Part shown: positions 1 to 64,000 of the stretch, piece by piece | Layout of the letters: every line of letters begins with the position of its first letter | How positions within the stretch are numbered: position 1 is the stretch's first letter | Assembly: GCA_904063045.1 (NCBI GenBank) | Contig: CAJFCJ010000014.1 | Span: 1,733,643-1,797,642 of the forward strand | Direction: 5' to 3' | From: Dimorphilus gyrociliatus | Lineage: Eukaryota > Animalia > Annelida | Length of the DNA stretch: 64,000 bases | Notes under the pieces: generated by a model | Told to the model about the DNA's origin: nothing | Seen by the model: only the letters and a program-made list of their open reading frames with translations | Databases searched by the model: none | Program-made: the position numbers and the translations under genes

Positions 1-3000
1 GCTGGTCGATTTATTTCAAGTACAGAACAATTAGCTCTGGCTATACTTCATCCCAGAAAATTTTGCGTTTATGCCGTGTCAAAATCATCGGGTAACAATG
101 ATCGGCTCTGTCACTATCAGTTGAAAATAGCTTACGAACACAATTTAAAGAGAACGTCTTTTAATTTCTGCTATGGACCATTCGGAGGTAAATTAGTTTA
201 TTTGATTTGATTAATAACTAAATAACATTGGATATATTTGAATATAGGCGTAAAAAACAAGGATTTAGTTTGCATTCAATCGCTCGATGGAAGTATCAGT
301 ATTTTGGAACAAGACGCTTTTTCATTTACTAGACATCTACCTGGTGCCTTACTTCCTGGACCTTTCAGTTACGTGCCAAGTACAGATTCTTTTGTCACAG
401 TATCTTCAAATAGATACTTGGAAAGTTATAAGTATCAAATTCTGGCTGTAGCTGCAGATTCTAAGGAGGATTCAAAATCTGGCAAAAAAGTGGCTGTACG
501 TAAACTCTAGCCTTCAATAATAATACTATTCCAAGTGATCTTATTACTGAATATATATTATTATTTTTTATTAGAGTGACTGGTCTTTAAATATAGGCGA
601 ACAAGCGGTAGAAATTTGTGTAATGCATACCTCAACTGGCTATATGATACTCGTAGCCACGGAAAGGAGTATATTTTGCGTAAAGGAGAATGGAAAAGTG
701 ATCTGGCAGAAAAAGTTGGATTTAGTACCTTCTGCTTGTACTCCGTTCTTTGCGCCATCTTCCGAAAATATTCGATATATCTTATCTGTTCATTCCTCAG
801 AGAATTTGTTTATTTACGATAAAACAATTATGATATGGGCTGCTCAAATTCACATAGAACCTGTTGCTATAAAAGTAATACGAGAGGGTGAAATGAAAGG
901 TGGAATAGTTGTATTAAGCGAAAATGGAAATATTCAAGTTCTCTACTTGGGAACGGATCCCGAACTGATGGCTCCTCCAAGCATGTCCCAAAATCGAGAT
1001 ATGGATTATGCTGCAATGGATAGGGAACTGAAGCAGTTACAAAGTATTATCAAAAGTAAAAGTTCTTCTGCTGGAGGTAGGAATGATAGCTTTATACTGT
1101 ATAATTAATATCTGTATGAAAATTACATAAAATTCTTCTATACTCTTTTCCTAAAAAAAGTTGTCCTCCCAACAAAAAGAGCTGAAGATGAATTGGAATT
1201 TATATGTCAGCCTGAACCTCAGCTAGATTCTCCTTCTGTAAGTATCTCAAACATCTTTTTCACTACCAAATAATAATGGTTTTTAAGACTAACACTAACA
1301 ATGATAAATATAATCTAGAAAGGGAAAGTTCTTTCCCCTGACATTCCTCAGTGTTTAGAACAGTACTGCATTGATGTAAGGAGCAAAGCTAAAAACTTAT
1401 CTATGCTTTTTTTCTTGAAAATTCACTATTAGCTTTCAAATTTGGAAAAGCGTGAGTTCTACGATTGGAACGATCCTATTTTAGAGACTTTAAAGATTGA
1501 TGATTTTAAAATAACAATAATTACTCACAAGGCACGTTTTGATCTTAGATTTCCAGTTAAAAATCGAAATAGACTAAGAAATTATTCATGGTCATACTAC
1601 AAAAAAATCCATAAGATTTTTACTGGGAAATAGACATTTTTTTGCACGAATGATTTGAATTTTCATTCCTCCGACAGCTCCTTTCGACTATTAATGATGG
1701 TTTACTAATCATAATTTAACTTAACAGATAGCCTCCAGTGAGATAAAAGAAGATGTTCCCTCCCTAACCTATAAAGTAACGATTAAGTGCAAAGCTGCAT
1801 TAAATGATGTGGCTCTATCCATCCACATCCCAGCTCCTTTTGCCACACCCACAACTCTTATTAATATCCCTCACATTGACGCTTCGAAACCGTATGAACA
1901 TTCCTTCCCAATTTTTATGAAATGGAATATGGCTCCTTCTAATTTGAGTTTGAGTACCTCGATTAGATTCAATACGTCACAAGGATCACCATACACTGCC
2001 ACGGCAACATCGAAAATTCCTCTTCGACTTTTTGCTCAAAATGCAATACCGATGAAAGCTAACGAGCACAAAATCACACTCAACTCAAATACGGATGCTG
2101 TTGATTTAGCTAAATTGTTTCCTGATATTCTCGCAACTTCACAAACTGAACCTCTGGCAGCTATTGGACTTCAAGTTTTTGGTTTCAAGGAAGTTGTTAC
2201 AATTTTAGCATCTACTAGTAAACGTTATAGAGTTCAAAGTGATAACTTTACATTAGTATTTGGAGTCGTCGATGAATTAGTATCGAGATTAAAAGCCTAC
2301 CATACACGACTAGGACAATATCATTTCATTTTAAGTTTTGACTCCCAGCTACCTTTAACAGAATACTTTGCTGCAATTGACGCCCACTTCGATCTACGAC
2401 AAAAAGAGAATGAACTCTCGTAATATAAATTATTTATCCTCTTTATTATTGATAAATGTATACTTATATATGACTTATCTCTACAGAAAAACTTTAGGAG
2501 AGAAGACTGGTCAGTTAAGAGCCGTTCAGAGACGGTTATTAACAAGATTTAAGGATAAAACTCCATCTCCTCTAAATAATTTGGATACACTTTTAGATTC
2601 AACATACAAACAGGTAATATTCTATTTTCAGCAATTGGCAACTTTTAGAAACCATCTCTTTCATTTTTTTTAGATTTTAGCACTTGCAGACTCTATTGAA
2701 AGGAATAGAACTTTACTTTTAAAATGTTCATGTGATCTTGAAGCTTGTACAAGAATATTTTGCCTTCTACTAAAACTGTGGACTCAAACAAATATGGATG
2801 ATTTGGAATATGGAATTTTAGAAAGCGTTTTATGGCCAAACGGATGCTCATCCCTTTCGTTAACTCAGGGTTGGCATGAACAAGTTGATGCTACTATAAC
2901 CTTCTTATTAAGGACTAGTTTGGCTAAATCGTCGAAAGATGCAACTTTAAATCCTCAACCGTTGCAGATATTAACTGATACAGTTAAATTGAAGAAACAT

Positions 3001-3422
3001 TTGGCCTTGTTAATCGATAGATTGTCGAAAGGTGGCAAAATGATGATGGAGGGAATCAAGGAGTCTCATCTGGTGGGAAATAATGAAAAGAAGAAAGTAG
3101 AAATCAAAAAAGCAGAACCAATAGCAAAGCCGCGTCCACAGCATAGACCAGTACCAATGCCGTCGAACACTAGTTCAACAGCGATAAGTGAGGAGCCACT
3201 TCCCGAGGAAGAAGAAGTAGCAGTTAGGAAATTTTCTAAGAGAGAGGAACCTACTCCTAAAGTTACTTTACCCTCACTAGATGACCTTCCTCCATTAAGA
3301 GGTAGATACTTTAAATATGAAATAAAAAACATGATTATATTCAAATACTTTAATGCATAGGTGGTACTGCAAGAGAAGGAAAAACAACTGAGGATGTTCC
3401 TGATTTGGACGACTTAGCATGA
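1..3422 (+). CDS. BBS9: Bardet-Biedl syndrome 9 / PTHB1, BBSome subunit (5'-partial, multi-exon)
   Basis: Spliced exons read LALAILHPRK..YEHNL.RTSFNFCYGPFGG|VKNKDLVCIQSLDG..LPGALLPGP..YVPSTDSFVTVSS, LYLGTDP, YRVQSD, QLRAVQRRLLTRFKDKTPSPLNNLDTLLDSTY, GWHEQVDATITFLLRTSLAKSSKD. Last exon (3361-3422) ends ...PDLDDLA-TGA. Confidence 0.95.
1319..1375 (+). other. BBS9: Candidate 57-nt in-frame cassette exon of BBS9 (KGKVLSPDIPQCLEQYCID)
   Basis: AG at 1317-1318, GTAAGG donor at 1376, phase 0-0 matching the flanking exons (donor 1238, acceptor 1727), open frame, tandem ACTAAC at 1288-1299. Confidence 0.5.
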
Positions 3423-4000
3423 GAAATCTTATTTTAATTGATATTTTCTGTTAACATCGGAAACTTTTACAAGCTATTATCACTATTAACAGAAATTCTA
3501 ATGTTTTACTGTTCATTTATGTTAGTTGGAAAAAGTTGGGTTGCTCTACTGCAGTAAAAATTTCTTATTGTTCATTACCAAGTCTAAGCAAATATTGTAA
3601 AAATTAAGTTGATTTATAAGTAACTGCTCTTTCACCTTTGATTTTTATTAAACAATAGCTTGGTTAATTTTATCATTATAATAATTAGCAATTACACATA
3701 TTTCAAAACTTTATTAGCTTTTCGCAGATTTCATTTCGTACAATTTATATATATTAGTATACAGTATGTACTCGAATGCACATCTGAATTATAATCAATT
3801 ACTCCTACTAAACCATGGTTATTATAAAGTAAATTAGGCTGGAAACCAAAGTTATATCTGAGGTTAATCAAGGCACTGCAAAAACTTATCGGATAGATTT
3901 TTATTAATTTAGAAACGCAAGTCCTACAATTTTTAACAAAAAATGCGTTACTTTGGGTCATACAAAGAAATAATTTCGTTTTCGCTCTTAATAAAGTTCT

Positions 4001-6773
4001 CTACATGTGCTCAGGATGATCTCTCAAACAATCTATAAATCTAGTTGGCGACAGGTCACCCACACATATGTAATGAACAGCCGTAAAAATAGGAAATCTG
4101 AAAATTATATTGTTTAAATTAAGTTGTTTGAAAGGTATCTTTAAGTATACCTATTCTCAAGATTATTCTTTCTGAGCATATGATTAACTTCTGCAGCTGT
4201 TATTGGACCTTGTAGACTTTGTCCATCTAACATTTCTATTTCAATTTCTTTGAGGCTCTGTTCATTAAAGCAATAAATTGTTGTTAGAATAGAGTCTATG
4301 GATAGTGGAATGGTTTGAGAGGAACCTTTTTCGGATATTGCCGAACATATGCCTCCGCACAACGTCTGTTTCTTCCACTATAACAGGTTGTAACAAGATC
4401 AGCTATTCCACAGCTTTCCAAAAACGTCTCAATTTTCGATTCTATTTATAAAAGTTCGTTAATAAGATTATGTTTTAGGTAAAACAGTATTAAAAATATC
4501 TATTTTCAGCCGTGCAAAATTAGAATATATAGATGAAATATAGTTATTTATATTTTACTATTTGTCATCAACCTAGATTAAGTCATTTGAATATGTTGAG
4601 TTAATCAATGAATTAGAATATTTAATAATTAGATCATAGTTTTAACATTAGCTGAGAAGGTATCAAATTAAATTGGTAATCTCAGTTTTAGTTACCGTAA
4701 TTTTTCTATAAGCAAATTAATACTAGAGGATTGATGAAAATACCCCTGATTGCAATGTTTTATCCAATTCTTATCTTAATAAGTAATAGTTTAAAATCGA
4801 TTGCGAAAACATCGAGCAAGATAGTTTAGGTATTCAAAAACAAAACGTACGCCCAAAAAATTCTTCAATGAATTTAACCATTTCCATTAATCCCAAACGG
4901 ATTACTGCTGCTTTTGTGTTATCTCCAAAGCCTAAACCTTCGGTAAATCCAGCACCAACTGCTACAATATTCTGTTGTGGGAAAACAAAAGAAAAAAACA
5001 GCAGAATAAACTGAATCTAACAATTCTACGCTAACATTTGGCACCATTCAACTGAAAAAGAAAATTGATCTCTTTTTAAAAAAAGCAAGATTTTACAATA
5101 GGTCATGCATTAGTTAGTACCACAATATTTGGGATAACTAGTTTTAAAAGTAGCAGTTGGTATTCAAAGATTCTGAAAAATGTCATTAATTTGGATAAGT
5201 CTATCTGAATTTTCTAGCTCTAAAGATTTTTCATCCTACTATTTATACAAATAGATATTGAAATAGATGAAAATATATCGAGAAATTTTTATGATAAGAT
5301 GTTACTCTCTTTAGGATAATTGACTAATGCACGGCTAAAAATAGCTTAAGAGTCCAAATAATTACGATTGTCAAGTAGAAGGTAGCATAGTCCCCGAATC
5401 TCGGCAAACCCTAAACGAACTACAGCGGCTTTTGTATTTGCAATCATGTCTAGAGCATCAGCTATTCCCGCGGCAATTTCCATTACGTCCTGCACTAATT
5501 TACTCGTTAAATGGTGCCAATAGAAGTATATTACAAGTGAAATACATGAACTTAAACATGAAAAAAAACGCATAAATAAATTTCGTTAGCTTGACATAGT
5601 CTGTTAACAATTAGATGTTACATGGCTAATTAAGTAAAAGTAACTATTATCTGTTTAATTACCAAATTTGAAGATTTAGTTAAGCGTTTATGATTAAATA
5701 GAAGTTACTGAAGAAGTTTTAAATTGGTAATGTTTACATAGGCCGTTAAGTATACACTATTTCCTATTGTATTAGACCTCAATAAAAGACATACACAACT
5801 ACTGAATACAGTTAATTCTATTAAGTATTTAACCTTCCCTAGAAAACAAAAACATTGTATTTTTTTTTAAAGAAAAGTTACTTGAGCAATATGTTAGAAT
5901 GTAAATTTATATGGTCGAGTATATTAAACATGGAGACCTGTTAATGATAAAAACAAATACCTCACCTTTAGAGCTCCGCAGAGCTCTACAGTTGCTTCGT
6001 CTTCCACAACTACTATTCTAAAGTAGGGAGTTTGCATTAAATCTTTGAAAGTATTACCTATATCCTTATCTTTGCAACCTATGAAATATGATTAATAGTA
6101 AAAAAAACTATCTTATGAAGCTATCTATGTTATAATAATTAAACAGTACCAATTGTTGCTTCACAATAATTCTCTCTAGCAACCTCGGAAGCAATATTAG
6201 CTCCCATTAAAACGGCGCAAGGTATAGACAGTTCTCGGCGAATCATATTCGAAATCAAATCTAATCCAGCTTCAGTAATGTCCAATCCCTTCAATAACAA
6301 CTTGAGTAAATAAAAAAACTAAAGAACAATTTTAAAAAACCTTAATTAAGGTAATTCCCACAGCACTTTCCTTTACTTTTCCTTTTAGTGTCTTACAAAT
6401 ATTTTTCATAAATTGGTGAGGGAGTACAAAAACCAATACGTCTGCATCAGATGCTGCTTCGATGACATCGGGAATAGCGACAACATTTGCAGGAACTTTA
6501 TGTCCGGGCAAATACTTGGTATTCTCATGGTCAGTATTAATAATTTCGGTTAATTTTCGTCCTTCAACCATCTCTTCAAAAACATACATTGACACAGAAG
6601 TCTCAAAATCCTTTGTGTTTTGAACATTATTTCCAATTATTTTGGCAATGACCATACCCCTATAAAAATATATATCTATATATGTATGTACAAACAAATA
6701 AATACAGCTGTGGCTAGAACAATTTTTTTTACCAATTTCCAGATCCAACTATGCATACTTTTTTTGGAGACAT
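4001..6773 (-). CDS. GPD1: NAD-dependent cytosolic glycerol-3-phosphate dehydrogenase (GPD1/GPD1L family), 350 aa with exon A
   Basis: Exons 6773-6733, 6659-6341, 6288-6150, 6078-5966, [4971-4851 or 5489-5366], 4441-4326, 4257-4151, 4097-4001, all GT-AG and in phase. Motifs [79 protein letters not shown]. Confidence 0.97.
4500..4516 (-). promoter_or_regulatory. Putative splicing docking site (pairs with 5328-5344)
   Basis: Plus-strand CTATTTTCAGCCGTGCA is the reverse complement of 5328-5344 apart from one position that forms G.U in the minus-strand transcript. Confidence 0.7.
4851..4971 (-). other. GPD1: GPD1 mutually exclusive exon A (canonical; [40 protein letters not shown])
   Basis: 121 nt, cag acceptor, gtacgt donor, phase 0 to phase 1; close to the canonical GPD1 sequence. 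Confidence 0.95.
5328..5344 (-). promoter_or_regulatory. Putative selector sequence downstream of GPD1 exon B
   Basis: Plus-strand TGCACGGCTAAAAATAG begins 21 nt after the exon B donor and forms 17 contiguous pairs with 4500-4516. Confidence 0.7.
5366..5489 (-). other. GPD1: GPD1 mutually exclusive exon B (divergent; [41 protein letters not shown])
   Basis: 124 nt, gcag acceptor, gtaatt donor, same phases (0 to 1) as exon A, open frame, homologous NTKAAV.RLG core. Confidence 0.85.
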
Positions 6774-7206
6774 TTTTCGATCGGTTTTTTGCCAATATTA
6801 TAAGTATATTAAACGGAATGAAAATGCTATCGTGAGAGTCTGGAACTAGCAGGAAAAACAGAAGAAGAATATTAGAGGGGTAACATTCGACCTCGAACAA
6901 TCTTCGTCCTTCACCTCTAAAGTTGCGTTCCACAACTAATTTATTATTCTAAAATGGCTGACATATGAGAAAAACTAGGAAGCCATTATTTTCAAATAAA
7001 TATTTTTCTTGGAATATGTACACGTATTGTGTTGTACTTTGTCCCATATTTGCGCGAATCATTTAAATATGTTCAAATTCCATTTTATTTACATAAATAA
7101 GAAAAATTATTGCTGAAAATTTAGGCATATATACTATTTAAATTATCTACTCATAATACCATAAAGAGGGATAAACATATATTTTATAAAAATATAGACT
7201 CTAAAT

Positions 7207-8230
7207 TTATAAATCAATCTTCCAAACTGAAACATTCCTTTCGTCCCCTTTCGTATAATATTCTTCACCGATGCTTGCATAAGCCGGATCATCAGTTTCC
7301 CTGCCATTTTCCTTATTACTAACAACCATTTCTATAAGTCTCATAAAATTCAAGTCACCAGTTTGCCTAATATGTTTATAAATATGTAAACTTTCTTCAG
7401 CTATTTCTGCAGCTAAGTGTGCTGTTTCAATAAGAAGCATTTGTTCTACTATTAACAATATAGACTTTTCCTCCAAAGGATGCTTTGGTTGTTTGTAGAA
7501 CGGAGGTGTAATAGTTCTATGAACGGGAATATGACTATTTAGGATATCATCTATTATGACTTCCGTTAATTTCCGTATGAAGAAATAATCGTTCATTTGC
7601 CAAGATTTATATGATTGTGGACCTAATTCACCATTATAGGGGAGAGTAAGCATCCATTTCCTGTGCTGATATTCCATTCTATTTCTTTCATATTGTTGCT
7701 TATAAGGTATTAAATCTTTACTATCGCTAATCTTCGCCTGATATTATAAATAAAAAGAAATAACATTATTTATTAACAATAATATTAATGTAACATTCCA
7801 GTAATTACCAAAGGTAGGCCATAATATCCTAATTTCACATTACTAATTGGGATATTTCCAGTCTGATTACTAAATTTTCGATTTTCATCAACCCACTCCT
7901 CTTCAAGAGCTAACCTTTCCTCTTCTAATTTCTTCTTTACAGTTTTATAGTTTTCCAGTAGCAAATCACGTTCATACTCAATATTTTTTCTAGTAGTCAT
8001 TTTAAAGTATTTCTCTCTTATCAAAAGTTCAGTTAATTCTAAAAATACAGGCCTAATCCTGTTATATAATAAGAACTATTAATTATACATCTATTAATAA
8101 ATTTATTAATTCAGCTTTTAATAGAAAAAAGGCTTTCTTTATTCTCAGTATATTTATATTGAATCGGACTATTTTTCTTTTTTGCGAATTAATACAGTTT
8201 CCACCAATCACAGAAAATCCAATACTGTAC
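7207..8230 (-). CDS. Hypothetical protein (~300 aa, coiled-coil segment); 5' end uncertain
   Basis: ORFs 7785-8024 and 7207-7677 join in phase 0 (CCTTTG|gtaatt ... atcag|GCGAAG). A further upstream exon (YWIFCDWWK|LIRPVFLEL) is plausible. No family recognised. Confidence 0.6.
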
Positions 8231-8834
8231 TGCAACTATTGTCAATATAAAAAATCTGCAGGCCTATTATGAATCAATATCTCTAAAGTATTGATAATTA
8301 ATATAGCATGTGATTTCGAAATAATGTAAAAGTGTATATCAAATATTTGAATATGAAGTTTTATTGAAATAAATTCAATGGAAATTGAATAAAGAATGTA
8401 AATTAGATAAAAAAATTAATGTCTATAATGAATTGATTGATATCTAATCATAATGGATTGAATCAAATATTGAAATTTTCGCTTACTACAAGACAAAAAA
8501 ATTGAAAATATTCAATTGAAAGAAATTCCTAAAAGTGATGTATCGATTAGCTTTTGAACACAAAAAGCTGTAAATAGTAGTGTGTTTATAATAGATAATT
8601 TATAAAAGGGGCCAAAACGTTAATAATACCACTAAAGAACATGTCTCAGTATTGTTTAGAAGTTTTTAAATAAATATCTATATTTTACAAACATTCTATT
8701 TTCATAGATAAAAAATCTGACTTATTTCATAAGCATAATGATAAATACATAAACAATCGCACCATAACGACCTTGTTGCTTGGCAATTTGGGCTTCCTCT
8801 CATTCAGAATATCGTTTTACTACTGTAAAGAAAT

Positions 8835-10474
8835 ATGTATCGATTTAACGGTCCCAGTGATAAATCATCAAGTGATCTCTACGGTACTGATGAAGATGTA
8901 AATTACAATGAACCTGATCCAAAAGAAGCAAAACATGTTGTATTTGTTATTATTGGCAAGGGAAGGACACCAGAAGAAGAAGAGCTACAAGCTAAAGCAA
9001 CTAATCAGTACAAATTTTGAATTTTTTTTCTTTTCTCTCGTTTTACATCTCAATTAACTATATGAAAACAGAATAAAGAAAGCATTTAAGATACAAGATC
9101 CAGATAACTCATCCAAAGTTATCTTTATGCCCATAAACTGGACACTGGGCTTAAATTTAAGCCAAGGTTAATTTGATTATAGAATTATTTATTATTAAGT
9201 ATCTGTACAATAGAATGTTCGATTTTTTACTGTTACAGAAACAATGGAATCAATTAAACCGAGTTGTAGTCTTGATATGCAAAGAATGAGGAGAAATTTT
9301 GAAGACGCACTCTTCGATGTAGTCTTCTATGTTGCTCCAATATTCTTTGCAGAAGTCGGTATTTATTCAGAAGTTTTATCTACTCTTATTAAAAATATGA
9401 ATATGCAAATTATCAGATTCAATTGTCTTTAACTGAAGAATTAAGTAAAGCATGGAAAACACTCAGTGATAAAGGCTTTCAAGGTAAGGTGTCACTTATG
9501 GCTAATGGACTTGCTAGGTTTGTACATCTTAGATACTATGTTTTAAGTAAAAATGATAATTATCACTTTCTTCTAGTGTAATGGTTTATGACACAATTAC
9601 CGGAAATGATCCACCCAAAGCTGTTAATCCTGTCTATATTCCGGTACTTTATTAAATCAAGCTTTTTATAAATTATGAATGAATATTTTGTAGAGATCAT
9701 ACGATTCTGGAGAAGTTAACGAATTATTCCAAGAATTAGGAGAAGCTAGAGGCAGGTTAAGAAAATAGGGCATTAAGATGTACAGTACAATATATAGTTT
9801 TTGTATGCTCTTTCAGTGTTGGTGATGTAAAGGGTAGAATTTCTTCCTTTTGTGCTAAAAATCTCGATTTTTCGGTAACATTAAAACATATTTAGGTATT
9901 TATATCTGAAAGTTTAAAATTTCCAGATCGCAAATATCTTCCTACTTGGATCTCCAATTGGTATGTTTATGGCAATGAGGGGTATTCGAGCCGGTGAATT
10001 AAAACTACCCTACAATACAAAAGTATTCAACATCTACGATCAATCAGACATTTTTGTAAGTGGTTTCCTTTCTTAAATGTTTATCGATCAACTTTTAAGT
10101 TATACTTTTGACAAAAATATACAGGCTTATAGATTGGATCCATTGATAAGCCAAGAACCAACAGAAGCTATAACTTTACGTCAGAATACAGACTTTTTCG
10201 AGAGTTATCCTCAAGGTTATTTCTTATTTGTTAAAGATTTTAAACTTGTTTGACATCTCTAAATAAATCTTGATTTACAGGGTTTGACAATCGTCGAGAT
10301 TTCGTAATTGATGCTCCAAGTTTCAAATTTATAGGCCCAACTAAACCTCACATTGCATATTGGAAAAGTGAAGCTTTATCTCAGTTTTTACATACGGTAA
10401 GCAACAAGATAAATATACGCATGAACAAACAGTAACGCTATATTTTTATATTTTTATAGGTTTTGAGAAACTAA
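8835..10474 (+). CDS. DDHD-domain PA-phospholipase A1-like protein (DDHD1-like), probably catalytically dead; ~10 exons
   Basis: Spliced product has HVVFVIIGKG, VIFMPINW, DVVFYVAP, GKVSLMANGLASVMVYD, IFLLGSPIGMFMAMRG, FNIYDQSDIFAYRLDPL, HIAYW. These are colinear with DDHD1 HLVFVVHGIG, VEFLPVEW, DIMYYTSP, KVSIVSHSLGCVITYD, FCMGSPLAVFLALRG, NIFHPTDPVAYRLEPL, HTAYW. Stop TAA at 10472-10474. Confidence 0.85.
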
Positions 10475-10972
10475 AATGGAAAAGCTATACTTCATAAATT
10501 GACTTTCTCTTTAAAAATAAAAACTCCTTGTCTTACAAAAACTGTTAATTCTCTACTTTTCTACAGGTTCTTACATTTCAGATTGTTTATAACAAAACAA
10601 AAACAAAAACAATTGTGTTACTATTAACTATATTACTTAATGAACAAATACAATTAGAAAAAAATAGAGTTTAACTTTTGAGTCTTGATAAATAAATATG
10701 ACATAAATAAATTAAAAAACTCAATTTTTTAGATGTTTATAGTCTGATACATTATATTCTCGAAAGCTAGTCTATTTAGAGAGATATTTTATAAAGAAAT
10801 TTAAAAAAAAAACACCACGCGTTTTGGAGTGAATCGTAAACAGTCGAAGTAAAGGAATCGTTTACGATTCCTCAACATCACATGCTTTGTAATGGCGGCT
10901 ATACGATTTCTTATTAGTAAATAAACCACCGAACTGTGATGTTCGAAGATTTTTTGCAATAAATCAGCAGTA

Positions 10973-13214
10973 ATGTCTTCATCAATCGTTATAGAACTAC
11001 TGAAAAGTGTCAATAAAGCAGCTTCACAAGACGATTTTGTCAATTTTTTGGGAAGTTCTTGTGGTAGAAATTTAATCCTAAATATTTTTAACAAAGGCGT
11101 AAAAGTAAGAATTGACTAAATTGTAAATTAATTTATTAAATGAAAATACTTTCATAGGGATTGGCAAACTTGAAGGAACTGATTGAATTGGTTGCATATA
11201 CAATACAATTTCTTTTAGATCGGATAAAAGAGGATGAACAAAGTATTGTTATTCTTTTATTTGTAAATATAAAATGAAAAGAAATTTTTAATAAGATAAA
11301 ATACTAGGGCGTACACACAATCGAACAACATGTTAGTAGAACGATTTATCTTTTTCTATTGATAGAAATATGCCATTTGAACTCTTTGCAATTTTTCATC
11401 AAAATAATCATAAAGTTACTCGAGTGCAAAAGATAATGCTATTAATTAAACTTAAATATTTCTTATTGAATTATTTATGTTAAACGTGGTTTGTCGTATT
11501 GAAAATATCATACTGATTTGTGAATATATTTTTGTTTTAGATAACTACGACCTAGAGTCTGTGGAACAATGCTTTACAGTACCAAAGAAGGTTGCAAAAC
11601 ACGTTTTATCGAATATACAAAAAGCGAATGATAAAGATAATGATGAAAATGTATTACATACTTCCAATGGTTTCTTAAAAGACATTGAGCTATTCAGACT
11701 AATTAACGATTTATTAATTATCTTATGTATCGAAGAATGTTCAACTCACAATGAAAAAGACACTAAAGATTGTATTTGTTTAAAGATACTCATTGATTTC
11801 TACAATTATCTAGAACAATGCAAGAGAAACAACATTCTGCACATCTTTCTCAGAACATTTTTCAAAATTTCCCGCGTGATTATTAATTATCATTCATCAA
11901 TGAATTATTGTACTTTTAATCAATTCGAAAAAATTCTAAAAACTCTAAAAACACTTGGAGAAATACAGGATTTTTGTCAAGAAACAATTATTGGATCATT
12001 TTGGATTTTAAAGAGCTTGTTAGAATTTTCTGACGTTTCTTCAATAACCGATATAGTAAGATCTGCTCATAATTTACTTGACAATTGGAATAACTTGGAA
12101 GAAGCTATGGACATGCATTTATTTAAGATAATATGTGGATTTATCAGCGATTTGAAAAAGGCTAAAGTTGAATTTTTACACGCTTGTCGATGTAGTAGAA
12201 TCAAGCACAAATCTTGTTTTAAACGTTATTCACATTTTACGCATCATCATCACGAAATTCTTAGTATCTATGATGATTGTATTATAAAGAGATTATCCAT
12301 TCTACTTATTTGTTTTTTGAATAAGTGCGATGATTTAGCTCTTACAATAACGATTGGAGAAATAAGAAAATGTGGCTTATGCTGTTGCTTATCTGTGGAG
12401 AATCTAACTTGCATTTTAGACAAGAATAAAGAAGATAGTCAACTATTAATTAATTGGATAGCCAACACTGTACTATACGAATTAGGTGGATATGATGCCG
12501 AATATTCTTTCTGTTCAAAATGCCAAAAATCAACGTTAGATCGTTGGAATTCCTTATCAAAGTTAATTAATTACACTGATCCAAAGAATACTACATTGAA
12601 AACGGATAATTTTAAAAGAATTGACCTAACAAAAATAGAAGATTTAGTTAAATACGGAAGTGACAATTTAATAAAAAGTTTATTGGAAAATATTTATGCA
12701 CAAATCGTTAAAGAATCAGGATTAAATTTTCACGATAGAATTCTTAATCATATTCTCAACGTATTTGTTCTCTGCCAAAAAAATTTAAAATTATGTGACT
12801 TTTTCCTTGATAAAATTGGAGTACGAATATTTCAATTGAATAGCTCGTGTCTGAATTTAGTGTTCAAATGTTTCCTCAAAATAATCTCTATAAAAAAGAA
12901 CAACGTTCAAGATATTGCTGAAATTATCTTTAAAGTAACAAAAAAACCAGGATTAACTACTGAAGAATCTACAGAATTATGGAAATCAGTTCATCTATTA
13001 ATATATTATAATGAAAATGCAAGAAACCTTTTTGTTAAAGGTAACGGAACGCGAGATGCTCTTGATACAGCTAAATCATGCATTGAAAAATTCGAAACTG
13101 ATAAAAACGAAGATTTAGTTTCAAACTTTTCTATTGCCTTTGCATGTTCTGTTCTATCATGCTTAGGGGTAAGTATAACAACTATAATACATTTGTTGAC
13201 AATGTATAGATACA

Positions 13215-13257
<43 letters not shown>

Positions 13258-16200
13258 TATTTTGCACGTAGTTCCCCTCGGCTAAAGGTCATGTTGTATC
13301 GGAAATACGCAAAGCATTGAAGTCCAATTTAAAGACATTACAAAAGAAATTAGTATGCGATCATCTCTTTCATCTTATACTTCTGAAAGAATTGAATAAC
13401 AAATCCCAGCCAAAATTCCTTCCACCTACAGATGCTAGTCAAATAAAATTTCAAACCAAAAAGAATTATGATGATGGCAGCGATTACGATGAATCATTCT
13501 CAAATGATACAGGTTATTATTATAATAAATATTACGTGTACCGTTATTCAAGTGTTAATAACCTAGTAAATTTTCCGTTTTTTTAGCCTCATATTTGGAA
13601 TTTTCTATCGAACCGATCAAACTTATTCATTTTGAATTTATTGAACTTTGTTTGACCTTATCCGATTCTCATGAAAATGATTATGATCAATATGTGCTAA
13701 TGAAAATAAGAGAGTTAATTAGAAATTCCAAGTCGATAAGAACTTATTATATTGAGAACAATCTACCAAAATTGCTATTAGACAAATACTTGCAAGTTGA
13801 CGACGATGGTCTGTATCATTAAATTGAATCTTTCAAATAATGTATTTTTTAATATTTCCAATAAAACTAGATATTCGAAGAGAATGCTTGAATGTTTATA
13901 TGGAACTAATTATTGAAGATATGAATTCTTATTTATTATCCGAGTTTATTCGATTATTATTTCATAAAACTACGAAAAACATTGACCCATTTTTGGATAT
14001 ACTTTTAAAACATTCAGATTTTGAACAATCACCATCGTTTTATCTTCAGTTTCCAATGATTAAATTAAAGGAGACGGAGCCGAACCAAACTGAAATAAGT
14101 CCAAGTGATTCAAGTATTCCACAAATGTTCAAGGAATCATCGACGTGTTTAAAAGTTGAGGAAAAAATCATTTGGCCTTCTGTTGGTTCTGATTGGTCAA
14201 TATCAATTTGGATTGCATTTCATAAAGAATTGGAAAGTAAGATAGACTGTAAGGAAATGTTTATTTTTAGTTTTGGAAGTGAAAATTTTATAATTGAAAT
14301 ATGGTGGAATGTTCAAAAGATGAGAATTTTTTACAAGTTTGTCTAGAAAGAAATGATTACTTAATTAAAAAGTTAATTATTCTTTTATATGACAGATTTA
14401 TATATAAGGAAAATTCAGAAAACTTTGAATTAAAATATAACTTACAATCTAATGGAAAATGGAAAAATTATTGCTTTTCATATTTTGAAAGAAATGTAGA
14501 CAAAGTTAAAGAATTTACGGTAAAAAAATTATATATTTTTAATGAAATTAACTTCTTTTAAAACAATTTAAATAAATATAGCTGATATTATTTGTTGATG
14601 GAAAAGAAGTTGACAAAGTTACAAGCTGCTATACAAACATAACAAATACCTCAATAAGTCAATTTCTAATCGGGCATTGTCTCCAATCGCCCATTGATTC
14701 AATTATTACAACTTCTACCTATCATCTAAGTACATTAATGTTCTTTCAAGATGTAACACTAAGCAAAGAAAAAGCAATGTTTATGTATATTTTGGGGCCA
14801 AATACTGATAACTTGTTCGAATGCGACAATTTACAAACAAATATTGGATTTGTACATTCTGTTTTAGTAAAACATATTTTGGAAAGTGGCTTAGATGTTG
14901 AAGGAGTTTTGGAAAGGATAAATGATAATTATCACATTTTAAGGGTAAGATATTTACAATTTTCCAATTGAATGAATGCAACCAAAAATAACCAAAACTA
15001 TGTACAGAAACACGTTAAATTGATATACAACGCTCGTTGTCCAAAATCCTATTGCCTTCTAAATGTGCCGGACCCGAATCCACTTCCTTTTGCTTCTAAT
15101 TCAATAGATAAAGCAATTATGGAGCATCCGTTAGAACTACAAGCCGATACTGTTATGTTGGAGAGTAAACGGTCGAATTCTATTGAAGAGTCGCTGATTT
15201 GTATTGGTGGAGCAGAATTATTATTATTTTTATATGCCAAGGTAAATTGTTTTTTTTTTGTTTTTTTTCCAAAAACTATTGAATATGTGTTTATTTTCAT
15301 CAGACTGTAGAAATGTCGAACGATTCCCAGAGTCAGACGAAAAGCTTGCAATTATTACTGGAAATTGCTAAACGTAGTCGAACAATTGCCAAAGAATTTG
15401 ACGGATTGTCAAGTTATGAATTACTAATAAAAGTTTTCTCAACTGATTTATTTATCATGTCAGCTGATTTTTTAAAGGTTATAATTTTCTTCAATCGCAT
15501 AATAATTACCTTATTTAAAGATAAAAATTTACTATTATTAGATTCTTATGGATGCTGCTTATAATGAATCAGTTATTATTATAAAAGAAACGCTTACAGT
15601 TAAAAATTCGACCAGTTTTTGCGTTTTGGACGCTCGTATTGTAACAGAAATATTTCTAGCTTGGAAATTATGGATTCAATACGAAGATTTATGGATTTAT
15701 GCTTTAAAGTCAATCGAAATTCTTCTTGACGATACGAATAGATGTAAAATATATAATGTTAAAATGTTGAGCGAATTAGAATTCTTGGAAAAATTAAAAA
15801 ATATGTGTTTAGAGTGTAAACAAGAAGCTGATTTTAAGAGTTTCTTCTCACCAAATATTTGCCAACTTCTAATTTCTATATTTAGAAAAATATTAAGGGC
15901 CGTAAGCGATGTACATGCAGTGGTAACCATTGCCGATCTACTCCTACTTTTACACCCTGCTGCACTAACTTACGTTCAACATTCCCCCTCTGGTTTTTAC
16001 TTTAATCCTAGCTGGCGTAAGTATATAGAAAATAAATTCATAAGGAACATACTAGTTTAGACTAATATTGTTTTATCTAGTAAGAAGGAAGTCGATAAGA
16101 AGAAGTGATCGAATATATATTTATTCAACTTCGTCTTCATGTTCAACACTTAAACAGTCGAATGACCATAATCAGAACTTGGAAGATCCTGAAATTGAGA

Positions 16201-17765
16201 ATAGGACTCCTTCGTCAAATTCAGCTAACACTAGTAGTACTGGTTCCGAATGGGAGCTATTACCAAATGCAGAGTCTACTCAATCAGTTACGGTTAACAT
16301 TAAGAAAACACCTGGCGAGGTTCACGTACCGGAGGAGGAAGATATTGGTTTAGTACAACTGTGCTCTGGATTGTTAGAAGCTGTCGATGATGTACTTTAT
16401 TCTATGGATAAGAAAGATGTAGAAAGAATATTCAAAGTAGTTGTTAAAGCTGATTTTATAATAATTCTCGCTCAGCATTCTGCTGATTGTGTTAGACTTA
16501 CTGCTTGTAAGGTAAGAATAAATTAGCTTCTTAATCATAAGAGTGATTATTCATAAACTATATAATCTTTAAATTTTATAATTCAGCTTATGAAAACGTT
16601 TCTGAAAATGGCCAATTGCGCCCAAATTGAGAAGCTTAGAGAGCAATACGCTTTCCAACTATTAGCTTTCCAGTTACATCAACACAATGTTTGCAGTCGT
16701 ATAGTGGATTGTCTATTATCAATTTGCTTTGAAAGGGATTTAACTCTATATGAACTATAGTAATTTATTTTTGTTATATCTTTAAACTTTAGAGATCAAC
16801 TGTCTTTTAATAATATTTTGCTATTCTTTTTTTAGTTCATCCCCGAATTTAGTCAATAATATTACACTCCATGAAATATCAATCCATTCTTTAATCGCTT
16901 ACATTGCTCTACTGGAAAATTGCTGTACAGATAATCCTAAATTATGTTGTAATATGCTGGACGTTTTATCAACTGTATTACTACCGAAAAAGCCTATATA
17001 TAATCTGCTAAGAACTAATTTTCTATGCACGGTATTATGTAACGTGCTCTACAAAGCTACAAGTTTTTGCGAAAATGATAAAATATTCGATTCAGTTGGA
17101 AATTGTTTTCGAACTATCATACTACTCGATTTTAAGTGAGGTTTTAACATAGATTTTTAATAGCTTTTCAATTTTGTTCAATAATCTTTTTTTTAGCGAA
17201 GACGATCCCAAAACATTGTGTCTTTTTAAAGAAATAATAACGCTTTTAAGATCTCTAATAGAAAAAGCTACTGAGAATAGAGTTATTTTTGAAAGAATTA
17301 TTTGCAATTGTTTCCTTCACGTGTTTGAGTTCTGTATGGATTTAAAATTAAAACTTGAAAAGAAAAACGATGTAGACGTTGGCAATCACGCTCAACGTTT
17401 ATTAACAATAATAGTATTTGCTACGGAATATATTGTATATGATGGTATGTTTTCCTCTTTTTATATCTAATTAATATAATGTTTTTTTTTGGTTTAACTT
17501 CAGATTTAAGTTACGAAGATAAATTCGAAAGAAAGTATACTTGTGATCATACAAAGCTAACTAAATATTTCTTACAATTCCTTTTAAAGTATACACACAT
17601 TTGTTTAGTAAGTAAAAACAATTGTATTTATTTTGTTATTAATTATATAAGAATTATAAATATTGTTTAGAAGCGATTTAGTCCGTTCCATTCCAAAAAT
17701 TCTCTCAAAGTTTTATACGACAATAAAGACGTTGTATTTTCACAAGTAAGACAACCATAACATAG

Positions 17766-17798
<33 letters not shown>

Positions 17799-20700
17799 AA
17801 TAATATTTTGTTTAGCTCTCTACATTGATTGGACATATCTTAAAAACAAGTAATGATCACACATTGAGCCTACACTCCTTACAACTACTTGCCAATGATC
17901 TCCACAGTCGAAGTATTTTACAGAATATATCAAGTTTACAACAATTAGTAAGTATCAATGAGTCTTCCAATTGTCATAACATTGTGTGTTAATGCAATAA
18001 AACCTCTTAGGGTCAAAAGATGATGTCATATATCACAAATATTTTGGAATCTTTTGATCGAATCAAATTAACTCAGGCAACTTGTGAAGAATTGGAAGAA
18101 ATCTCTGGATGGCTGAAGCGAAACTTTTATATCGCAAAAAATGTGAATATTGTTAATAAAATTATTTAAGTAAATAATAATTTCTATTCTTTTTAATTAG
18201 CAAACTCAAGAAATTTCAACAAAAAAACAAGAAGTTTTTGAAGAAAATTGTCGATCTGTTATCGATAAATATCAGAGAGCGATTGATGAACATTCAACAG
18301 AATTATCAGATCAAGCAATGCATGTAACTCAAAGAGTTGTTAACGAACAAAACAAATTGAGAAAACGATTATTAGCCTCTATAAAAATCAGTTTATCCGC
18401 TCAAGTTTTGTCTAGAATAAGATGGCAAAGGATCGTTGATGATCTGAGCCATGAGAGGGCTTCTTGCTACGCCGAGCATATATACCCAATGTCCTGGGAA
18501 TTAGACCCGACGGAAGGACCGATGAGAGTTAGAAAAAGGTTAAAGAGGTGCTCGTTAGGTGTTAACAAAAGATTTTTGTTGGATGATGAACGATGGAAAT
18601 TAGAGGAATTGAGATGCAAACAACCTTTATCTTACCTGTTTGAAACTCAAACCTCAGATTCAGAAGCATTAATCTATCAGCTACATACTAATGAAAAGTT
18701 GTCATTAACTGCACGATGCTTGCATGTTCAACCTGCAAGAGAGGTAAATGGAGAGCTTCTTCTGGGAGAAAAATCTCTCTATTTTATCGGAGACAATGTT
18801 CAATCAATAACTTTACCGTTTGACGGTATTAAAAGCGTTCTTAAAAGACGGCACGCTCTAAGAGATGTTGCATTAGAAGTATTTTTAATCGACGGAACAA
18901 CTTGTCTCTTCGCTCTGAGTACATCAAGTGAAAGAGACGAAGTAGTAAATAATTTATTAATGAATGAACTGCCGAATCTAATAACAATAGAGAACATCGA
19001 TCAAGTACAAAAGATGTGGAATGAAAGAGAGATAACGAATTTTGAATATTTAATTCACTTGAATACTTTATCAGGTAGAAGTTACAACGACTTAATGCAA
19101 TATTTTGTCTTTCCATTCGTTTTATCAAATTACGATGAAGAGATATTAGATCTAAAGGATTCAAAAAATTATAGAATCATGGCCAAGCCCATATCTGTTC
19201 AATTTAAGGAATGCGAAGCCAAATACCTACAAACTTATAAATATTTAGAGAAACAATACGAAGAAATTTGCCATTTAGGTTCTAAATTCGAAGATGAAGC
19301 CTTTCGACCGAAACCTCATCATTACGGTTCACACTACAGTAATTCAGGAACAGTTCTTCACTTTTTAGTTAGATTACCTCCCTTTACACAAATGTTTCTA
19401 GAATATCAAGATAATAATTTTGATTTGCCGGATAGGACTTTTCATTCAATGGCTACTTCGTGGAGACTATCCGCATCTGATTCAACAACGGACTTCAAAG
19501 AATTAATACCTGAGTTTTTCTTTCTACCTGAATTTTTAATGAATAAGGAAGGTTTTAATTTTGGAGTTCGTCAAAATGGTACTTCAGTTTCATCTGTAGC
19601 CTTACCGGATTGGTGCGAAAATAATGCTAGATATTTCATTATGATACTTCGACAGGCTTTAGAATCAAATTTTGTCAGTTCAACTATATCAAATTGGATT
19701 GATCTTGTTTTTGGTTATAAACAAACAGGTAAAGCAGCTGTTGAAGCTATAAATGTCTTTCATCCAATGACTTATTATGGTGTAAATTTTGAGAGTATCG
19801 AAGATACTATGAAAAGAATAGCCGTTCAAACAATGATTAAGACTTATGGCCAAACTCCAAAACAGTTATTTATATCACCGCACGTTTCACCAAAGATTCC
19901 AAATGAGATATTATCCATTCTTGATCCTCCATCCGCTCTTCCCGGCGTCTGTGGTATTAAGTGGGGAAAGTATGTTGGAAGTCCCGAATATCCTCCTCCT
20001 GTTGAAATATGGAGAAAGTTTTATCAAACTCCAGTTGAACATTTGGTTGCATCTGTCACTGGTCAAGTTTTCGGATTAGAGAAATATTCGAGTTTAGTGA
20101 CGAAATATAGTAAAAAAGAGAAGACTAAAGAAGAACTTTGGGCAGCTCTGGTGCTATGGAATAATGTTGATAGCGTTCTAAGAATAACGAAAAAGCGAAA
20201 ACTACCTCCTGTTAATTTAGTACAATGGCAAATAGGTGGTGCAAGGCCAACTTGCTGTGCCGCGGTACATCCTTGTAGATTATTACTATTCGGAACGGAT
20301 ACAGGACTAATATGTATCTTTAAAATAAGGTTAGTCGCCATACTATAATTAGCACGTCTTTTTTTATCGTTTCTCCATTAATAGATATACAACGGGAAAT
20401 GCTAGTTGTATACAAGTAAGAGGTGGTTCAGAACTATTAAAGTTATATGGACATTCGAAAAAAGTTAATCAAATACAAGCTTGTTCCGCTTTTTCAATAT
20501 TTGCTAGTTGTAGCGAAGATAAAACAATAATTATATGGGATTTGAATAAGTAGGCTTACAATTTTTTCCAAATTAAACCCTAAGACTTATCAGTTTCTTT
20601 TTATCTTTTTCTATTAGATTAATTTATGTAAGATCCATACAAACTCACGAATGTCCTGTTCATGTATTGGCAATTAGCGAAACACTTGGTGATATTGCTA

Positions 20701-21152
20701 CAGCTAGTTATCTACGTAAGTCTTTACAAATTCATTTGTCATATGAGATCAAATTTTGAAGGTTTTTTTGTTTATTCTTAATTTTAGCGGATGGTAGAAG
20801 TGATCTTCAAGTTCATACAATTAATGGTGAACTAGTTGGTAAAGTTAAAACAGATGAAAAAATAACAACAATCACCTATTCGAAAACACCCGAAGGTCAA
20901 TCCGTTAATGCCATTGTTTGTGGATTTAGTAACGGATTAATAAGATTCTATTCTAGTTGGACTGTCAAATTAATAAGGGAGCTAGGAGTATTAAGAAATT
21001 CAATATCATCTTTGGCATACTCGGCCGATTCGCAAATTTTATTTGCAAGCTGTTCAGACGGCCTAGTTTTGGCTTTCGATAACTCTGGACACAATGGAAA
21101 AAATGTAAAATTTAAGACGCTTTTAAAGGAATCTTTTAAATTGTACACTTGA
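10973..21152 (+). CDS. LYST: Lysosomal trafficking regulator (Chediak-Higashi, ARM-ConA-PH-BEACH-WD40)
   Basis: WELDPTEGPMRVRKRL, PH domain, BEACH motifs (TNFEYL..LNTLSGRSYNDLMQYFVFPF, HYGSHYSNSGTVLHFLVR, FDLPDRTFHS, KELIPEFF, WIDLVFGYKQTG, TYGQTPKQLF) and C-terminal WD40 ending PEGQSVNAIVCGFSNGLIRFYSSW, which is LYST-specific. Predicted first exon 10973-11104; N-terminal exon structure less certain. Confidence 0.92.
13221..13252. repeat. (TA)16 microsatellite in a LYST intron
   Basis: Direct reading. Confidence 0.9.
17774..17798. repeat. (AT)n microsatellite in a LYST intron
   Basis: Direct reading. Confidence 0.85.
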
Positions 21153-21478
21153 ATGATAAAAAAAGAAAACAAAGAGGAAGAGCTTAGTATGAACACAAAA
21201 AAATAATAAAAAAAGACACTTATAATAAATAAAGTCTCCTCCTTATTAAACATATATAATATACATTTTGTATGTACTATATAAACTTATCAACATATTT
21301 ATAAGATAAGCTATATACGGTATATATGTTTAATTACAATTATTTAGATCTTTTTTTGATTTTATTATTTTTAGTTTTATCTTTTATTTTCTTTTACTTA
21401 ATTTGACTTTTTAATTAGATTACCAAAGGTTTAAAATAGAAAGAAAGAATATATATATATATATTTATACTAATATTA

Positions 21479-21518
<40 letters not shown>
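21479..21518. repeat. Compound (AT)11(AG)9 microsatellite between the convergent LYST and Reeler 3' ends
   Basis: Direct reading. Confidence 0.9.
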
Positions 21519-21519
<1 letters not shown>

Positions 21520-21782
21520 AACTTAATTACTTATGTGTTCATCATAAATAATCTTCTATAGTATTCATATATTTTTTTAATGGAATTTAATTTTAGTCGA
21601 AATGAGATCTATGTAAAGCTATTATTAGTATTAATATATATGTATATGTATATTAATACTGTATATTTACGATATATACACTTGTCTATTTGTATGCTAG
21701 AAACAATTTGAAATTACAAAAGCCATTTTTTATATGTTTTTTTTAAATAGTTTAATCAATTTATCATCTTTTTTAAAAATCT

Positions 21783-22453
21783 TCATGGCAGTGATGCAGG
21801 AAATCTAACCCAAAAGGTATCGAATAATCTAACTACCGAAACGCTACAATTTTTTATTGATTTAATTAGTAAATATTTATCAATGAAAAAATGTATATGT
21901 TAATAAATACTTACAAAATTTGAACATTATCTGTATTTGCTCCATTTGGATTCCAAGTTACAGAAATGGACTTTTTACTAACAGCGTTAGCATGGGTGGC
22001 ACTGTTATCTGTTCCTCCGTTGCAAGTCAAACCAGTAGATCTAAATTATTATAGAGTAATTGAATTTTGACTTGAATTAATCCTTATGAATTTAATAATT
22101 TCCTTACTCGTTGTTAAAGCCTTCAAATTTTCCTATTGGTGTTCTGTCAGTTCCTCTTCTGGCTTGCATAAGAAATCCTCTGAAGACATCATCTCCAGTA
22201 GCGGAGAGGGTTACTGTTTCAAAAAGTAATGTCAGTGTAATAGTCGTAATAAAGTTTTTATCAATTTATACAGAGTTTTTTTATTACCTTTATAGTTATC
22301 ACCATCTTTAGTAACTTCAACAGTATATGGAAAAGGCGAAGTTTGTGGACTAACTAAATGCAAAGGTGTTAAGTCCTCACAAGCCTCTTCAGGTGCTCCG
22401 CTGGGAAAAGCAGACACATAGGTGATTAGGAGTAGAAGACCGAGAAATTTCAT
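21783..22453 (-). CDS. Secreted Reeler-domain protein (defense protein / FRRS1 N-terminal-like), 4 exons, ~150 aa
   Basis: Signal peptide MKFLGLLLLITYVSA, then FPSGAP..AC..LTPLH, FRGFLMQAR, IGKF, C...SATHAN, SVTWNP, SVVRLFDTFWV: the Reeler signature. Confidence 0.9.
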
Positions 22454-23438
22454 ATTTATAATAATCAATATGAATTAAAATTTTCAAAAATCATCTTTTT
22501 ATAAGACTTTTGATTAATCCTCAAAATCACGTGGCCAGTACATTTAACGAACATTTGGTAAATTCACATGAAAGTAGATAAATGATTGTCAAAAATTTGT
22601 GGCACATATTCAAAAATTGACCGGCTGAATTATTTTATCAAGTTTTCATCATTATTCATGACCTCTTTATCAGGGCTAGATATAATATATTTCACACAAA
22701 CACAATTGATAATAAATAGGTCATAAACCTTATTTTCCACCTTATAATCAAATGTTGTAAGACTTTCTTTAAAAAAAGAATTGCAAGAATAACGAAACAT
22801 AAAGTTTAATATGCTAATTAGGTAGATAGACAGTCGTAAACTTTTTGGGTGCAATGATAAGACAATTCTTTGGCCTATATAGCCTGTCTTTATGCGTATG
22901 TAAATTATATATATGTCTTTACTGTACATTATATACATATATATAAATAATTTAGAACGCACTTAAAAAATTAGATACAAATAAGAAACACACACATTCA
23001 ATTTAATTTAAACAGTTACAAGAACAGTAGGACACAGTTCAATTTAAAAAAAATGAATTTGGCAGTAGATTCAAGTTATATTAAAATTAAAAAAAAGTAG
23101 CTTATTGGCGTGAATGAATTGGATTTAATACGACAATTTATCTAAAGTACAAGTTCCAATTGCACCAATTTTCTTTTTTATACTAATAGTTCTTTGATCT
23201 TATTGATTTCAACCAGATTTTTCTATCGTTCGTTGAACTTGTATTAAAATAGAGAACAATTAAACAAGGTCAACCTAAAATTGCTGTTTGTTTATATAAC
23301 AAAGTTTAGGTCTTTTTTTTATAATTAACTTTAATTAGTTGTATTCATATTATAAATTCTATAGATACTAATATATACATATTTATTAATTCATTGTAGT
23401 TTTCATATTGAACTTGGATAAAGCGTAACTTCCCTTAA

Positions 23439-25114
23439 TCATTCTGGTATAATTGAATGAAAAGCATCGGCCATTGCCCCAACAGCTCCCAAATATCCAA
23501 CTGGTTCAACAAAAACAACTTTCAGTTTTCCCTATTCAATTAGGATTATGAATTTTTTTTAATTATAAACTTTTTCAATTCAACTTATAAAACCTTGAAG
23601 AAACCTTGACATTGGTTAACAGTTTTTAGGCATATTCGCCTAATTGGATTATATGTCATAAAGTTACCGCAAACGTAGGCAACCTTAATGTCTTCTGTTT
23701 TGGCGGCCAAATACATCATTCTAGTATTATTTGATACTGTCGAATGAAGGATTGATGATACAACATCTTCTGTCTTAATATCTATTAAAATAGCGTTTGT
23801 TTTTTACTTTTCAATAAAAAAAAGTTTATAATTAAATAGAAGCAAAGAGAAAAGTCTAGTTTCTTCTCTTTTAAATATTTTAATGAAGACCTTTTATATC
23901 TACAATGTCCAGAGAGACTTTTCCAAATTTCGATGATAATAGACTACCACTGTAGTTGCCGTAGTTGTAGGTCGTTTCCTTTATTTGATAACTATCCATC
24001 TCTAATTCGCAAAGTTTGTCAAAGTGTTTATGTAAGTCTTTAATACATAGATCAACTTTCCAATTATCTCCGGAAGTAGCCATTTTTATTGCTTCTAAAT
24101 GATTTAACTGCGCGAATAAAGTTAATGTAAAAAAAATAGAAGAAAAGTGATAAGTTAAGGTCTACAAACGTTACTCATTTGAGAGATTAATCTTGACAAA
24201 CCAAGAAAACTACTTCCGCCCTCTCCACTTGCAGCCAACATTTTTATATCATTAACATCATTACCAACTTTTAAAAATTGTCCACTAGAACCAAATGAAG
24301 CTATCATAACGTTTTGTATTGGAATGTTGTTTATTCTCTTATCATCGTATATAAAAAGTGGTTTGTCAACATTTTTTGACATAAAATATAAACCCTTAGC
24401 TAAAGTTGTTAGTTCGTTGTCGTTAATATTCATCCTATGCAAATTAAAAACGATATTTGAATATTTATGAGGTATAGTTAAAGTTTATAAAATATAAAAA
24501 AAACTACTCTATATTTAAGGTATGCTCAAAAATTTTCTTGTAACTTCTTATTGAAATTCCACATCCGGAACATTTTATAATATCGCCCTTAAGCGTTTCT
24601 AGGAAGTTTTTCAAACTTTGAAATTCTTCTTTGTTGAACATTTTAAAGGTAATTATCTATTTTATTTAAAAGAGAGAGAGGGAGGGAGAGAGAGAGGGAG
24701 ATGAAAGAGATAGAATATATTTTCAATGAGAGAAAGAATACAAACGTTTCGTCTAGCAATACTCATCTTGATAAGGGTTGTTCCTAGTCATGAATATTTA
24801 TTCAGCCGTTGACATTTGCCAAAAAGAGAAATGAATATATTAGATGAAAAATAGTAATAATTTTCATTGTTTAATACAAAACATATCATTTAAGTAAGTG
24901 CACTTTGTAGGAAAATCCTCCTTACAAGTTTAGACTTAACCCTTTCATCCTTCGAAATATTTATTATAATTACATATCGCTGTCTTTAACTAGCTGGAGA
25001 ATAAGTTATATAGATTGTTTCCTACTTACCAACATCAACACCTAAGATAATACCATCTTTTTTCCAATAATCTTCTTTTAATAGTAAAGTTTCTTCAGTT
25101 TCATTATCATTCAT
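23439..25114 (-). CDS. Divergent type II pantothenate kinase-like (Fumble/PANK fold) protein, 7 exons
   Basis: Spliced product has LGVDVG|TTLIK, NELTTLAKGL, ASFGSS, GGSSFLGL, EAIKMATSGDNWKVD, LLSSKFGK, EDVVSSIL, YVCGNF, GKLKVVFVEPVGYLGAVGA, in PANK motif order. Confidence 0.85.
24671..24700. repeat. Purine (GA/GGA) tract in a PANK-like intron
   Basis: AGAGAGAGAGGGAGGGAGAGAGAGAGGGAG. Confidence 0.8.
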
Positions 25115-26077
25115 TTTTGAGTAGTTAATGAATATTATAAACTGTAATAGTAAAGAAAAATCTCTAATATAATGATAAAAGAAATAAATGAATAAGTTAA
25201 CATAATTACAAGATTAAAGGTAGTTGCAGCTATAGATGAGGAGGAGAAAAAATGAAAAGGATAGATACTAACCTTTGTAGCTCTTGACAACTGTTAGTTA
25301 AATGGACATATGCCTTATGTAAAGTGAAAATACACTAGCACGTATATATACAGACTATATACAGTATATATATACAGTACATATCTTTATATATAGCTTA
25401 TATTTATTTAATATAGATCCCTCTATATATAAATAGTTTCTAGCACATAGTATATATGAAGTTGTAACACTAATCTGCGTCTTTTAAGCCTAACCTTCAA
25501 CTCAAAAAATTACATCCTCATTTCTTTTTTTGTCTACTTCACTTTGTAACAATAGTCTATAGGTTTTAATCTCACTTTCTATTTTTAACAATGATTTATA
25601 TTATATTTATCTATAAAAATGCTGAGATTTCTCGATTTTTACGTGAAATGTTTACCATTTCTTTACTTTTTCGAGCAGTTTTGGCTTTTTTTATCAGTTT
25701 GGTTTGTCTTTCTTAGAAATTGTTCGAAACAGGGTTAAGTTTGTTATTTTTACCTAAATTCTAACCTTTTTCTTTTAAGGTTTAAAGTTTCTTCAGCTAT
25801 TCCTACTTAGATTTCGTAAAAAAATTTTCTGTGGCTTTAGAAAACAGTTTCTCTTTCAATTAAGCATCAGTGGGATGGGAATTAATAAATTATACTTAAA
25901 TTTAGAATAAAATTAATTAATTTAAATAAAAGTTGAGAAATTTCTTACATTAGATGTTGTTTAAAATATATTATATTTTTTTATGCTATTAATAGCGAAT
26001 TATACATAAATATTTGTGTTAACGCCATTAAAAAAATACAAATACGAAAATAACATAGGCGGTAATCAAAAATCAAA

Positions 26078-29000
26078 ATGGCGCTCAAGACAGCAGTCCA
26101 TCAGAGTAAGTTTCTAAGTTTTCTCTGTTGATATTAAGTGTTACTCGATCATTGTCCGTTCAAGTTAATTAATAATTGTATTATAATGAGACTGAACATG
26201 CTTCATATGCGAAAAATTCTTACAAATAAAATTTTTCGTCAGTCCGTGATTTGTCATCACCTGATAATGAAACAATCGTAAAATTTATTAAAATCCAATA
26301 TGCATCAGAGTTAAAATTGTGAAGCATGAAGTTATATTAACGATTTTAAAAATTTGTTTTGTCTGATGGATGAAAACTGAAGGAAATGACAACAAAATAC
26401 TTCATTCTTTTTTCATATCAATCGCAGTAGATTGATGAAGCAAACTAATCAATACATCTTTACAAACGTTAGTTTGACAACATCGACAAATATGTTCATT
26501 TAATTATGATATTATAATCAGAGTAAACCTTGTTGATCATAAGTTTTATCACTTATTCTGGTAATCAATAAGATTGATTTTTTTTGCATTGCAGAGATGA
26601 TGACGGACGTCATCGGAACAATGAAGGGATCGGATTGGAAAGTTTTAATTCTAGATCAGCTTTCCACAAGAATGATATCTGCATGTTCGAAAATGACGGA
26701 AATAATGTCAGCTGGAATAACACGTAAATATATACTGTATACTACTATATATAGATATATGCATATTTTTTTTATGCCCAAGTGCCCATAAATCTTTTTT
26801 TCAAATAAATATTTAATCTCTTCACATTTCCTCTGCAGTTGTTGAAGATATTAACAAGAGAAGAGAGCCATTACCTCAATTGGATGCAATTTACTTAATT
26901 ACACCAACTGAAAAAGTAATTGTCTAATAATATGCAATATATATATACCTTTATTCAATATTATTTAAAGATTATTGAATTATTTTAAAATATTATCCTA
27001 TGTATTTCTATTAATCTATTGAGTTGGTAATTTCGTATTAATAATTAATATTTATTTCAATAAGACGAACCGATATTTAAAAAATTATTATTTAATATTA
27101 TTAAAGAGATAATAACAGTTAAAATTCTTTTTTATAGCGTTATAGCGTTTTTTAATGATATATACGGCTATGGAATATTTGATGATACGTATATTTATTT
27201 TACAGTCTATCCGCTCCATGGTTAACGACTTTGTGGACAGCAATCAACTCTATAAATGTGCTCATATATTTTTCACAGAAGGTAAATATTTATGAAGGAG
27301 TGAATATATGGAATATATTAGCATATATATACTTTTAAGATAATATAATATATTATATCTTTTATTTATAGCTTGTCCGGATGAGCTGTTTAACCAACTC
27401 TGCAATTCTGAAATGGCCAAAAGAAATTTAATCAAAACATGTAAGGAGGTAAACATCGCCTTCCTACCCTACGAAGGACAAGTTTTCTCGCTGGATGCAC
27501 CGGACATATTTGAACTATACTACAGTGGCAATAAAAGTCAAGCAAGAACCATAGTTTTTGAGAGAATAGCCGAGCAAATAGCAACACTCTGCAGCTGCTT
27601 GGGAGAATACCCAGGCGTTAGATACAGGCAGTACGTAATAATAAAATATATTCTTATTATATGGATTATTCTAAATAAATACTAATTTGTTTGTAATGTT
27701 TTTTTAAAGGGAATTCGATAGAAACGGCGAATTTGCTCAGCTAGTTCAGCAGAAATTGGATGCATATAAAGCAGATGATCCATCTATGGGACAAGTAAAT
27801 AATTATTTTACAATTATCTGTTAATTTAAAAATTGAATTTTATGAAAATATTTAGGGTCCACAAAAGGATCGTTCTCAACTCATTATTTTGGATAGAGGA
27901 TTTGATCCAATATCTATGTTTGTCCATGAATTATCTTTCCAAGCTATGGCATATGATTTACTTCCCATTGGTTAGTTAATCCTAAATTCATATATATTGT
28001 ATAAAGAAAATACATTATACTTCTATTGATTTTTTTGTTTTTTTTCTATTTTTATAACGAATTTTGTAAATTTTTAGATAATGACGTTTACAAATACGAA
28101 AGTCAATCCCCGAGTGGTGAAAGTCATGAAAGAGAAGTAATATTGGATGAAAATGATGATATGTGGATGGAGTTGAGACATCAACATATCGCAACTGTTT
28201 CTCAAGCAGTGACAAAGAAGTTGAAAGACTTTAGTCAACAAAAAAGATTTCAACAGGGTAGTAAGGCTCTTATGAGAGACGTCGCCCAAATGATTAAAAA
28301 GATGCCACAATATCAGAAAGAGCTGAATAAATACGCCACCCACTTCCATTTAGCGGAAGACTGCATGAAGCAATTTAAGAACATTGAAGAAATTATTAAA
28401 ATGGAGCAAGATTTAGCCACAGGATTTGATAGTAATGGTGACAGAATTCAAGTCCACAAAGAACCACCAAGACCCATGATAATGCAAATAATGAACCCTA
28501 ACGTCATCCAAAATGATAAAATTCGCTTAATAATGCTTTACATCATTCTTCGGGGAGGTATGAATGAGGAGAATCTCCGAAAGCTATTCGAACACGCTAA
28601 ACTTCCAACGGAAGACATAAACACAATAAAATGTCTGCAAAATCTAAATCTTACTGTAATACAAGAGGGAAATAGACGTACTGTGAAACAGCATTATCAG
28701 GCTGTAAATAGACGAGAAAGAACACATGAACAGCGATTCCAAATGTCTAGATGGGTTCCCTATGTCAAAGACATAATGGAAGAGGCAATCGAAGATAAGC
28801 TAGATCAGAGAAGGTAGAACATAAAATTCTTGCAACAGACAAACTGATACCATTTGTTAATTTATTGTGTCCTTTCAGATTTCCGTTCTTAAGCAGTGGT
28901 CCTCGAAGCATGATGGGCGGCAGTGCTCCAATAAGCGCAAGATATGGAAATTGGCACAATAAAGCACAAACACCAAAGAGCGGTCCTAGATTGATCATCT

Positions 29001-29249
29001 TCATTGTCGGTGGTGTGATGATGAACGAAATGAGATGCGCATACGAAGTTACTAATTACACGGGACGAAATCGTTCTAATTGGGAAGTGATTATTGGTAA
29101 GAAACCCATATCCACTATTTAATTGCACATTATCAATTTTATCTTTTAATATCATCCCAGGCTCTACTCATATAGCAACACCGGCAATGATGCTAGATCA
29201 CCTACGAAATCTCTGGTCGTCGTCAAATGCTGGTGTCTGTACTCCGTAG
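26078..29249 (+). CDS. STXBP1: Syntaxin-binding protein 1 / Munc18 / Unc-18 / Rop (Sec1 family)
   Basis: [115 protein letters not shown]. All introns GT-AG. Confidence 0.97.
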
Positions 29250-29790
29250 GATTCAGGGAAAACATTCTCTTCTGATTAAATATTAAATAGTCTCTTTCTA
29301 GTGCAAATTTCTCTCCACCATTAAACAGTCGTAGAAACAAAATTTTCTTCATTTCGTCACAAGGAACTGAGCTTGTTCTGAAATATGCTAGTCAACAATT
29401 TTTGATTGTAATACTATACTATATTTATATATATATATACATATATATACATATTTGTTTTTTTTGCTTTTCATTCTGAACTTTTAGACCGTTTTCTTAT
29501 TTATCAATGAAAAGTAGAGCTATCCCTGTTCGAACTCTTGCTGTTTGTGGTTATTCATTAATTTTAGACCATTATCTGTTTAACTCTTCAACCACTGAGT
29601 CCGAATTTAACATGACACGATAGATATATATATTCCATTGCTGAAGCTGGTAAACTACATTCCAATTAATACAGTGTAATGGCTTAATAGCTTACAAAAT
29701 AAAGCAGTTTTACATTTAAAAAAAAACAATTACAAAATACGATTTTTTAAGAAAATCAAGTTAAGAAATTAATCTATCTATGTATTTGAA

Positions 29791-31119
29791 TTATTGTTTC
29801 TTTTTGTCCATTGATTCTTTAGCAATACGGTCGACTAAACGTCTAAAGTAGTATAAGTAGCACAAGCTAACTACTCTAACAATAGGTAGCAACACAACTT
29901 GTTGAGCACTTTCCAAAATCGATGTTGAGGGTCCAAATCCGCAAGTCGCGATTTTGGTAAAATAACCGTCGAGACCAATGCTTTGTAGAAATTTTCCCTT
30001 AATGGCAGTTTGGAAAATAGATTTCGCTACTTCGTCAGGCTGAAAAAGTTTAGCAGCCTCCGATATAAGTCGAGTCTCTTCCGGCTAATTATTTTAAAGA
30101 AAAAGCAGGTGTTATTAACTTTATTTATCAACTTTATTTATAAATAGAGTTCACCTTCACTTTATTTTCCTCCTCAAATCCAGGCGTCTCTGTATCAGGC
30201 GGATGAGCTATAGTTATTCTAATATTATACCGATTCAATTCCATTTGTAAACATTCAGCTAATCCTCTCAAAGCAAATTTCGAACCAGAGTAAGCTGTAT
30301 AGCCAAACAATCCAACCTGACCAGCTACTGATGAAACGAAAACAATTCGACCGTTATCTACCTTTTTAATTGATGGCAGCGCTGCACGAGTAACTTTAAC
30401 ACTTCCCATATAGTTTATATCCATTAAACTCTGAAAAATAAAATAGTTATACTGTAATTTAATTCAGTATTTTTTCTTTAAAAACCTTAAAATATGAAAA
30501 TTCCAACGAATCAAAACGACCAGAAGTCGACGTTCCTGCACAATTAATTAACATGGAAATATTACCCATTTTTTTCACAGAATCTTCAACACATCTTTCA
30601 ATTTGGTCGTAATCATCAGTTATATCACACAAAACGCAGAGAATATTCTGTTTTATTCATAAAATAACTTAATTAATTCAAATTGATCACATTAAATGTC
30701 CTACAAGTTTATCTGATTTAGCTGCTTTCTCACACATTGTTTTCGTTTCTGAAAGCCTCGCCTATTTTTAAAAAGGGAAAGATATCAATTAATAATTTTC
30801 CAATATGAATAACTTCTATTTTAAAAGCTTTTAATACCTCATTTCTTGCTAAAAGTGTTAAATGAGCCCCTGATTTTGCTGCTTCAATCGCAAGTGACCT
30901 TCCGATACCGCTGGATGCGCCTGTAATCTAAAACAGGTGAAGCCGAAATTATGACTGATGTCTTTTTTTAAAATATTATTTTTTTAAAGTATAGAAAATA
31001 ACCAGAATATGAGCATTTTTTGGATTGAACTTCTTAGGAGATATTAATCTATCAATGACGTACATAAGAACAACCAAAGCCGCCGGAGAGGCAATACATA
31101 TTAGTAGAAAAGTCGTCAT
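29791..31119 (-). CDS. KDSR: 3-ketodihydrosphingosine reductase (SDR family)
   Basis: N-terminal [69 protein letters not shown]|PEETRLIS, C-terminal hydrophobic helix. Confidence 0.95.
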
Positions 31120-31175
31120 ATTTCAGTTGAACTTTAACTCACTGTTTATGGCATGAGAACCTTTTCTAGAGGTAT

Positions 31176-31568
31176 TGGGACTTACTAAAACTGGACAGTA
31201 ATTTTCCAACATACTGAATGAAACTTTTTATACTAAGCTTTTAATAAAAAACCCTGTTGTAACTATTTGCCAATTTTTGCAATGGTCCCTCTCATATTTT
31301 TTTCTATATATAAATTCAGCAAAGATACCTTGGCTGGCGCCTAACAGCCTGCATTTCTTTCTCAGGCGCTGTACTCGAATTGTGTAATAATATAATTATA
31401 CTATTTGTAAGGTAAAACATGGAAGAAATAATTAAATTAGTTATTACAACATAAAGTGTTCAAGTTCTATGTAATTTTCATTTTTGAGTCAAAGTTATAT
31501 TATTTTTAAATATTTAAATATTTTAGTATTTCCTCAGTAAAATGATAATCCTGTTTTAGTAAGTCCCA
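31176..31568. mobile_element. Possible MITE-like fold-back element with 20-bp inverted ends
   Basis: TGGGACTTACTAAAACTGGA (31176-31195) versus TCCTGTTTTAGTAAGTCCCA (31549-31568) match 19/20 as reverse complements. No clean TSD. Confidence 0.45.
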
Positions 31569-31714
31569 GTGTTATAGCTACACTACTAGCGTCCTCTTAC
31601 GAAAGTGATATAAACTGGAAAAAAATAATAATATATGAATAATAGATTGAATGTGAATTTTATTTAAAGAAGAAATATTTCAATTTTGAACGTTCCGAGA
31701 ATCCATTGGAAAAT

Positions 31715-32809
31715 TTAAACTTTTTTTCTTTTAGGTAAAACTGTTTCAAAAGCTTCTTTCCAATCATTTTGTTCACTAAACTTTAACAAAATATCAAAAA
31801 CATGGTTAACCGCTAGAACTTTTCTTTGACACATTTGTATATATTTTCCTATTGGTAGCTGTGCATGAGAAATACCTCGTTCTTCGGCTAACTTTAAGCA
31901 AAGTCCTTTTGAATGATTGTGATCGACCAGACCTCCTATTATATAAACCTTATCCACTTCAAGAGTATTTAAAACATTTTCCGAATCACTACTTAGGTAA
32001 ACAATTGATTTTTTATCAAATTCCTCGTAATAAGGTTTGTCTAAGAAAACAATGTCCCAATTGTCCGAGCCTTTAATTTGAAGTTGATTTAAAAGTTCAC
32101 CGCTCGCATTGCATATGTGTAATTGTAGAGGTGACGGAGCTCTTCTATTCACGGCGTAAGAGTTTTGTATTTGCTTTGATAAGCAACCAATATCCTGGAA
32201 GGCAAAATGTTAATAAAAGAAAGAATATTTTTTCTTCAACAATAAGCAAACCTTTTCATTCATTAAATCGTTGAATCCACAGTCCATAACAACACGAATC
32301 TGGCAAGAGGATTCTTTCATTTTCCTCTTCTTGAGACTTTTTCTGGATGGTGGTACTTCAAGACCCTTTTCCAAACATTCTTTCCTTCTTTCTTTTTTCC
32401 TCAATTTTTCCTGTTGTCTATTCAATGAAAATAGCTTTTTACTTTATTTTTAATAAAATCTATTAACAATTAATCTATTGAACAGGAATATAAATATTCT
32501 ATAGATTTCTTTAAAAAATACGACTTTAATAGCGCTTCTCTGTCTATTTATCCGTTAATAAAAGTATTGGTTGAGACACAAATATAGATTATAGAATAAA
32601 TTCTTACACTGTAAATCTTAATGGTAAATGAAAAACTCAAACCTTTTTTCTGATCTGAATGCCATTCTTTTTTCGTATTTAGCAAGCTTTTTCTGCTGTT
32701 TTTTTGATAATGTAGGCTCAATTTTATCTGCATTATCGCTCTCATCCTGTTTTCCTGCTTTTTCGTCAATCTTCTCAGGTTCATAATCCTTATTAGCAGT
32801 TTCTTCCAT
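31715..32809 (-). CDS. TRMT10A: tRNA (guanine-9 N1)-methyltransferase A, 3 exons
   Basis: LSKKQQKKL, RVVMDCGFNDLM, IVYLSSDSENVL, YIIGGLVDHNH, AQLPI, KVLAVNHVFDIL, WKEAF..VLPKRK: SPOUT Trm10 motifs. Confidence 0.95.
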
Positions 32810-33391
32810 ATCAATTTATAAATGTATCAAAAAATTTTGCAGGAACCGAACGATACTAATAATAAAAGTTACAATTTATATTTGCAATATCTCTTGCAGT
32901 TGACACATGCAGGAAACTGGTATTAAATAGTAAACACAACTTTAAAACTTAAAGAAAGCCAATCATTTATTCTTATTTCTCATAGTTTATTTAAAGTAAT
33001 CTCTCCGGAATGAACGTGAAATTGTTTATCCTTTATATATAAAAGAATGACGAAACAGCAGGCAATGATAATAATACCACATTATTCATACAAAACACAA
33101 GAATTTAAGAATTAATCATGTATTCAACAAAAATGAAATTTGCTTATTTTCTCTTTATAAATATTTAAAGCTAAAGAACATTTGTCCTAAGTTTCAAAAG
33201 TTTACTGTGTTTATGCAAAAATGTGCATATACATATGTCTATTAAAGAGGCACGAGAGGTTTTGTGAATTTTTTTGTAGTTGATTTTTGAAAGGTAATTT
33301 TAAATGGCGCTGAGCACATCCCGTCAAAATATTTAATTATTACACACCACTATAACAAGGAAATAATCGTCCTAGAAAATATTGTCAGAAA

Positions 33392-34268
33392 CTATAATTC
33401 ATCATGGTGATGAGTTTCTGTTGATTTTTGCCAGTTTGAAGTATCTGAGGGCTTGATGTAAACGCCTTCGGCGACTTTCCATGCATTTTTAGAACTTATT
33501 CCATGAGCTGCGCTAACTTCCATTTGCCCTTTGATTGGACGACCATAAGTTTCTCCACTTATATGCAAATATCCAGAAGTTACAACGTGTTTCAGGCGTA
33601 TTTCCTCATCTCTCCTCCAAGAAGTTTCATCACATTGTACGTTCCAATTGTCACCTAAAAAAGTTTTTCACACGTTAAAGACTTATTAAAAAGAATAAAT
33701 AGATGAAGTTTTATAAAATTTTTACCATCATCTCCTACACCCGCTTCTCCAAATGCTGATACCTCGTAGTTGTTCGAAAGGGGTGATTGGAAATGATGAC
33801 TATGTAAATTTCTTCCAGTATTCATATGAGTAAGACGAATAGTTTGTCCACACTTGATTGGTGTTCCTCGCACACAGTCCGACTTGGCTTTTCCTTTTAT
33901 TCTCCAGTAGCTGTTGTTATCCTCTGATGCATGAACTGCCGTTACAGATTGCTGTTGGCTTCCTGATCCATATTTGACATCATGAGAATGTAGTCTTGTA
34001 CCATAGTTAACATTTTTCAATTTTATCATAGATCCACAAGTCACGTATTCATACTGCATTCCTGTTTTCAAAACCGAACGGCTATAAAGATACGCACGAA
34101 AATAGGGTATATTTGATACAGAGCTCAATTCAAACAATTAATAACAACAGTAAAGCTTATGAACTTTTCCCTATTAATTGAAGAACTTAAGTACTTACGT
34201 CCCTCTACTTTATTGGTAATTAAGTAGACAACAAACAAGAAAAAGCAGGAAAAAAGATAAGTATTCAT
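33392..34268 (-). CDS. SDF2: Stromal cell-derived factor 2 (-like), MIR-domain ER protein, 3 exons
   Basis: Signal peptide exon, VTCGS.IKL, RLHSHDVKYGSGSQQQSVT, CGQTIRLTHMNTGRNLHSH, EVSAFG, GRPIKGQMEV, C-terminal HDEL. Confidence 0.95.
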
Positions 34269-35241
34269 TTTAACAACCGACCATTCAGCGGGCTACACGT
34301 TTACAAGTAGGCCTATATGATATAAAATTAAATATTCTCATCAACAGTTTATTACAGGAGATACATGTTATTTTTTTAACCTACGTAATTCCATTAGTTA
34401 CACACATGACATGTCAGTTAACTTATATTTATCAATTATTCTTGCTATTCAAATACTCTCTGCCTTTATGAGTGATTTTATACAAAGACTTTTCTGCGTT
34501 CCTAGAACTGGTTAACATACAGCGAATAAAATTTCTGAATAAATAGATTATCATATGTTGTTTGGTAAGAGTAAAGATAATTCAATATGCGCAGGTTAAG
34601 AGGATATTGCGAAATTTCTGATAGTCTTCGAGCAACTTTAGGGAGAGCATAACTTCCGCTCTGAATTACTTATATCTATATATATTTATTAGTATATATA
34701 TATATAAAGAGAAAATTATTAGTATTGCTTCTAAAGGATTGCAGAATATTCTTGAACATTCATCGATATTTATCGAATTTCCAATGTTTCAACGCGCTGT
34801 AAATTGACAACAATAAAATAAATTGCGTTGGTAAGTTCTAACGTTAGTTTCAAGGTAATGAATAATATATGAACCATAATTTTTTGAATAACAATATATT
34901 ATTTGTTGTATAACCATGATTAAACATAGGAAGGTATTTTTAAAATATGCTGTATCATAATAAAATTTAAAAACAGCTAGTTGATGTATCGAAAAGTTAA
35001 AAAAATTTAAGAATTATTGGCTTCCTCATTGTAAAAAGATTTGAGTGTATTATCTATTTTCGTCATATAACAGAAAACAGTATAAAACATTAACAGTGTT
35101 TAGTTACATTATGTAACTATTAAGGGTGGTCTGCTTGAGTTCTTTCTTTGTTGTTTTGTTGGACGCCATATTTAACTGACTGTTTTATTTACCTATTACG
35201 CTGTTTTGTCGATTGCTGCGAGCCTGTGGCGCTAGAGACTG

Positions 35242-35249
35242 TGACGTCA
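35242..35249. promoter_or_regulatory. Palindromic CRE (TGACGTCA) in the HECTD1 5' region
   Basis: Exact match in the GC-richer patch between the divergent SDF2 and HECTD1 genes; function not demonstrable from sequence. Confidence 0.4.
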
Positions 35250-35664
35250 TCTCTCATTCTTCTGCTTGATATTCGCTAGTATATTTTCACTTTCTTCAAT
35301 TTCTGCAGATTTTCCAACAAATTTTAAATCTTTTTCTGTATTAATTTACCCATCAATTACGTAACAACATACTGGATGTATTCAACTCATAAATCATAGC
35401 AACTCTAACTAATTTATAGGTACCTTCTTTTTCATTCAAACACCTCTGTTTTTAAGGATGAATATAATATTTTTGAGAGGTTAAATGAATACTTCAGCCT
35501 AGATGTCTTAGTTTTTTTGACGATCACAACATGTATGATTATAGGAATAACGGATTGACTATAAGCAATGATTGTGGATAATAGTTCAACTTTCTTTATA
35601 CAGGGAAAAATATTCAGGTATCGTCAAGCGTGTGAGAAAACGGAGTATACATTATCCATCAAAC

Positions 35665-38600
35665 ATGGATATCGTGGATACAGCTTCGCTATTCGAATAT
35701 ATCCAAGTTGGACAAGGAGAAGAGAGAGACATGCAGTCCTATGGTTTGGAACAGTTGTGCATGTTGCTATTAATGGCTGATAATGTCGACAGGGTTTTCG
35801 AAAAGTAAGAGCATTACTATTGATTTTCTATCATTTCAGAGAAAATTTTACGCATATAGTTCTCAGCATTTAAAGATTAATTAAAAATATAATCCTTTAA
35901 CGTTGTTTTCTTCATATTAACTTCTGAGTCACTGCCTTCTGGAGCTTTGCTATACTACTCTTCAGTATGATTATTGATCTCAGTTTATTACTGCTGAATA
36001 TTTGACCGCTGCATTTCCGATTTTAAACGGATTGCATGTAAACAACCGTTTGCGTCTGTTCTACACTTTGTCTGTGTTTTTTGACCTGAGTTATGTTTAC
36101 TATATATTGCCCTAAATTCTAGACCAGCGTCTTTGTAATTTAATTAACAGATAGTATTTTGGGATTTTCATTGAAAACAGTTAGGTGTTACATCTTACTT
36201 GAAAATAGTAATAAGTATTTAGCGTAGGTGTCAATTTACTCGTTCATAAGGATGTTATTCAATTATATATGTAATAGAAAAAGAAGTTAAAAATATTTAG
36301 CGAGAATATTTACCCTAAATAGCTTATACTCGAACAATATTTGTATAAAATTAAAGAAAAAGGCTACCCTTTATATTTACAAAACAAAACTAAGATAAAC
36401 AGATGTCCCAATTGAAATTTGACCCTGAATGTGAATATCTACAATCTGGATATGTTCACAGTCTACTATTCAAAGTTCGATTTAGTTGAAAGTTTAATTA
36501 ACGCTTATAATTTATTTGTATTTAGATTAGAATGCCAATTCCATTAGGGTTAGTAACTAAACCCCTTAAAATAGCTACCCTAACAAAGTAAAGCACTAAT
36601 CCGTAAATTCTGGTTTGTTTTACAGAAATTTAAATGTTCTCAGTTTTAAAAATTCCTAGATTCATATAAAAGGTTAAATATTAGACTTGGTTTACGAATT
36701 TTATTTTTTGATTTTAGCTCTTTGTTTTTATATAATACTATTCGAGATACCAAATTTCCTTTTTAAACAATCTGGGCCACCTCCAAAGCTTATTAACGAA
36801 AATAAATAAGCGTACAACAATAAACAATGAAAAGAATTGATTTTTCCATTCCATTTGATTGTTCGTTTCAAAACCATTGAAGTTTTTAACTTTTAGCATT
36901 ATGAACTTATCTTTAAGTATTTTATTAGCTTTTAATTTTAAATATTCCTTCTTTTACTTTTCAGAGTACCACCACGTCAATTCATACCTCCGCTATGCAA
37001 CATCTTCTTAGACGAAACAGCACCCGATAGTATATTGGAAATAGCAGCGAGAGCTCTAACCTATTTTTTGGATATATCTCAAGAATGTACAAAACGCATA
37101 ACACAAGTACAAGGAGCCGTTAAAGCTATATGTAATCGATTAGTCGTCGTTGAAATTAGTGAACGGATCAGTAAAGACTTAGTGGAACAGTGTATAAAAG
37201 TTTTGGAACATATTTGTGTTAGAGAATGTGGAGCCGTTTTTGAGGCAGGAGGTTTGAATTGCGTGCTAACTTTTATCAGAGAGTATGGGAGTCAGGTGAG
37301 ATATTTTAATGCTTCAAATGTGTTTATTTAACGTTTATAAAAAATATAACAAAATGGACATTTAAAGAGATTCTCTCAAACAATAATTATGCTATCAATT
37401 ACTATTAAAGAATAACACAGTGTGGCTCGAAAGAGGTTATTAAAACAATCAAGTCAACCTAATGTGCAAAGATTTTCTAGTACAAACTACACTCCCTTTC
37501 ACCACGGAGATAACCTTGACTTATCAATTGAAACCTCAATTAAAATCGACCAGACTAAAATTTAACATAATTATATGGAATATAATATTATATGTATATA
37601 TATATATATATATATGAAATCGAGTGACCTGGAAACTTTATTGATTTTAGATATAGTTCCATTATTGTAGTCTTGATAATTTGCAAATTACTTTTAATCA
37701 TACAAAACTATTAAAACAGTCTTTATCAAGCAAGAACATCTAACATTATAACTAAATCTTTTTACGCATTTCACCTAAAGGTCTATAAAGACACATTGAA
37801 CTCCGCTATGAATGTTGTTTCACGTCTATGCACCAAAATGGAAGCTCAGGACAACTCATTAGAATGCTGTGTCGACAATTTATCAGTACTATTGAAACAT
37901 GATGATGCGATGGTTTCTGACGGTGCACTGCGTTGTTTCGCATCTTTAGCCGATAGATTTGCTCGAAGAGATGTTGACCCTGCCCCGTTAGCTGCCAAAG
38001 GCCTAAAGGATTACCTTGTATCAAAATTATCAAATTGTGGTAAAGGTCATCATCTTCCATTATCAACCGCTCCATCAGGCTTAGGGGGCTCAACTTCAGA
38101 CAATTCAAAAAACTCCTCAATCTCAACTGTCATATCTCTCTTATCAACTCTATGCAGAGGATCCCCAAAAATTACTCACGACTTGGTTCGATCTGAGTTG
38201 TTGGATGCTATCGAGGTAAACAAAATTTCCTAATAAATTGTTTGACTATAGCTTTCTTTTTTCTCTTGAAGAATGCTTTAAAAGCGGGAGAGAGAACATT
38301 TTTAGACACTCAACGCTTAGTTGACCTTTTGCTAGTTCTTTTATTCGAGGGGAGAACCGCCCTGCCAAAAGCGGCTGCCTCTCAACTTTCCAATATGCGC
38401 AGAATGGATAGCTCCAGTGAGCGTTCTCATCGCCAACTCATTGATTGTATCCGAAGCAAGGACACTGAAGCTCTGGTCGAAGCAATAGAAACGGGTAGTT
38501 TTGAGGTCAATTTTATGGATGATGTTGGTCAAACCCTCTTAAATTGGGCTTCTGCTTTCGGAACACAGGAGATGGTATGTATACTAAAATAACAAACATG

Positions 38601-41600
38601 AAAAACAAAATTAAAAATTGGCTTTTTATCTAACAGGTGGAATTTCTCTGCGAGCGAGGTGGAGATGTAAACCGCGGTCTTCGTTCATCTTCTCTTCACT
38701 ACGCAGCTTGTTTTGGTAGACCTCAAATCGTCAAGGTAATACTATCTTAGGCGATTAATTTAATAAATGAAAATGAGTCATCTTTATTCTAAGAAATTAA
38801 ACAAAGAGTGCAAATTGTAAATCTATAAAAATAAAAAATAAAAAAATCTAGTTCGAGCGAATATATTTGCCTAGCATTCTTGAGAAAAGTAATGATGACT
38901 AGTTATCTGGTTTTTGATAAAGGGATGTGATGATAGTGTCATTCTTGCAAGTTTAGGCCTATCCCATGTGCAGGAAAATCTCATATTAAACAAATATTTT
39001 ATTACTATTTTATGAGCTAAAAATCATTTGTAATCTTATTGATATTCTGTCAAAGTCCTTCTGCAAGTTGTATAAAGAGGCTCCTTATATTCAAATGTTT
39101 TGTACAGACCCTGTTAAGATGGGGCGCAAACCCTGAACTTCGAGATGAAGATGGCAAAACGGCTTTGGACAAGGCACGAGAAAGGTCTGATGAGGGTCAT
39201 CGGGAAGTTATTGCTATTCTTCAAAGCCCTGGAGAACATATGGTGCCAATACAATCTCAATCGTCAGGCCAAGCTGCCCCGGCAGCCAAACATAACAACA
39301 CACCTGTGCTATCAACTCCAGCAAGTGGAACCACACCAGCAACTAGTCAACCTCATACTCCACCAATGGAAGAGTCAGATGGGGAAATAGGAAGTGAAGC
39401 AGCCGTTCAGCCAGTTTCTTCCTCCGTAAGCATTAGAGTATTAATAAATTTTCTCAGCTATAACATTTTTGACTATTTTAGGGAGCTCAGCTCGAATCTA
39501 AATCAGAGGAAGTGGAAAACGAACTCAAGGAATCTGAAAAAGATAAAGGAGACCCAGAAATTGCTCCAGTATTCGTCTCAAAGCTTTTACCAGTTTTTGC
39601 TCATGTATATCATTCAACTATGGTTCATTCGGTTAGGAAAGCAAGTTTTGCTCAAATTCGTAAAATGATACACTACTGCGAAAGTCGACTATTGGAAGAA
39701 ATTGCATCGAAAAATAATTTTGCATCTCAAATAGTAGAAGTTATCGCAAATGTTTTGGACGGAGATGACGATGATAGCCATATGGTTGCTCTTCATATCA
39801 TAGCAGATGTTTCAAAAAAGAGTAAGGATGTCTTTTTGGATAATTTTGCAAGATTAGGAGTTTTGACCATGGTTCAAAGCCTAGCTTCAAAGTCAGTAAC
39901 GGGTAAAGAAGGGGATGGTAAATCCAATCAGGTAACTAGAAATGTTTCTTCTAAAACTTAGAAATATTTATGCATCTGTCATACTCTATATACTTTTTAT
40001 ATAAAAGATACGTTAACGACTCCTTCCTCTTAGTGTAATAATGTAACACTTTCAGAAGGATATAGTTGGAGAAGAAGCTACACCGAATCCCGCTGATGAT
40101 GCTAAAGAAATTCATTTGGGTAAACCCTATCACTGGAAAGGATGGAATTTTGTCAGAAGTCGCGACTGTCTCTACATTTTCTCAGAATCTGCTGCCTTAG
40201 AACTATCAAATGGTTCTAACGGATGGTTTCGCTTTTATATGGACAATAAAGTTTCTACTATGTACTCAAGCGGAAGTCCCGAAAATCACTCTGAATCAGC
40301 ACATCCAAAGGCGGAATACCTGGAAAAGTTAATGAAAGCAAAAAGCAACGTGAAAGCGAACAGTATTTCTCAATCAATTCTTTCTGCCTCAGAATCGCCG
40401 AAGTTATCTGTTGGAAATTGGCATTTAGTAACTAAAACCGAAATGAATAGTAGTACATTGTGTGTGCAAAATGTTGAAGGACAATCGCAGTCAACTTATT
40501 TAAAAGACGATATGTCAGGCTTTATTTTCGAATCCAATAGAGGTTCCAAGCATTTGTTTATAGCTGAGAATCCTATTCAAGAAGATATTGCGGGTGGTTG
40601 GACTACAACTAAAAAGACAACCACCTTCAGATCCAAATTAGAAGAGTTTAAACTAGGAGTGTTTGCATTTGCTAGAGAAGTTTATGATGAACATCTAAAA
40701 GAAGCCGAGAGCTTGCAGCGAGGGGCTATGGCTCAGCTTTTGTCTGTTGTCGACACAATGGATAGCTTATGCTCCGAAGCGGATGCCAAAGTGAGTGAAA
40801 GAATTAATTATTAATTCTCTTTTAGTTTAAAACTGCTACCCTTCTGTTATTCAACAAAAATTATAATATTTTACTATTAGTAATAACAATATACTGACTG
40901 TCCATATTTTATACTAGAAGAAAACAAACGATCAATGGAAGAAAAAAATGGAAATGACCCTGGAGGAATTAGCAGAGTTATTAAAAAATGAGCATACTTT
41001 GTCGTCTTATGAGGTGCATACAAGCCATCTCGTTAAAGTTTTATTGAAATTTTTCAAGGTAACTACAATATTTTTTTTACAATGACTCTTTTTATTTGAG
41101 GGTATACGTAAAAATAGTCGGTAACAATGTAAGCCATCGGTTTTATGATGATAAAAAGATAGTTTACTATATCAATCAAAAATTAAAAGACCGGAAAAAA
41201 CAGCTGGGTTTCCTTTTAATTTTTATTAAGCGTGGTTTGAAAGGTGCCTATATTACAAAGTTTAGTAATATATTCCACATAGATCGCGCAAAATTAACGA
41301 TTGCCAAGCCGAAAGCGGAGTGAATTAAATTAAAGATAAACTCGCTCGCTTAGCGATACTATTGAACATTAATTAAAGAGTTTTTTTTCAACAGTTGCAA
41401 AATAATTCATCAATTGAAGTGTTCAAGGATGTTTTTAAAGACACCGAAGTCGATGGCCAACCGACTTCACCGTGCGTATCTCTAGTCCGAAAATTAATCG
41501 CTGTATTGGAACTAATTGAGAAACTAATTATTCATCAATATGATTCTGTGGGTTCTGGCTATGCTTTACAAAGTCTTACAAGACGGCTACGCTTCAAGCT

Positions 41601-44600
41601 TGAAAGGCACCCTGAAGAAAAAATGTTATTTGAAAGAACAGGGAGGAATTTGAAAATGGAGCCCCTATGCTCGGTTGAAACACTGGAGAAATATTTACTA
41701 AAGATGCTAGCTCAACAATGGTATGATCATGATAGGTGCAACTTCACTTTTGTCAAACTCATTAAGGAAAAAAAGAGAGAATTTGTGCATGAAACTGACT
41801 TTGATGAGAATGGTCTTATTTATTGGATTGGCAGTAATGCCAAAACAACTGAATGGGGTAATCCAGGAATGTACAGTCTCGTAAATGTTTTTTGCTCAGA
41901 GGGAAAAAAGATTTCCTACGGAAAAGTATACGATTTGTTGAATCGAGATTCTCAGCCATTAAACTGTCACACTAGTGACGACAGGTTAGTTTGATTTTTT
42001 CATTCATTTACAGTTATATTGAGAGAAAAACTAAATTGATAGGTTGATTTTTTTTTGTGAACATCTTTTTAAGTTTTCGTATGAATATAAAATTTACTTG
42101 AATGCACTTAGATTACCAGAAAAAACATTACATAGAATCCTTTTCACGCTCTTTTATGTGCACAAAAAGTTCACTGACAGTAAAAACATCGAAATTTAGT
42201 TCATTAGTTGCACTCGTTGTACTCATAAAGAGGCGTTTACACCGGAAGAGCTTAAGTGCAGCTAGAGCCATTGCTAAAGTGATTTTTCTTATTAACGAAA
42301 TATTTCGTCTGGTAAAATCTGAAAAAATTCTAGATGCAATTTAGATTTAGTTGTATTTTTCTATGTAACGCTGTACTGCGATGGCCTAAGTGCATAAAAA
42401 TTAATATATATATATATATAAATTTATATTAGTATATATTTATATATATAGGTTATATATAGATTGTAAACAAAGTATGCGTTCTAACACATCAGAATTA
42501 CGTACACCAAAATACCGTATTGGTTAAAGAAGATTCAAATTCACCTATTTTCAGACGAGCTTGGTTCCAAATTGATTTAGGAGTGTCTATAATACCAACT
42601 TGCTATACTCTACGCCACTCTCGTGGATTCAATCAAGGAAGTGCACCAAGATATTGGAAATTTCAAGTTTCTAAAGACGGTAACACTTGGGTGACTCTAT
42701 ATAGTCATGAAAATGATACTGCTCTTAATGAAGAAGGATCAACAGCCTCTTGGCCACTAGAATGTCCAGAAGAGAAGATTGGATATCGTTTTGTTAAGCT
42801 CCAACAAGTTGGACCGAACAGCAATGGAAATTCTTATCGACTATCTCTAAGCGGCTTTGAAATTTATGGAACTGTTACTGGTGTCTTTGATGACATTAGT
42901 AAAAGTGCAAAGGATTTTGATCAGTCTAAAAAGCAAAAAAGACTTGCAAGAACAAACGTTAGTTATACTGTATAATCTCTAACAGAACTTGTTCTAAAAA
43001 GTTTTTTAAATTACAGATCTTGAAACAGTTAATGCCTGGAGCTAGAGTTGTTAGAGGTCTTGATTGGAAATGGAAAGATCAGGATCACGAGAAAGGACAC
43101 GATTCTGAAGAAAGTTGTGTCAGCAAGGAGGGAACAGTTCTCAGCGAACTACATAATGGTTGGGTGGATGTTTCTTGGGATTGTGGTACTTCAAATTCAT
43201 ATAGAATGGGAGCTGAAGGAAAATTCGATTTGATTTTAGCACCTTCCCATGATCCATCAAAATTAGTTAGAGGCGGTGCTGTTGGTGGAACGTCAGGATT
43301 GCCAAATCAAATTCCTGGGAGCCACACTGAAAGTAACAAAAATAAAGTTTGTCTCCTTACTTCTAAAAAGAGCACATCAACACCAACCCTAAACGAAACG
43401 AATGCGGAACAACAAGCTTCGGCTTTGGCTGTGTCTGATGGAAATATCTCTAATGAAATTCGATCAGTAAGTAGTTTTTCTAAATTTTAAATTTAAAAAA
43501 ATACATTTTTGGTGATATATAGACAGCAGAAAAGCTGACAGAAGGTCTTGTGTCTATGGCCAATGCTGAAAATCTGGACGTATCGAATGATTCATCTTCT
43601 GCCGTTAGCGCGCCTGAAATGGCCGAGGCGGGAAATGCTTCTGGAAACATGCAAGAATCCGGAAACGAAGACACAGCTGGTCAATTAAGCGTCAGCGTTC
43701 CTAACTTATCAGAACAACAGCAGTTTGATGCCGCCCATCTATTTGAATCATTTGCTTCAGCAGCGAGAAGAAATTTTAGTCTGTCTAATGCAAGAAATGC
43801 AACTGATGACCTTATGCGTTTAATGTTCAGTAATGGCCAACTAAATCCAGGTCAACTATTATCATCCGCCCAGAGTTTTCCTAGTTTGCAGCCAAATGTG
43901 TCAACAATACCACAATCCAGTGGCGGAAATACTAGAGCAACTGCCACATGTAATCACTTGGCAGCGTTTTCCCAAGCTTTAACCTGTAGTATAACAGAAA
44001 GTGATAATGATTTACTAGATATGAGTAGAGCAAGACACTTGCTTGCTGAATTTGATGATGATGATCTAGCTGCAATGGACGAAGAAGACCAAGAAGATGA
44101 CTGCCCATCGCATGAGGATTACGGTTAGAATTTCTGTTTCTTATTACATTACTCTATCATGTTCTATGATTATAGATACGATGATGGATGAGGACGACGA
44201 CGACGATGAAGATGAATTAGAACAGTTTATTGGACCTCCATCAACAATAACATCACGTAAACAATGGGATGATGATTTTGTTTTAAAATCAGCCTTTTCG
44301 GCCTTGATACCTGCCTTTGATCCTCGTCCCGGTCGGACAAATGTACCTCAAATTCAAGATTTTCTTATTCCACCCCCCGTGGGTAATAGCGAAATATCGT
44401 CACCCCCGTCAAATATCGAACATTTAACATCGACTGAACCAAAAGTCTCCCTTAAATTAACTGTAAAAGGCCCAAGTTTACCTGGTTTTAAGGACAATGA
44501 GATAGTCTTGAATCGAAAATCGGACTCAATTTTTAAATATCTTCATAAGCTAATATTGAAAAGTTCCTGTGGTATATCAAACTCGTTATCAAAGACAGAT

Positions 44601-47600
44601 CGCTTGAAGAAAATCTGGGAGCCTACTTTCACGTAAGAAATTAGTATAAGAATTTTAACATAAAAGTAACACTTCTTGTTTATACAGAATCATATACAGT
44701 CGGATATCTGCTGAAGACAAACAGGTCAGTTTTTTTTTTCTTTTATACCTTTTCTTATCCAAATGTCTCACGTTATGTCGTGGCTGATGTAGAAAGAATT
44801 TTTGTACTTTTTTCTTCAGTGCTTTTTAATGCGCTAAATCTCGTTTACTTTTTTCGCTAACTGCTTTGTGAAAAAAAATATTTATTTTTTTTCTTTTCCC
44901 CCAACAATTGTATCTAAAGTTGGCTGAATTACAAAAATTATACATATACTTAGACATAACTATTTTACGTTAAGCATTTTATTTGAAATTTTACATATTT
45001 TGTGAAAGTTGTTCATCGTTAATCATTTTAAATAATTCATAAATGAGCTTGTTTAATTCCATTTGCATGAAACATCGTAAAATCTAAATTCATGTACTTT
45101 TTAATGCTATTTTAATTTACATTTATTTTTAGCTTAATTGACTTAAATTTCTGTATAAAGTTTTAATAGCTGGAGATTTTTATCATATGCATAATTTCTC
45201 TCTATAGCAAAAATATCAGCGAATAATAGCTATTATATCTTTAAAAATGATTTTTTTTTCTTATTGATAAGGTTTTATGATGAGATTTTTTTCTGCAATT
45301 GGTTAATCATATTCGTTAAAAAGTAATGTGCTAAAATTTTGTTTACGTACTAAGTTTCCGTCTATTGCTTGTTTTAATCTTTTACTTTCTTGAGTGAAAA
45401 TTTCAGTAGAATCTAAAATCTAGTGGCATGATGAATTTACAGCATGCAATTACCTGCTCTGAACACAATTGAGAAACGAAATGAACATATTCTTTAAAGC
45501 TTGAAGTCGCTTTGCTTGAAGCACAGCATGATATTAGATATTTATTATATTCTAATAATACTTAAAGTTCTAATGTCAGTTTCTCTACTACTCTGCTGAT
45601 TTATTTATTAATACGTTCAATCTCAAGGGGTTTCACCAGAAATGAAAAGTCTTTAAAATATAGTAGTAGATGTGTATTTAGAAAAGACAACTAAGAATTT
45701 CACGAGTCCATCGCATGTAGAATGTATATCTTCAGAATGAAGCTGGGCGCTCAACTCTGAGGTGGACGACCGAAGAGGTTGATCGAAAGCTTAATGAAGG
45801 AGAAATTCAACGTTATGACGTTGTAGAGTATTTAAAGACTCACTGTTCTAAGGAGTTTATGAAGAGAAACAAACTAACTGGACCATGGAAAACTGTTAAG
45901 AAGACAGTAAATTGTCAAAATCTCGTAAAAATTTACAAGGTGCATTGCAGAAGTGATTGTTTTAGTAGCTTCGTTTGTCGGTCGGAGTTGTACATTCTTC
46001 TATTCCTTTACTATTTAATTCTCAAATTGACAAGAGTTCAATTTGAAAAAAGTATACTAAATATATGCTGTCAATGTTAAATATATACAGTATATATACA
46101 CTATATATACATTATCTAGCATATATGTTATATTGTGTTCTACTCCGACTACTGTTCTGTATTTTTTGATTTTTTCTGTACATTTGATAATTTTATATTA
46201 ATATTATATAGGAGTTTTTAATTATTTAAAAATAGCTTGCAAAATAGGAAGTATTATAAAAAATTGATATTTGCATTTATTTAATACTGTTAAAAAATTT
46301 ATTAACAACTCAACAGCTTAATTAATTTCATTTTAAAAAATGTATATTTGTCTTCAGTACTTGATTTTTGAAGTTGTTCCTTTTTTAGTTATTTAATAAT
46401 CGTTAATCGTTATTAACTAGAAAAAGGAAATATATTAAAATTAACTTTCTTGATTGTTTGTGAAGGCGTGCATATATTTCTATATGTTTGGGTCTTCGAA
46501 AGGAAATCGAAGCATATTTTATTTTCTCAAATTGCTTTTTTGCTAATATATTCTATCCTTACAACAGGAGTTCACGGAAACTGAAGGATCCGACTTACTA
46601 CCCATTAATGATCTACTTCTAGTTGATGACTTTACTACTTCTTCAGAAACTGATGTCCGAAGCGTTGAAGAGGTTTTACAGCTAATTAAGATACTTCATA
46701 AACTCTCGAATAGTGTCTCTCAATTGAATTTGACAAATGAGGAATTGGAATCTCGTAAAATAACTAACAAACTTACGCAACAGCTACACGATAGTGTTGT
46801 TGTAGCATCCTCCTGTTTACCAAATTGGTGTTCGACTCTGTCTTCAAACTGTAGAATATTGTTTCCTTTGGAAAACAGAATGAACTACTTGTACGCTAAC
46901 TGTTTTGGAGTTGAGAGGAGCATAGTTTGGCTGCAATCAAAAAGAGACGCTGTTTTAGAAAGATGGAGGGCTGCTACAGGATCAAGACAACGAGATGATG
47001 CTCACGAAATGCAGATTGGAAGATTGAGACATGATAGAGTAACTATTCCTAGGGATGATGGAAAACTATTTGAGTGGGCTCAACAAGTAATGTTTAAGCA
47101 TGCAAGACTGAAATCAGTTCTCGAAATTGAATTTAAAGACGAAGAAGGAACTGGATTGGGCCCAACATTGGAATTTTATGCACTTATTGCTGCTGAGCTT
47201 CAAAGAAAAGATTTTGGTATGTGGCTCGTCGATGATGATGCCATGGCTAAGGTGAAGCCAGTTCAAGGAGATAAGCCTGTTGGATTTTATGTGCAAAGAA
47301 GTTGTGGATTATTTCCTGCTCCACTACCTCCTAATTGTTCACTCTTGAAGAAAGTTGAAAGATCATTTTTATTTTTGGGAATTGCCCTTGGAAAGTGTCT
47401 TCTAGATTCAAGGCTTATGGATATGCCACTCTCACCAGCATTTTTTAAAGTTCTCTGTGGAGAAGAACTTGACGATAGCGACTTTCTGCATATATATCCC
47501 CACAGAGCGAAGTTTATTCTACAATTGCAGGAATTAAATGAAAAAAGAGAACAAATTTTAAGTAACAAAGAGTACACGGAAGAACAAAAGAAACAAAGTC

Positions 47601-48253
47601 TTTCAGATCTAAAGGTCGGAGAACCTGCAGTTAACCTAGAAGATTTAGGATTAACCTTTTGCTTCAATCCGTCGTCTACATGTTATGATTATGATCATCA
47701 CGAGCTTACGGAAAATGGAAGTCACGTTGCAGTATGTTTAGAAAATGTCGGAGAATATGTTGAAATTGTTAAGGACTTTTGTTTGAATTCTGGTATCAAA
47801 AAACAAGTTGAAGCAGTTAGACGCGGATTTGAATATGTTTTACCAATCTGCAAATTGAATTGTTTCAGTATTTCAGAACTGCAGCTAATGATTTGCGGTG
47901 AACAATCGCCTAATTGGACAAGGGAGGACGTATTAGAGTATTGCGAACCTAAAAATGGATTTGATAAACAATCTGCTACATTTCAACATCTGGCAGCGGT
48001 ACTTGTTGATTTCGAATCAGAGGAGCGAAAGTGGTTCCTACAATTCGTTACTGGCTGTTCGTCCCTTCCTCCTGGTGGTTTGGCCAACCTCAATCCGAGA
48101 TTAACTGTTGTCAAAAAGGATGGAAACGACCATTCTTATCCTTCCGTCAATACTTGTATGCATTATTTGAAACTACCTGAGTATTCTTCCCAAGATGTCC
48201 TAAAAACGCAATTGCTAGCTGCTACGAAGCATAGAGGATTCCACCTTAATTAG
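35665..48253 (+). CDS. HECTD1: E3 ubiquitin ligase HECTD1 (ARM-ankyrin-SUN-MIB/HERC2-BTHB-HECT)
   Basis: [136 protein letters not shown] (catalytic Cys), GFHLN*. Confidence 0.97.
37595..37615. repeat. (TA)n microsatellite in a HECTD1 intron
   Basis: Direct reading. Confidence 0.85.
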
Positions 48254-48897
48254 GAATATTTTTGGAATCGTTTATGAAGAGAATAGTTATTTCGAAAGAG
48301 ACTGTGTAATCCTAAAGACTGATTTTTGCTTTCTCTTCATTGGCGAGATTTTTTTTGCACAGTGTAATTCGGCATTTTTAAGTTTAACTGAAATTTTAGT
48401 CCAGCCGTGTATTATTTTCTGGTTTTTTTCTGCAAACCGAAAATTATTGCGGTCATTACCATATATATATAATATATATATACACTGATCAATTGTACTT
48501 AAAATTTACTCTATTACTATCAAAGGAATGTTGTTAAACATTTTTCTTTATTTAAAAAGAGTGATCACTTCCAATACACAAATTATAGAAACATTTAGCT
48601 CTATCTATTTTTATACTTGTATAATAATATTCATATTCTTAAGAAGTTAAACATAAGACAATTTCTTATTGTTTCTAGTTTTCTATACTTTCTATACTAT
48701 ATATAAAATAAACAATAAATTAATACGTCATAGGATATTCCTAGGATAAAATTAATAACTACATTCTGACCGAGTGTGCATTGTTGATAAGCAATCATGT
48801 GGCTAGTAGATAACGTCTATCATATATATATTAAAAGAAACAGTCCGGCACAAATATCTATAGATCTCAAAAACCAAATGGTGGAAAAAGTAGACTA

Positions 48898-51800
48898 ATG
48901 AAACCTTTGAGAGTATCACCAGTCATGAACTCCGAATCTTCTGAGAGAATCGTAGGAAAGGTGGAAAGGGAGCGAACTAAACCATCGTCGTCCCTCACCC
49001 AATTCAGAATACTCTGTTGGAAACATATACAAATGATAAATGGGAGCAAAGGAAAATTTTTACTAGAATTATTAATACCAATATTTCTTGGTATAGTATT
49101 TATCATAATAAGACTTTCAGCCAAACCAACACTGTTTGATCAACCAACAATATGGAATTCTTTTCCAATAAAGGAATTTAACGGCGTACTTACAAATCTG
49201 TTTATTCCTTCAACCTAAACAGTTACTGTTATTGTGTTGTTTTTTTTGCAGGAAATAAATAGAACTTTACTGCAAATTCATTCTGCACCGAAGAATCGTA
49301 TTACTGAGGAACTTGTGATGAATGTGAAAGATTATCTTAAGATAGACAAAATACCCCTTTGGTATAATAAGGAATCTGATTTGGAAACGGAAGTTGTTAA
49401 GCAACCTGGCGAGAGATATAAGAATTCTATTGGTATTGTTTTCAGAGATGTAAATGATAGCCTACCTGATAGCGTCGTATATTCGTTAAGATTGCCAATT
49501 GACCCTGACGGTAAACTTGGGCAAAAAGATTGGTTTACAAGAAGTGTTACCAATAATATGCCAAGTCAAGCTCCTGTAGACAAATCAAATATATATGGAG
49601 GTTCGCCAAACTACGTAGAATCTGGTTTTTTAACATTTCAATTAGCATTGGATCACGCAATATTAAAACATCGTTTACCGAATATTGATGAGGCTAATTT
49701 CGAAGTAAGAATGAATAGATCGCCTCATCCACCTTATAAAGACGATCCAGTAGTTCGTATAATGCAATTTATGGCCTTTGTTATATTTATGTCATACAAT
49801 GTCTTTACGGCAAATTTCGTTAATGGCGTTGTAGAAGAGAAGGAGAAACGTTTAAGGGTTCGCATCTATTACATAATTGTTTTTGTATTTATATTTTCTT
49901 TATCATCTTCAGGAATTTATGAGAATATATGGTCTTAAAAGTTATCTTAACTGGCTTTCATGGATATTTAAATCACTGATCACTCTTATAGTCATTACAA
50001 TATTATTAACGCTCTTCTTAAAAGTTAAAACAAATAATGGCTCATTTTTTCCTCAAAGTGACGTAACTTTTGTCTTCTTTTTCTTTTTTATGTATGGATT
50101 GAGCGTTCTCTCTTTTTGTTGTATAACGGCTGCCATTTTCAATACGGTACGAGTAGCATCTGGATTAACAAGTCTGATAACATTTTTAACCTATATGCCT
50201 AATTTTTTCCTGGCAAATCAATGGCCAAAATTATCTGCTGGTGCGAAATGGGGAACTGGGATACTATACAATATGGCTTTAGGTAATGGTTGGTCTATTA
50301 TTCAAATTCACGAAGGAGCTGGCTATGGTGCAAAATGGTCCAATATCAATTCTTATGTTACGGTTGATCAAAATTTTAAGCTCTCATATGTTCTCGCTCT
50401 TTTTACCATTCAAATTGTAATTCATTTGCTGATTGTATGGTATTTAGATAATGTATTTCCTGGAGAATACGGAGTCCCAAGACCCCCATATTTTCCCTTT
50501 ACAAAGAACTATTGGCTTGGTACAACCCCCAAACAAGAAAGTCAGGAGAATATTAGAGATTTAAATTTTGGAGATATGTTTGAACATCCGGATTCCTCAT
50601 TAAAACCAAGTATTAGAATAAGACAATTAGTTAAGACTTTCGATGCAAATGGCAAGAAGACTACCGCTGTAGATAAACTCAATATGGATATATATGAAGG
50701 TCAAATAACCGCTCTACTCGGTCACAATGGTGCTGGAAAATCAACAGCGATGGCCATGTTAACTGGTCTTTTAAAACCAAGTGACGGAAATGCATACATT
50801 TATGGTCACAGCATAAAAACAGACATAGAAAGTGCTCGACAACATTTAGGCTATTGTCCTCAAGATAATGTTCTATTTGACCTTTTAACTGTTGAACAAC
50901 ATTTGAGATTCTTTGCCGAACTTAAAGGATGTCAAAAGGAAAATTTACAACGAGAAATTGATAGCAGTTTGAAATTTCTTGATCTTTTCGAAAAGAAGCA
51001 CGATTTGCCTGGTGAACTTTCGGGAGGTCAAAAGAGAAGACTTTGCATAGGAATAGGTCTCATAAATGGATCGAATACTTTAATTTTGGACGAGCCAACA
51101 GCTGGTCTGGATCCGGAAGCCAGGAGAAAAATGTGGGACATACTACAAAAGATAAGAAACGAAAAAACCATAATATTGGCTACTCATTTTATGGATGAAG
51201 CCGATCTTTTGGGTGATCGTATAGGAATTATGGCGAATGGTCAATTGCAATGTATAGGATCTAGTTTGTTTCTAAAATCGAAATTCGGAGTTGGATATCA
51301 TATGGTAATGGCAAAAGCATCTAATTGTGACGTTGACAAGATATCACAAACAATTAGACAGTATGTTCCAAATGCACTTCTGGAATCGAACATCAGTTCA
51401 GAACTATCGTATATTCTGCCGAAAGAAAGTTCTGAAAACTATGAGGAAATGTTCAGGGTTATTGAAGATAATCTGAAAAGCTTAGGAATCAATTCATTCG
51501 GAGTTTCTATAACAACAATGGAAGAAGTTTTCCTAAAAGTTGGAGAAATTACAAAAGCTGATGGAATAGAAAGACTACAGAAGAAGCATGATACATCCTC
51601 AGAGATTGCGAAGGATACTGCTGAAATAACGGCACAGACAACCGGTATATTTAATACTATAATATTTACCATAAAATATTAATCTTCTTTGCATTTCAGC
51701 AATTTTTCAATCAAATCAAATAAGCGGTTTGTCTTATCATTTCAATCAAATGAAGAGTCAATTTTCCAAGAAGTTTTCTATCAGTACATGTTTCAAGCTC

Positions 51801-54245
51801 CTATTACTTTTTCAACTATTATTCCCGGCTTTCCTAGTTTTACTCCCAGTTATCAATGCCAGAAACATTGAAAAATCCACGAAATCTGATAATTCGCCAA
51901 AAGATATGACATTAAGTATGGTGAATGAGAATAATATTCTATTTGGACCTTCAATTCAAACTTTTGAAGATGGTTACAAGAGTTATGTCACAAAATTTAA
52001 GGGAACATCTTTCGAAACTACGGACAATCCAAATATGACAGCTGCACTTATTGATATTGGAAGGAAAGAGGTGACAACCTATTTGAACCGATACTTAATT
52101 GCTTGTAAAAAATCAAACGACACAAAAATAGCATTTTTCAATGCACAATACTATCATACAGCGGCTATATCTTTGTCAGCGTATACGAATGGATTAATGA
52201 AGGCCTTTGTGGGAGAAAAGTATTCGATCAAAACAATCAATCATCCCTTACCTTTTCTTCCTGATGCTCAAGCTAAAAAAGATCAACGTTCTACCAATAT
52301 TGTTTCCGCTGCAATCATTAGCAATTTTGTCATATCAGCAGCTCTCCTATTCAACTCCTTTTCTTATTATTTAATAAAGGAGAGAGCATCCGGTTCAAAG
52401 CATTTGCAATTTGTATCTGGCATAAAGATCCTAAATTATTGGATACCGCATTATATTTTCGACGTGTTATTTTGTCTATTGGGTCTTACATTTGTTTTGG
52501 CTGCTGCGTGTGCTGGCAGATTGAGGGGCTTAGTAGCGGATCTCAACTACCTAAAGGCATTTACTCTTTCAATTGGATTAGCAATGTCTGGAATGCCTTT
52601 AACCTACCTAATAAGCGGATTTTTTACTACACCAACCGCTGGCATCACTTTCATTTTAATGTTTTTTATATTCCTTGGCATCCTCCCTAATATATTAGTT
52701 ATAGTTATGAGAATTATTGATACTAGTGCCTCTATGAACGTCGCTATTGCGCTGGACTGGTTATTTACTACATTCTGGCCCTCTTACAATTATGGTATCG
52801 GTTTAACAAATATATTACAAAAGCAGGCAAACTTGAAAGCATGTAGTGATATTGATAAAGATATTATTCGAGAATACTGCGAAATCAATTCAGAATACAT
52901 ATGCTGTAAAGAAGAAAACACAAATACAAATTACTTTTCTTTCGACAAATTAGGAATTGGAAAAAATCTTTTGTTTCTCTTCTTTCAAGCCGCTTTATAC
53001 TTTGGCCTTGTTATATTTAGAGAATCGAATATTTTTATTAATCTCAAGCGAAAAATGAACAATAGATTAGTCAGCATTCAGGAACAGTTAAATAATGATC
53101 ATGATACTGAAATGGTATCTAGAGTTGGACAAACCCTTGATGAAGATGTCGAAAGAGAAAAAAATAAAATAGCATCTTTGGAAATTCATAATGGTACCTA
53201 TGATTACATTATTGTTGCTCAGGGATTATATAAGTATTACGGAAGTTTACTAGCTGTCAAGGACCTATCTTTAGGTGTTAAGAAAGGAACGTGTTTTGGT
53301 CTTTTAGGTGTAAACGGAGCGGGAAAAACTACAACCTTTAAGATGCTTACTGGAGACGAGGTGATGAGTAAAGGATCCGCTTATATCAACGGTATCAACG
53401 TTTCAACAGACCTAGATAAAACTCACAAACTTATTGGTTATTGTCCTCAATTCGATGCCATCATTGATGAACTGACAGTAACGGAAATGATTAATCTGTA
53501 TTGCAGAATAAGAGGGGTAGATAATGCGAAGGAGCTCTGCAATGAGCTATTAGACATTCTTCTATTGCGCGACCATGCCAAGAAGCTAACTGTTAATTTA
53601 TCTGGAGGAAATAAGAGAAAGTTATCAACGGCCTTGGCATTTATTGGAAATCCACCAATAGTGTTTCTAGACGAACCAACTAGCGGCATGGATCCGTTAG
53701 CCAAGCGAATTGTATGGGATGTAATCACCAAGATGAGAGACAATGGAACGTCCGTAGTGCTCACCTCTCATAGTATGGAAGAATGTGAAGCACTTTGTAC
53801 GGAAATGGCCATTATGGTTAACGGAGAATTCAAATGTTACGGCGGAGTTCAACATCTGAAATCAAAATACGGCGAAGGCTACTCGTTAATTGCAAAAGTA
53901 AAATCATCTCTCAATGATGAATATTCATTAAGCGACGCAACCGAAGAGCTTAAAGGCTTTGTTGAGTCAACTTTCGAAGGTTCCAAATTGAAAGATGCTC
54001 ACGACGGTTATGTTCATTATCAAATTTCGTCAACGAACGCTCGTTGGAGTACTCTATTCTCAATTATGGAGAAGGCGAAAGAAAGATATCGAATAGAAGA
54101 TTACTCAGTGAGTCAAACAACACTAGAAGAAGTCTTTATAGGTTTTGCTAAGCTTCAACACGACAAAGAGCACATTGATATTCCTTTTAAGATTAGATGT
54201 GGAAATTGTATGCAGTTCATATTTTGCTGTGGGTGTTGTGGATAA
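48898..54245 (+). CDS. ABCA-subfamily full transporter, ABCA3-like, copy 1 (4 exons, ~1,720 aa)
   Basis: Exons ~48898-49185, 49252-49857, 49912-51644, 51700-54245. Intact NBD1 (GHNGAGKS, LSGGQ, LILDE, ATH) and NBD2 (GVNGAGKT, LSGGN, VFLDE, TSH); EKEKRLREFM, KERASGSKHLQFVSG. Confidence 0.95.
51074..51456 (+). repeat. Near-identical direct repeat with 56980-57362 (NBD1 Walker B to R1 region)
   Basis: By-eye alignment at offset 5906 shows one mismatch (51302 A vs 57208 T) in 383 bp. Confidence 0.85.
53232..54148 (+). repeat. Identical direct repeat with 59083-59999 (NBD2 and R2)
   Basis: By-eye alignment at offset 5851 shows no mismatch in 917 bp; identical antisense 105-aa ORFs at 53447-53764 and 59298-59615 agree. 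Confidence 0.9.
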
Positions 54246-54531
54246 TTTATTAAAATGACAATTTTGTACATATATACTGTATATATTCACCAGTGAATTT
54301 TTGGTTTGTTGCTGTCATATGATTTGGGTCCTTTGCTCATCAGTATTTAACTGATATTATGATAAAAGTACCTTATTTCAAATTTTTTGTTTAAATAAAA
54401 TAAATTGCAATATAATTTTTTAAAAATAACCCTGTCTTTTATAGAGCGATATTTGAGGGTTATTAATAGGTTTTTTCGCGGGGGAAATGAGTAATACTGT
54501 TGTGCCCGAGTGTGTCTCTATTTTATGCATG

Positions 54532-54540
54532 GTCACGTGA
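54532..54540 (+). promoter_or_regulatory. CLEAR-like E-box (GTCACGTGA) upstream of ABCA copy 2
   Basis: 9/10 match to GTCACGTGAC, ~180 nt upstream of the ATG. Confidence 0.35.
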
Positions 54541-54715
54541 TAATTTACCTTTATATTCTACTTGTGAAAGCTGATCTATCCAAATGAGTTACAGCTCTTG
54601 CTTTAAAATGAATATTTGATTGCTTCAATAAACGTAATATTACATTTAGATAATTAATTGCTATCACTATTATAATTAAATCTTCATATAAAGAGATTCT
54701 TGCGAAATCGTCCAT

Positions 54716-57700
54716 ATGACGTCGCCAAGAATTGTGCCGGAAATGCAATCTTCATACAGCGTTTCAAAGCAGAATCTGAAAAAAAATGGATCGTCAGCTA
54801 TAACTCAATTTAGGATTCTTTGCCGGAAAAATTTTCTTTTGGTCAGTAGCAGTAAAGGTCAGCTTGCCATCGAATTATTGATACCTCTATGCCTGGGACT
54901 TCTGTTCTTCACGTTAAGAAATGTAATTAAACCAGAGGTATTCGATCAACCAACTGTTTGGTCAGCATTTCCTGCTAAAGAATTTACAAATGTAAGTCAT
55001 TTTACATATAGAATAAGGACAAGAACAAGAGAATATTGAAAGTCTGTCAAAATCAAATAAAATAATCCAATTCTCTTTACAGAAAACGAATGGAACATAC
55101 CTACAAATTTATTCTACACCCAAGAATGCTCTTACAGAACGACTGGCCGAAAGTGCTCGAAATTTTCTTAATATCTCTAATCGACCTAAATGGTATGATA
55201 AAGAATCCGATTTGGAAGCAGATATCGTAAAACAACGTGGAGACGATTATAAGAATGCTATTGGTATCATATTTAAAGAAATGGATAATGGTAAACTTGC
55301 CGATGAGGCAGTCTATTCTTTAAGATTCCCTACCGATCCTGATGGAAAACTTGGTGCAAAGGATTGGTTTACTAGGGGTGTACAGAGACAATTTATTACA
55401 TTAAGTCCTGTAGAAAAGGATGTTATTTATGGAGCTGATCCAAGCTATGCCGAAACTGGGTTTTTACCATTACAATTAGCTATAAATAGGGCATTATTGA
55501 GAGAGCGTTCGTCACAAATTAGCGAATCCTACTTTGACATATTAATGAACAGACTACCTCATCCACATTATACTAGTGATCCAATTCCGACAATGATGCC
55601 CTTCCTCGCATTCATAATATTTATATCATTCAACGTTAATACGCTAAATTTTATTAGAGGCGTTGTACTAGAGAAAGAGAAACGCCTTAAGGTATATACA
55701 GTAGATATATATATATATGTACTAATATATATTTTTTATATTTGCAATTTACAGGAACTGATGAAAATTTGTGGCTTAAAAAGTTCCCTTAATTGGTTCG
55801 CTTGGATACTGAGATCTATGATTGTACTCGTAGTCGTTTCATTGTTGTTTACATTCTTTTTATGTGTACAAACAAAAAATGGAGCATTCTTAGCAAAGAG
55901 TGATCCATCACTCATTTTCGTATTCTTTCTCATGTACGGAATGTCAGTTCTTTCCTATTGCTGTATAGTCTCAGCTATTTTTTCTCAAGGTTGTACTATT
56001 TTATTTCACTAGGAAACAATAATAACTTATAATCTTTTTTAAATAAATAGCCAGAGCTGCTGCAACAGTTGGATCATTATTTAGTTTCTTCACCTATATG
56101 CCAAATTTTTTCCTAGCCAATAGATGGGAAGCAGTATCCACAGGTGCGAAATGGGGAACTGGAGTACTATACAATATGGCTTTGGTACATGGATGGACAT
56201 TATTTCAACTTCATGAAACAGCTGGCTATGGAGCTAAATGGTCCAATATCAATTCTTATGTGACAGTTGATCAGAATTTCAAAATAGCTAATGTACTTAT
56301 ACTTTTCACCATTGATATTGTTGTTTACCTTTTTATTGCTTGGTATTTGGACAACGTATTTCCGGGGCCATATGGTATTCCAAAACCACCATATTTTCTA
56401 TGTAGTAAGGCATTTTGGACAGGTAGTCCTGTTGAAACAGATAATTTTACAGAAGAAATAAATGACACTCAGTTGAATGATATGTTCGAAAAACCTACGG
56501 ACAACCTAAATATAGGCATAAGAGTAAGGAAGCTTGAAAAATCTTTCAGTGTGAGAGGAAAGAAAACTAAAGCTGTTAATGGACTTGATATGGACATCTT
56601 TGAAGGTCAAATAACTGCTCTACTCGGCCACAATGGTGCCGGCAAATCGACAGCGATGGCCATGTTAACTGGTCTTTTAAAACCAAGCGGCGGAAATGCT
56701 TATATTAATGGTCACAGCATAAAAACAGATATAGAAGGTGCTCGACAGCAGTTAGGCTATTGTCCTCAAGATAATGTTGTGTTTGATCTATTAACTGTTG
56801 AACAACATTTGAGATTCTTTGCCGAACTTAAAGGATGTCAAAAGGAAAATTTACAACGAGAAATTGATGATACAATCAATCTCCTTGGGTTAAATGATAA
56901 GAGAAAAGATTTTGCAGGTAAGTTGTCCGGTGGTCAAAAGAGAAGACTGTGCATTGGTATTGCCTTGATTAATGGATCAAATACTTTAATTTTGGACGAG
57001 CCAACAGCTGGTCTGGATCCGGAAGCCAGGAGAAAAATGTGGGACATACTACAAAAGATAAGAAACGAAAAAACCATAATATTGGCTACTCATTTTATGG
57101 ATGAAGCCGATCTTTTGGGTGATCGTATAGGAATTATGGCGAATGGTCAATTGCAATGTATAGGATCTAGTTTGTTTCTAAAATCGAAATTCGGAGTTGG
57201 ATATCATTTGGTAATGGCAAAAGCATCTAATTGTGACGTTGACAAGATATCACAAACAATTAGACAGTATGTTCCAAATGCACTTCTGGAATCGAACATC
57301 AGTTCAGAACTATCGTATATTCTGCCGAAAGAAAGTTCTGAAAACTATGAGGAAATGTTCAGAGATATTGAAGATAATCTGGAAACTTTAGGAATCACTT
57401 CATTCGGAGTTTCTATAACAACAATGGAAGAAGTTTTCCTAAAAGTTGGAGAAATTACAAACGCTGATGGAATAGAACGCCTTAAAAAAACTGAAGATTC
57501 AAAGGAACTGTTGGGGGAAAATACGGATTTTACCCAACTGGAAGCAAATGTTTTATTTCAATCAAAAACTTTGCAAGATTTCAATTTTACTTTCGAACAA
57601 CTGAAAAGTCAATTTTCAAAGAAACTCTCAGTTACATTAAATAATAGGATTTTGGCTTTCTTTCAGATGATTTTTCCTGAAATTTTAGTTTTATTAGCAG

Positions 57701-60096
57701 TTATTAATAGTGAAAATATAGAGAACGCTACAAAAGCTGATAATTCGGAGAGAGATTTAAGTTTGGGTATGGTAGATCATAATAATGTTGTATTTGGATC
57801 TACAGTTCAAGCTTTTGAAGATGGTTACAAGAGTTATGTCACAAAATTTAAGGGAACATCCTTCGATACTACGAACAATCCAAATTTAACCGCTGTACTT
57901 ATTGATATTGGAAAGCAAGAGGTTACAACCTTTTTGAGCCGGTATTTAATTGCTTGTGAAATGTCAACGAACACGAAAATAGCGTATTTCAATGCACAAT
58001 ACTATCATACAGCGGCTATATCTTTATCAGCGTACATGAATGGATTAATGAAGGCCTTTGTGGGGGAAAAGTATTCGATCAAGACGTTCAATCATCCTCT
58101 ACCTTTTCTTCCTGATGCTAAAGCTAAAAAAGATCAGCAGTCAACAAATATAGCATCTACTGGAGTTGTCAGCAATTTTATAATTGCATCTGCTATTATC
58201 TATGGAACTTTATGTATATATGCAATAAAGGAAAGAATGTCCAAATCGAAACACCTTCAATTTGTCTCAGGCGTGTCGTCATTGAATTATTGGATACCAC
58301 ACTACATTTATGACTTTCTAAATATTCTCCTTGCCTTGACTATCATAATAATTATTGCAACAGCTGCTCAATTGAAGGGTCTAAAATCAGATGAGAACTA
58401 TTTGAAAGCATTTGTATTGAGTATCAGTTTTGCATCAGCCGGTGTTCCCTTAACGTATTTGTTTTGCAATTTATTTACGGTTCCATCTACTGGTAATACC
58501 ATGGTTTTAATGATGTACTTATTTAGTGGTACTGCTACAGTCCTTTCCGTTTTGGTAATGAGGATAATTGGCACAACTGGAGCTTTGCAAGTTAGCGAAA
58601 TTTTAGATTGGATATTCACTTTCATTTGGCCCTTTTACAATTTTGGTATAGGGCTGGCAAACATTTTTGAAAAACAGGCGAATTTGAAAACATGCGGAAA
58701 TATTGATGAAAGTACTCTTCAGAGCTACTGTAAAACAAATGACAATTTCCTTTGCTGTAAATCGGAAAACAGAGATTCAAATTATTTCTCTTTTGACAAT
58801 GGAGGAATTGGAAAACACATTCTCTTCCTTTTTCTACAAGGAGCAGTTTTCTTTGGTATTGTTGTTCTCAAGGAGTCAAATATGTTTGTTCACTTGAAAA
58901 GAAAGATGCATAAAAAACTAGTAGAAGCTCATGAACAAATTAATGATGATTCTAGTCCTGAAAAAATTTCTTCTTCAAGGCCAGCAGTCAATGAAGATGT
59001 CGATAGACAAAAAGAAAAAATTTTATCCTGGGAAATCAATGATCAAACTTCTGAATATGTTCTAGTCGCGAAGACGCTATACAAGTATTACGGAAGTTTA
59101 CTAGCTGTCAAGGACCTATCTTTAGGTGTTAAGAAAGGAACGTGTTTTGGTCTTTTAGGTGTAAACGGAGCGGGAAAAACTACAACCTTTAAGATGCTTA
59201 CTGGAGACGAGGTGATGAGTAAAGGATCCGCTTATATCAACGGTATCAACGTTTCAACAGACCTAGATAAAACTCACAAACTTATTGGTTATTGTCCTCA
59301 ATTCGATGCCATCATTGATGAACTGACAGTAACGGAAATGATTAATCTGTATTGCAGAATAAGAGGGGTAGATAATGCGAAGGAGCTCTGCAATGAGCTA
59401 TTAGACATTCTTCTATTGCGCGACCATGCCAAGAAGCTAACTGTTAATTTATCTGGAGGAAATAAGAGAAAGTTATCAACGGCCTTGGCATTTATTGGAA
59501 ATCCACCAATAGTGTTTCTAGACGAACCAACTAGCGGCATGGATCCGTTAGCCAAGCGAATTGTATGGGATGTAATCACCAAGATGAGAGACAATGGAAC
59601 GTCCGTAGTGCTCACCTCTCATAGTATGGAAGAATGTGAAGCACTTTGTACGGAAATGGCCATTATGGTTAACGGAGAATTCAAATGTTACGGCGGAGTT
59701 CAACATCTGAAATCAAAATACGGCGAAGGCTACTCGTTAATTGCAAAAGTAAAATCATCTCTCAATGATGAATATTCATTAAGCGACGCAACCGAAGAGC
59801 TTAAAGGCTTTGTTGAGTCAACTTTCGAAGGTTCCAAATTGAAAGATGCTCACGACGGTTATGTTCATTATCAAATTTCGTCAACGAACGCTCGTTGGAG
59901 TACTCTATTCTCAATTATGGAGAAGGCGAAAGAAAGATATCGAATAGAAGATTACTCAGTGAGTCAAACAACACTAGAAGAAGTCTTTATAGGTTTTGCA
60001 AAGCTTCAAAAGGAAAGAGAATGCAGAAATATTCCTCCCAGTATTCAATGTAGAAATTGTATGAAATTTCTGTTTTGTTGTGGTTGCTGCAATTAA
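54716..60096 (+). CDS. ABCA-subfamily full transporter, ABCA3-like, copy 2 (4 exons)
   Basis: Tandem paralog with the same architecture; intron 55990-56050 joins to the 1332-aa ORF; both NBDs intact. Confidence 0.95.
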
Positions 60097-60401
60097 GGCA
60101 ATTTGAGTTAGCATTTTACCTTATTTTATTTATAGTATATACCAATTTATTAGTATTTCACTGCTAGAAATCTTGTATTAATTATTTTTTTTATGACTCT
60201 ACTTTTTTAAATAAAATAGAAAAATGTTAAATGCATTATTTACAAAGAGAATTGTTATGTTTTCAAGTATGTAACACCAAGATAGAGTAATGTCGTATTA
60301 ATTGAAAGTATGATAATTACTGATGTCTTTATTTGTTCATTTTGAGCTGAAAAACAATAACTACAATTTTGGTTCAATGTAAGTTTATTGTAATGGTTCT
60401 T

Positions 60402-61646
60402 TCAGTTCGATTTTAGCACTTTAATTAAATGGCTATGATCTAAATCATTTGCTAACTCTAATGGGGTTTGGCCATTGGCTTTTAAACTTTTGTCAGCTCC
60501 GTACTTTATTAACATTTTAACAATCTCTTCATGACCTTGTAATACTGCTGAATGAAGTGGTGTACAATTACCACATTCTTTATTCCTTGCGTTAATTTCA
60601 ATATTTGGCTGTTTGCATAAGATTCTTACTATTTTTTCCGATCCAGCCGTTACGGCGGCGTGTAGAGGTGTATTTCCAGATTTAGAGGCAATGTTTATAT
60701 TACAATTAAATTTTAGTAATAGTCTTAAAATATCGGTTTGACCCTTCATTGCTGCAATAAAGGCTAGAGATCTTCCAGAGTTATCTAGTACTTTTATATT
60801 TATCTTCTTGGTAGTTATGAGATAGTGAATTACATCAATAAAACCAAGGTTTATTGAGTAAAACGCTCGTTGGACAAATAACGGCAATGCATTCTTTGAA
60901 TCAATCAGTTTTTGAGGTTCGTATGAAGTAATTTGCCTAAAAAATGAAACTACTGCAAACCAAACGTTAACTATTGTATAAGCTCTTAAACCCAGAGCCG
61001 CTTGAGCATGTGTACGAACTTTGGTTGTGATTGTAACGTCACTTAATAATTTTCGGTACTCATCAGTCCTACCGGAAGTTAAAGTATTTAAATAATCGAG
61101 AAAAATAAATGAAAATTGTGATGAGAGTAGTATCTTTGGATATTCTTTGAGAGTTGCTTCCATTATTTTTCCGATATCAGAACCGGATAGTTTTCCATGT
61201 TGTAATCCCGATTTAAATAAGAGTCTCATGGAATCAGACACAATTCCAACTTCCAGTCTCATTATTTCAACTTTTTTATTGTCTGGAAAGTCTGTAAGCC
61301 AGAAATGTGCGAAGTGAACAAAATTGTCTCTAATCCATTCTACCATATCGTCCACTTTTTCATTGCATTCATCCAACCATTCTGATAGAAGAGGAGTATC
61401 TACAAATGCCAATACATCATCTAGTTTAACTGTTCTCTTAACTGGCGGCAAGGGAGGAGGTTTAGGTAAATGATACGGTGGTGGGGTAACAACTGCGGTT
61501 CCTGAATCAGGAGAAGAATGTCGTGGCGTCAATGGAGGCGTACTACTAGCACTTCCAATACCAAGACCTTCATCTGCACTTTCGTCAATGAAAGACAAGC
61601 GAGAAATGCAAATTAGCTCCCGCAAGTCGCGAATACTTCGACTCAT
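60402..61646 (-). CDS. Intronless protein with unrecognised helical N-terminal domain and C-terminal ankyrin repeats (~414 aa)
   Basis: Single ORF; likely ATG at 61646 (MSRSIRD). Ankyrin repeats GRSLAFIAAMKGQTDILRLLL, GNTPLHAAVTAG, NCTPLHSAVLQGHEEIVKMLIKYGAD, GQTPLELA. Pro-rich linker. Confidence 0.85.
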   Translation of the reverse strand: MSRSIRDLRELICISRLSFIDESADEGLGIGSASSTPPLTPRHSSPDSGTAVVTPPPYHLPKPPPLPPVKRTVKLDDVLAFVDTPLLSEWLDECNEKVDDMVEWIRDNFVHFAHFWLTDFPDNKKVEIMRLEVGIVSDSMRLLFKSGLQHGKLSGSDIGKIMEATLKEYPKILLSSQFSFIFLDYLNTLTSGRTDEYRKLLSDVTITTKVRTHAQAALGLRAYTIVNVWFAVVSFFRQITSYEPQKLIDSKNALPLFVQRAFYSINLGFIDVIHYLITTKKINIKVLDNSGRSLAFIAAMKGQTDILRLLLKFNCNINIASKSGNTPLHAAVTAGSEKIVRILCKQPNIEINARNKECGNCTPLHSAVLQGHEEIVKMLIKYGADKSLKANGQTPLELANDLDHSHLIKVLKSN

Positions 61647-62369
61647 TTTTATATAATTTCTAACATTAGCTCTCTGACGGTCTGTATGTACAGCGATAAT
61701 ACAGCTGGTAACCAGGGAGTTCAAGCATCAATGGCGCTAACTATGATTTCAAATCAAAATGATCGAATAATGATTCTATATCTCATTATATCGAGGTAAT
61801 TCGGAGTTCTTTGAGAATTTTTAGTCAATGTATAATATTGGGAATATTACTATATTCAAATAGATTATAATAGTCAAATTATCAATCAACTAAAGCGATA
61901 TGTCAAGTATGTTCAATCATTTAACTTACAAATAAGTTCCAGAACAATTCTTATACCCTTCTTTTTAAGATATAAGTTTAACTCTAATCTGGTTCCTGTG
62001 TTTATTTCTACATTCATTTAGAGTTTATATAAGGCTAATTTCAAGTTCATTTTAAAAAGAATTAGGTAGCGCCACTGTGCAATCTTGGAAACAGATTGAA
62101 TGATAAAGTGGATTAGGTGAATAATCTTGGTGAAAAATTCTCTGCGGGCTTTGTTTGTATCATAACGACGGAGTACAAATTTAATAAAAAAGTAAGTTTT
62201 AATGATATTTATTGCTTTGTACGATAAATCAATGATAAACTGTAATTAAGAAGTTTTCTATGGCAAAAATTTATAAAATAATTAAAGTTTATTGTAATAT
62301 TTTGAGCGATAATAAATATATCAATGATAAATATCTATAAAATAAAAAAATTATTGTCTTAATCAAAAG

Positions 62370-64000
62370 TGTCGACCGGTCTGGGTTTGTCGACATTGAG
62401 GGAAGAAGAGGATGAGATGGAATGGTCGTCAGGAGAAGAAGAAGTATTTTTAAATATTTTTTAATTTAGTATTTTACTAGGACTAATTAAATATTCTTTC
62501 AAAAGTATGTTGAAAGTGAATACGAAGCTGATGAAGATGAATATGAACAACCAAATGAAGAAGATGATGATAATGACGGTGATTATGAGGAGAAAATGTC
62601 TACATGGCGAAATAAACCTAATCAGTTCGATAATTTATGTGATGGCGTTGTTCAGGCTATAACAATGGTCCATTCAGCCTTAACAGAGGTAGAGTTTATT
62701 AATAAATTTTACAAACATTACCTTAATCTTAAACCACCGCATTTTCAGACCCTTTTAATGAAAGATAAACTATTAGAACATCATTTACCTCCGAATGTTC
62801 TTGTCGAATTATCCTTAACATCTACAAAATTATATAGAAGGTTGGTTCAATCTCTGGGTAGTTTAGATTGTTTGCTGCTATATTTCTAATTTCTTTCAGT
62901 GTTAGTGATATGAACACGCCTGTTTACGAATTAATAAGACTAGTCCGTCTCTACTCTACCCCTTGGGAAGAGAAAAGTGCTGCTTTAAAGAAGTTACATG
63001 AAGATTATGATAGAAAAGCTCGCCAACTAGATGTTGCAGTTAAACGCCTTCAAATGGTTGACGCTCAAGCTCTTAGAATGGCTAGAGAAAGACGCATTCT
63101 TAATTGGGAGAAGCTCTTCTCTAAAATCTCCTGCTCGAAAGGACATGGGAGGAGATGGAAATTTCTTATTGATTCTTTTAAGAAAAGAGTAAAAGAAGGG
63201 TAAATAGTAGTTTTATTAATTTTTTTAAAATATATCAAAATGTGTAATTTACTCTTAAGGCCAGAGTCTTTTCAAGATTATGTAAATACTCTTGACCAAG
63301 ACGATCAAGAAGACTCGGAGGATGAAGAAAATGCCATTTTGGAGGCAGCTGCGGAAAGAATCATTACTCCTAGTGAAGATAAACAAAGTACTGGAAAGGT
63401 AAAAAGCTATTAAAGTAAAAACTATAATTTTTTTAAGTTTAAATTATCTTCACTAGCTGGATAGTGAAACTTTCACAGACAAAAATGATTCAGAGACAGA
63501 AACGGAGAGGGATGGAGAATCGGCAAAAGTGCAATCCGATAAAGTAATTGGCGTTAAATAAATTCATATAATTTAATATACTACTATAACTCATCTGATT
63601 TATTGAAATCGATAGGAAAAGTCACCTGTACCAGAAAAAGTTGTCTATTTTAAGCCTGAAACGAAAGATGCTTGTGTGTATACTAATGAACCGGTCTATG
63701 ATAGAAAACTCCATATCCGTCTCTATAAACCGCAAGATATTACTCAATCACAACTTAAATCGGTTGTTACGTATGGCAGTCAATACTTTAAAACTGGAAT
63801 ATTGGACGTTCCCATTTCACCAGTAAATTCTTTATTGATATTATAGTAACTCTTAATAAAGTGTTTTTTCCTTAATATTTAATCAAAGGAACCGACAGAA
63901 GACGCTGCAGAGCAACAACCTCCACCTCTTCGAAGACCTGGTAGAGGTAGATTAATTGGAAGTAAAAATAGTAAGTTCAGATCCTTCTAATATTGAAATA
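62370..64000 (+). CDS. Unknown multi-exon protein (acidic N-terminus, coiled coil, possible C2-like domain); 3'-partial, start uncertain
   Basis: In-phase GT-AG exons: ..EMEWSSGEEE|YVESEYE..HSALTE|TLLMKD..|VSDMNTPVYELIRLVRLYSTPWEEK..WKFLIDSFKKRVKEG|PESFQD..|..LHIRLYKPQD..VVTYGSQYFKT. Confidence 0.8.

Follow-up and report, generated by a model that had tools for sequence, protein, structure and literature searches.

A putative mutually exclusive exon pair flanked by conserved complementary intronic elements in a glycerol-3-phosphate dehydrogenase gene of Dimorphilus gyrociliatus

Results

The gene and its alternative exon pair

The window, a stretch of 64,000 nucleotides of Dimorphilus gyrociliatus DNA, was read on the minus strand and spliced in silico, which gave a gene of nine exons including an alternative pair, exon B and exon A (Table 1). 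AG acceptors and GT donors were present throughout. The gene contains both the N-terminal NAD-binding domain PF01210 and the C-terminal domain PF07479, the latter matched by exon A (E 1.8e-12), exon B (E 1.2e-6) and e6, and the best-matching full-length relatives were glycerol-3-phosphate dehydrogenases (GPDHs) at 50-62 % identity. By sequence the gene is a cytosolic NAD-GPDH of the GPD1 family (EC 1.1.1.8) with the predicted reaction DHAP + NADH <-> glycerol-3-phosphate + NAD+. The host genome is compact and AT-rich and its introns normally measure about 60 nt.

Table 1. Features of the GPDH gene, in positions of the window
Feature	Position	Strand	Basis and remarks
Cytosolic NAD-dependent glycerol-3-phosphate dehydrogenase gene	4001..6773	minus	Open frames, Pfam, spliced RNA contigs
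Exon e1	6773-6733	minus	In-silico splicing
Exon e2	6659-6341	minus	In-silico splicing; PF01210 match, E 1e-21
Exon e3	6288-6150	minus	In-silico splicing; PF01210 match
Exon e4	6078-5966	minus	Ends ...ELCGALK, last codon the Lys204 equivalent; phase 0 end
Exon B	5489-5366	minus	124 nt, phase 0 to 1; encodes 41 aa
Exon A	4971-4851	minus	121 nt, phase 0 to 1; encodes 40 aa; canonical version
Exon e6	4441-4326	minus	D260, T264, R269 and N270 equivalents; PF07479 match, E 2e-9
Exon e7	4257-4151	minus	In-silico splicing
Exon e8	4097-4001	minus	In-silico splicing
Stem I 5' arm (predicted), UUGGCACCAUUUAAC	5506..5520	minus	16 nt upstream of exon B; overlaps UUAAC branch-point-like motif
Stem I 3' arm (predicted), GUUGAAUGGUGCCAA	5038..5052	minus	66 nt upstream of exon A
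Stem II 5' arm (predicted), CUAUUUUUAGCCGUGCA	5328..5344	minus	21 nt downstream of exon B donor; invariant in L002
Stem II 3' arm (predicted), UGCACGGCUGAAAAUAG	4500..4516	minus	58 nt upstream of e6 acceptor
Stem III intronic 5' arm (predicted), UACCAACUGCUAC	5150..5162	minus	Conserved island
Stem III 3' arm (predicted)	4953..4965	minus	Within exon A, exon nt 7-19
Local hairpin (predicted)	4968..5008	minus	UAUUCUG 5008-5002 with CAGAAUA 4974-4968; RNAalifold, window and L002
Conserved intronic element, TGTCTTTTATTGAGG	5777..5791	minus	e4-B intron; identical in L002, present in L001

Exons B and A are adjacent, of similar length and the same phase, and each has its own splice sites. The first-pass annotation had located B (5489-5366), A (4971-4851) and the flanking exon ends (5966 and 4441) exactly to the base as judged by in-silico splicing, and the AG/GT ends, lengths and phases came out as it had claimed. 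Its reading of the two exons as homologous held as well: BLASTP aligned A with B at 13/31 identical residues (E 2e-8), and both exons cover the same PF07479 positions (13/14 to 47/50), each over the gathering score. A PDB search using exon B alone recovered GPDH chains only, at residues 206-238 of human GPD1. Splicing of e1-e4, A and e6-e8 produced a protein of 350 aa, and replacing A by B one of 351 aa, both open and ending at the same stop, while inclusion of B and A together or of neither exon shifted the frame and led to early stops, as had been proposed. The structural reading of B/A as a tandem-duplicated exon pair whose exclusive use would be forced by the reading frame holds. The introns around the pair, put earlier at 390-480 nt vs about 60 nt, measured 476, 394 and 409 nt as compared to 52-73 nt for the other five introns of the gene. 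Exon B has a weak polypyrimidine tract at its acceptor and the donor GTAATT; the polypyrimidine tract of exon A is strong.

Active-site residues in the two isoforms

The active-site network of GPDH comprises K120, K204, N205, D260, T264, R269, N270 and Q295, with K204 as the oxyanion-hole lysine and N205 part of a conserved hydrogen-bond network holding K204 (PMC9119304). Alignment to human GPD1 showed that all of these residues are present in isoform A, the K120 equivalent within ...GITLIK and the K204 equivalent closing ...CGALK. The placement of the exon swap at the active site by the first-pass annotation was a fair one, as residue 1 of the alternative exon is the N205 equivalent beside K204 and is Asp in isoform B. 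The other seven network residues are encoded outside the exon and are unchanged. Exon B retains the NTKAAVxRLG core and keeps 11 near-invariant family residues, and it replaces the near-invariant N205, A208 and G220 by D, E and I (family column conservation: N 32/34, A 34/35 and G 34/35, respectively).

Exon use in RNA

Exon use was assessed in two RNA data sets, one a spliced set from the organism itself and the other a coral metatranscriptome. Spliced contigs confirmed the junctions e2-e3, e3-e4, e4-A, A-e6, e6-e7 and e7-e8, and the joints that mark the use of exon A (4971/5966 and 4441/4851) were found in both data sets. Of the two exons, A is the one spliced into the RNA available. In the junction check proposed by the first-pass annotation, neither a B junction (5966/5489 or 5366/4441) nor double inclusion or double skipping of B/A was found among the contigs of these two samples, and contigs, as opposed to reads, lose rare variants. 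In X2, coverage of the B region came solely from an unspliced contig reaching from e4 across B as far as 5031, with a depth about 12 % that of the exons. Because e4-A-e6 junctions alone were recovered from both data sets, we only infer that B is used in mRNA. A search of 5.8 billion proteins with exon B returned the genomic ORF of a relative only and no annotated or assembled protein with B. Metagenome scans for a spliced e4/B junction and for a degenerate DVMEIAAG... motif were both empty, a blank that says little.

Conservation of the exon pair

An orthologous locus with the same convergent PTHB1 neighbor was present in a related species (L002), in which the lengths and splice sites of both exons were kept and the length of exon B was again 3n+1, like that of exon A. 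Exon B was identical at 39/41 aa with 15 synonymous and 2 non-synonymous differences (Nei-Gojobori Sd 15, Nd 2, omega 0.026, dS 0.83) and exon A at 40/40 aa (omega 0.018, dS 0.59), as compared to an omega of 0.048 and a dS of 1.26 for the constitutive exons. The introns had 38-59 % identical columns. In a third species (L001), whose contig stops within exon B, the first 15 codons of the exon (DVMEMAAGVADALDM) were found at the expected place along with the upstream arm of stem I. The conservation check proposed by the first-pass annotation came out in favor of exon B, which was kept in L002 and L001 with a dN/dS of about 0.03. As judged by these substitution patterns, exons A and B are both under strong protein-level purifying selection, with synonymous sites near saturation in the relative. 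The duplication looks lineage-restricted within this thin sampling, as four other GPDH loci (L007, L009, L012 and L013) carry one A-type exon each and nothing resembling B. L007 is an AT-rich metagenome eukaryote in which e4 is fused with A, and L012 and L013 are vertebrate GPD1L-like loci.

Predicted long-range stems around the pair

The three strongest long-range duplexes were predicted from the window alone, before comparison with L002, and each had a modest shuffle p of about 0.02-0.04 on the single sequence. Stem I (5520-5506 with 5052-5038, 15 bp, -22.3 kcal/mol) is predicted to loop out exon B. Its 5' arm is invariant in L002 and L001 inside a diverged intron, and the stem came second when L002 was scanned for duplexes independently. 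Stem II (5344-5328 with 4516-4500, 17 bp, -25.9 to -28.0 kcal/mol), the best duplex in the window and also in L002, is predicted to loop out exon A. Its 3' arm is a perfectly conserved 17-nt island that keeps its distance to e6 (58 vs 53 nt) in an A-e6 intron that is 38 % identical and expands from 409 to 630 nt in L002; besides 4500-4516 the sole identical run of at least 11 nt off the splice sites of this intron is 4801-4790. Stem III (5162-5150 with 4965-4953, 13 bp, -20.3 to -22.1 kcal/mol) reaches into exon A; at one of its pairs the window and L002 differ by a compensatory A-U to G-C change. A local hairpin was also predicted, with 7/7 pairs invariant between the window and L002 and its 5' arm within a conserved island (5011-5000). 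Pairing of 5008-5002 with 4974-4968 means that its stem would cover the acceptor AG of exon A.

The five intronic arms of the top duplexes make up 5 of about 9 conserved islands off the splice sites and are perfectly conserved in L002. The arms are reciprocal best partners and their spacings to the splice sites are kept between the window and L002. Stems I and II were invariant across the two full sequences and hence show conservation and no covariation, the compensatory pair being in stem III only. Further conserved islands were without partners (5791-5777, 5028-5015 and 4801-4790); for the element at 5777-5791 there was no clear pairing partner, the best duplex being interrupted at -16.6 kcal/mol. 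One element lies upstream of the pair, two lie between the exons and one lies downstream, forming two predicted inter-intronic stems. By this comparative evidence, the introns around the pair carry conserved elements complementary to one another, of a kind typically found where mutually exclusive splicing is regulated.

Discussion

Proposed switch

Together these data suggest that the pair probably represents real, selectively maintained mutually exclusive exons in an NAD-GPDH gene, with a choice made through RNA pairing and a distinct isoform B. We propose that the pre-mRNA adopts two topologically exclusive conformers, which would compete because stem I crosses stems II and III. In conformer 1, stem I would loop out exon B and bury its branch-point-like UUAAC. 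Exon A is the proposed default, as both arms of stem I would be transcribed before stem II can form and exon A has the strong polypyrimidine tract. Conformer 2 would consist of stem II, the nested stem III and the small hairpin over the acceptor of A, so that exon A would be looped out and masked and the donor of B would come to lie about 80 nt from the acceptor of e6, near the usual intron size of about 60 nt in this genome. Splicing errors that include both exons or neither would be frameshifted and presumably removed by nonsense-mediated decay. Isoform B would retain all catalytic residues outside the exon with the helix after the core rewritten, and may be a kinetically or regulatorily distinct GPDH from a tissue, stage or condition outside the samples so far. 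Any change in its enzyme properties is conjectural.

Alternative explanations

Exon B could be a conserved poison or regulatory cassette, in which case inclusion with A or competition with A would yield frameshifted RNA targeted by nonsense-mediated decay and so adjust the level of GPDH, with the conserved stems acting in that control. Such a role would fit the premature stop caused by inclusion of B and A, the conserved intronic regulatory islands and the finding that no productive B-only transcript was seen in the two RNA data sets. A poison exon, however, needs no frame, and the GPDH-homologous frame of B is open and strongly constrained (15 synonymous vs 2 non-synonymous, omega 0.026), scores above the Pfam threshold for the GPDH C-terminal domain, holds 11 near-invariant family residues and has a length of 3n+1 as does exon A; we consider a poison cassette very unlikely. 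It is hardly probable at all that B is a duplicate in decay or out of use, with isoform A alone made and the complementary islands being protein-binding sites or chance. Strong purifying selection has acted on B over a dS of about 0.8-1.3, its splice sites and length are kept in L002, the exon is found in a third species, and 5/5 intronic arms of the duplexes predicted in advance lie within islands that are perfectly conserved, with one compensatory change. These observations stand against the presence of A junctions alone in RNA, the weak polypyrimidine tract of B, its three altered near-invariant residues and single-duplex shuffle p values of just about 0.02-0.04. The pseudo-exon and poison-exon readings were rejected on the dN/dS and the family-invariant residues retained in B.

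The pair may also be real and exclusive with the choice made mainly by trans-acting splicing factors together with frame and nonsense-mediated decay surveillance, in which case the islands would be factor sites and pairing would be minor at most. Many mutually exclusive pairs elsewhere in animals are protein-controlled, TCF3 reportedly being one in which proteins control the choice, and at the GPDH locus stems I and II are without covariation and the islands at 5791-5777, 5028-5015 and 4801-4790 are partnerless. Against this, the islands are reciprocal best complements with 13-17 contiguous pairs, one compensatory substitution was found, and the same four-element layout works through pairing in Drosophila serpent (srp), as demonstrated by compensatory mutagenesis. 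We regard control mainly by such factors as unlikely and favor the choice through competing stems.

Significance

GPDH joins glycolysis, lipid synthesis and the glycerol-phosphate redox shuttle, and its active site is among the best-dissected cases of transition-state stabilization. Exon B offers a ready-made active-site experiment because a selected variant swaps the K204-holding residue and two further near-invariant positions. The locus, at about 1.6 kb, is a compact and very clean candidate case of a spiralian two-exon cluster framed by long-range RNA structures that compete with each other. It may offer a minimal model of such switches where introns are normally about 60 nt, and it bears on the question of whether exon substitution takes the place of paralogues in compact genomes. 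A bolder and rather doubtful possibility is that a single GPDH gene covers the roles of two paralogues via a structured-RNA two-state switch, with the N205D, A208E, G220I segment altering catalytic bias or the partner set. Isoform B would then act, for example, in glycerol or redox handling during hypoxia or under osmotic stress, or in a single sex or tissue. Such an arrangement would amount to a GPD1/GPD1L-like division of labor through exon substitution in a miniature, gene-poor genome, and would be the first documented dual-pairing splicing switch beyond arthropods and vertebrates. The first-pass annotation knew of no isoform switch described for this gene and our literature search agreed, as no paper was found tying GPD1/Gpdh to mutually exclusive exons.

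Comparison with known systems

The closest likeness is to srp exons 4.1/4.2, whose mutually exclusive splicing by bidirectional long-range RNA pairing has been tested by mutation (Yue et al. 2016, PMC4691838). Like srp, the GPDH locus combines two alternative exons in tandem with four conserved elements in its introns, arranged in the same order, and its predicted stems follow the srp pattern, an upstream one looping out the proximal exon and a downstream one looping out the distal exon, the two crossing each other. The srp gene encodes a transcription factor in an arthropod, whereas the gene described here encodes an enzyme in a spiralian. The GPDH pair differs from srp in having a predicted third stem that reaches into the distal exon, a predicted hairpin at that exon's acceptor and a frame incompatibility that would also enforce exclusivity; its pairing is predicted from sequence while that of srp has been tested by mutation. 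Human and mouse ATE1 exons 7a/7b are reported to be controlled by competing conserved intronic RNA structures R1-R5 (PMC7797038). ATE1 is, like GPDH, an enzyme gene with two homologous exclusive exons and several conserved intronic elements competing to pair. In ATE1 two of the elements vie for a common partner and an ultra-long-range stem is added, whereas the competition proposed for GPDH is topological with non-overlapping arms.

Among metabolic enzymes, the GPDH pair resembles PKM and KHK in the swap of a homologous exon in a glycolysis-linked enzyme with one default and one regulated form. Tandem-duplicated exons switch the properties of these central metabolic enzymes, giving PKM1/PKM2 (exons 9/10) and KHK-A/KHK-C, and in PKM the selection between the exons depends chiefly on hnRNP/PTB and SRSF3 proteins. 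Unlike the GPDH pair, the PKM exons are in-frame multiples whose exclusivity is not frame-enforced, and the functional difference is documented for PKM and putative for GPDH. In nematodes, annelids and molluscs the exclusive coq-2 exons 6a/6e are said to remodel the active site and to decide between ubiquinone and rhodoquinone, as reported by Tan and colleagues in eLife in 2020. The GPDH pair is similar in that the active site of a metabolic enzyme with a bearing on redox metabolism, in spiralian or nematode lineages, would be remodeled by exchange of an exon, although the enzyme and pathway differ and any tie between GPDH exon B and hypoxia or another condition is speculation. Drosophila Gpdh1 itself produces tissue-specific isoforms (GPDH-1, -2 and -3) by alternative splicing. 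These differ through alternative 3' exons and a few C-terminal residues, in contrast to the B/A pair, which exchanges an internal homologous exon by the catalytic lysine.

The GPDH gene carries two alternative copies of one exon

Exon boundaries of the cytosolic NAD-GPDH gene were placed by pattern and the exons were then spliced in silico. This resulted in a complete gene on the minus strand (6773 to 4001) with an AG acceptor and GT donor at all exons and a product of 350 aa when exon A was used or 351 aa when exon B was used, ending in ...HPEHM, the same C-terminus as human GPD1. Inclusion of both A and B, or of neither, produced a frameshift and early stops. The first-pass annotation had described A and B as a mutually exclusive pair, and its exon coordinates, phases and frame logic were all correct. 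The introns flanking the pair measured 476, 394 and 409 nt as compared to 52-73 nt for the other five introns of the gene; introns of the window are about 60 nt and its G+C content is 27-38 %.

Exons A and B were homologous (13/31 residues identical, E 2e-8) and matched the same positions of Pfam PF07479, both above threshold. When exon B alone was searched against the PDB only GPDH chains were recovered, aligned at human GPD1 residues 206-238. This places the equivalent of N205 at the first residue of the exon and that of K204 at the last codon of e4, and the swapped exon therefore starts exactly one residue past K204. The equivalents of the oxyanion-hole lysines K120 and K204 are the very last codons of e2 (6341) and e4 (5966) on the minus strand.

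Coordinates of GPDH exons, predicted RNA stems and conserved intronic islands
Feature	Position	Strand	Basis or property
e1	6773-6733	-	in-silico splicing
e2	6659-6341	-	in-silico splicing
e3	6288-6150	-	in-silico splicing
e4	6078-5966	-	in-silico splicing
Exon B	5489-5366	-	in-silico splicing
Exon A	4971-4851	-	in-silico splicing
e6	4441-4326	-	in-silico splicing
e7	4257-4151	-	in-silico splicing
e8	4097-4001	-	in-silico splicing
Stem II	5344-5328 with 4516-4500	-	17 bp, -25.9 kcal/mol
Stem I	5520-5506 with 5052-5038	-	15 bp, -22.3 kcal/mol
Stem III	5162-5150 with 4965-4953	-	13 bp, -20.3 kcal/mol
Arm islands	5521-5504, 5344-5328, 5160-5146, 5057-5036, 4516-4500	-	identical in L002

RNA contigs show exon A as the default

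Exon use was assessed in assembled contigs rather than reads, and contigs drop rare variants. The GPDH locus was represented in two RNA data sets: X1, a coral metatranscriptome, and X2, the organism's own data set (0.88 of sampled words), with spliced contigs at a depth of about 2000. The joint from 5966 to 4971, which links e4 to A and skips B, was present in contigs of both, and X2 contigs also spanned the joints A-e6, e6-e7 and e7-e8. No joint touching exon B was found among the contigs of X1 and X2, and A is therefore the default GPDH form. The B region was covered in X2 only by an unspliced contig that starts within e4, crosses B and ends at 5031 (window 5031-5995, depth 258), and the A-e6 intron by one at 4412-4880 (depth 102). 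These unequal depths argue for pre-mRNA, not DNA, as the source of the unspliced contigs, which are uninformative on the use of B. By the same depths, removal of the intron bearing exon B seems slower than that of the A-e6 intron.

Exon B is conserved in related species

Relatives were reached through exon-sized ORFs called on eukaryote genomic contigs in protein databases. A search with e2 returned fragments at 80 % and 83 % identity and their contigs were then compared. Contigs L002 to L006 belonged to one species, the shorter ones being 99.9-100 % identical to L002, and L001 came from a third species. Judged by the match in exon structure and by the convergent PTHB1 gene that follows both, the L002 locus is orthologous to the window GPDH, and the shared neighbour indicates conserved synteny. 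In the window, PTHB1/BBS9 exons lie at 1809-3360 (+), convergent to GPDH, with Pfam PTHB1_pf, PTHB1_GAE and PTHB1_CtH.

In L002, 39/41 residues of exon B and 40/40 of exon A were preserved, and neither exon differed in length or splice sites. Identity over aligned columns was only 49, 59 and 38 % for the three introns around the pair. Substitutions between the window and L002 were counted by Nei-Gojobori, giving an omega of 0.026 for exon B (Sd 15, Nd 2, dS 0.83), 0.018 for exon A (Sd 11, Nd 1, dS 0.59) and 0.048 for the constitutive exons together (Sd 114.7, Nd 40.3, dS 1.26). The L001 contig stops 45 nt into exon B, where it reads DVMEMAAGVADALDM, 551 nt past e4.

The low omega, the retained residues, the diverged introns and the start of the exon in L001 all indicate that exon B encodes protein and that purifying selection acts on it no less strongly than on the rest of the gene. 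This selection between the window and L002 excludes a relic. A purely regulatory 'poison' exon is very unlikely, as the protein-level selection on exon B matches that on the rest of the GPDH gene. Exon B as a conserved coding exon, on which the claim of the first-pass annotation depended, was upheld by conservation and dN/dS; of the splice joints it had listed, e4-A and A-e6 were seen in the contigs of the two data sets and none with B. The lower dS of A and B than of the constitutive exons fits extra constraint on alternative exons, the pattern that splicing signals acting on silent sites would produce, with the reservation that the counts are small.

B-like sequence was not found at the more distant GPDH loci compared (those of L009, of two vertebrate GPD1L-like genes and of an AT-rich metagenomic eukaryote, L007), each of which had a single A-type exon. 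The L007 gene (7001-8265), on a JGI metagenome contig of 28 % G+C, was nearly intronless, with the e4 and A equivalents fused and the second exon copy absent.

Exon B would alter the segment next to the active site

The oxyanion hole for the DHAP carbonyl consists, in human liver GPDH, of K120 and K204; K204 contacts the N205 carbonyl oxygen, and N205, T264 and D260 support the network without substrate contact; all five are called highly conserved (PMC9119304). Exons A and B were compared with 35 diverse representative GPDHs. Exon B retained A211, G212, D215, N222, T223, K224, A225, A226, R229, G231 and E234 and replaced N205 with D (N in 32/34 representatives), A208 with E (A in 34/35) and G220 with I (G in 34/35), and the C-terminal helix of the segment was rewritten. 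D205, M207 and E208 were common to exon B of all three species. From these residues, exon B looks like a specialised GPDH variant and not drift.

Conserved intronic elements are predicted to pair around A and B

The e4-to-e6 pre-mRNA was scanned for ungapped duplexes before any relative was examined, and stems II, I and III were the three best duplexes. Their ranks were attained in 3, 3 and 6 of 150 dinucleotide shuffles respectively, which is suggestive only. The stems were then assessed on two full sequences, the window and L002, with conserved islands defined as identical runs of at least 11 bases in the diverged introns. About nine islands lay away from splice sites; five were exactly the five intronic arms of stems I-III, and these were reciprocal best pairing partners. 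In an independent scan of L002, stems II and I again took the top two ranks, in that order, and stem III came fifth. Arm-to-splice-site distances were kept even though the A-e6 intron lengthened from 409 nt in the window to 630 nt in L002: 16 nt in both from the stem I 5' arm to the B acceptor, 21 nt in both from the B donor to the stem II 5' arm, 66 and 67 nt from the stem I 3' arm to the A acceptor, and 58 and 53 nt from the stem II 3' arm to the e6 acceptor (window and L002 respectively). The upstream arm of stem I was also intact in L001. Stems I and II were invariant, which is conservation and not covariation. In stem III one pair changed in a compensatory manner: A5161-U4954 of the window is replaced by G-C in L002, and the exonic substitution is synonymous. 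RNAalifold on the local segment added an invariant 7-bp hairpin (5008-5002 with 4974-4968) covering the exon A acceptor. It is the alignment with L002, more than the shuffles, that lends these predicted stems their weight.

An intronic element, TGTCTTTTATTGAGG, at 5777-5791 (-) in the e4-B intron was unchanged in L002 and also occurred in L001. No convincing pairing partner was found for it and it may be a splicing-factor binding site.

A proposed two-conformer model for exon choice

The arms are ordered I-5', II-5', III-5', I-3', III-3', II-3' along the RNA, so that stem III is nested in stem II and stem I crosses both. Because of this crossing the stems would form two exclusive conformers, from which we infer a mechanism for the A/B choice. 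With stem I formed, exon B would be looped out and a UUAAC motif 18 nt upstream of B, the likely branch point, would be buried; both arms of stem I would be transcribed before stem II can form. The polypyrimidine tract is long at exon A and almost absent at B, and together these features fit A as the default RNA form. With stems II and III and the acceptor hairpin formed, exon A would be looped out and masked and the B donor brought to ~80 nt from the e6 acceptor, near the usual intron size here. Mis-spliced products would be frameshifted and presumably cleared by NMD.

Other features of the window

ABCA3-like transporter ORFs (601, 838 and 1332 aa) are arrayed in tandem at 49877-60096 (+); they contain very few introns, and their nearest named relatives are only 41-44 % identical. 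The best named matches of the 1332-aa ORF were Dimorphilus gyrociliatus proteins, followed by molluscs, other annelids and further marine invertebrates. Large single-exon ORFs encode a BEACH/PH_BEACH domain (18318-20348, +), a HECT ubiquitin-ligase domain (46724-48253, +) and FAM220 with ankyrin repeats (60402-61724, -). In the representative library, P0001 (776 aa) held two tandem GPDH units, 51 % and 33 % identical to the window GPDH, and is either a fusion or two neighbouring genes merged in some other organism.

Comparison with known exon switches

Tandem exon duplication, frame-enforced exclusivity and competing RNA structures are all well known. Full-text literature searches found no paper linking GPD1/Gpdh with mutually exclusive exons and none on mutually exclusive splicing in Dimorphilus. 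A pair of this kind is new both to GPDH and to this lineage, and as an example the locus is small and unusually clean.

In Drosophila serpent (srp), four conserved intronic elements have been tested by mutation; upstream pairing selects the distal exon and downstream pairing the proximal exon, and the two pairings may form a pseudoknot (PMC4691838). The GPDH locus has the same arrangement of four conserved intronic elements with an upstream and a downstream pairing. As to covariation, the two full sequences gave invariant stems I and II and a single compensatory pair in stem III. On anatomy and conservation, the GPDH pair belongs with srp and probably works in the same way.

Follow-up and report, generated by a model that had tools for sequence, protein, structure and literature searches.

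Results

The GPDH gene and its two tandem exons

The minus strand of the window, the whole 64-kb stretch of Dimorphilus gyrociliatus DNA that was analysed, carries a gene for cytosolic NAD-dependent glycerol-3-phosphate dehydrogenase (GPDH, GPD1-like). Homology to the GPD1 family extends along the protein, including residues 205-242 of human GPD1, with which the canonical exon of the variable region, exon A, aligns at E = 3e-14, and the GPDH open reading frames of relatives carry the Pfam domains PF01210 and PF07479. Exon junctions were fixed by spliced contigs from three public RNA runs (X1, X2 and X3) of three studies; two of the runs that contain the sequence are marine and coral metatranscriptomes. 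In the order of transcription, the exons are:

6656-6340, minus strand: first contig-supported exon (spliced contigs)
6287-6148, minus strand: second contig-supported exon (spliced contigs)
5966-6076, minus strand: exon 4, the constitutive upstream exon (contig joins 5966 to 4971 and 6076 to 6148; translation)
5366-5489, minus strand: exon B, 124 nt, phase 0 (homology to exon A and GPD1; AG/GT borders)
4851-4971, minus strand: exon A, 121 nt, phase 0, canonical (spliced contigs of X1, X2 and X3; GPD1 alignment)
4326-4441, minus strand: exon 6, the constitutive downstream exon (contig joins 4851 to 4441 and 4326 to 4257)
4257-4151, minus strand: the exon after exon 6 (spliced contigs)
4097 onward, minus strand: last listed exon (spliced contigs)

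As exon A is aligned from GPD1 residue 205, exon 4 closes with the codon matching Lys204 and exon A opens with that matching Asn205. The introns of the A/B cluster are 476, 394 and 409 nt long versus 52-75 nt in the rest of the gene, the latter in agreement with the median intron of 66 bp reported for Dimorphilus gyrociliatus, the splicing of which is adapted to short introns (PMC7854359).

Exon B is a diverged copy of exon A, which covers GPD1 residues ~205 to 245 and keeps the NTKAAV core, while the residue matching human Asn205 is Asn in one and Asp in the other of the two exon versions. The exons are tandem, homologous and frame-compatible, as both end with one base of a split codon; transcripts with either exon alone stay open, while inclusion of both or of neither leads to a premature stop. 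With respect to the splice sites, the exon B donor GT is located at 5365-5364 and the exon B acceptor has a weak polypyrimidine tract, whereas that of exon A is strong.

Relatives were searched for with the reading frame across exon B, which led to P0001, an open reading frame in the genomic sequence of a relative from the Logan assemblies, and to the contigs L007 (20 kb), L008 and L009. A search with the large exon added a third lineage, L010, the contig of which ends inside exon B and thus covers only one arm of the pairings described below. More distant GPDH genes (L001-L006 and L011, with 62-66% amino-acid identity) have the exon-A-type exon alone. Among 5.8 billion proteins and 1.84 billion cluster representatives no exon-B-like peptide was found beyond P0001, and no transcript-derived fragment matched; the lack of a B-like peptide in other lineages indicates that the A/B duplication is specific to this lineage.

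Long-range pairing across the cluster

Three stems, designated P1, P2 and P3, connect the introns of the cluster with each other or with exon A. Their arms are:

5506-5520, minus strand: P1 5' arm, candidate upstream docking element, 17-31 nt upstream of the exon B acceptor; the same in L007 and L010
5328-5344, minus strand: P2 5' arm, candidate upstream selector, 21 nt past the exon B donor; all 17 nt shared with L007 as an island
5150-5162, minus strand: P3 5' arm, middle-intron element complementary to the start of exon A; one compensatory change
5038-5052, minus strand: P1 3' arm, candidate downstream selector, 67-81 nt ahead of the acceptor of exon A; within a 22-nt island, 5057-5036, identical in L007
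4953-4965, minus strand: P3 3' arm, inside exon A; pairs with 5162-5150
4500-4516, minus strand: P2 3' arm, candidate downstream docking element, 58 nt ahead of the acceptor AG of exon 6 at 4443-4442; identical in L007

P2 had been proposed in a preliminary description as a 17-bp duplex with one G.U pair that would loop out exon A, and both the duplex and its placement relative to exon B and the exon 6 acceptor are borne out. On the minus-strand transcript 5344-5328 pairs with 4516-4500 at 17/17 positions, including one U.G. Regarded as a DNA inverted repeat (4500-4516 and 5328-5344), the 17-nt arms are 94% complementary with 811 nt between them, and the lone mismatch corresponds to U.G, a wobble, when the minus (coding) strand is read and to an A.C mismatch when the plus strand is read. 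The four extra pairs that the same description had added past a 3-nt bulge (5327-5324 with 4523-4520) do exist in the window, but they are unconserved in L007, which has a different 3-bp A/U extension in their place.

As RNAduplex on whole introns gave an uninformative end-to-end structure of interior loops, an ungapped stacking-energy scan with shuffles was used instead. The stacking energy of P2 is -30.5 kcal/mol (its duplex energy is -28.5 kcal/mol), and the comparison with shuffled introns that the preliminary description had called for comes out in its favour, as none of 2000 dinucleotide shuffles of both introns reaches this value (mean -15.7, sd 1.9, best -29.1). Applied as a sliding scan to both strands of the window, the P2 geometry gave 842 segment pairs, 3 of which, P2 among them, reached -30.5 kcal/mol, so that such a helix is rare but not unique in the window.

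A window-wide helix scan placed P1 and P3, which belong to the same 1.1-kb cluster, among the ten best. P1 (5520-5506 with 5052-5038) consists of 15 bp with one internal U.G and encloses exon B; its duplex energy is -24.7 kcal/mol in the window and -24.4 kcal/mol in L007, and the likely branch site of exon B, TTTAAC, sits within its 5' arm. P3 (5162-5150 with 4965-4953 of exon A) consists of 13 bp with a terminal U.G, at -22.1 kcal/mol in the window and -23.7 kcal/mol in L007. The internal U.G wobbles of P1 and P2 pair on the sense transcript only. P3 is nested within P2, while P1 crosses both P2 and P3.

Conservation of the pairing arms

In the alignment of the window with L007 (A1), the exons are 86-90% identical, while identity falls to 63% with 28 gap columns in the intron between exons B and A and to 60% with 231 gap columns in the intron between exons A and 6. 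Against this background, the five longest deep-intronic identical runs (5521-5504, 5344-5328, 5160-5146, 5057-5036 and 4516-4500) are arms of P1, P2 and P3. Both P2 runs are 17 nt long and stop exactly at the ends of the duplex, and 4516-4500 is the sole identical run of more than 12 nt in the intron between exons A and 6. The P1 5' arm is invariant across three species (window, L007 and L010).

Of the helices that both species retain in the stretch from exon 4 to exon 6, P2 ranks first (17 bp, 7 G-C), P1 second (15 bp, 6 G-C) and P3 third (13 bp, 6 G-C), whereas the best helix of a parallel-orientation control has 13 bp with 1 G-C. P3 contains a compensatory change from A-U to G-C, the intron A and exon T of the window being replaced by intron G and exon C in L007, where the exon side is a synonymous GGT to GGC substitution. 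Covariation was found neither in P1 nor in P2, the arms of which are invariant between the species compared (two for P2, three for the P1 5' arm). As P2 and P3 are compared in two species and the P1 5' arm in three, it is conservation and not compensation that carries the case. The look at orthologous introns suggested by the preliminary description thus turns out partly as hoped: both P2 arms are perfectly conserved in L007, which keeps both exons, but without covariation.

Two shorter pairings were considered as competitors for the P2 arms: P4 (5333-5325 with 5112-5104), in which T-A is swapped for A-T, and P5 (5057-5049 with 4512-4504). Both are 9-bp helices within the noise of the control, and as the parallel orientation produces, just as often, 9-11 bp helices that seem to carry compensatory changes, they were not counted.

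The introns also hold conserved islands that have no partner, at 5797-5775 and, with the motif UGCAUG, at 5109-5104.

Coding constraint and use of exon B

Compared with L007, exon B shows 17 differences, of which 15 are synonymous and 2 non-synonymous, distributed as 5, 0 and 12 over the first, second and third codon positions (dN 0.022, dS 0.83), which amounts to strong coding constraint. Its AG and GT borders, length and phase are conserved, while similarity collapses a few bases past the donor. This pattern is the signature of a translated exon and not of a decoy, and coding selection on exon B argues for its use somewhere.

On the level of transcripts, the junctions observed in the contigs of X1, X2 and X3 are 5966 to 4971 and/or 4851 to 4441, i.e. 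those of exon A only; no contig of these three runs from three studies joins anything to 5489 or 5366, and one X3 contig spans 5031-5995 unbroken, through exon B, at intron depth. As assembled contigs drop minor paths, the use of exon B is bounded rather than excluded, and exon B is at most a minor isoform in these samples.

Discussion

Which role for the conserved pairings?

A conserved RNA structure at the GPDH cluster is well supported by the comparison of the two genomic sequences, and the perfect conservation of the P2 arms in a diverged relative backs a function on the RNA level; we infer from this a role in splicing. The reading we favour, and consider a good deal likelier than its alternatives, is that P2 forms one half, the downstream one, of a switch based on bidirectional RNA pairing at the two tandem GPDH exons.

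The alternative that survives best, although we regard it as improbable, accepts that the stems are functional but holds that exon B is not productive today, with the pairings either tuning the splicing of long introns or driving unproductive splicing that sets GPDH levels. It would account for exon A alone being seen in three RNA runs, and skipping or including both exons does give a premature stop. In X3 the depth of the long cluster introns amounts to 5-12% of that of exons, pointing to slow removal in an organism with splicing geared to short introns (PMC7854359). RNA structures that govern unproductive splicing are known from BRD2/BRD3. What such a scheme leaves aside is exon B itself, which remains homologous to exon A, keeps its frame and length class and, with 15 synonymous to 2 non-synonymous differences and zero at second codon positions, evolves like a translated exon.

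Considerably less credit is due to the proposal that the arms are independently conserved protein-binding sites or other single-stranded signals with a coincidental complementarity. P2 does lack a compensatory change and conserved islands lacking a partner do exist (5797-5775 and UGCAUG at 5109-5104), but chance complementarity sits badly with 17/17 paired positions in P2 and with conserved runs that stop exactly at the helix ends in both arms, the more so as a second pair, P1, behaves likewise, a third, P3, has a compensatory change and the parallel-orientation control shows nothing comparable to P1-P3. It is hardly credible that the inverted repeat is a DNA-level feature with no RNA role, be it old mobile-element terminal repeats around exon A or a DNA-binding palindrome, since, although inverted repeats of similar size occur elsewhere in the window (e.g. 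31176-31205 with 31539-31568), no dispersed repeat copies of the P2 arm sequence are found within the 64-kb window, divergence affects the sequence enclosed by the arms and spares the arms themselves, the P2 mismatch is a wobble on the transcribed strand only and the arms are placed where selector and docking elements typically lie.

A proposed bidirectional switch

In the proposed switch, each stem would loop out one of the two exons. P1 would loop out exon B, cover its likely branch site and bring the exon A acceptor forward, thus favouring exon A. P2 would loop out exon A and favour joining of exon B to exon 6, as the 924 nt that separate the exon B donor from the acceptor of exon 6 would effectively shrink to ~80-100 nt, near the usual 52-75 nt introns of the gene, while P3 would mask the start of exon A. 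As P1 crosses P2 and P3, the plausible states are P1 alone, leading to exon A, or P2 together with P3, leading to exon B. That the stems form in vivo and in which direction they would bias exon choice we infer from their arrangement. Mutual exclusion of P1 and P2 is an assumption, as they share no nucleotides and loops of >150 nt permit a long-range pseudoknot.

Equilibrium folding of the whole region has P2 in the minimum-energy structure with a pair probability of 0.98 in the window and 0.88 in L007, and disfavours P1 by 4.4 and 1.9 kcal/mol, respectively. The observation of exon A despite a P2 pair probability of 0.98 indicates that pairing alone is insufficient for exon B; were the switch simply thermodynamic, exon B would be preferred, in conflict with the RNA data, so that exon A dominance needs an additional factor. 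Transcription order combined with the weak exon B acceptor may provide it, as both P1 arms would be transcribed ~520 nt ahead of the P2 3' arm and P1 could therefore form before the more stable P2. The rule of the preliminary description that the unpaired state gives exon A and the paired state exon B consequently keeps its conserved duplex but is too simple in the presence of P1 and P3 and of exon A transcripts at high predicted P2 occupancy. That description saw half of the system, and its observation of the duplex is much better supported than could be known at the time.

Relation to known systems

The exon 4.1/4.2 cluster of Drosophila serpent (srp) has four conserved intronic elements engaged in bidirectional pairing, the upstream stem directing the distal exon and the downstream stem being needed for the proximal exon, while disruption of both stems results in skipping and double inclusion (Yue et al. 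2016, PMC4691838). The GPDH cluster resembles srp in having one element ahead of the first variant, a pair in the stretch separating the variants and a fourth ahead of the downstream constitutive exon (5520-5506, 5344-5328, 5052-5038 and 4516-4500, all perfectly conserved in L007), and in two crossing stems, of 15 bp (P1) and 17 bp (P2), each of which loops out one variant. By analogy with srp, P1 would select exon A and P2 exon B, and the presence of P1 and P3 beside P2 makes the srp bidirectional model a better fit than a single on/off stem or the Dscam exon 6 scheme. On the other hand, GPDH is a metabolic-enzyme gene in an annelid with unrelated element sequences, its upstream element abuts the exon B acceptor and branch site whereas that of srp lies just after the upstream exon, and the conserved stem P3 from the middle intron to exon A is extra. 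Moreover, the srp architecture has been experimentally tested, while that of GPDH is known from sequence, with one of its two isoforms observed.

In the Dscam1 exon 4 and 9 clusters and in 14-3-3zeta, a downstream docking element pairs with a selector just after the variant exon (Yang et al. 2011, as summarised in PMC4691838). The likeness to this type of pairing, already pointed out in the preliminary description, holds for position and geometry, as P2 loops out the variant in between and would bring a donor near the common acceptor in the manner outlined in that summary; in the systems summarised there, however, several selectors compete for one docking sequence, whereas 4516-4500 has one convincing selector. 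Competition of the Dscam exon 6 type between docking and selector sequences is not found within the GPDH cluster, where P1 and P2 share no nucleotides and the alternative partners are 9 bp long.

Human ATE1 provides a further parallel, as its mutually exclusive exons 7a/7b are controlled by competing conserved intronic complementary regions, the outcome depending on co-transcriptional folding (Kalinina et al. 2020, PMC7797038), a kinetic effect as proposed here for GPDH. In ATE1, R1 and R4 are rivals for pairing with R3 and the bias depends on a 30-kb stem, while the GPDH stems share no nucleotides and span ~1.1 kb. With respect to origin, tandem exon duplication that includes partial stem-loops has been modelled to yield a bidirectional pattern (Ivanov and Pervouchine 2018, PMC6071210). 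This model predicts a pattern like that of GPDH, but as the intron flanks of exon B and exon A show no residual similarity beyond shuffles, such an origin is neither supported nor excluded.

Significance

Most tests of long-range RNA pairing as a control over mutually exclusive exons come from insects (Dscam1, 14-3-3zeta, srp), next to a few mammalian genes such as ATE1, and among the papers searched none reported such pairing control in an annelid or for GPDH. The GPDH cluster is probably a splicing switch operated by RNA folding, of the kind described before in fruit flies. A more far-reaching scenario, speculative and in our estimation rather unlikely as a whole, would have a ~1.1 kb switch with two nested states, in which transcription order favours exon A and stability favours exon B, so that elongation rate, temperature or metabolic state might bear on the active-site choice between the two exons (Asn versus Asp at human Asn205); the cluster might be one of many in the genome, and bidirectional pairing might have arisen independently outside arthropods and vertebrates.

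Should the pairing act as proposed, the bidirectional model would reach a further lineage of animals as well as a core metabolic enzyme, in which the swapped exon begins at the residue beside the catalytic lysine. With three short stems within 1.1 kb, in a genome the other introns of which are ~60 nt long, the cluster would offer a convenient natural model for kinetic versus thermodynamic exon choice.

Motifs and conserved elements in the introns of the cluster

Intron B-A of the GPDH gene carries two short motifs, the second of which, located 3' of the first, is kept in the contig of the diverged relative aligned to the window (L007).

5119-5113, minus strand, perfect UACUAAC
5109-5104, minus strand, UGCAUG

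UGCAUG is an RBFOX-type motif, positioned here such that exon B is upstream and exon A downstream of it. The segment containing this motif (5112-5104) can form 9 bp with 5333-5325, the 3' half of the 5' arm of the 17-bp duplex (5344-5328 with 4516-4500) that had been proposed in the preliminary description, with a T-A pair swapped to A-T in L007. As a helix of this size falls inside the noise of the control, the parallel-orientation complementarity scan, it was not counted. On the minus strand, 5049-5057, including TTTCA, the conserved flank adjoining the 3' arm of the second stem of the cluster (5520-5506 with 5052-5038), can pair with 4504-4512 in the 3' arm of the 17-bp duplex over 9 bp, two of which are G.U. 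This segment would be a second, weak selector for the docking element in that arm, not distinguishable from chance here.

Intron 4-B possesses a conserved island at 5775-5797 on the minus strand with a run of 15 nt (approximately 5791-5777) identical to L007. As the island is without a conserved complementary partner of at least 10 bp across the whole cluster from exon 4 to exon 6, it may be considered a candidate protein-binding splicing element.

In the RNA run X3, read depth is approximately 2200 across exons but approximately 100-260 across both long introns of this cluster (4442-4850 and 4972-5965). Splicing of the short introns (52-75 nt) is clean in this run, which suggests that the long introns are removed slowly or retained.

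Other helices and a gene next to GPDH in L007

A long-range inverted repeat (31176-31205 and 31539-31568) consists of 30 nt arms, 83% complementary and with 333 nt between them, the core of which scored equal to the GPDH duplex when stacking energy was scanned window-wide on both strands. The same scan recovered on the minus strand a 17-bp helix that includes G.U pairs (-31.4; 5' arm GATGAGGTAGTCTGTTC) at 54978-55900, a span derived from scan offsets rather than exact arm positions; the search for inverted repeats in the DNA did not recover this helix. In L007, GPDH is followed downstream by a BBS9/PTHB1-like gene (12686-16446) encoded on the other strand.

Coding differences between exons A and B

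The first codon of exon A (4971-4969) encodes Asn, aligned to Asn205 of human GPD1, which adjoins Lys204. Because exon B starts with Asp (5489-5487) at the position of this Asn and has DMIANTK in place of GFGDNTK, the active-site region of isoform B would, as predicted from sequence, differ from that of isoform A.
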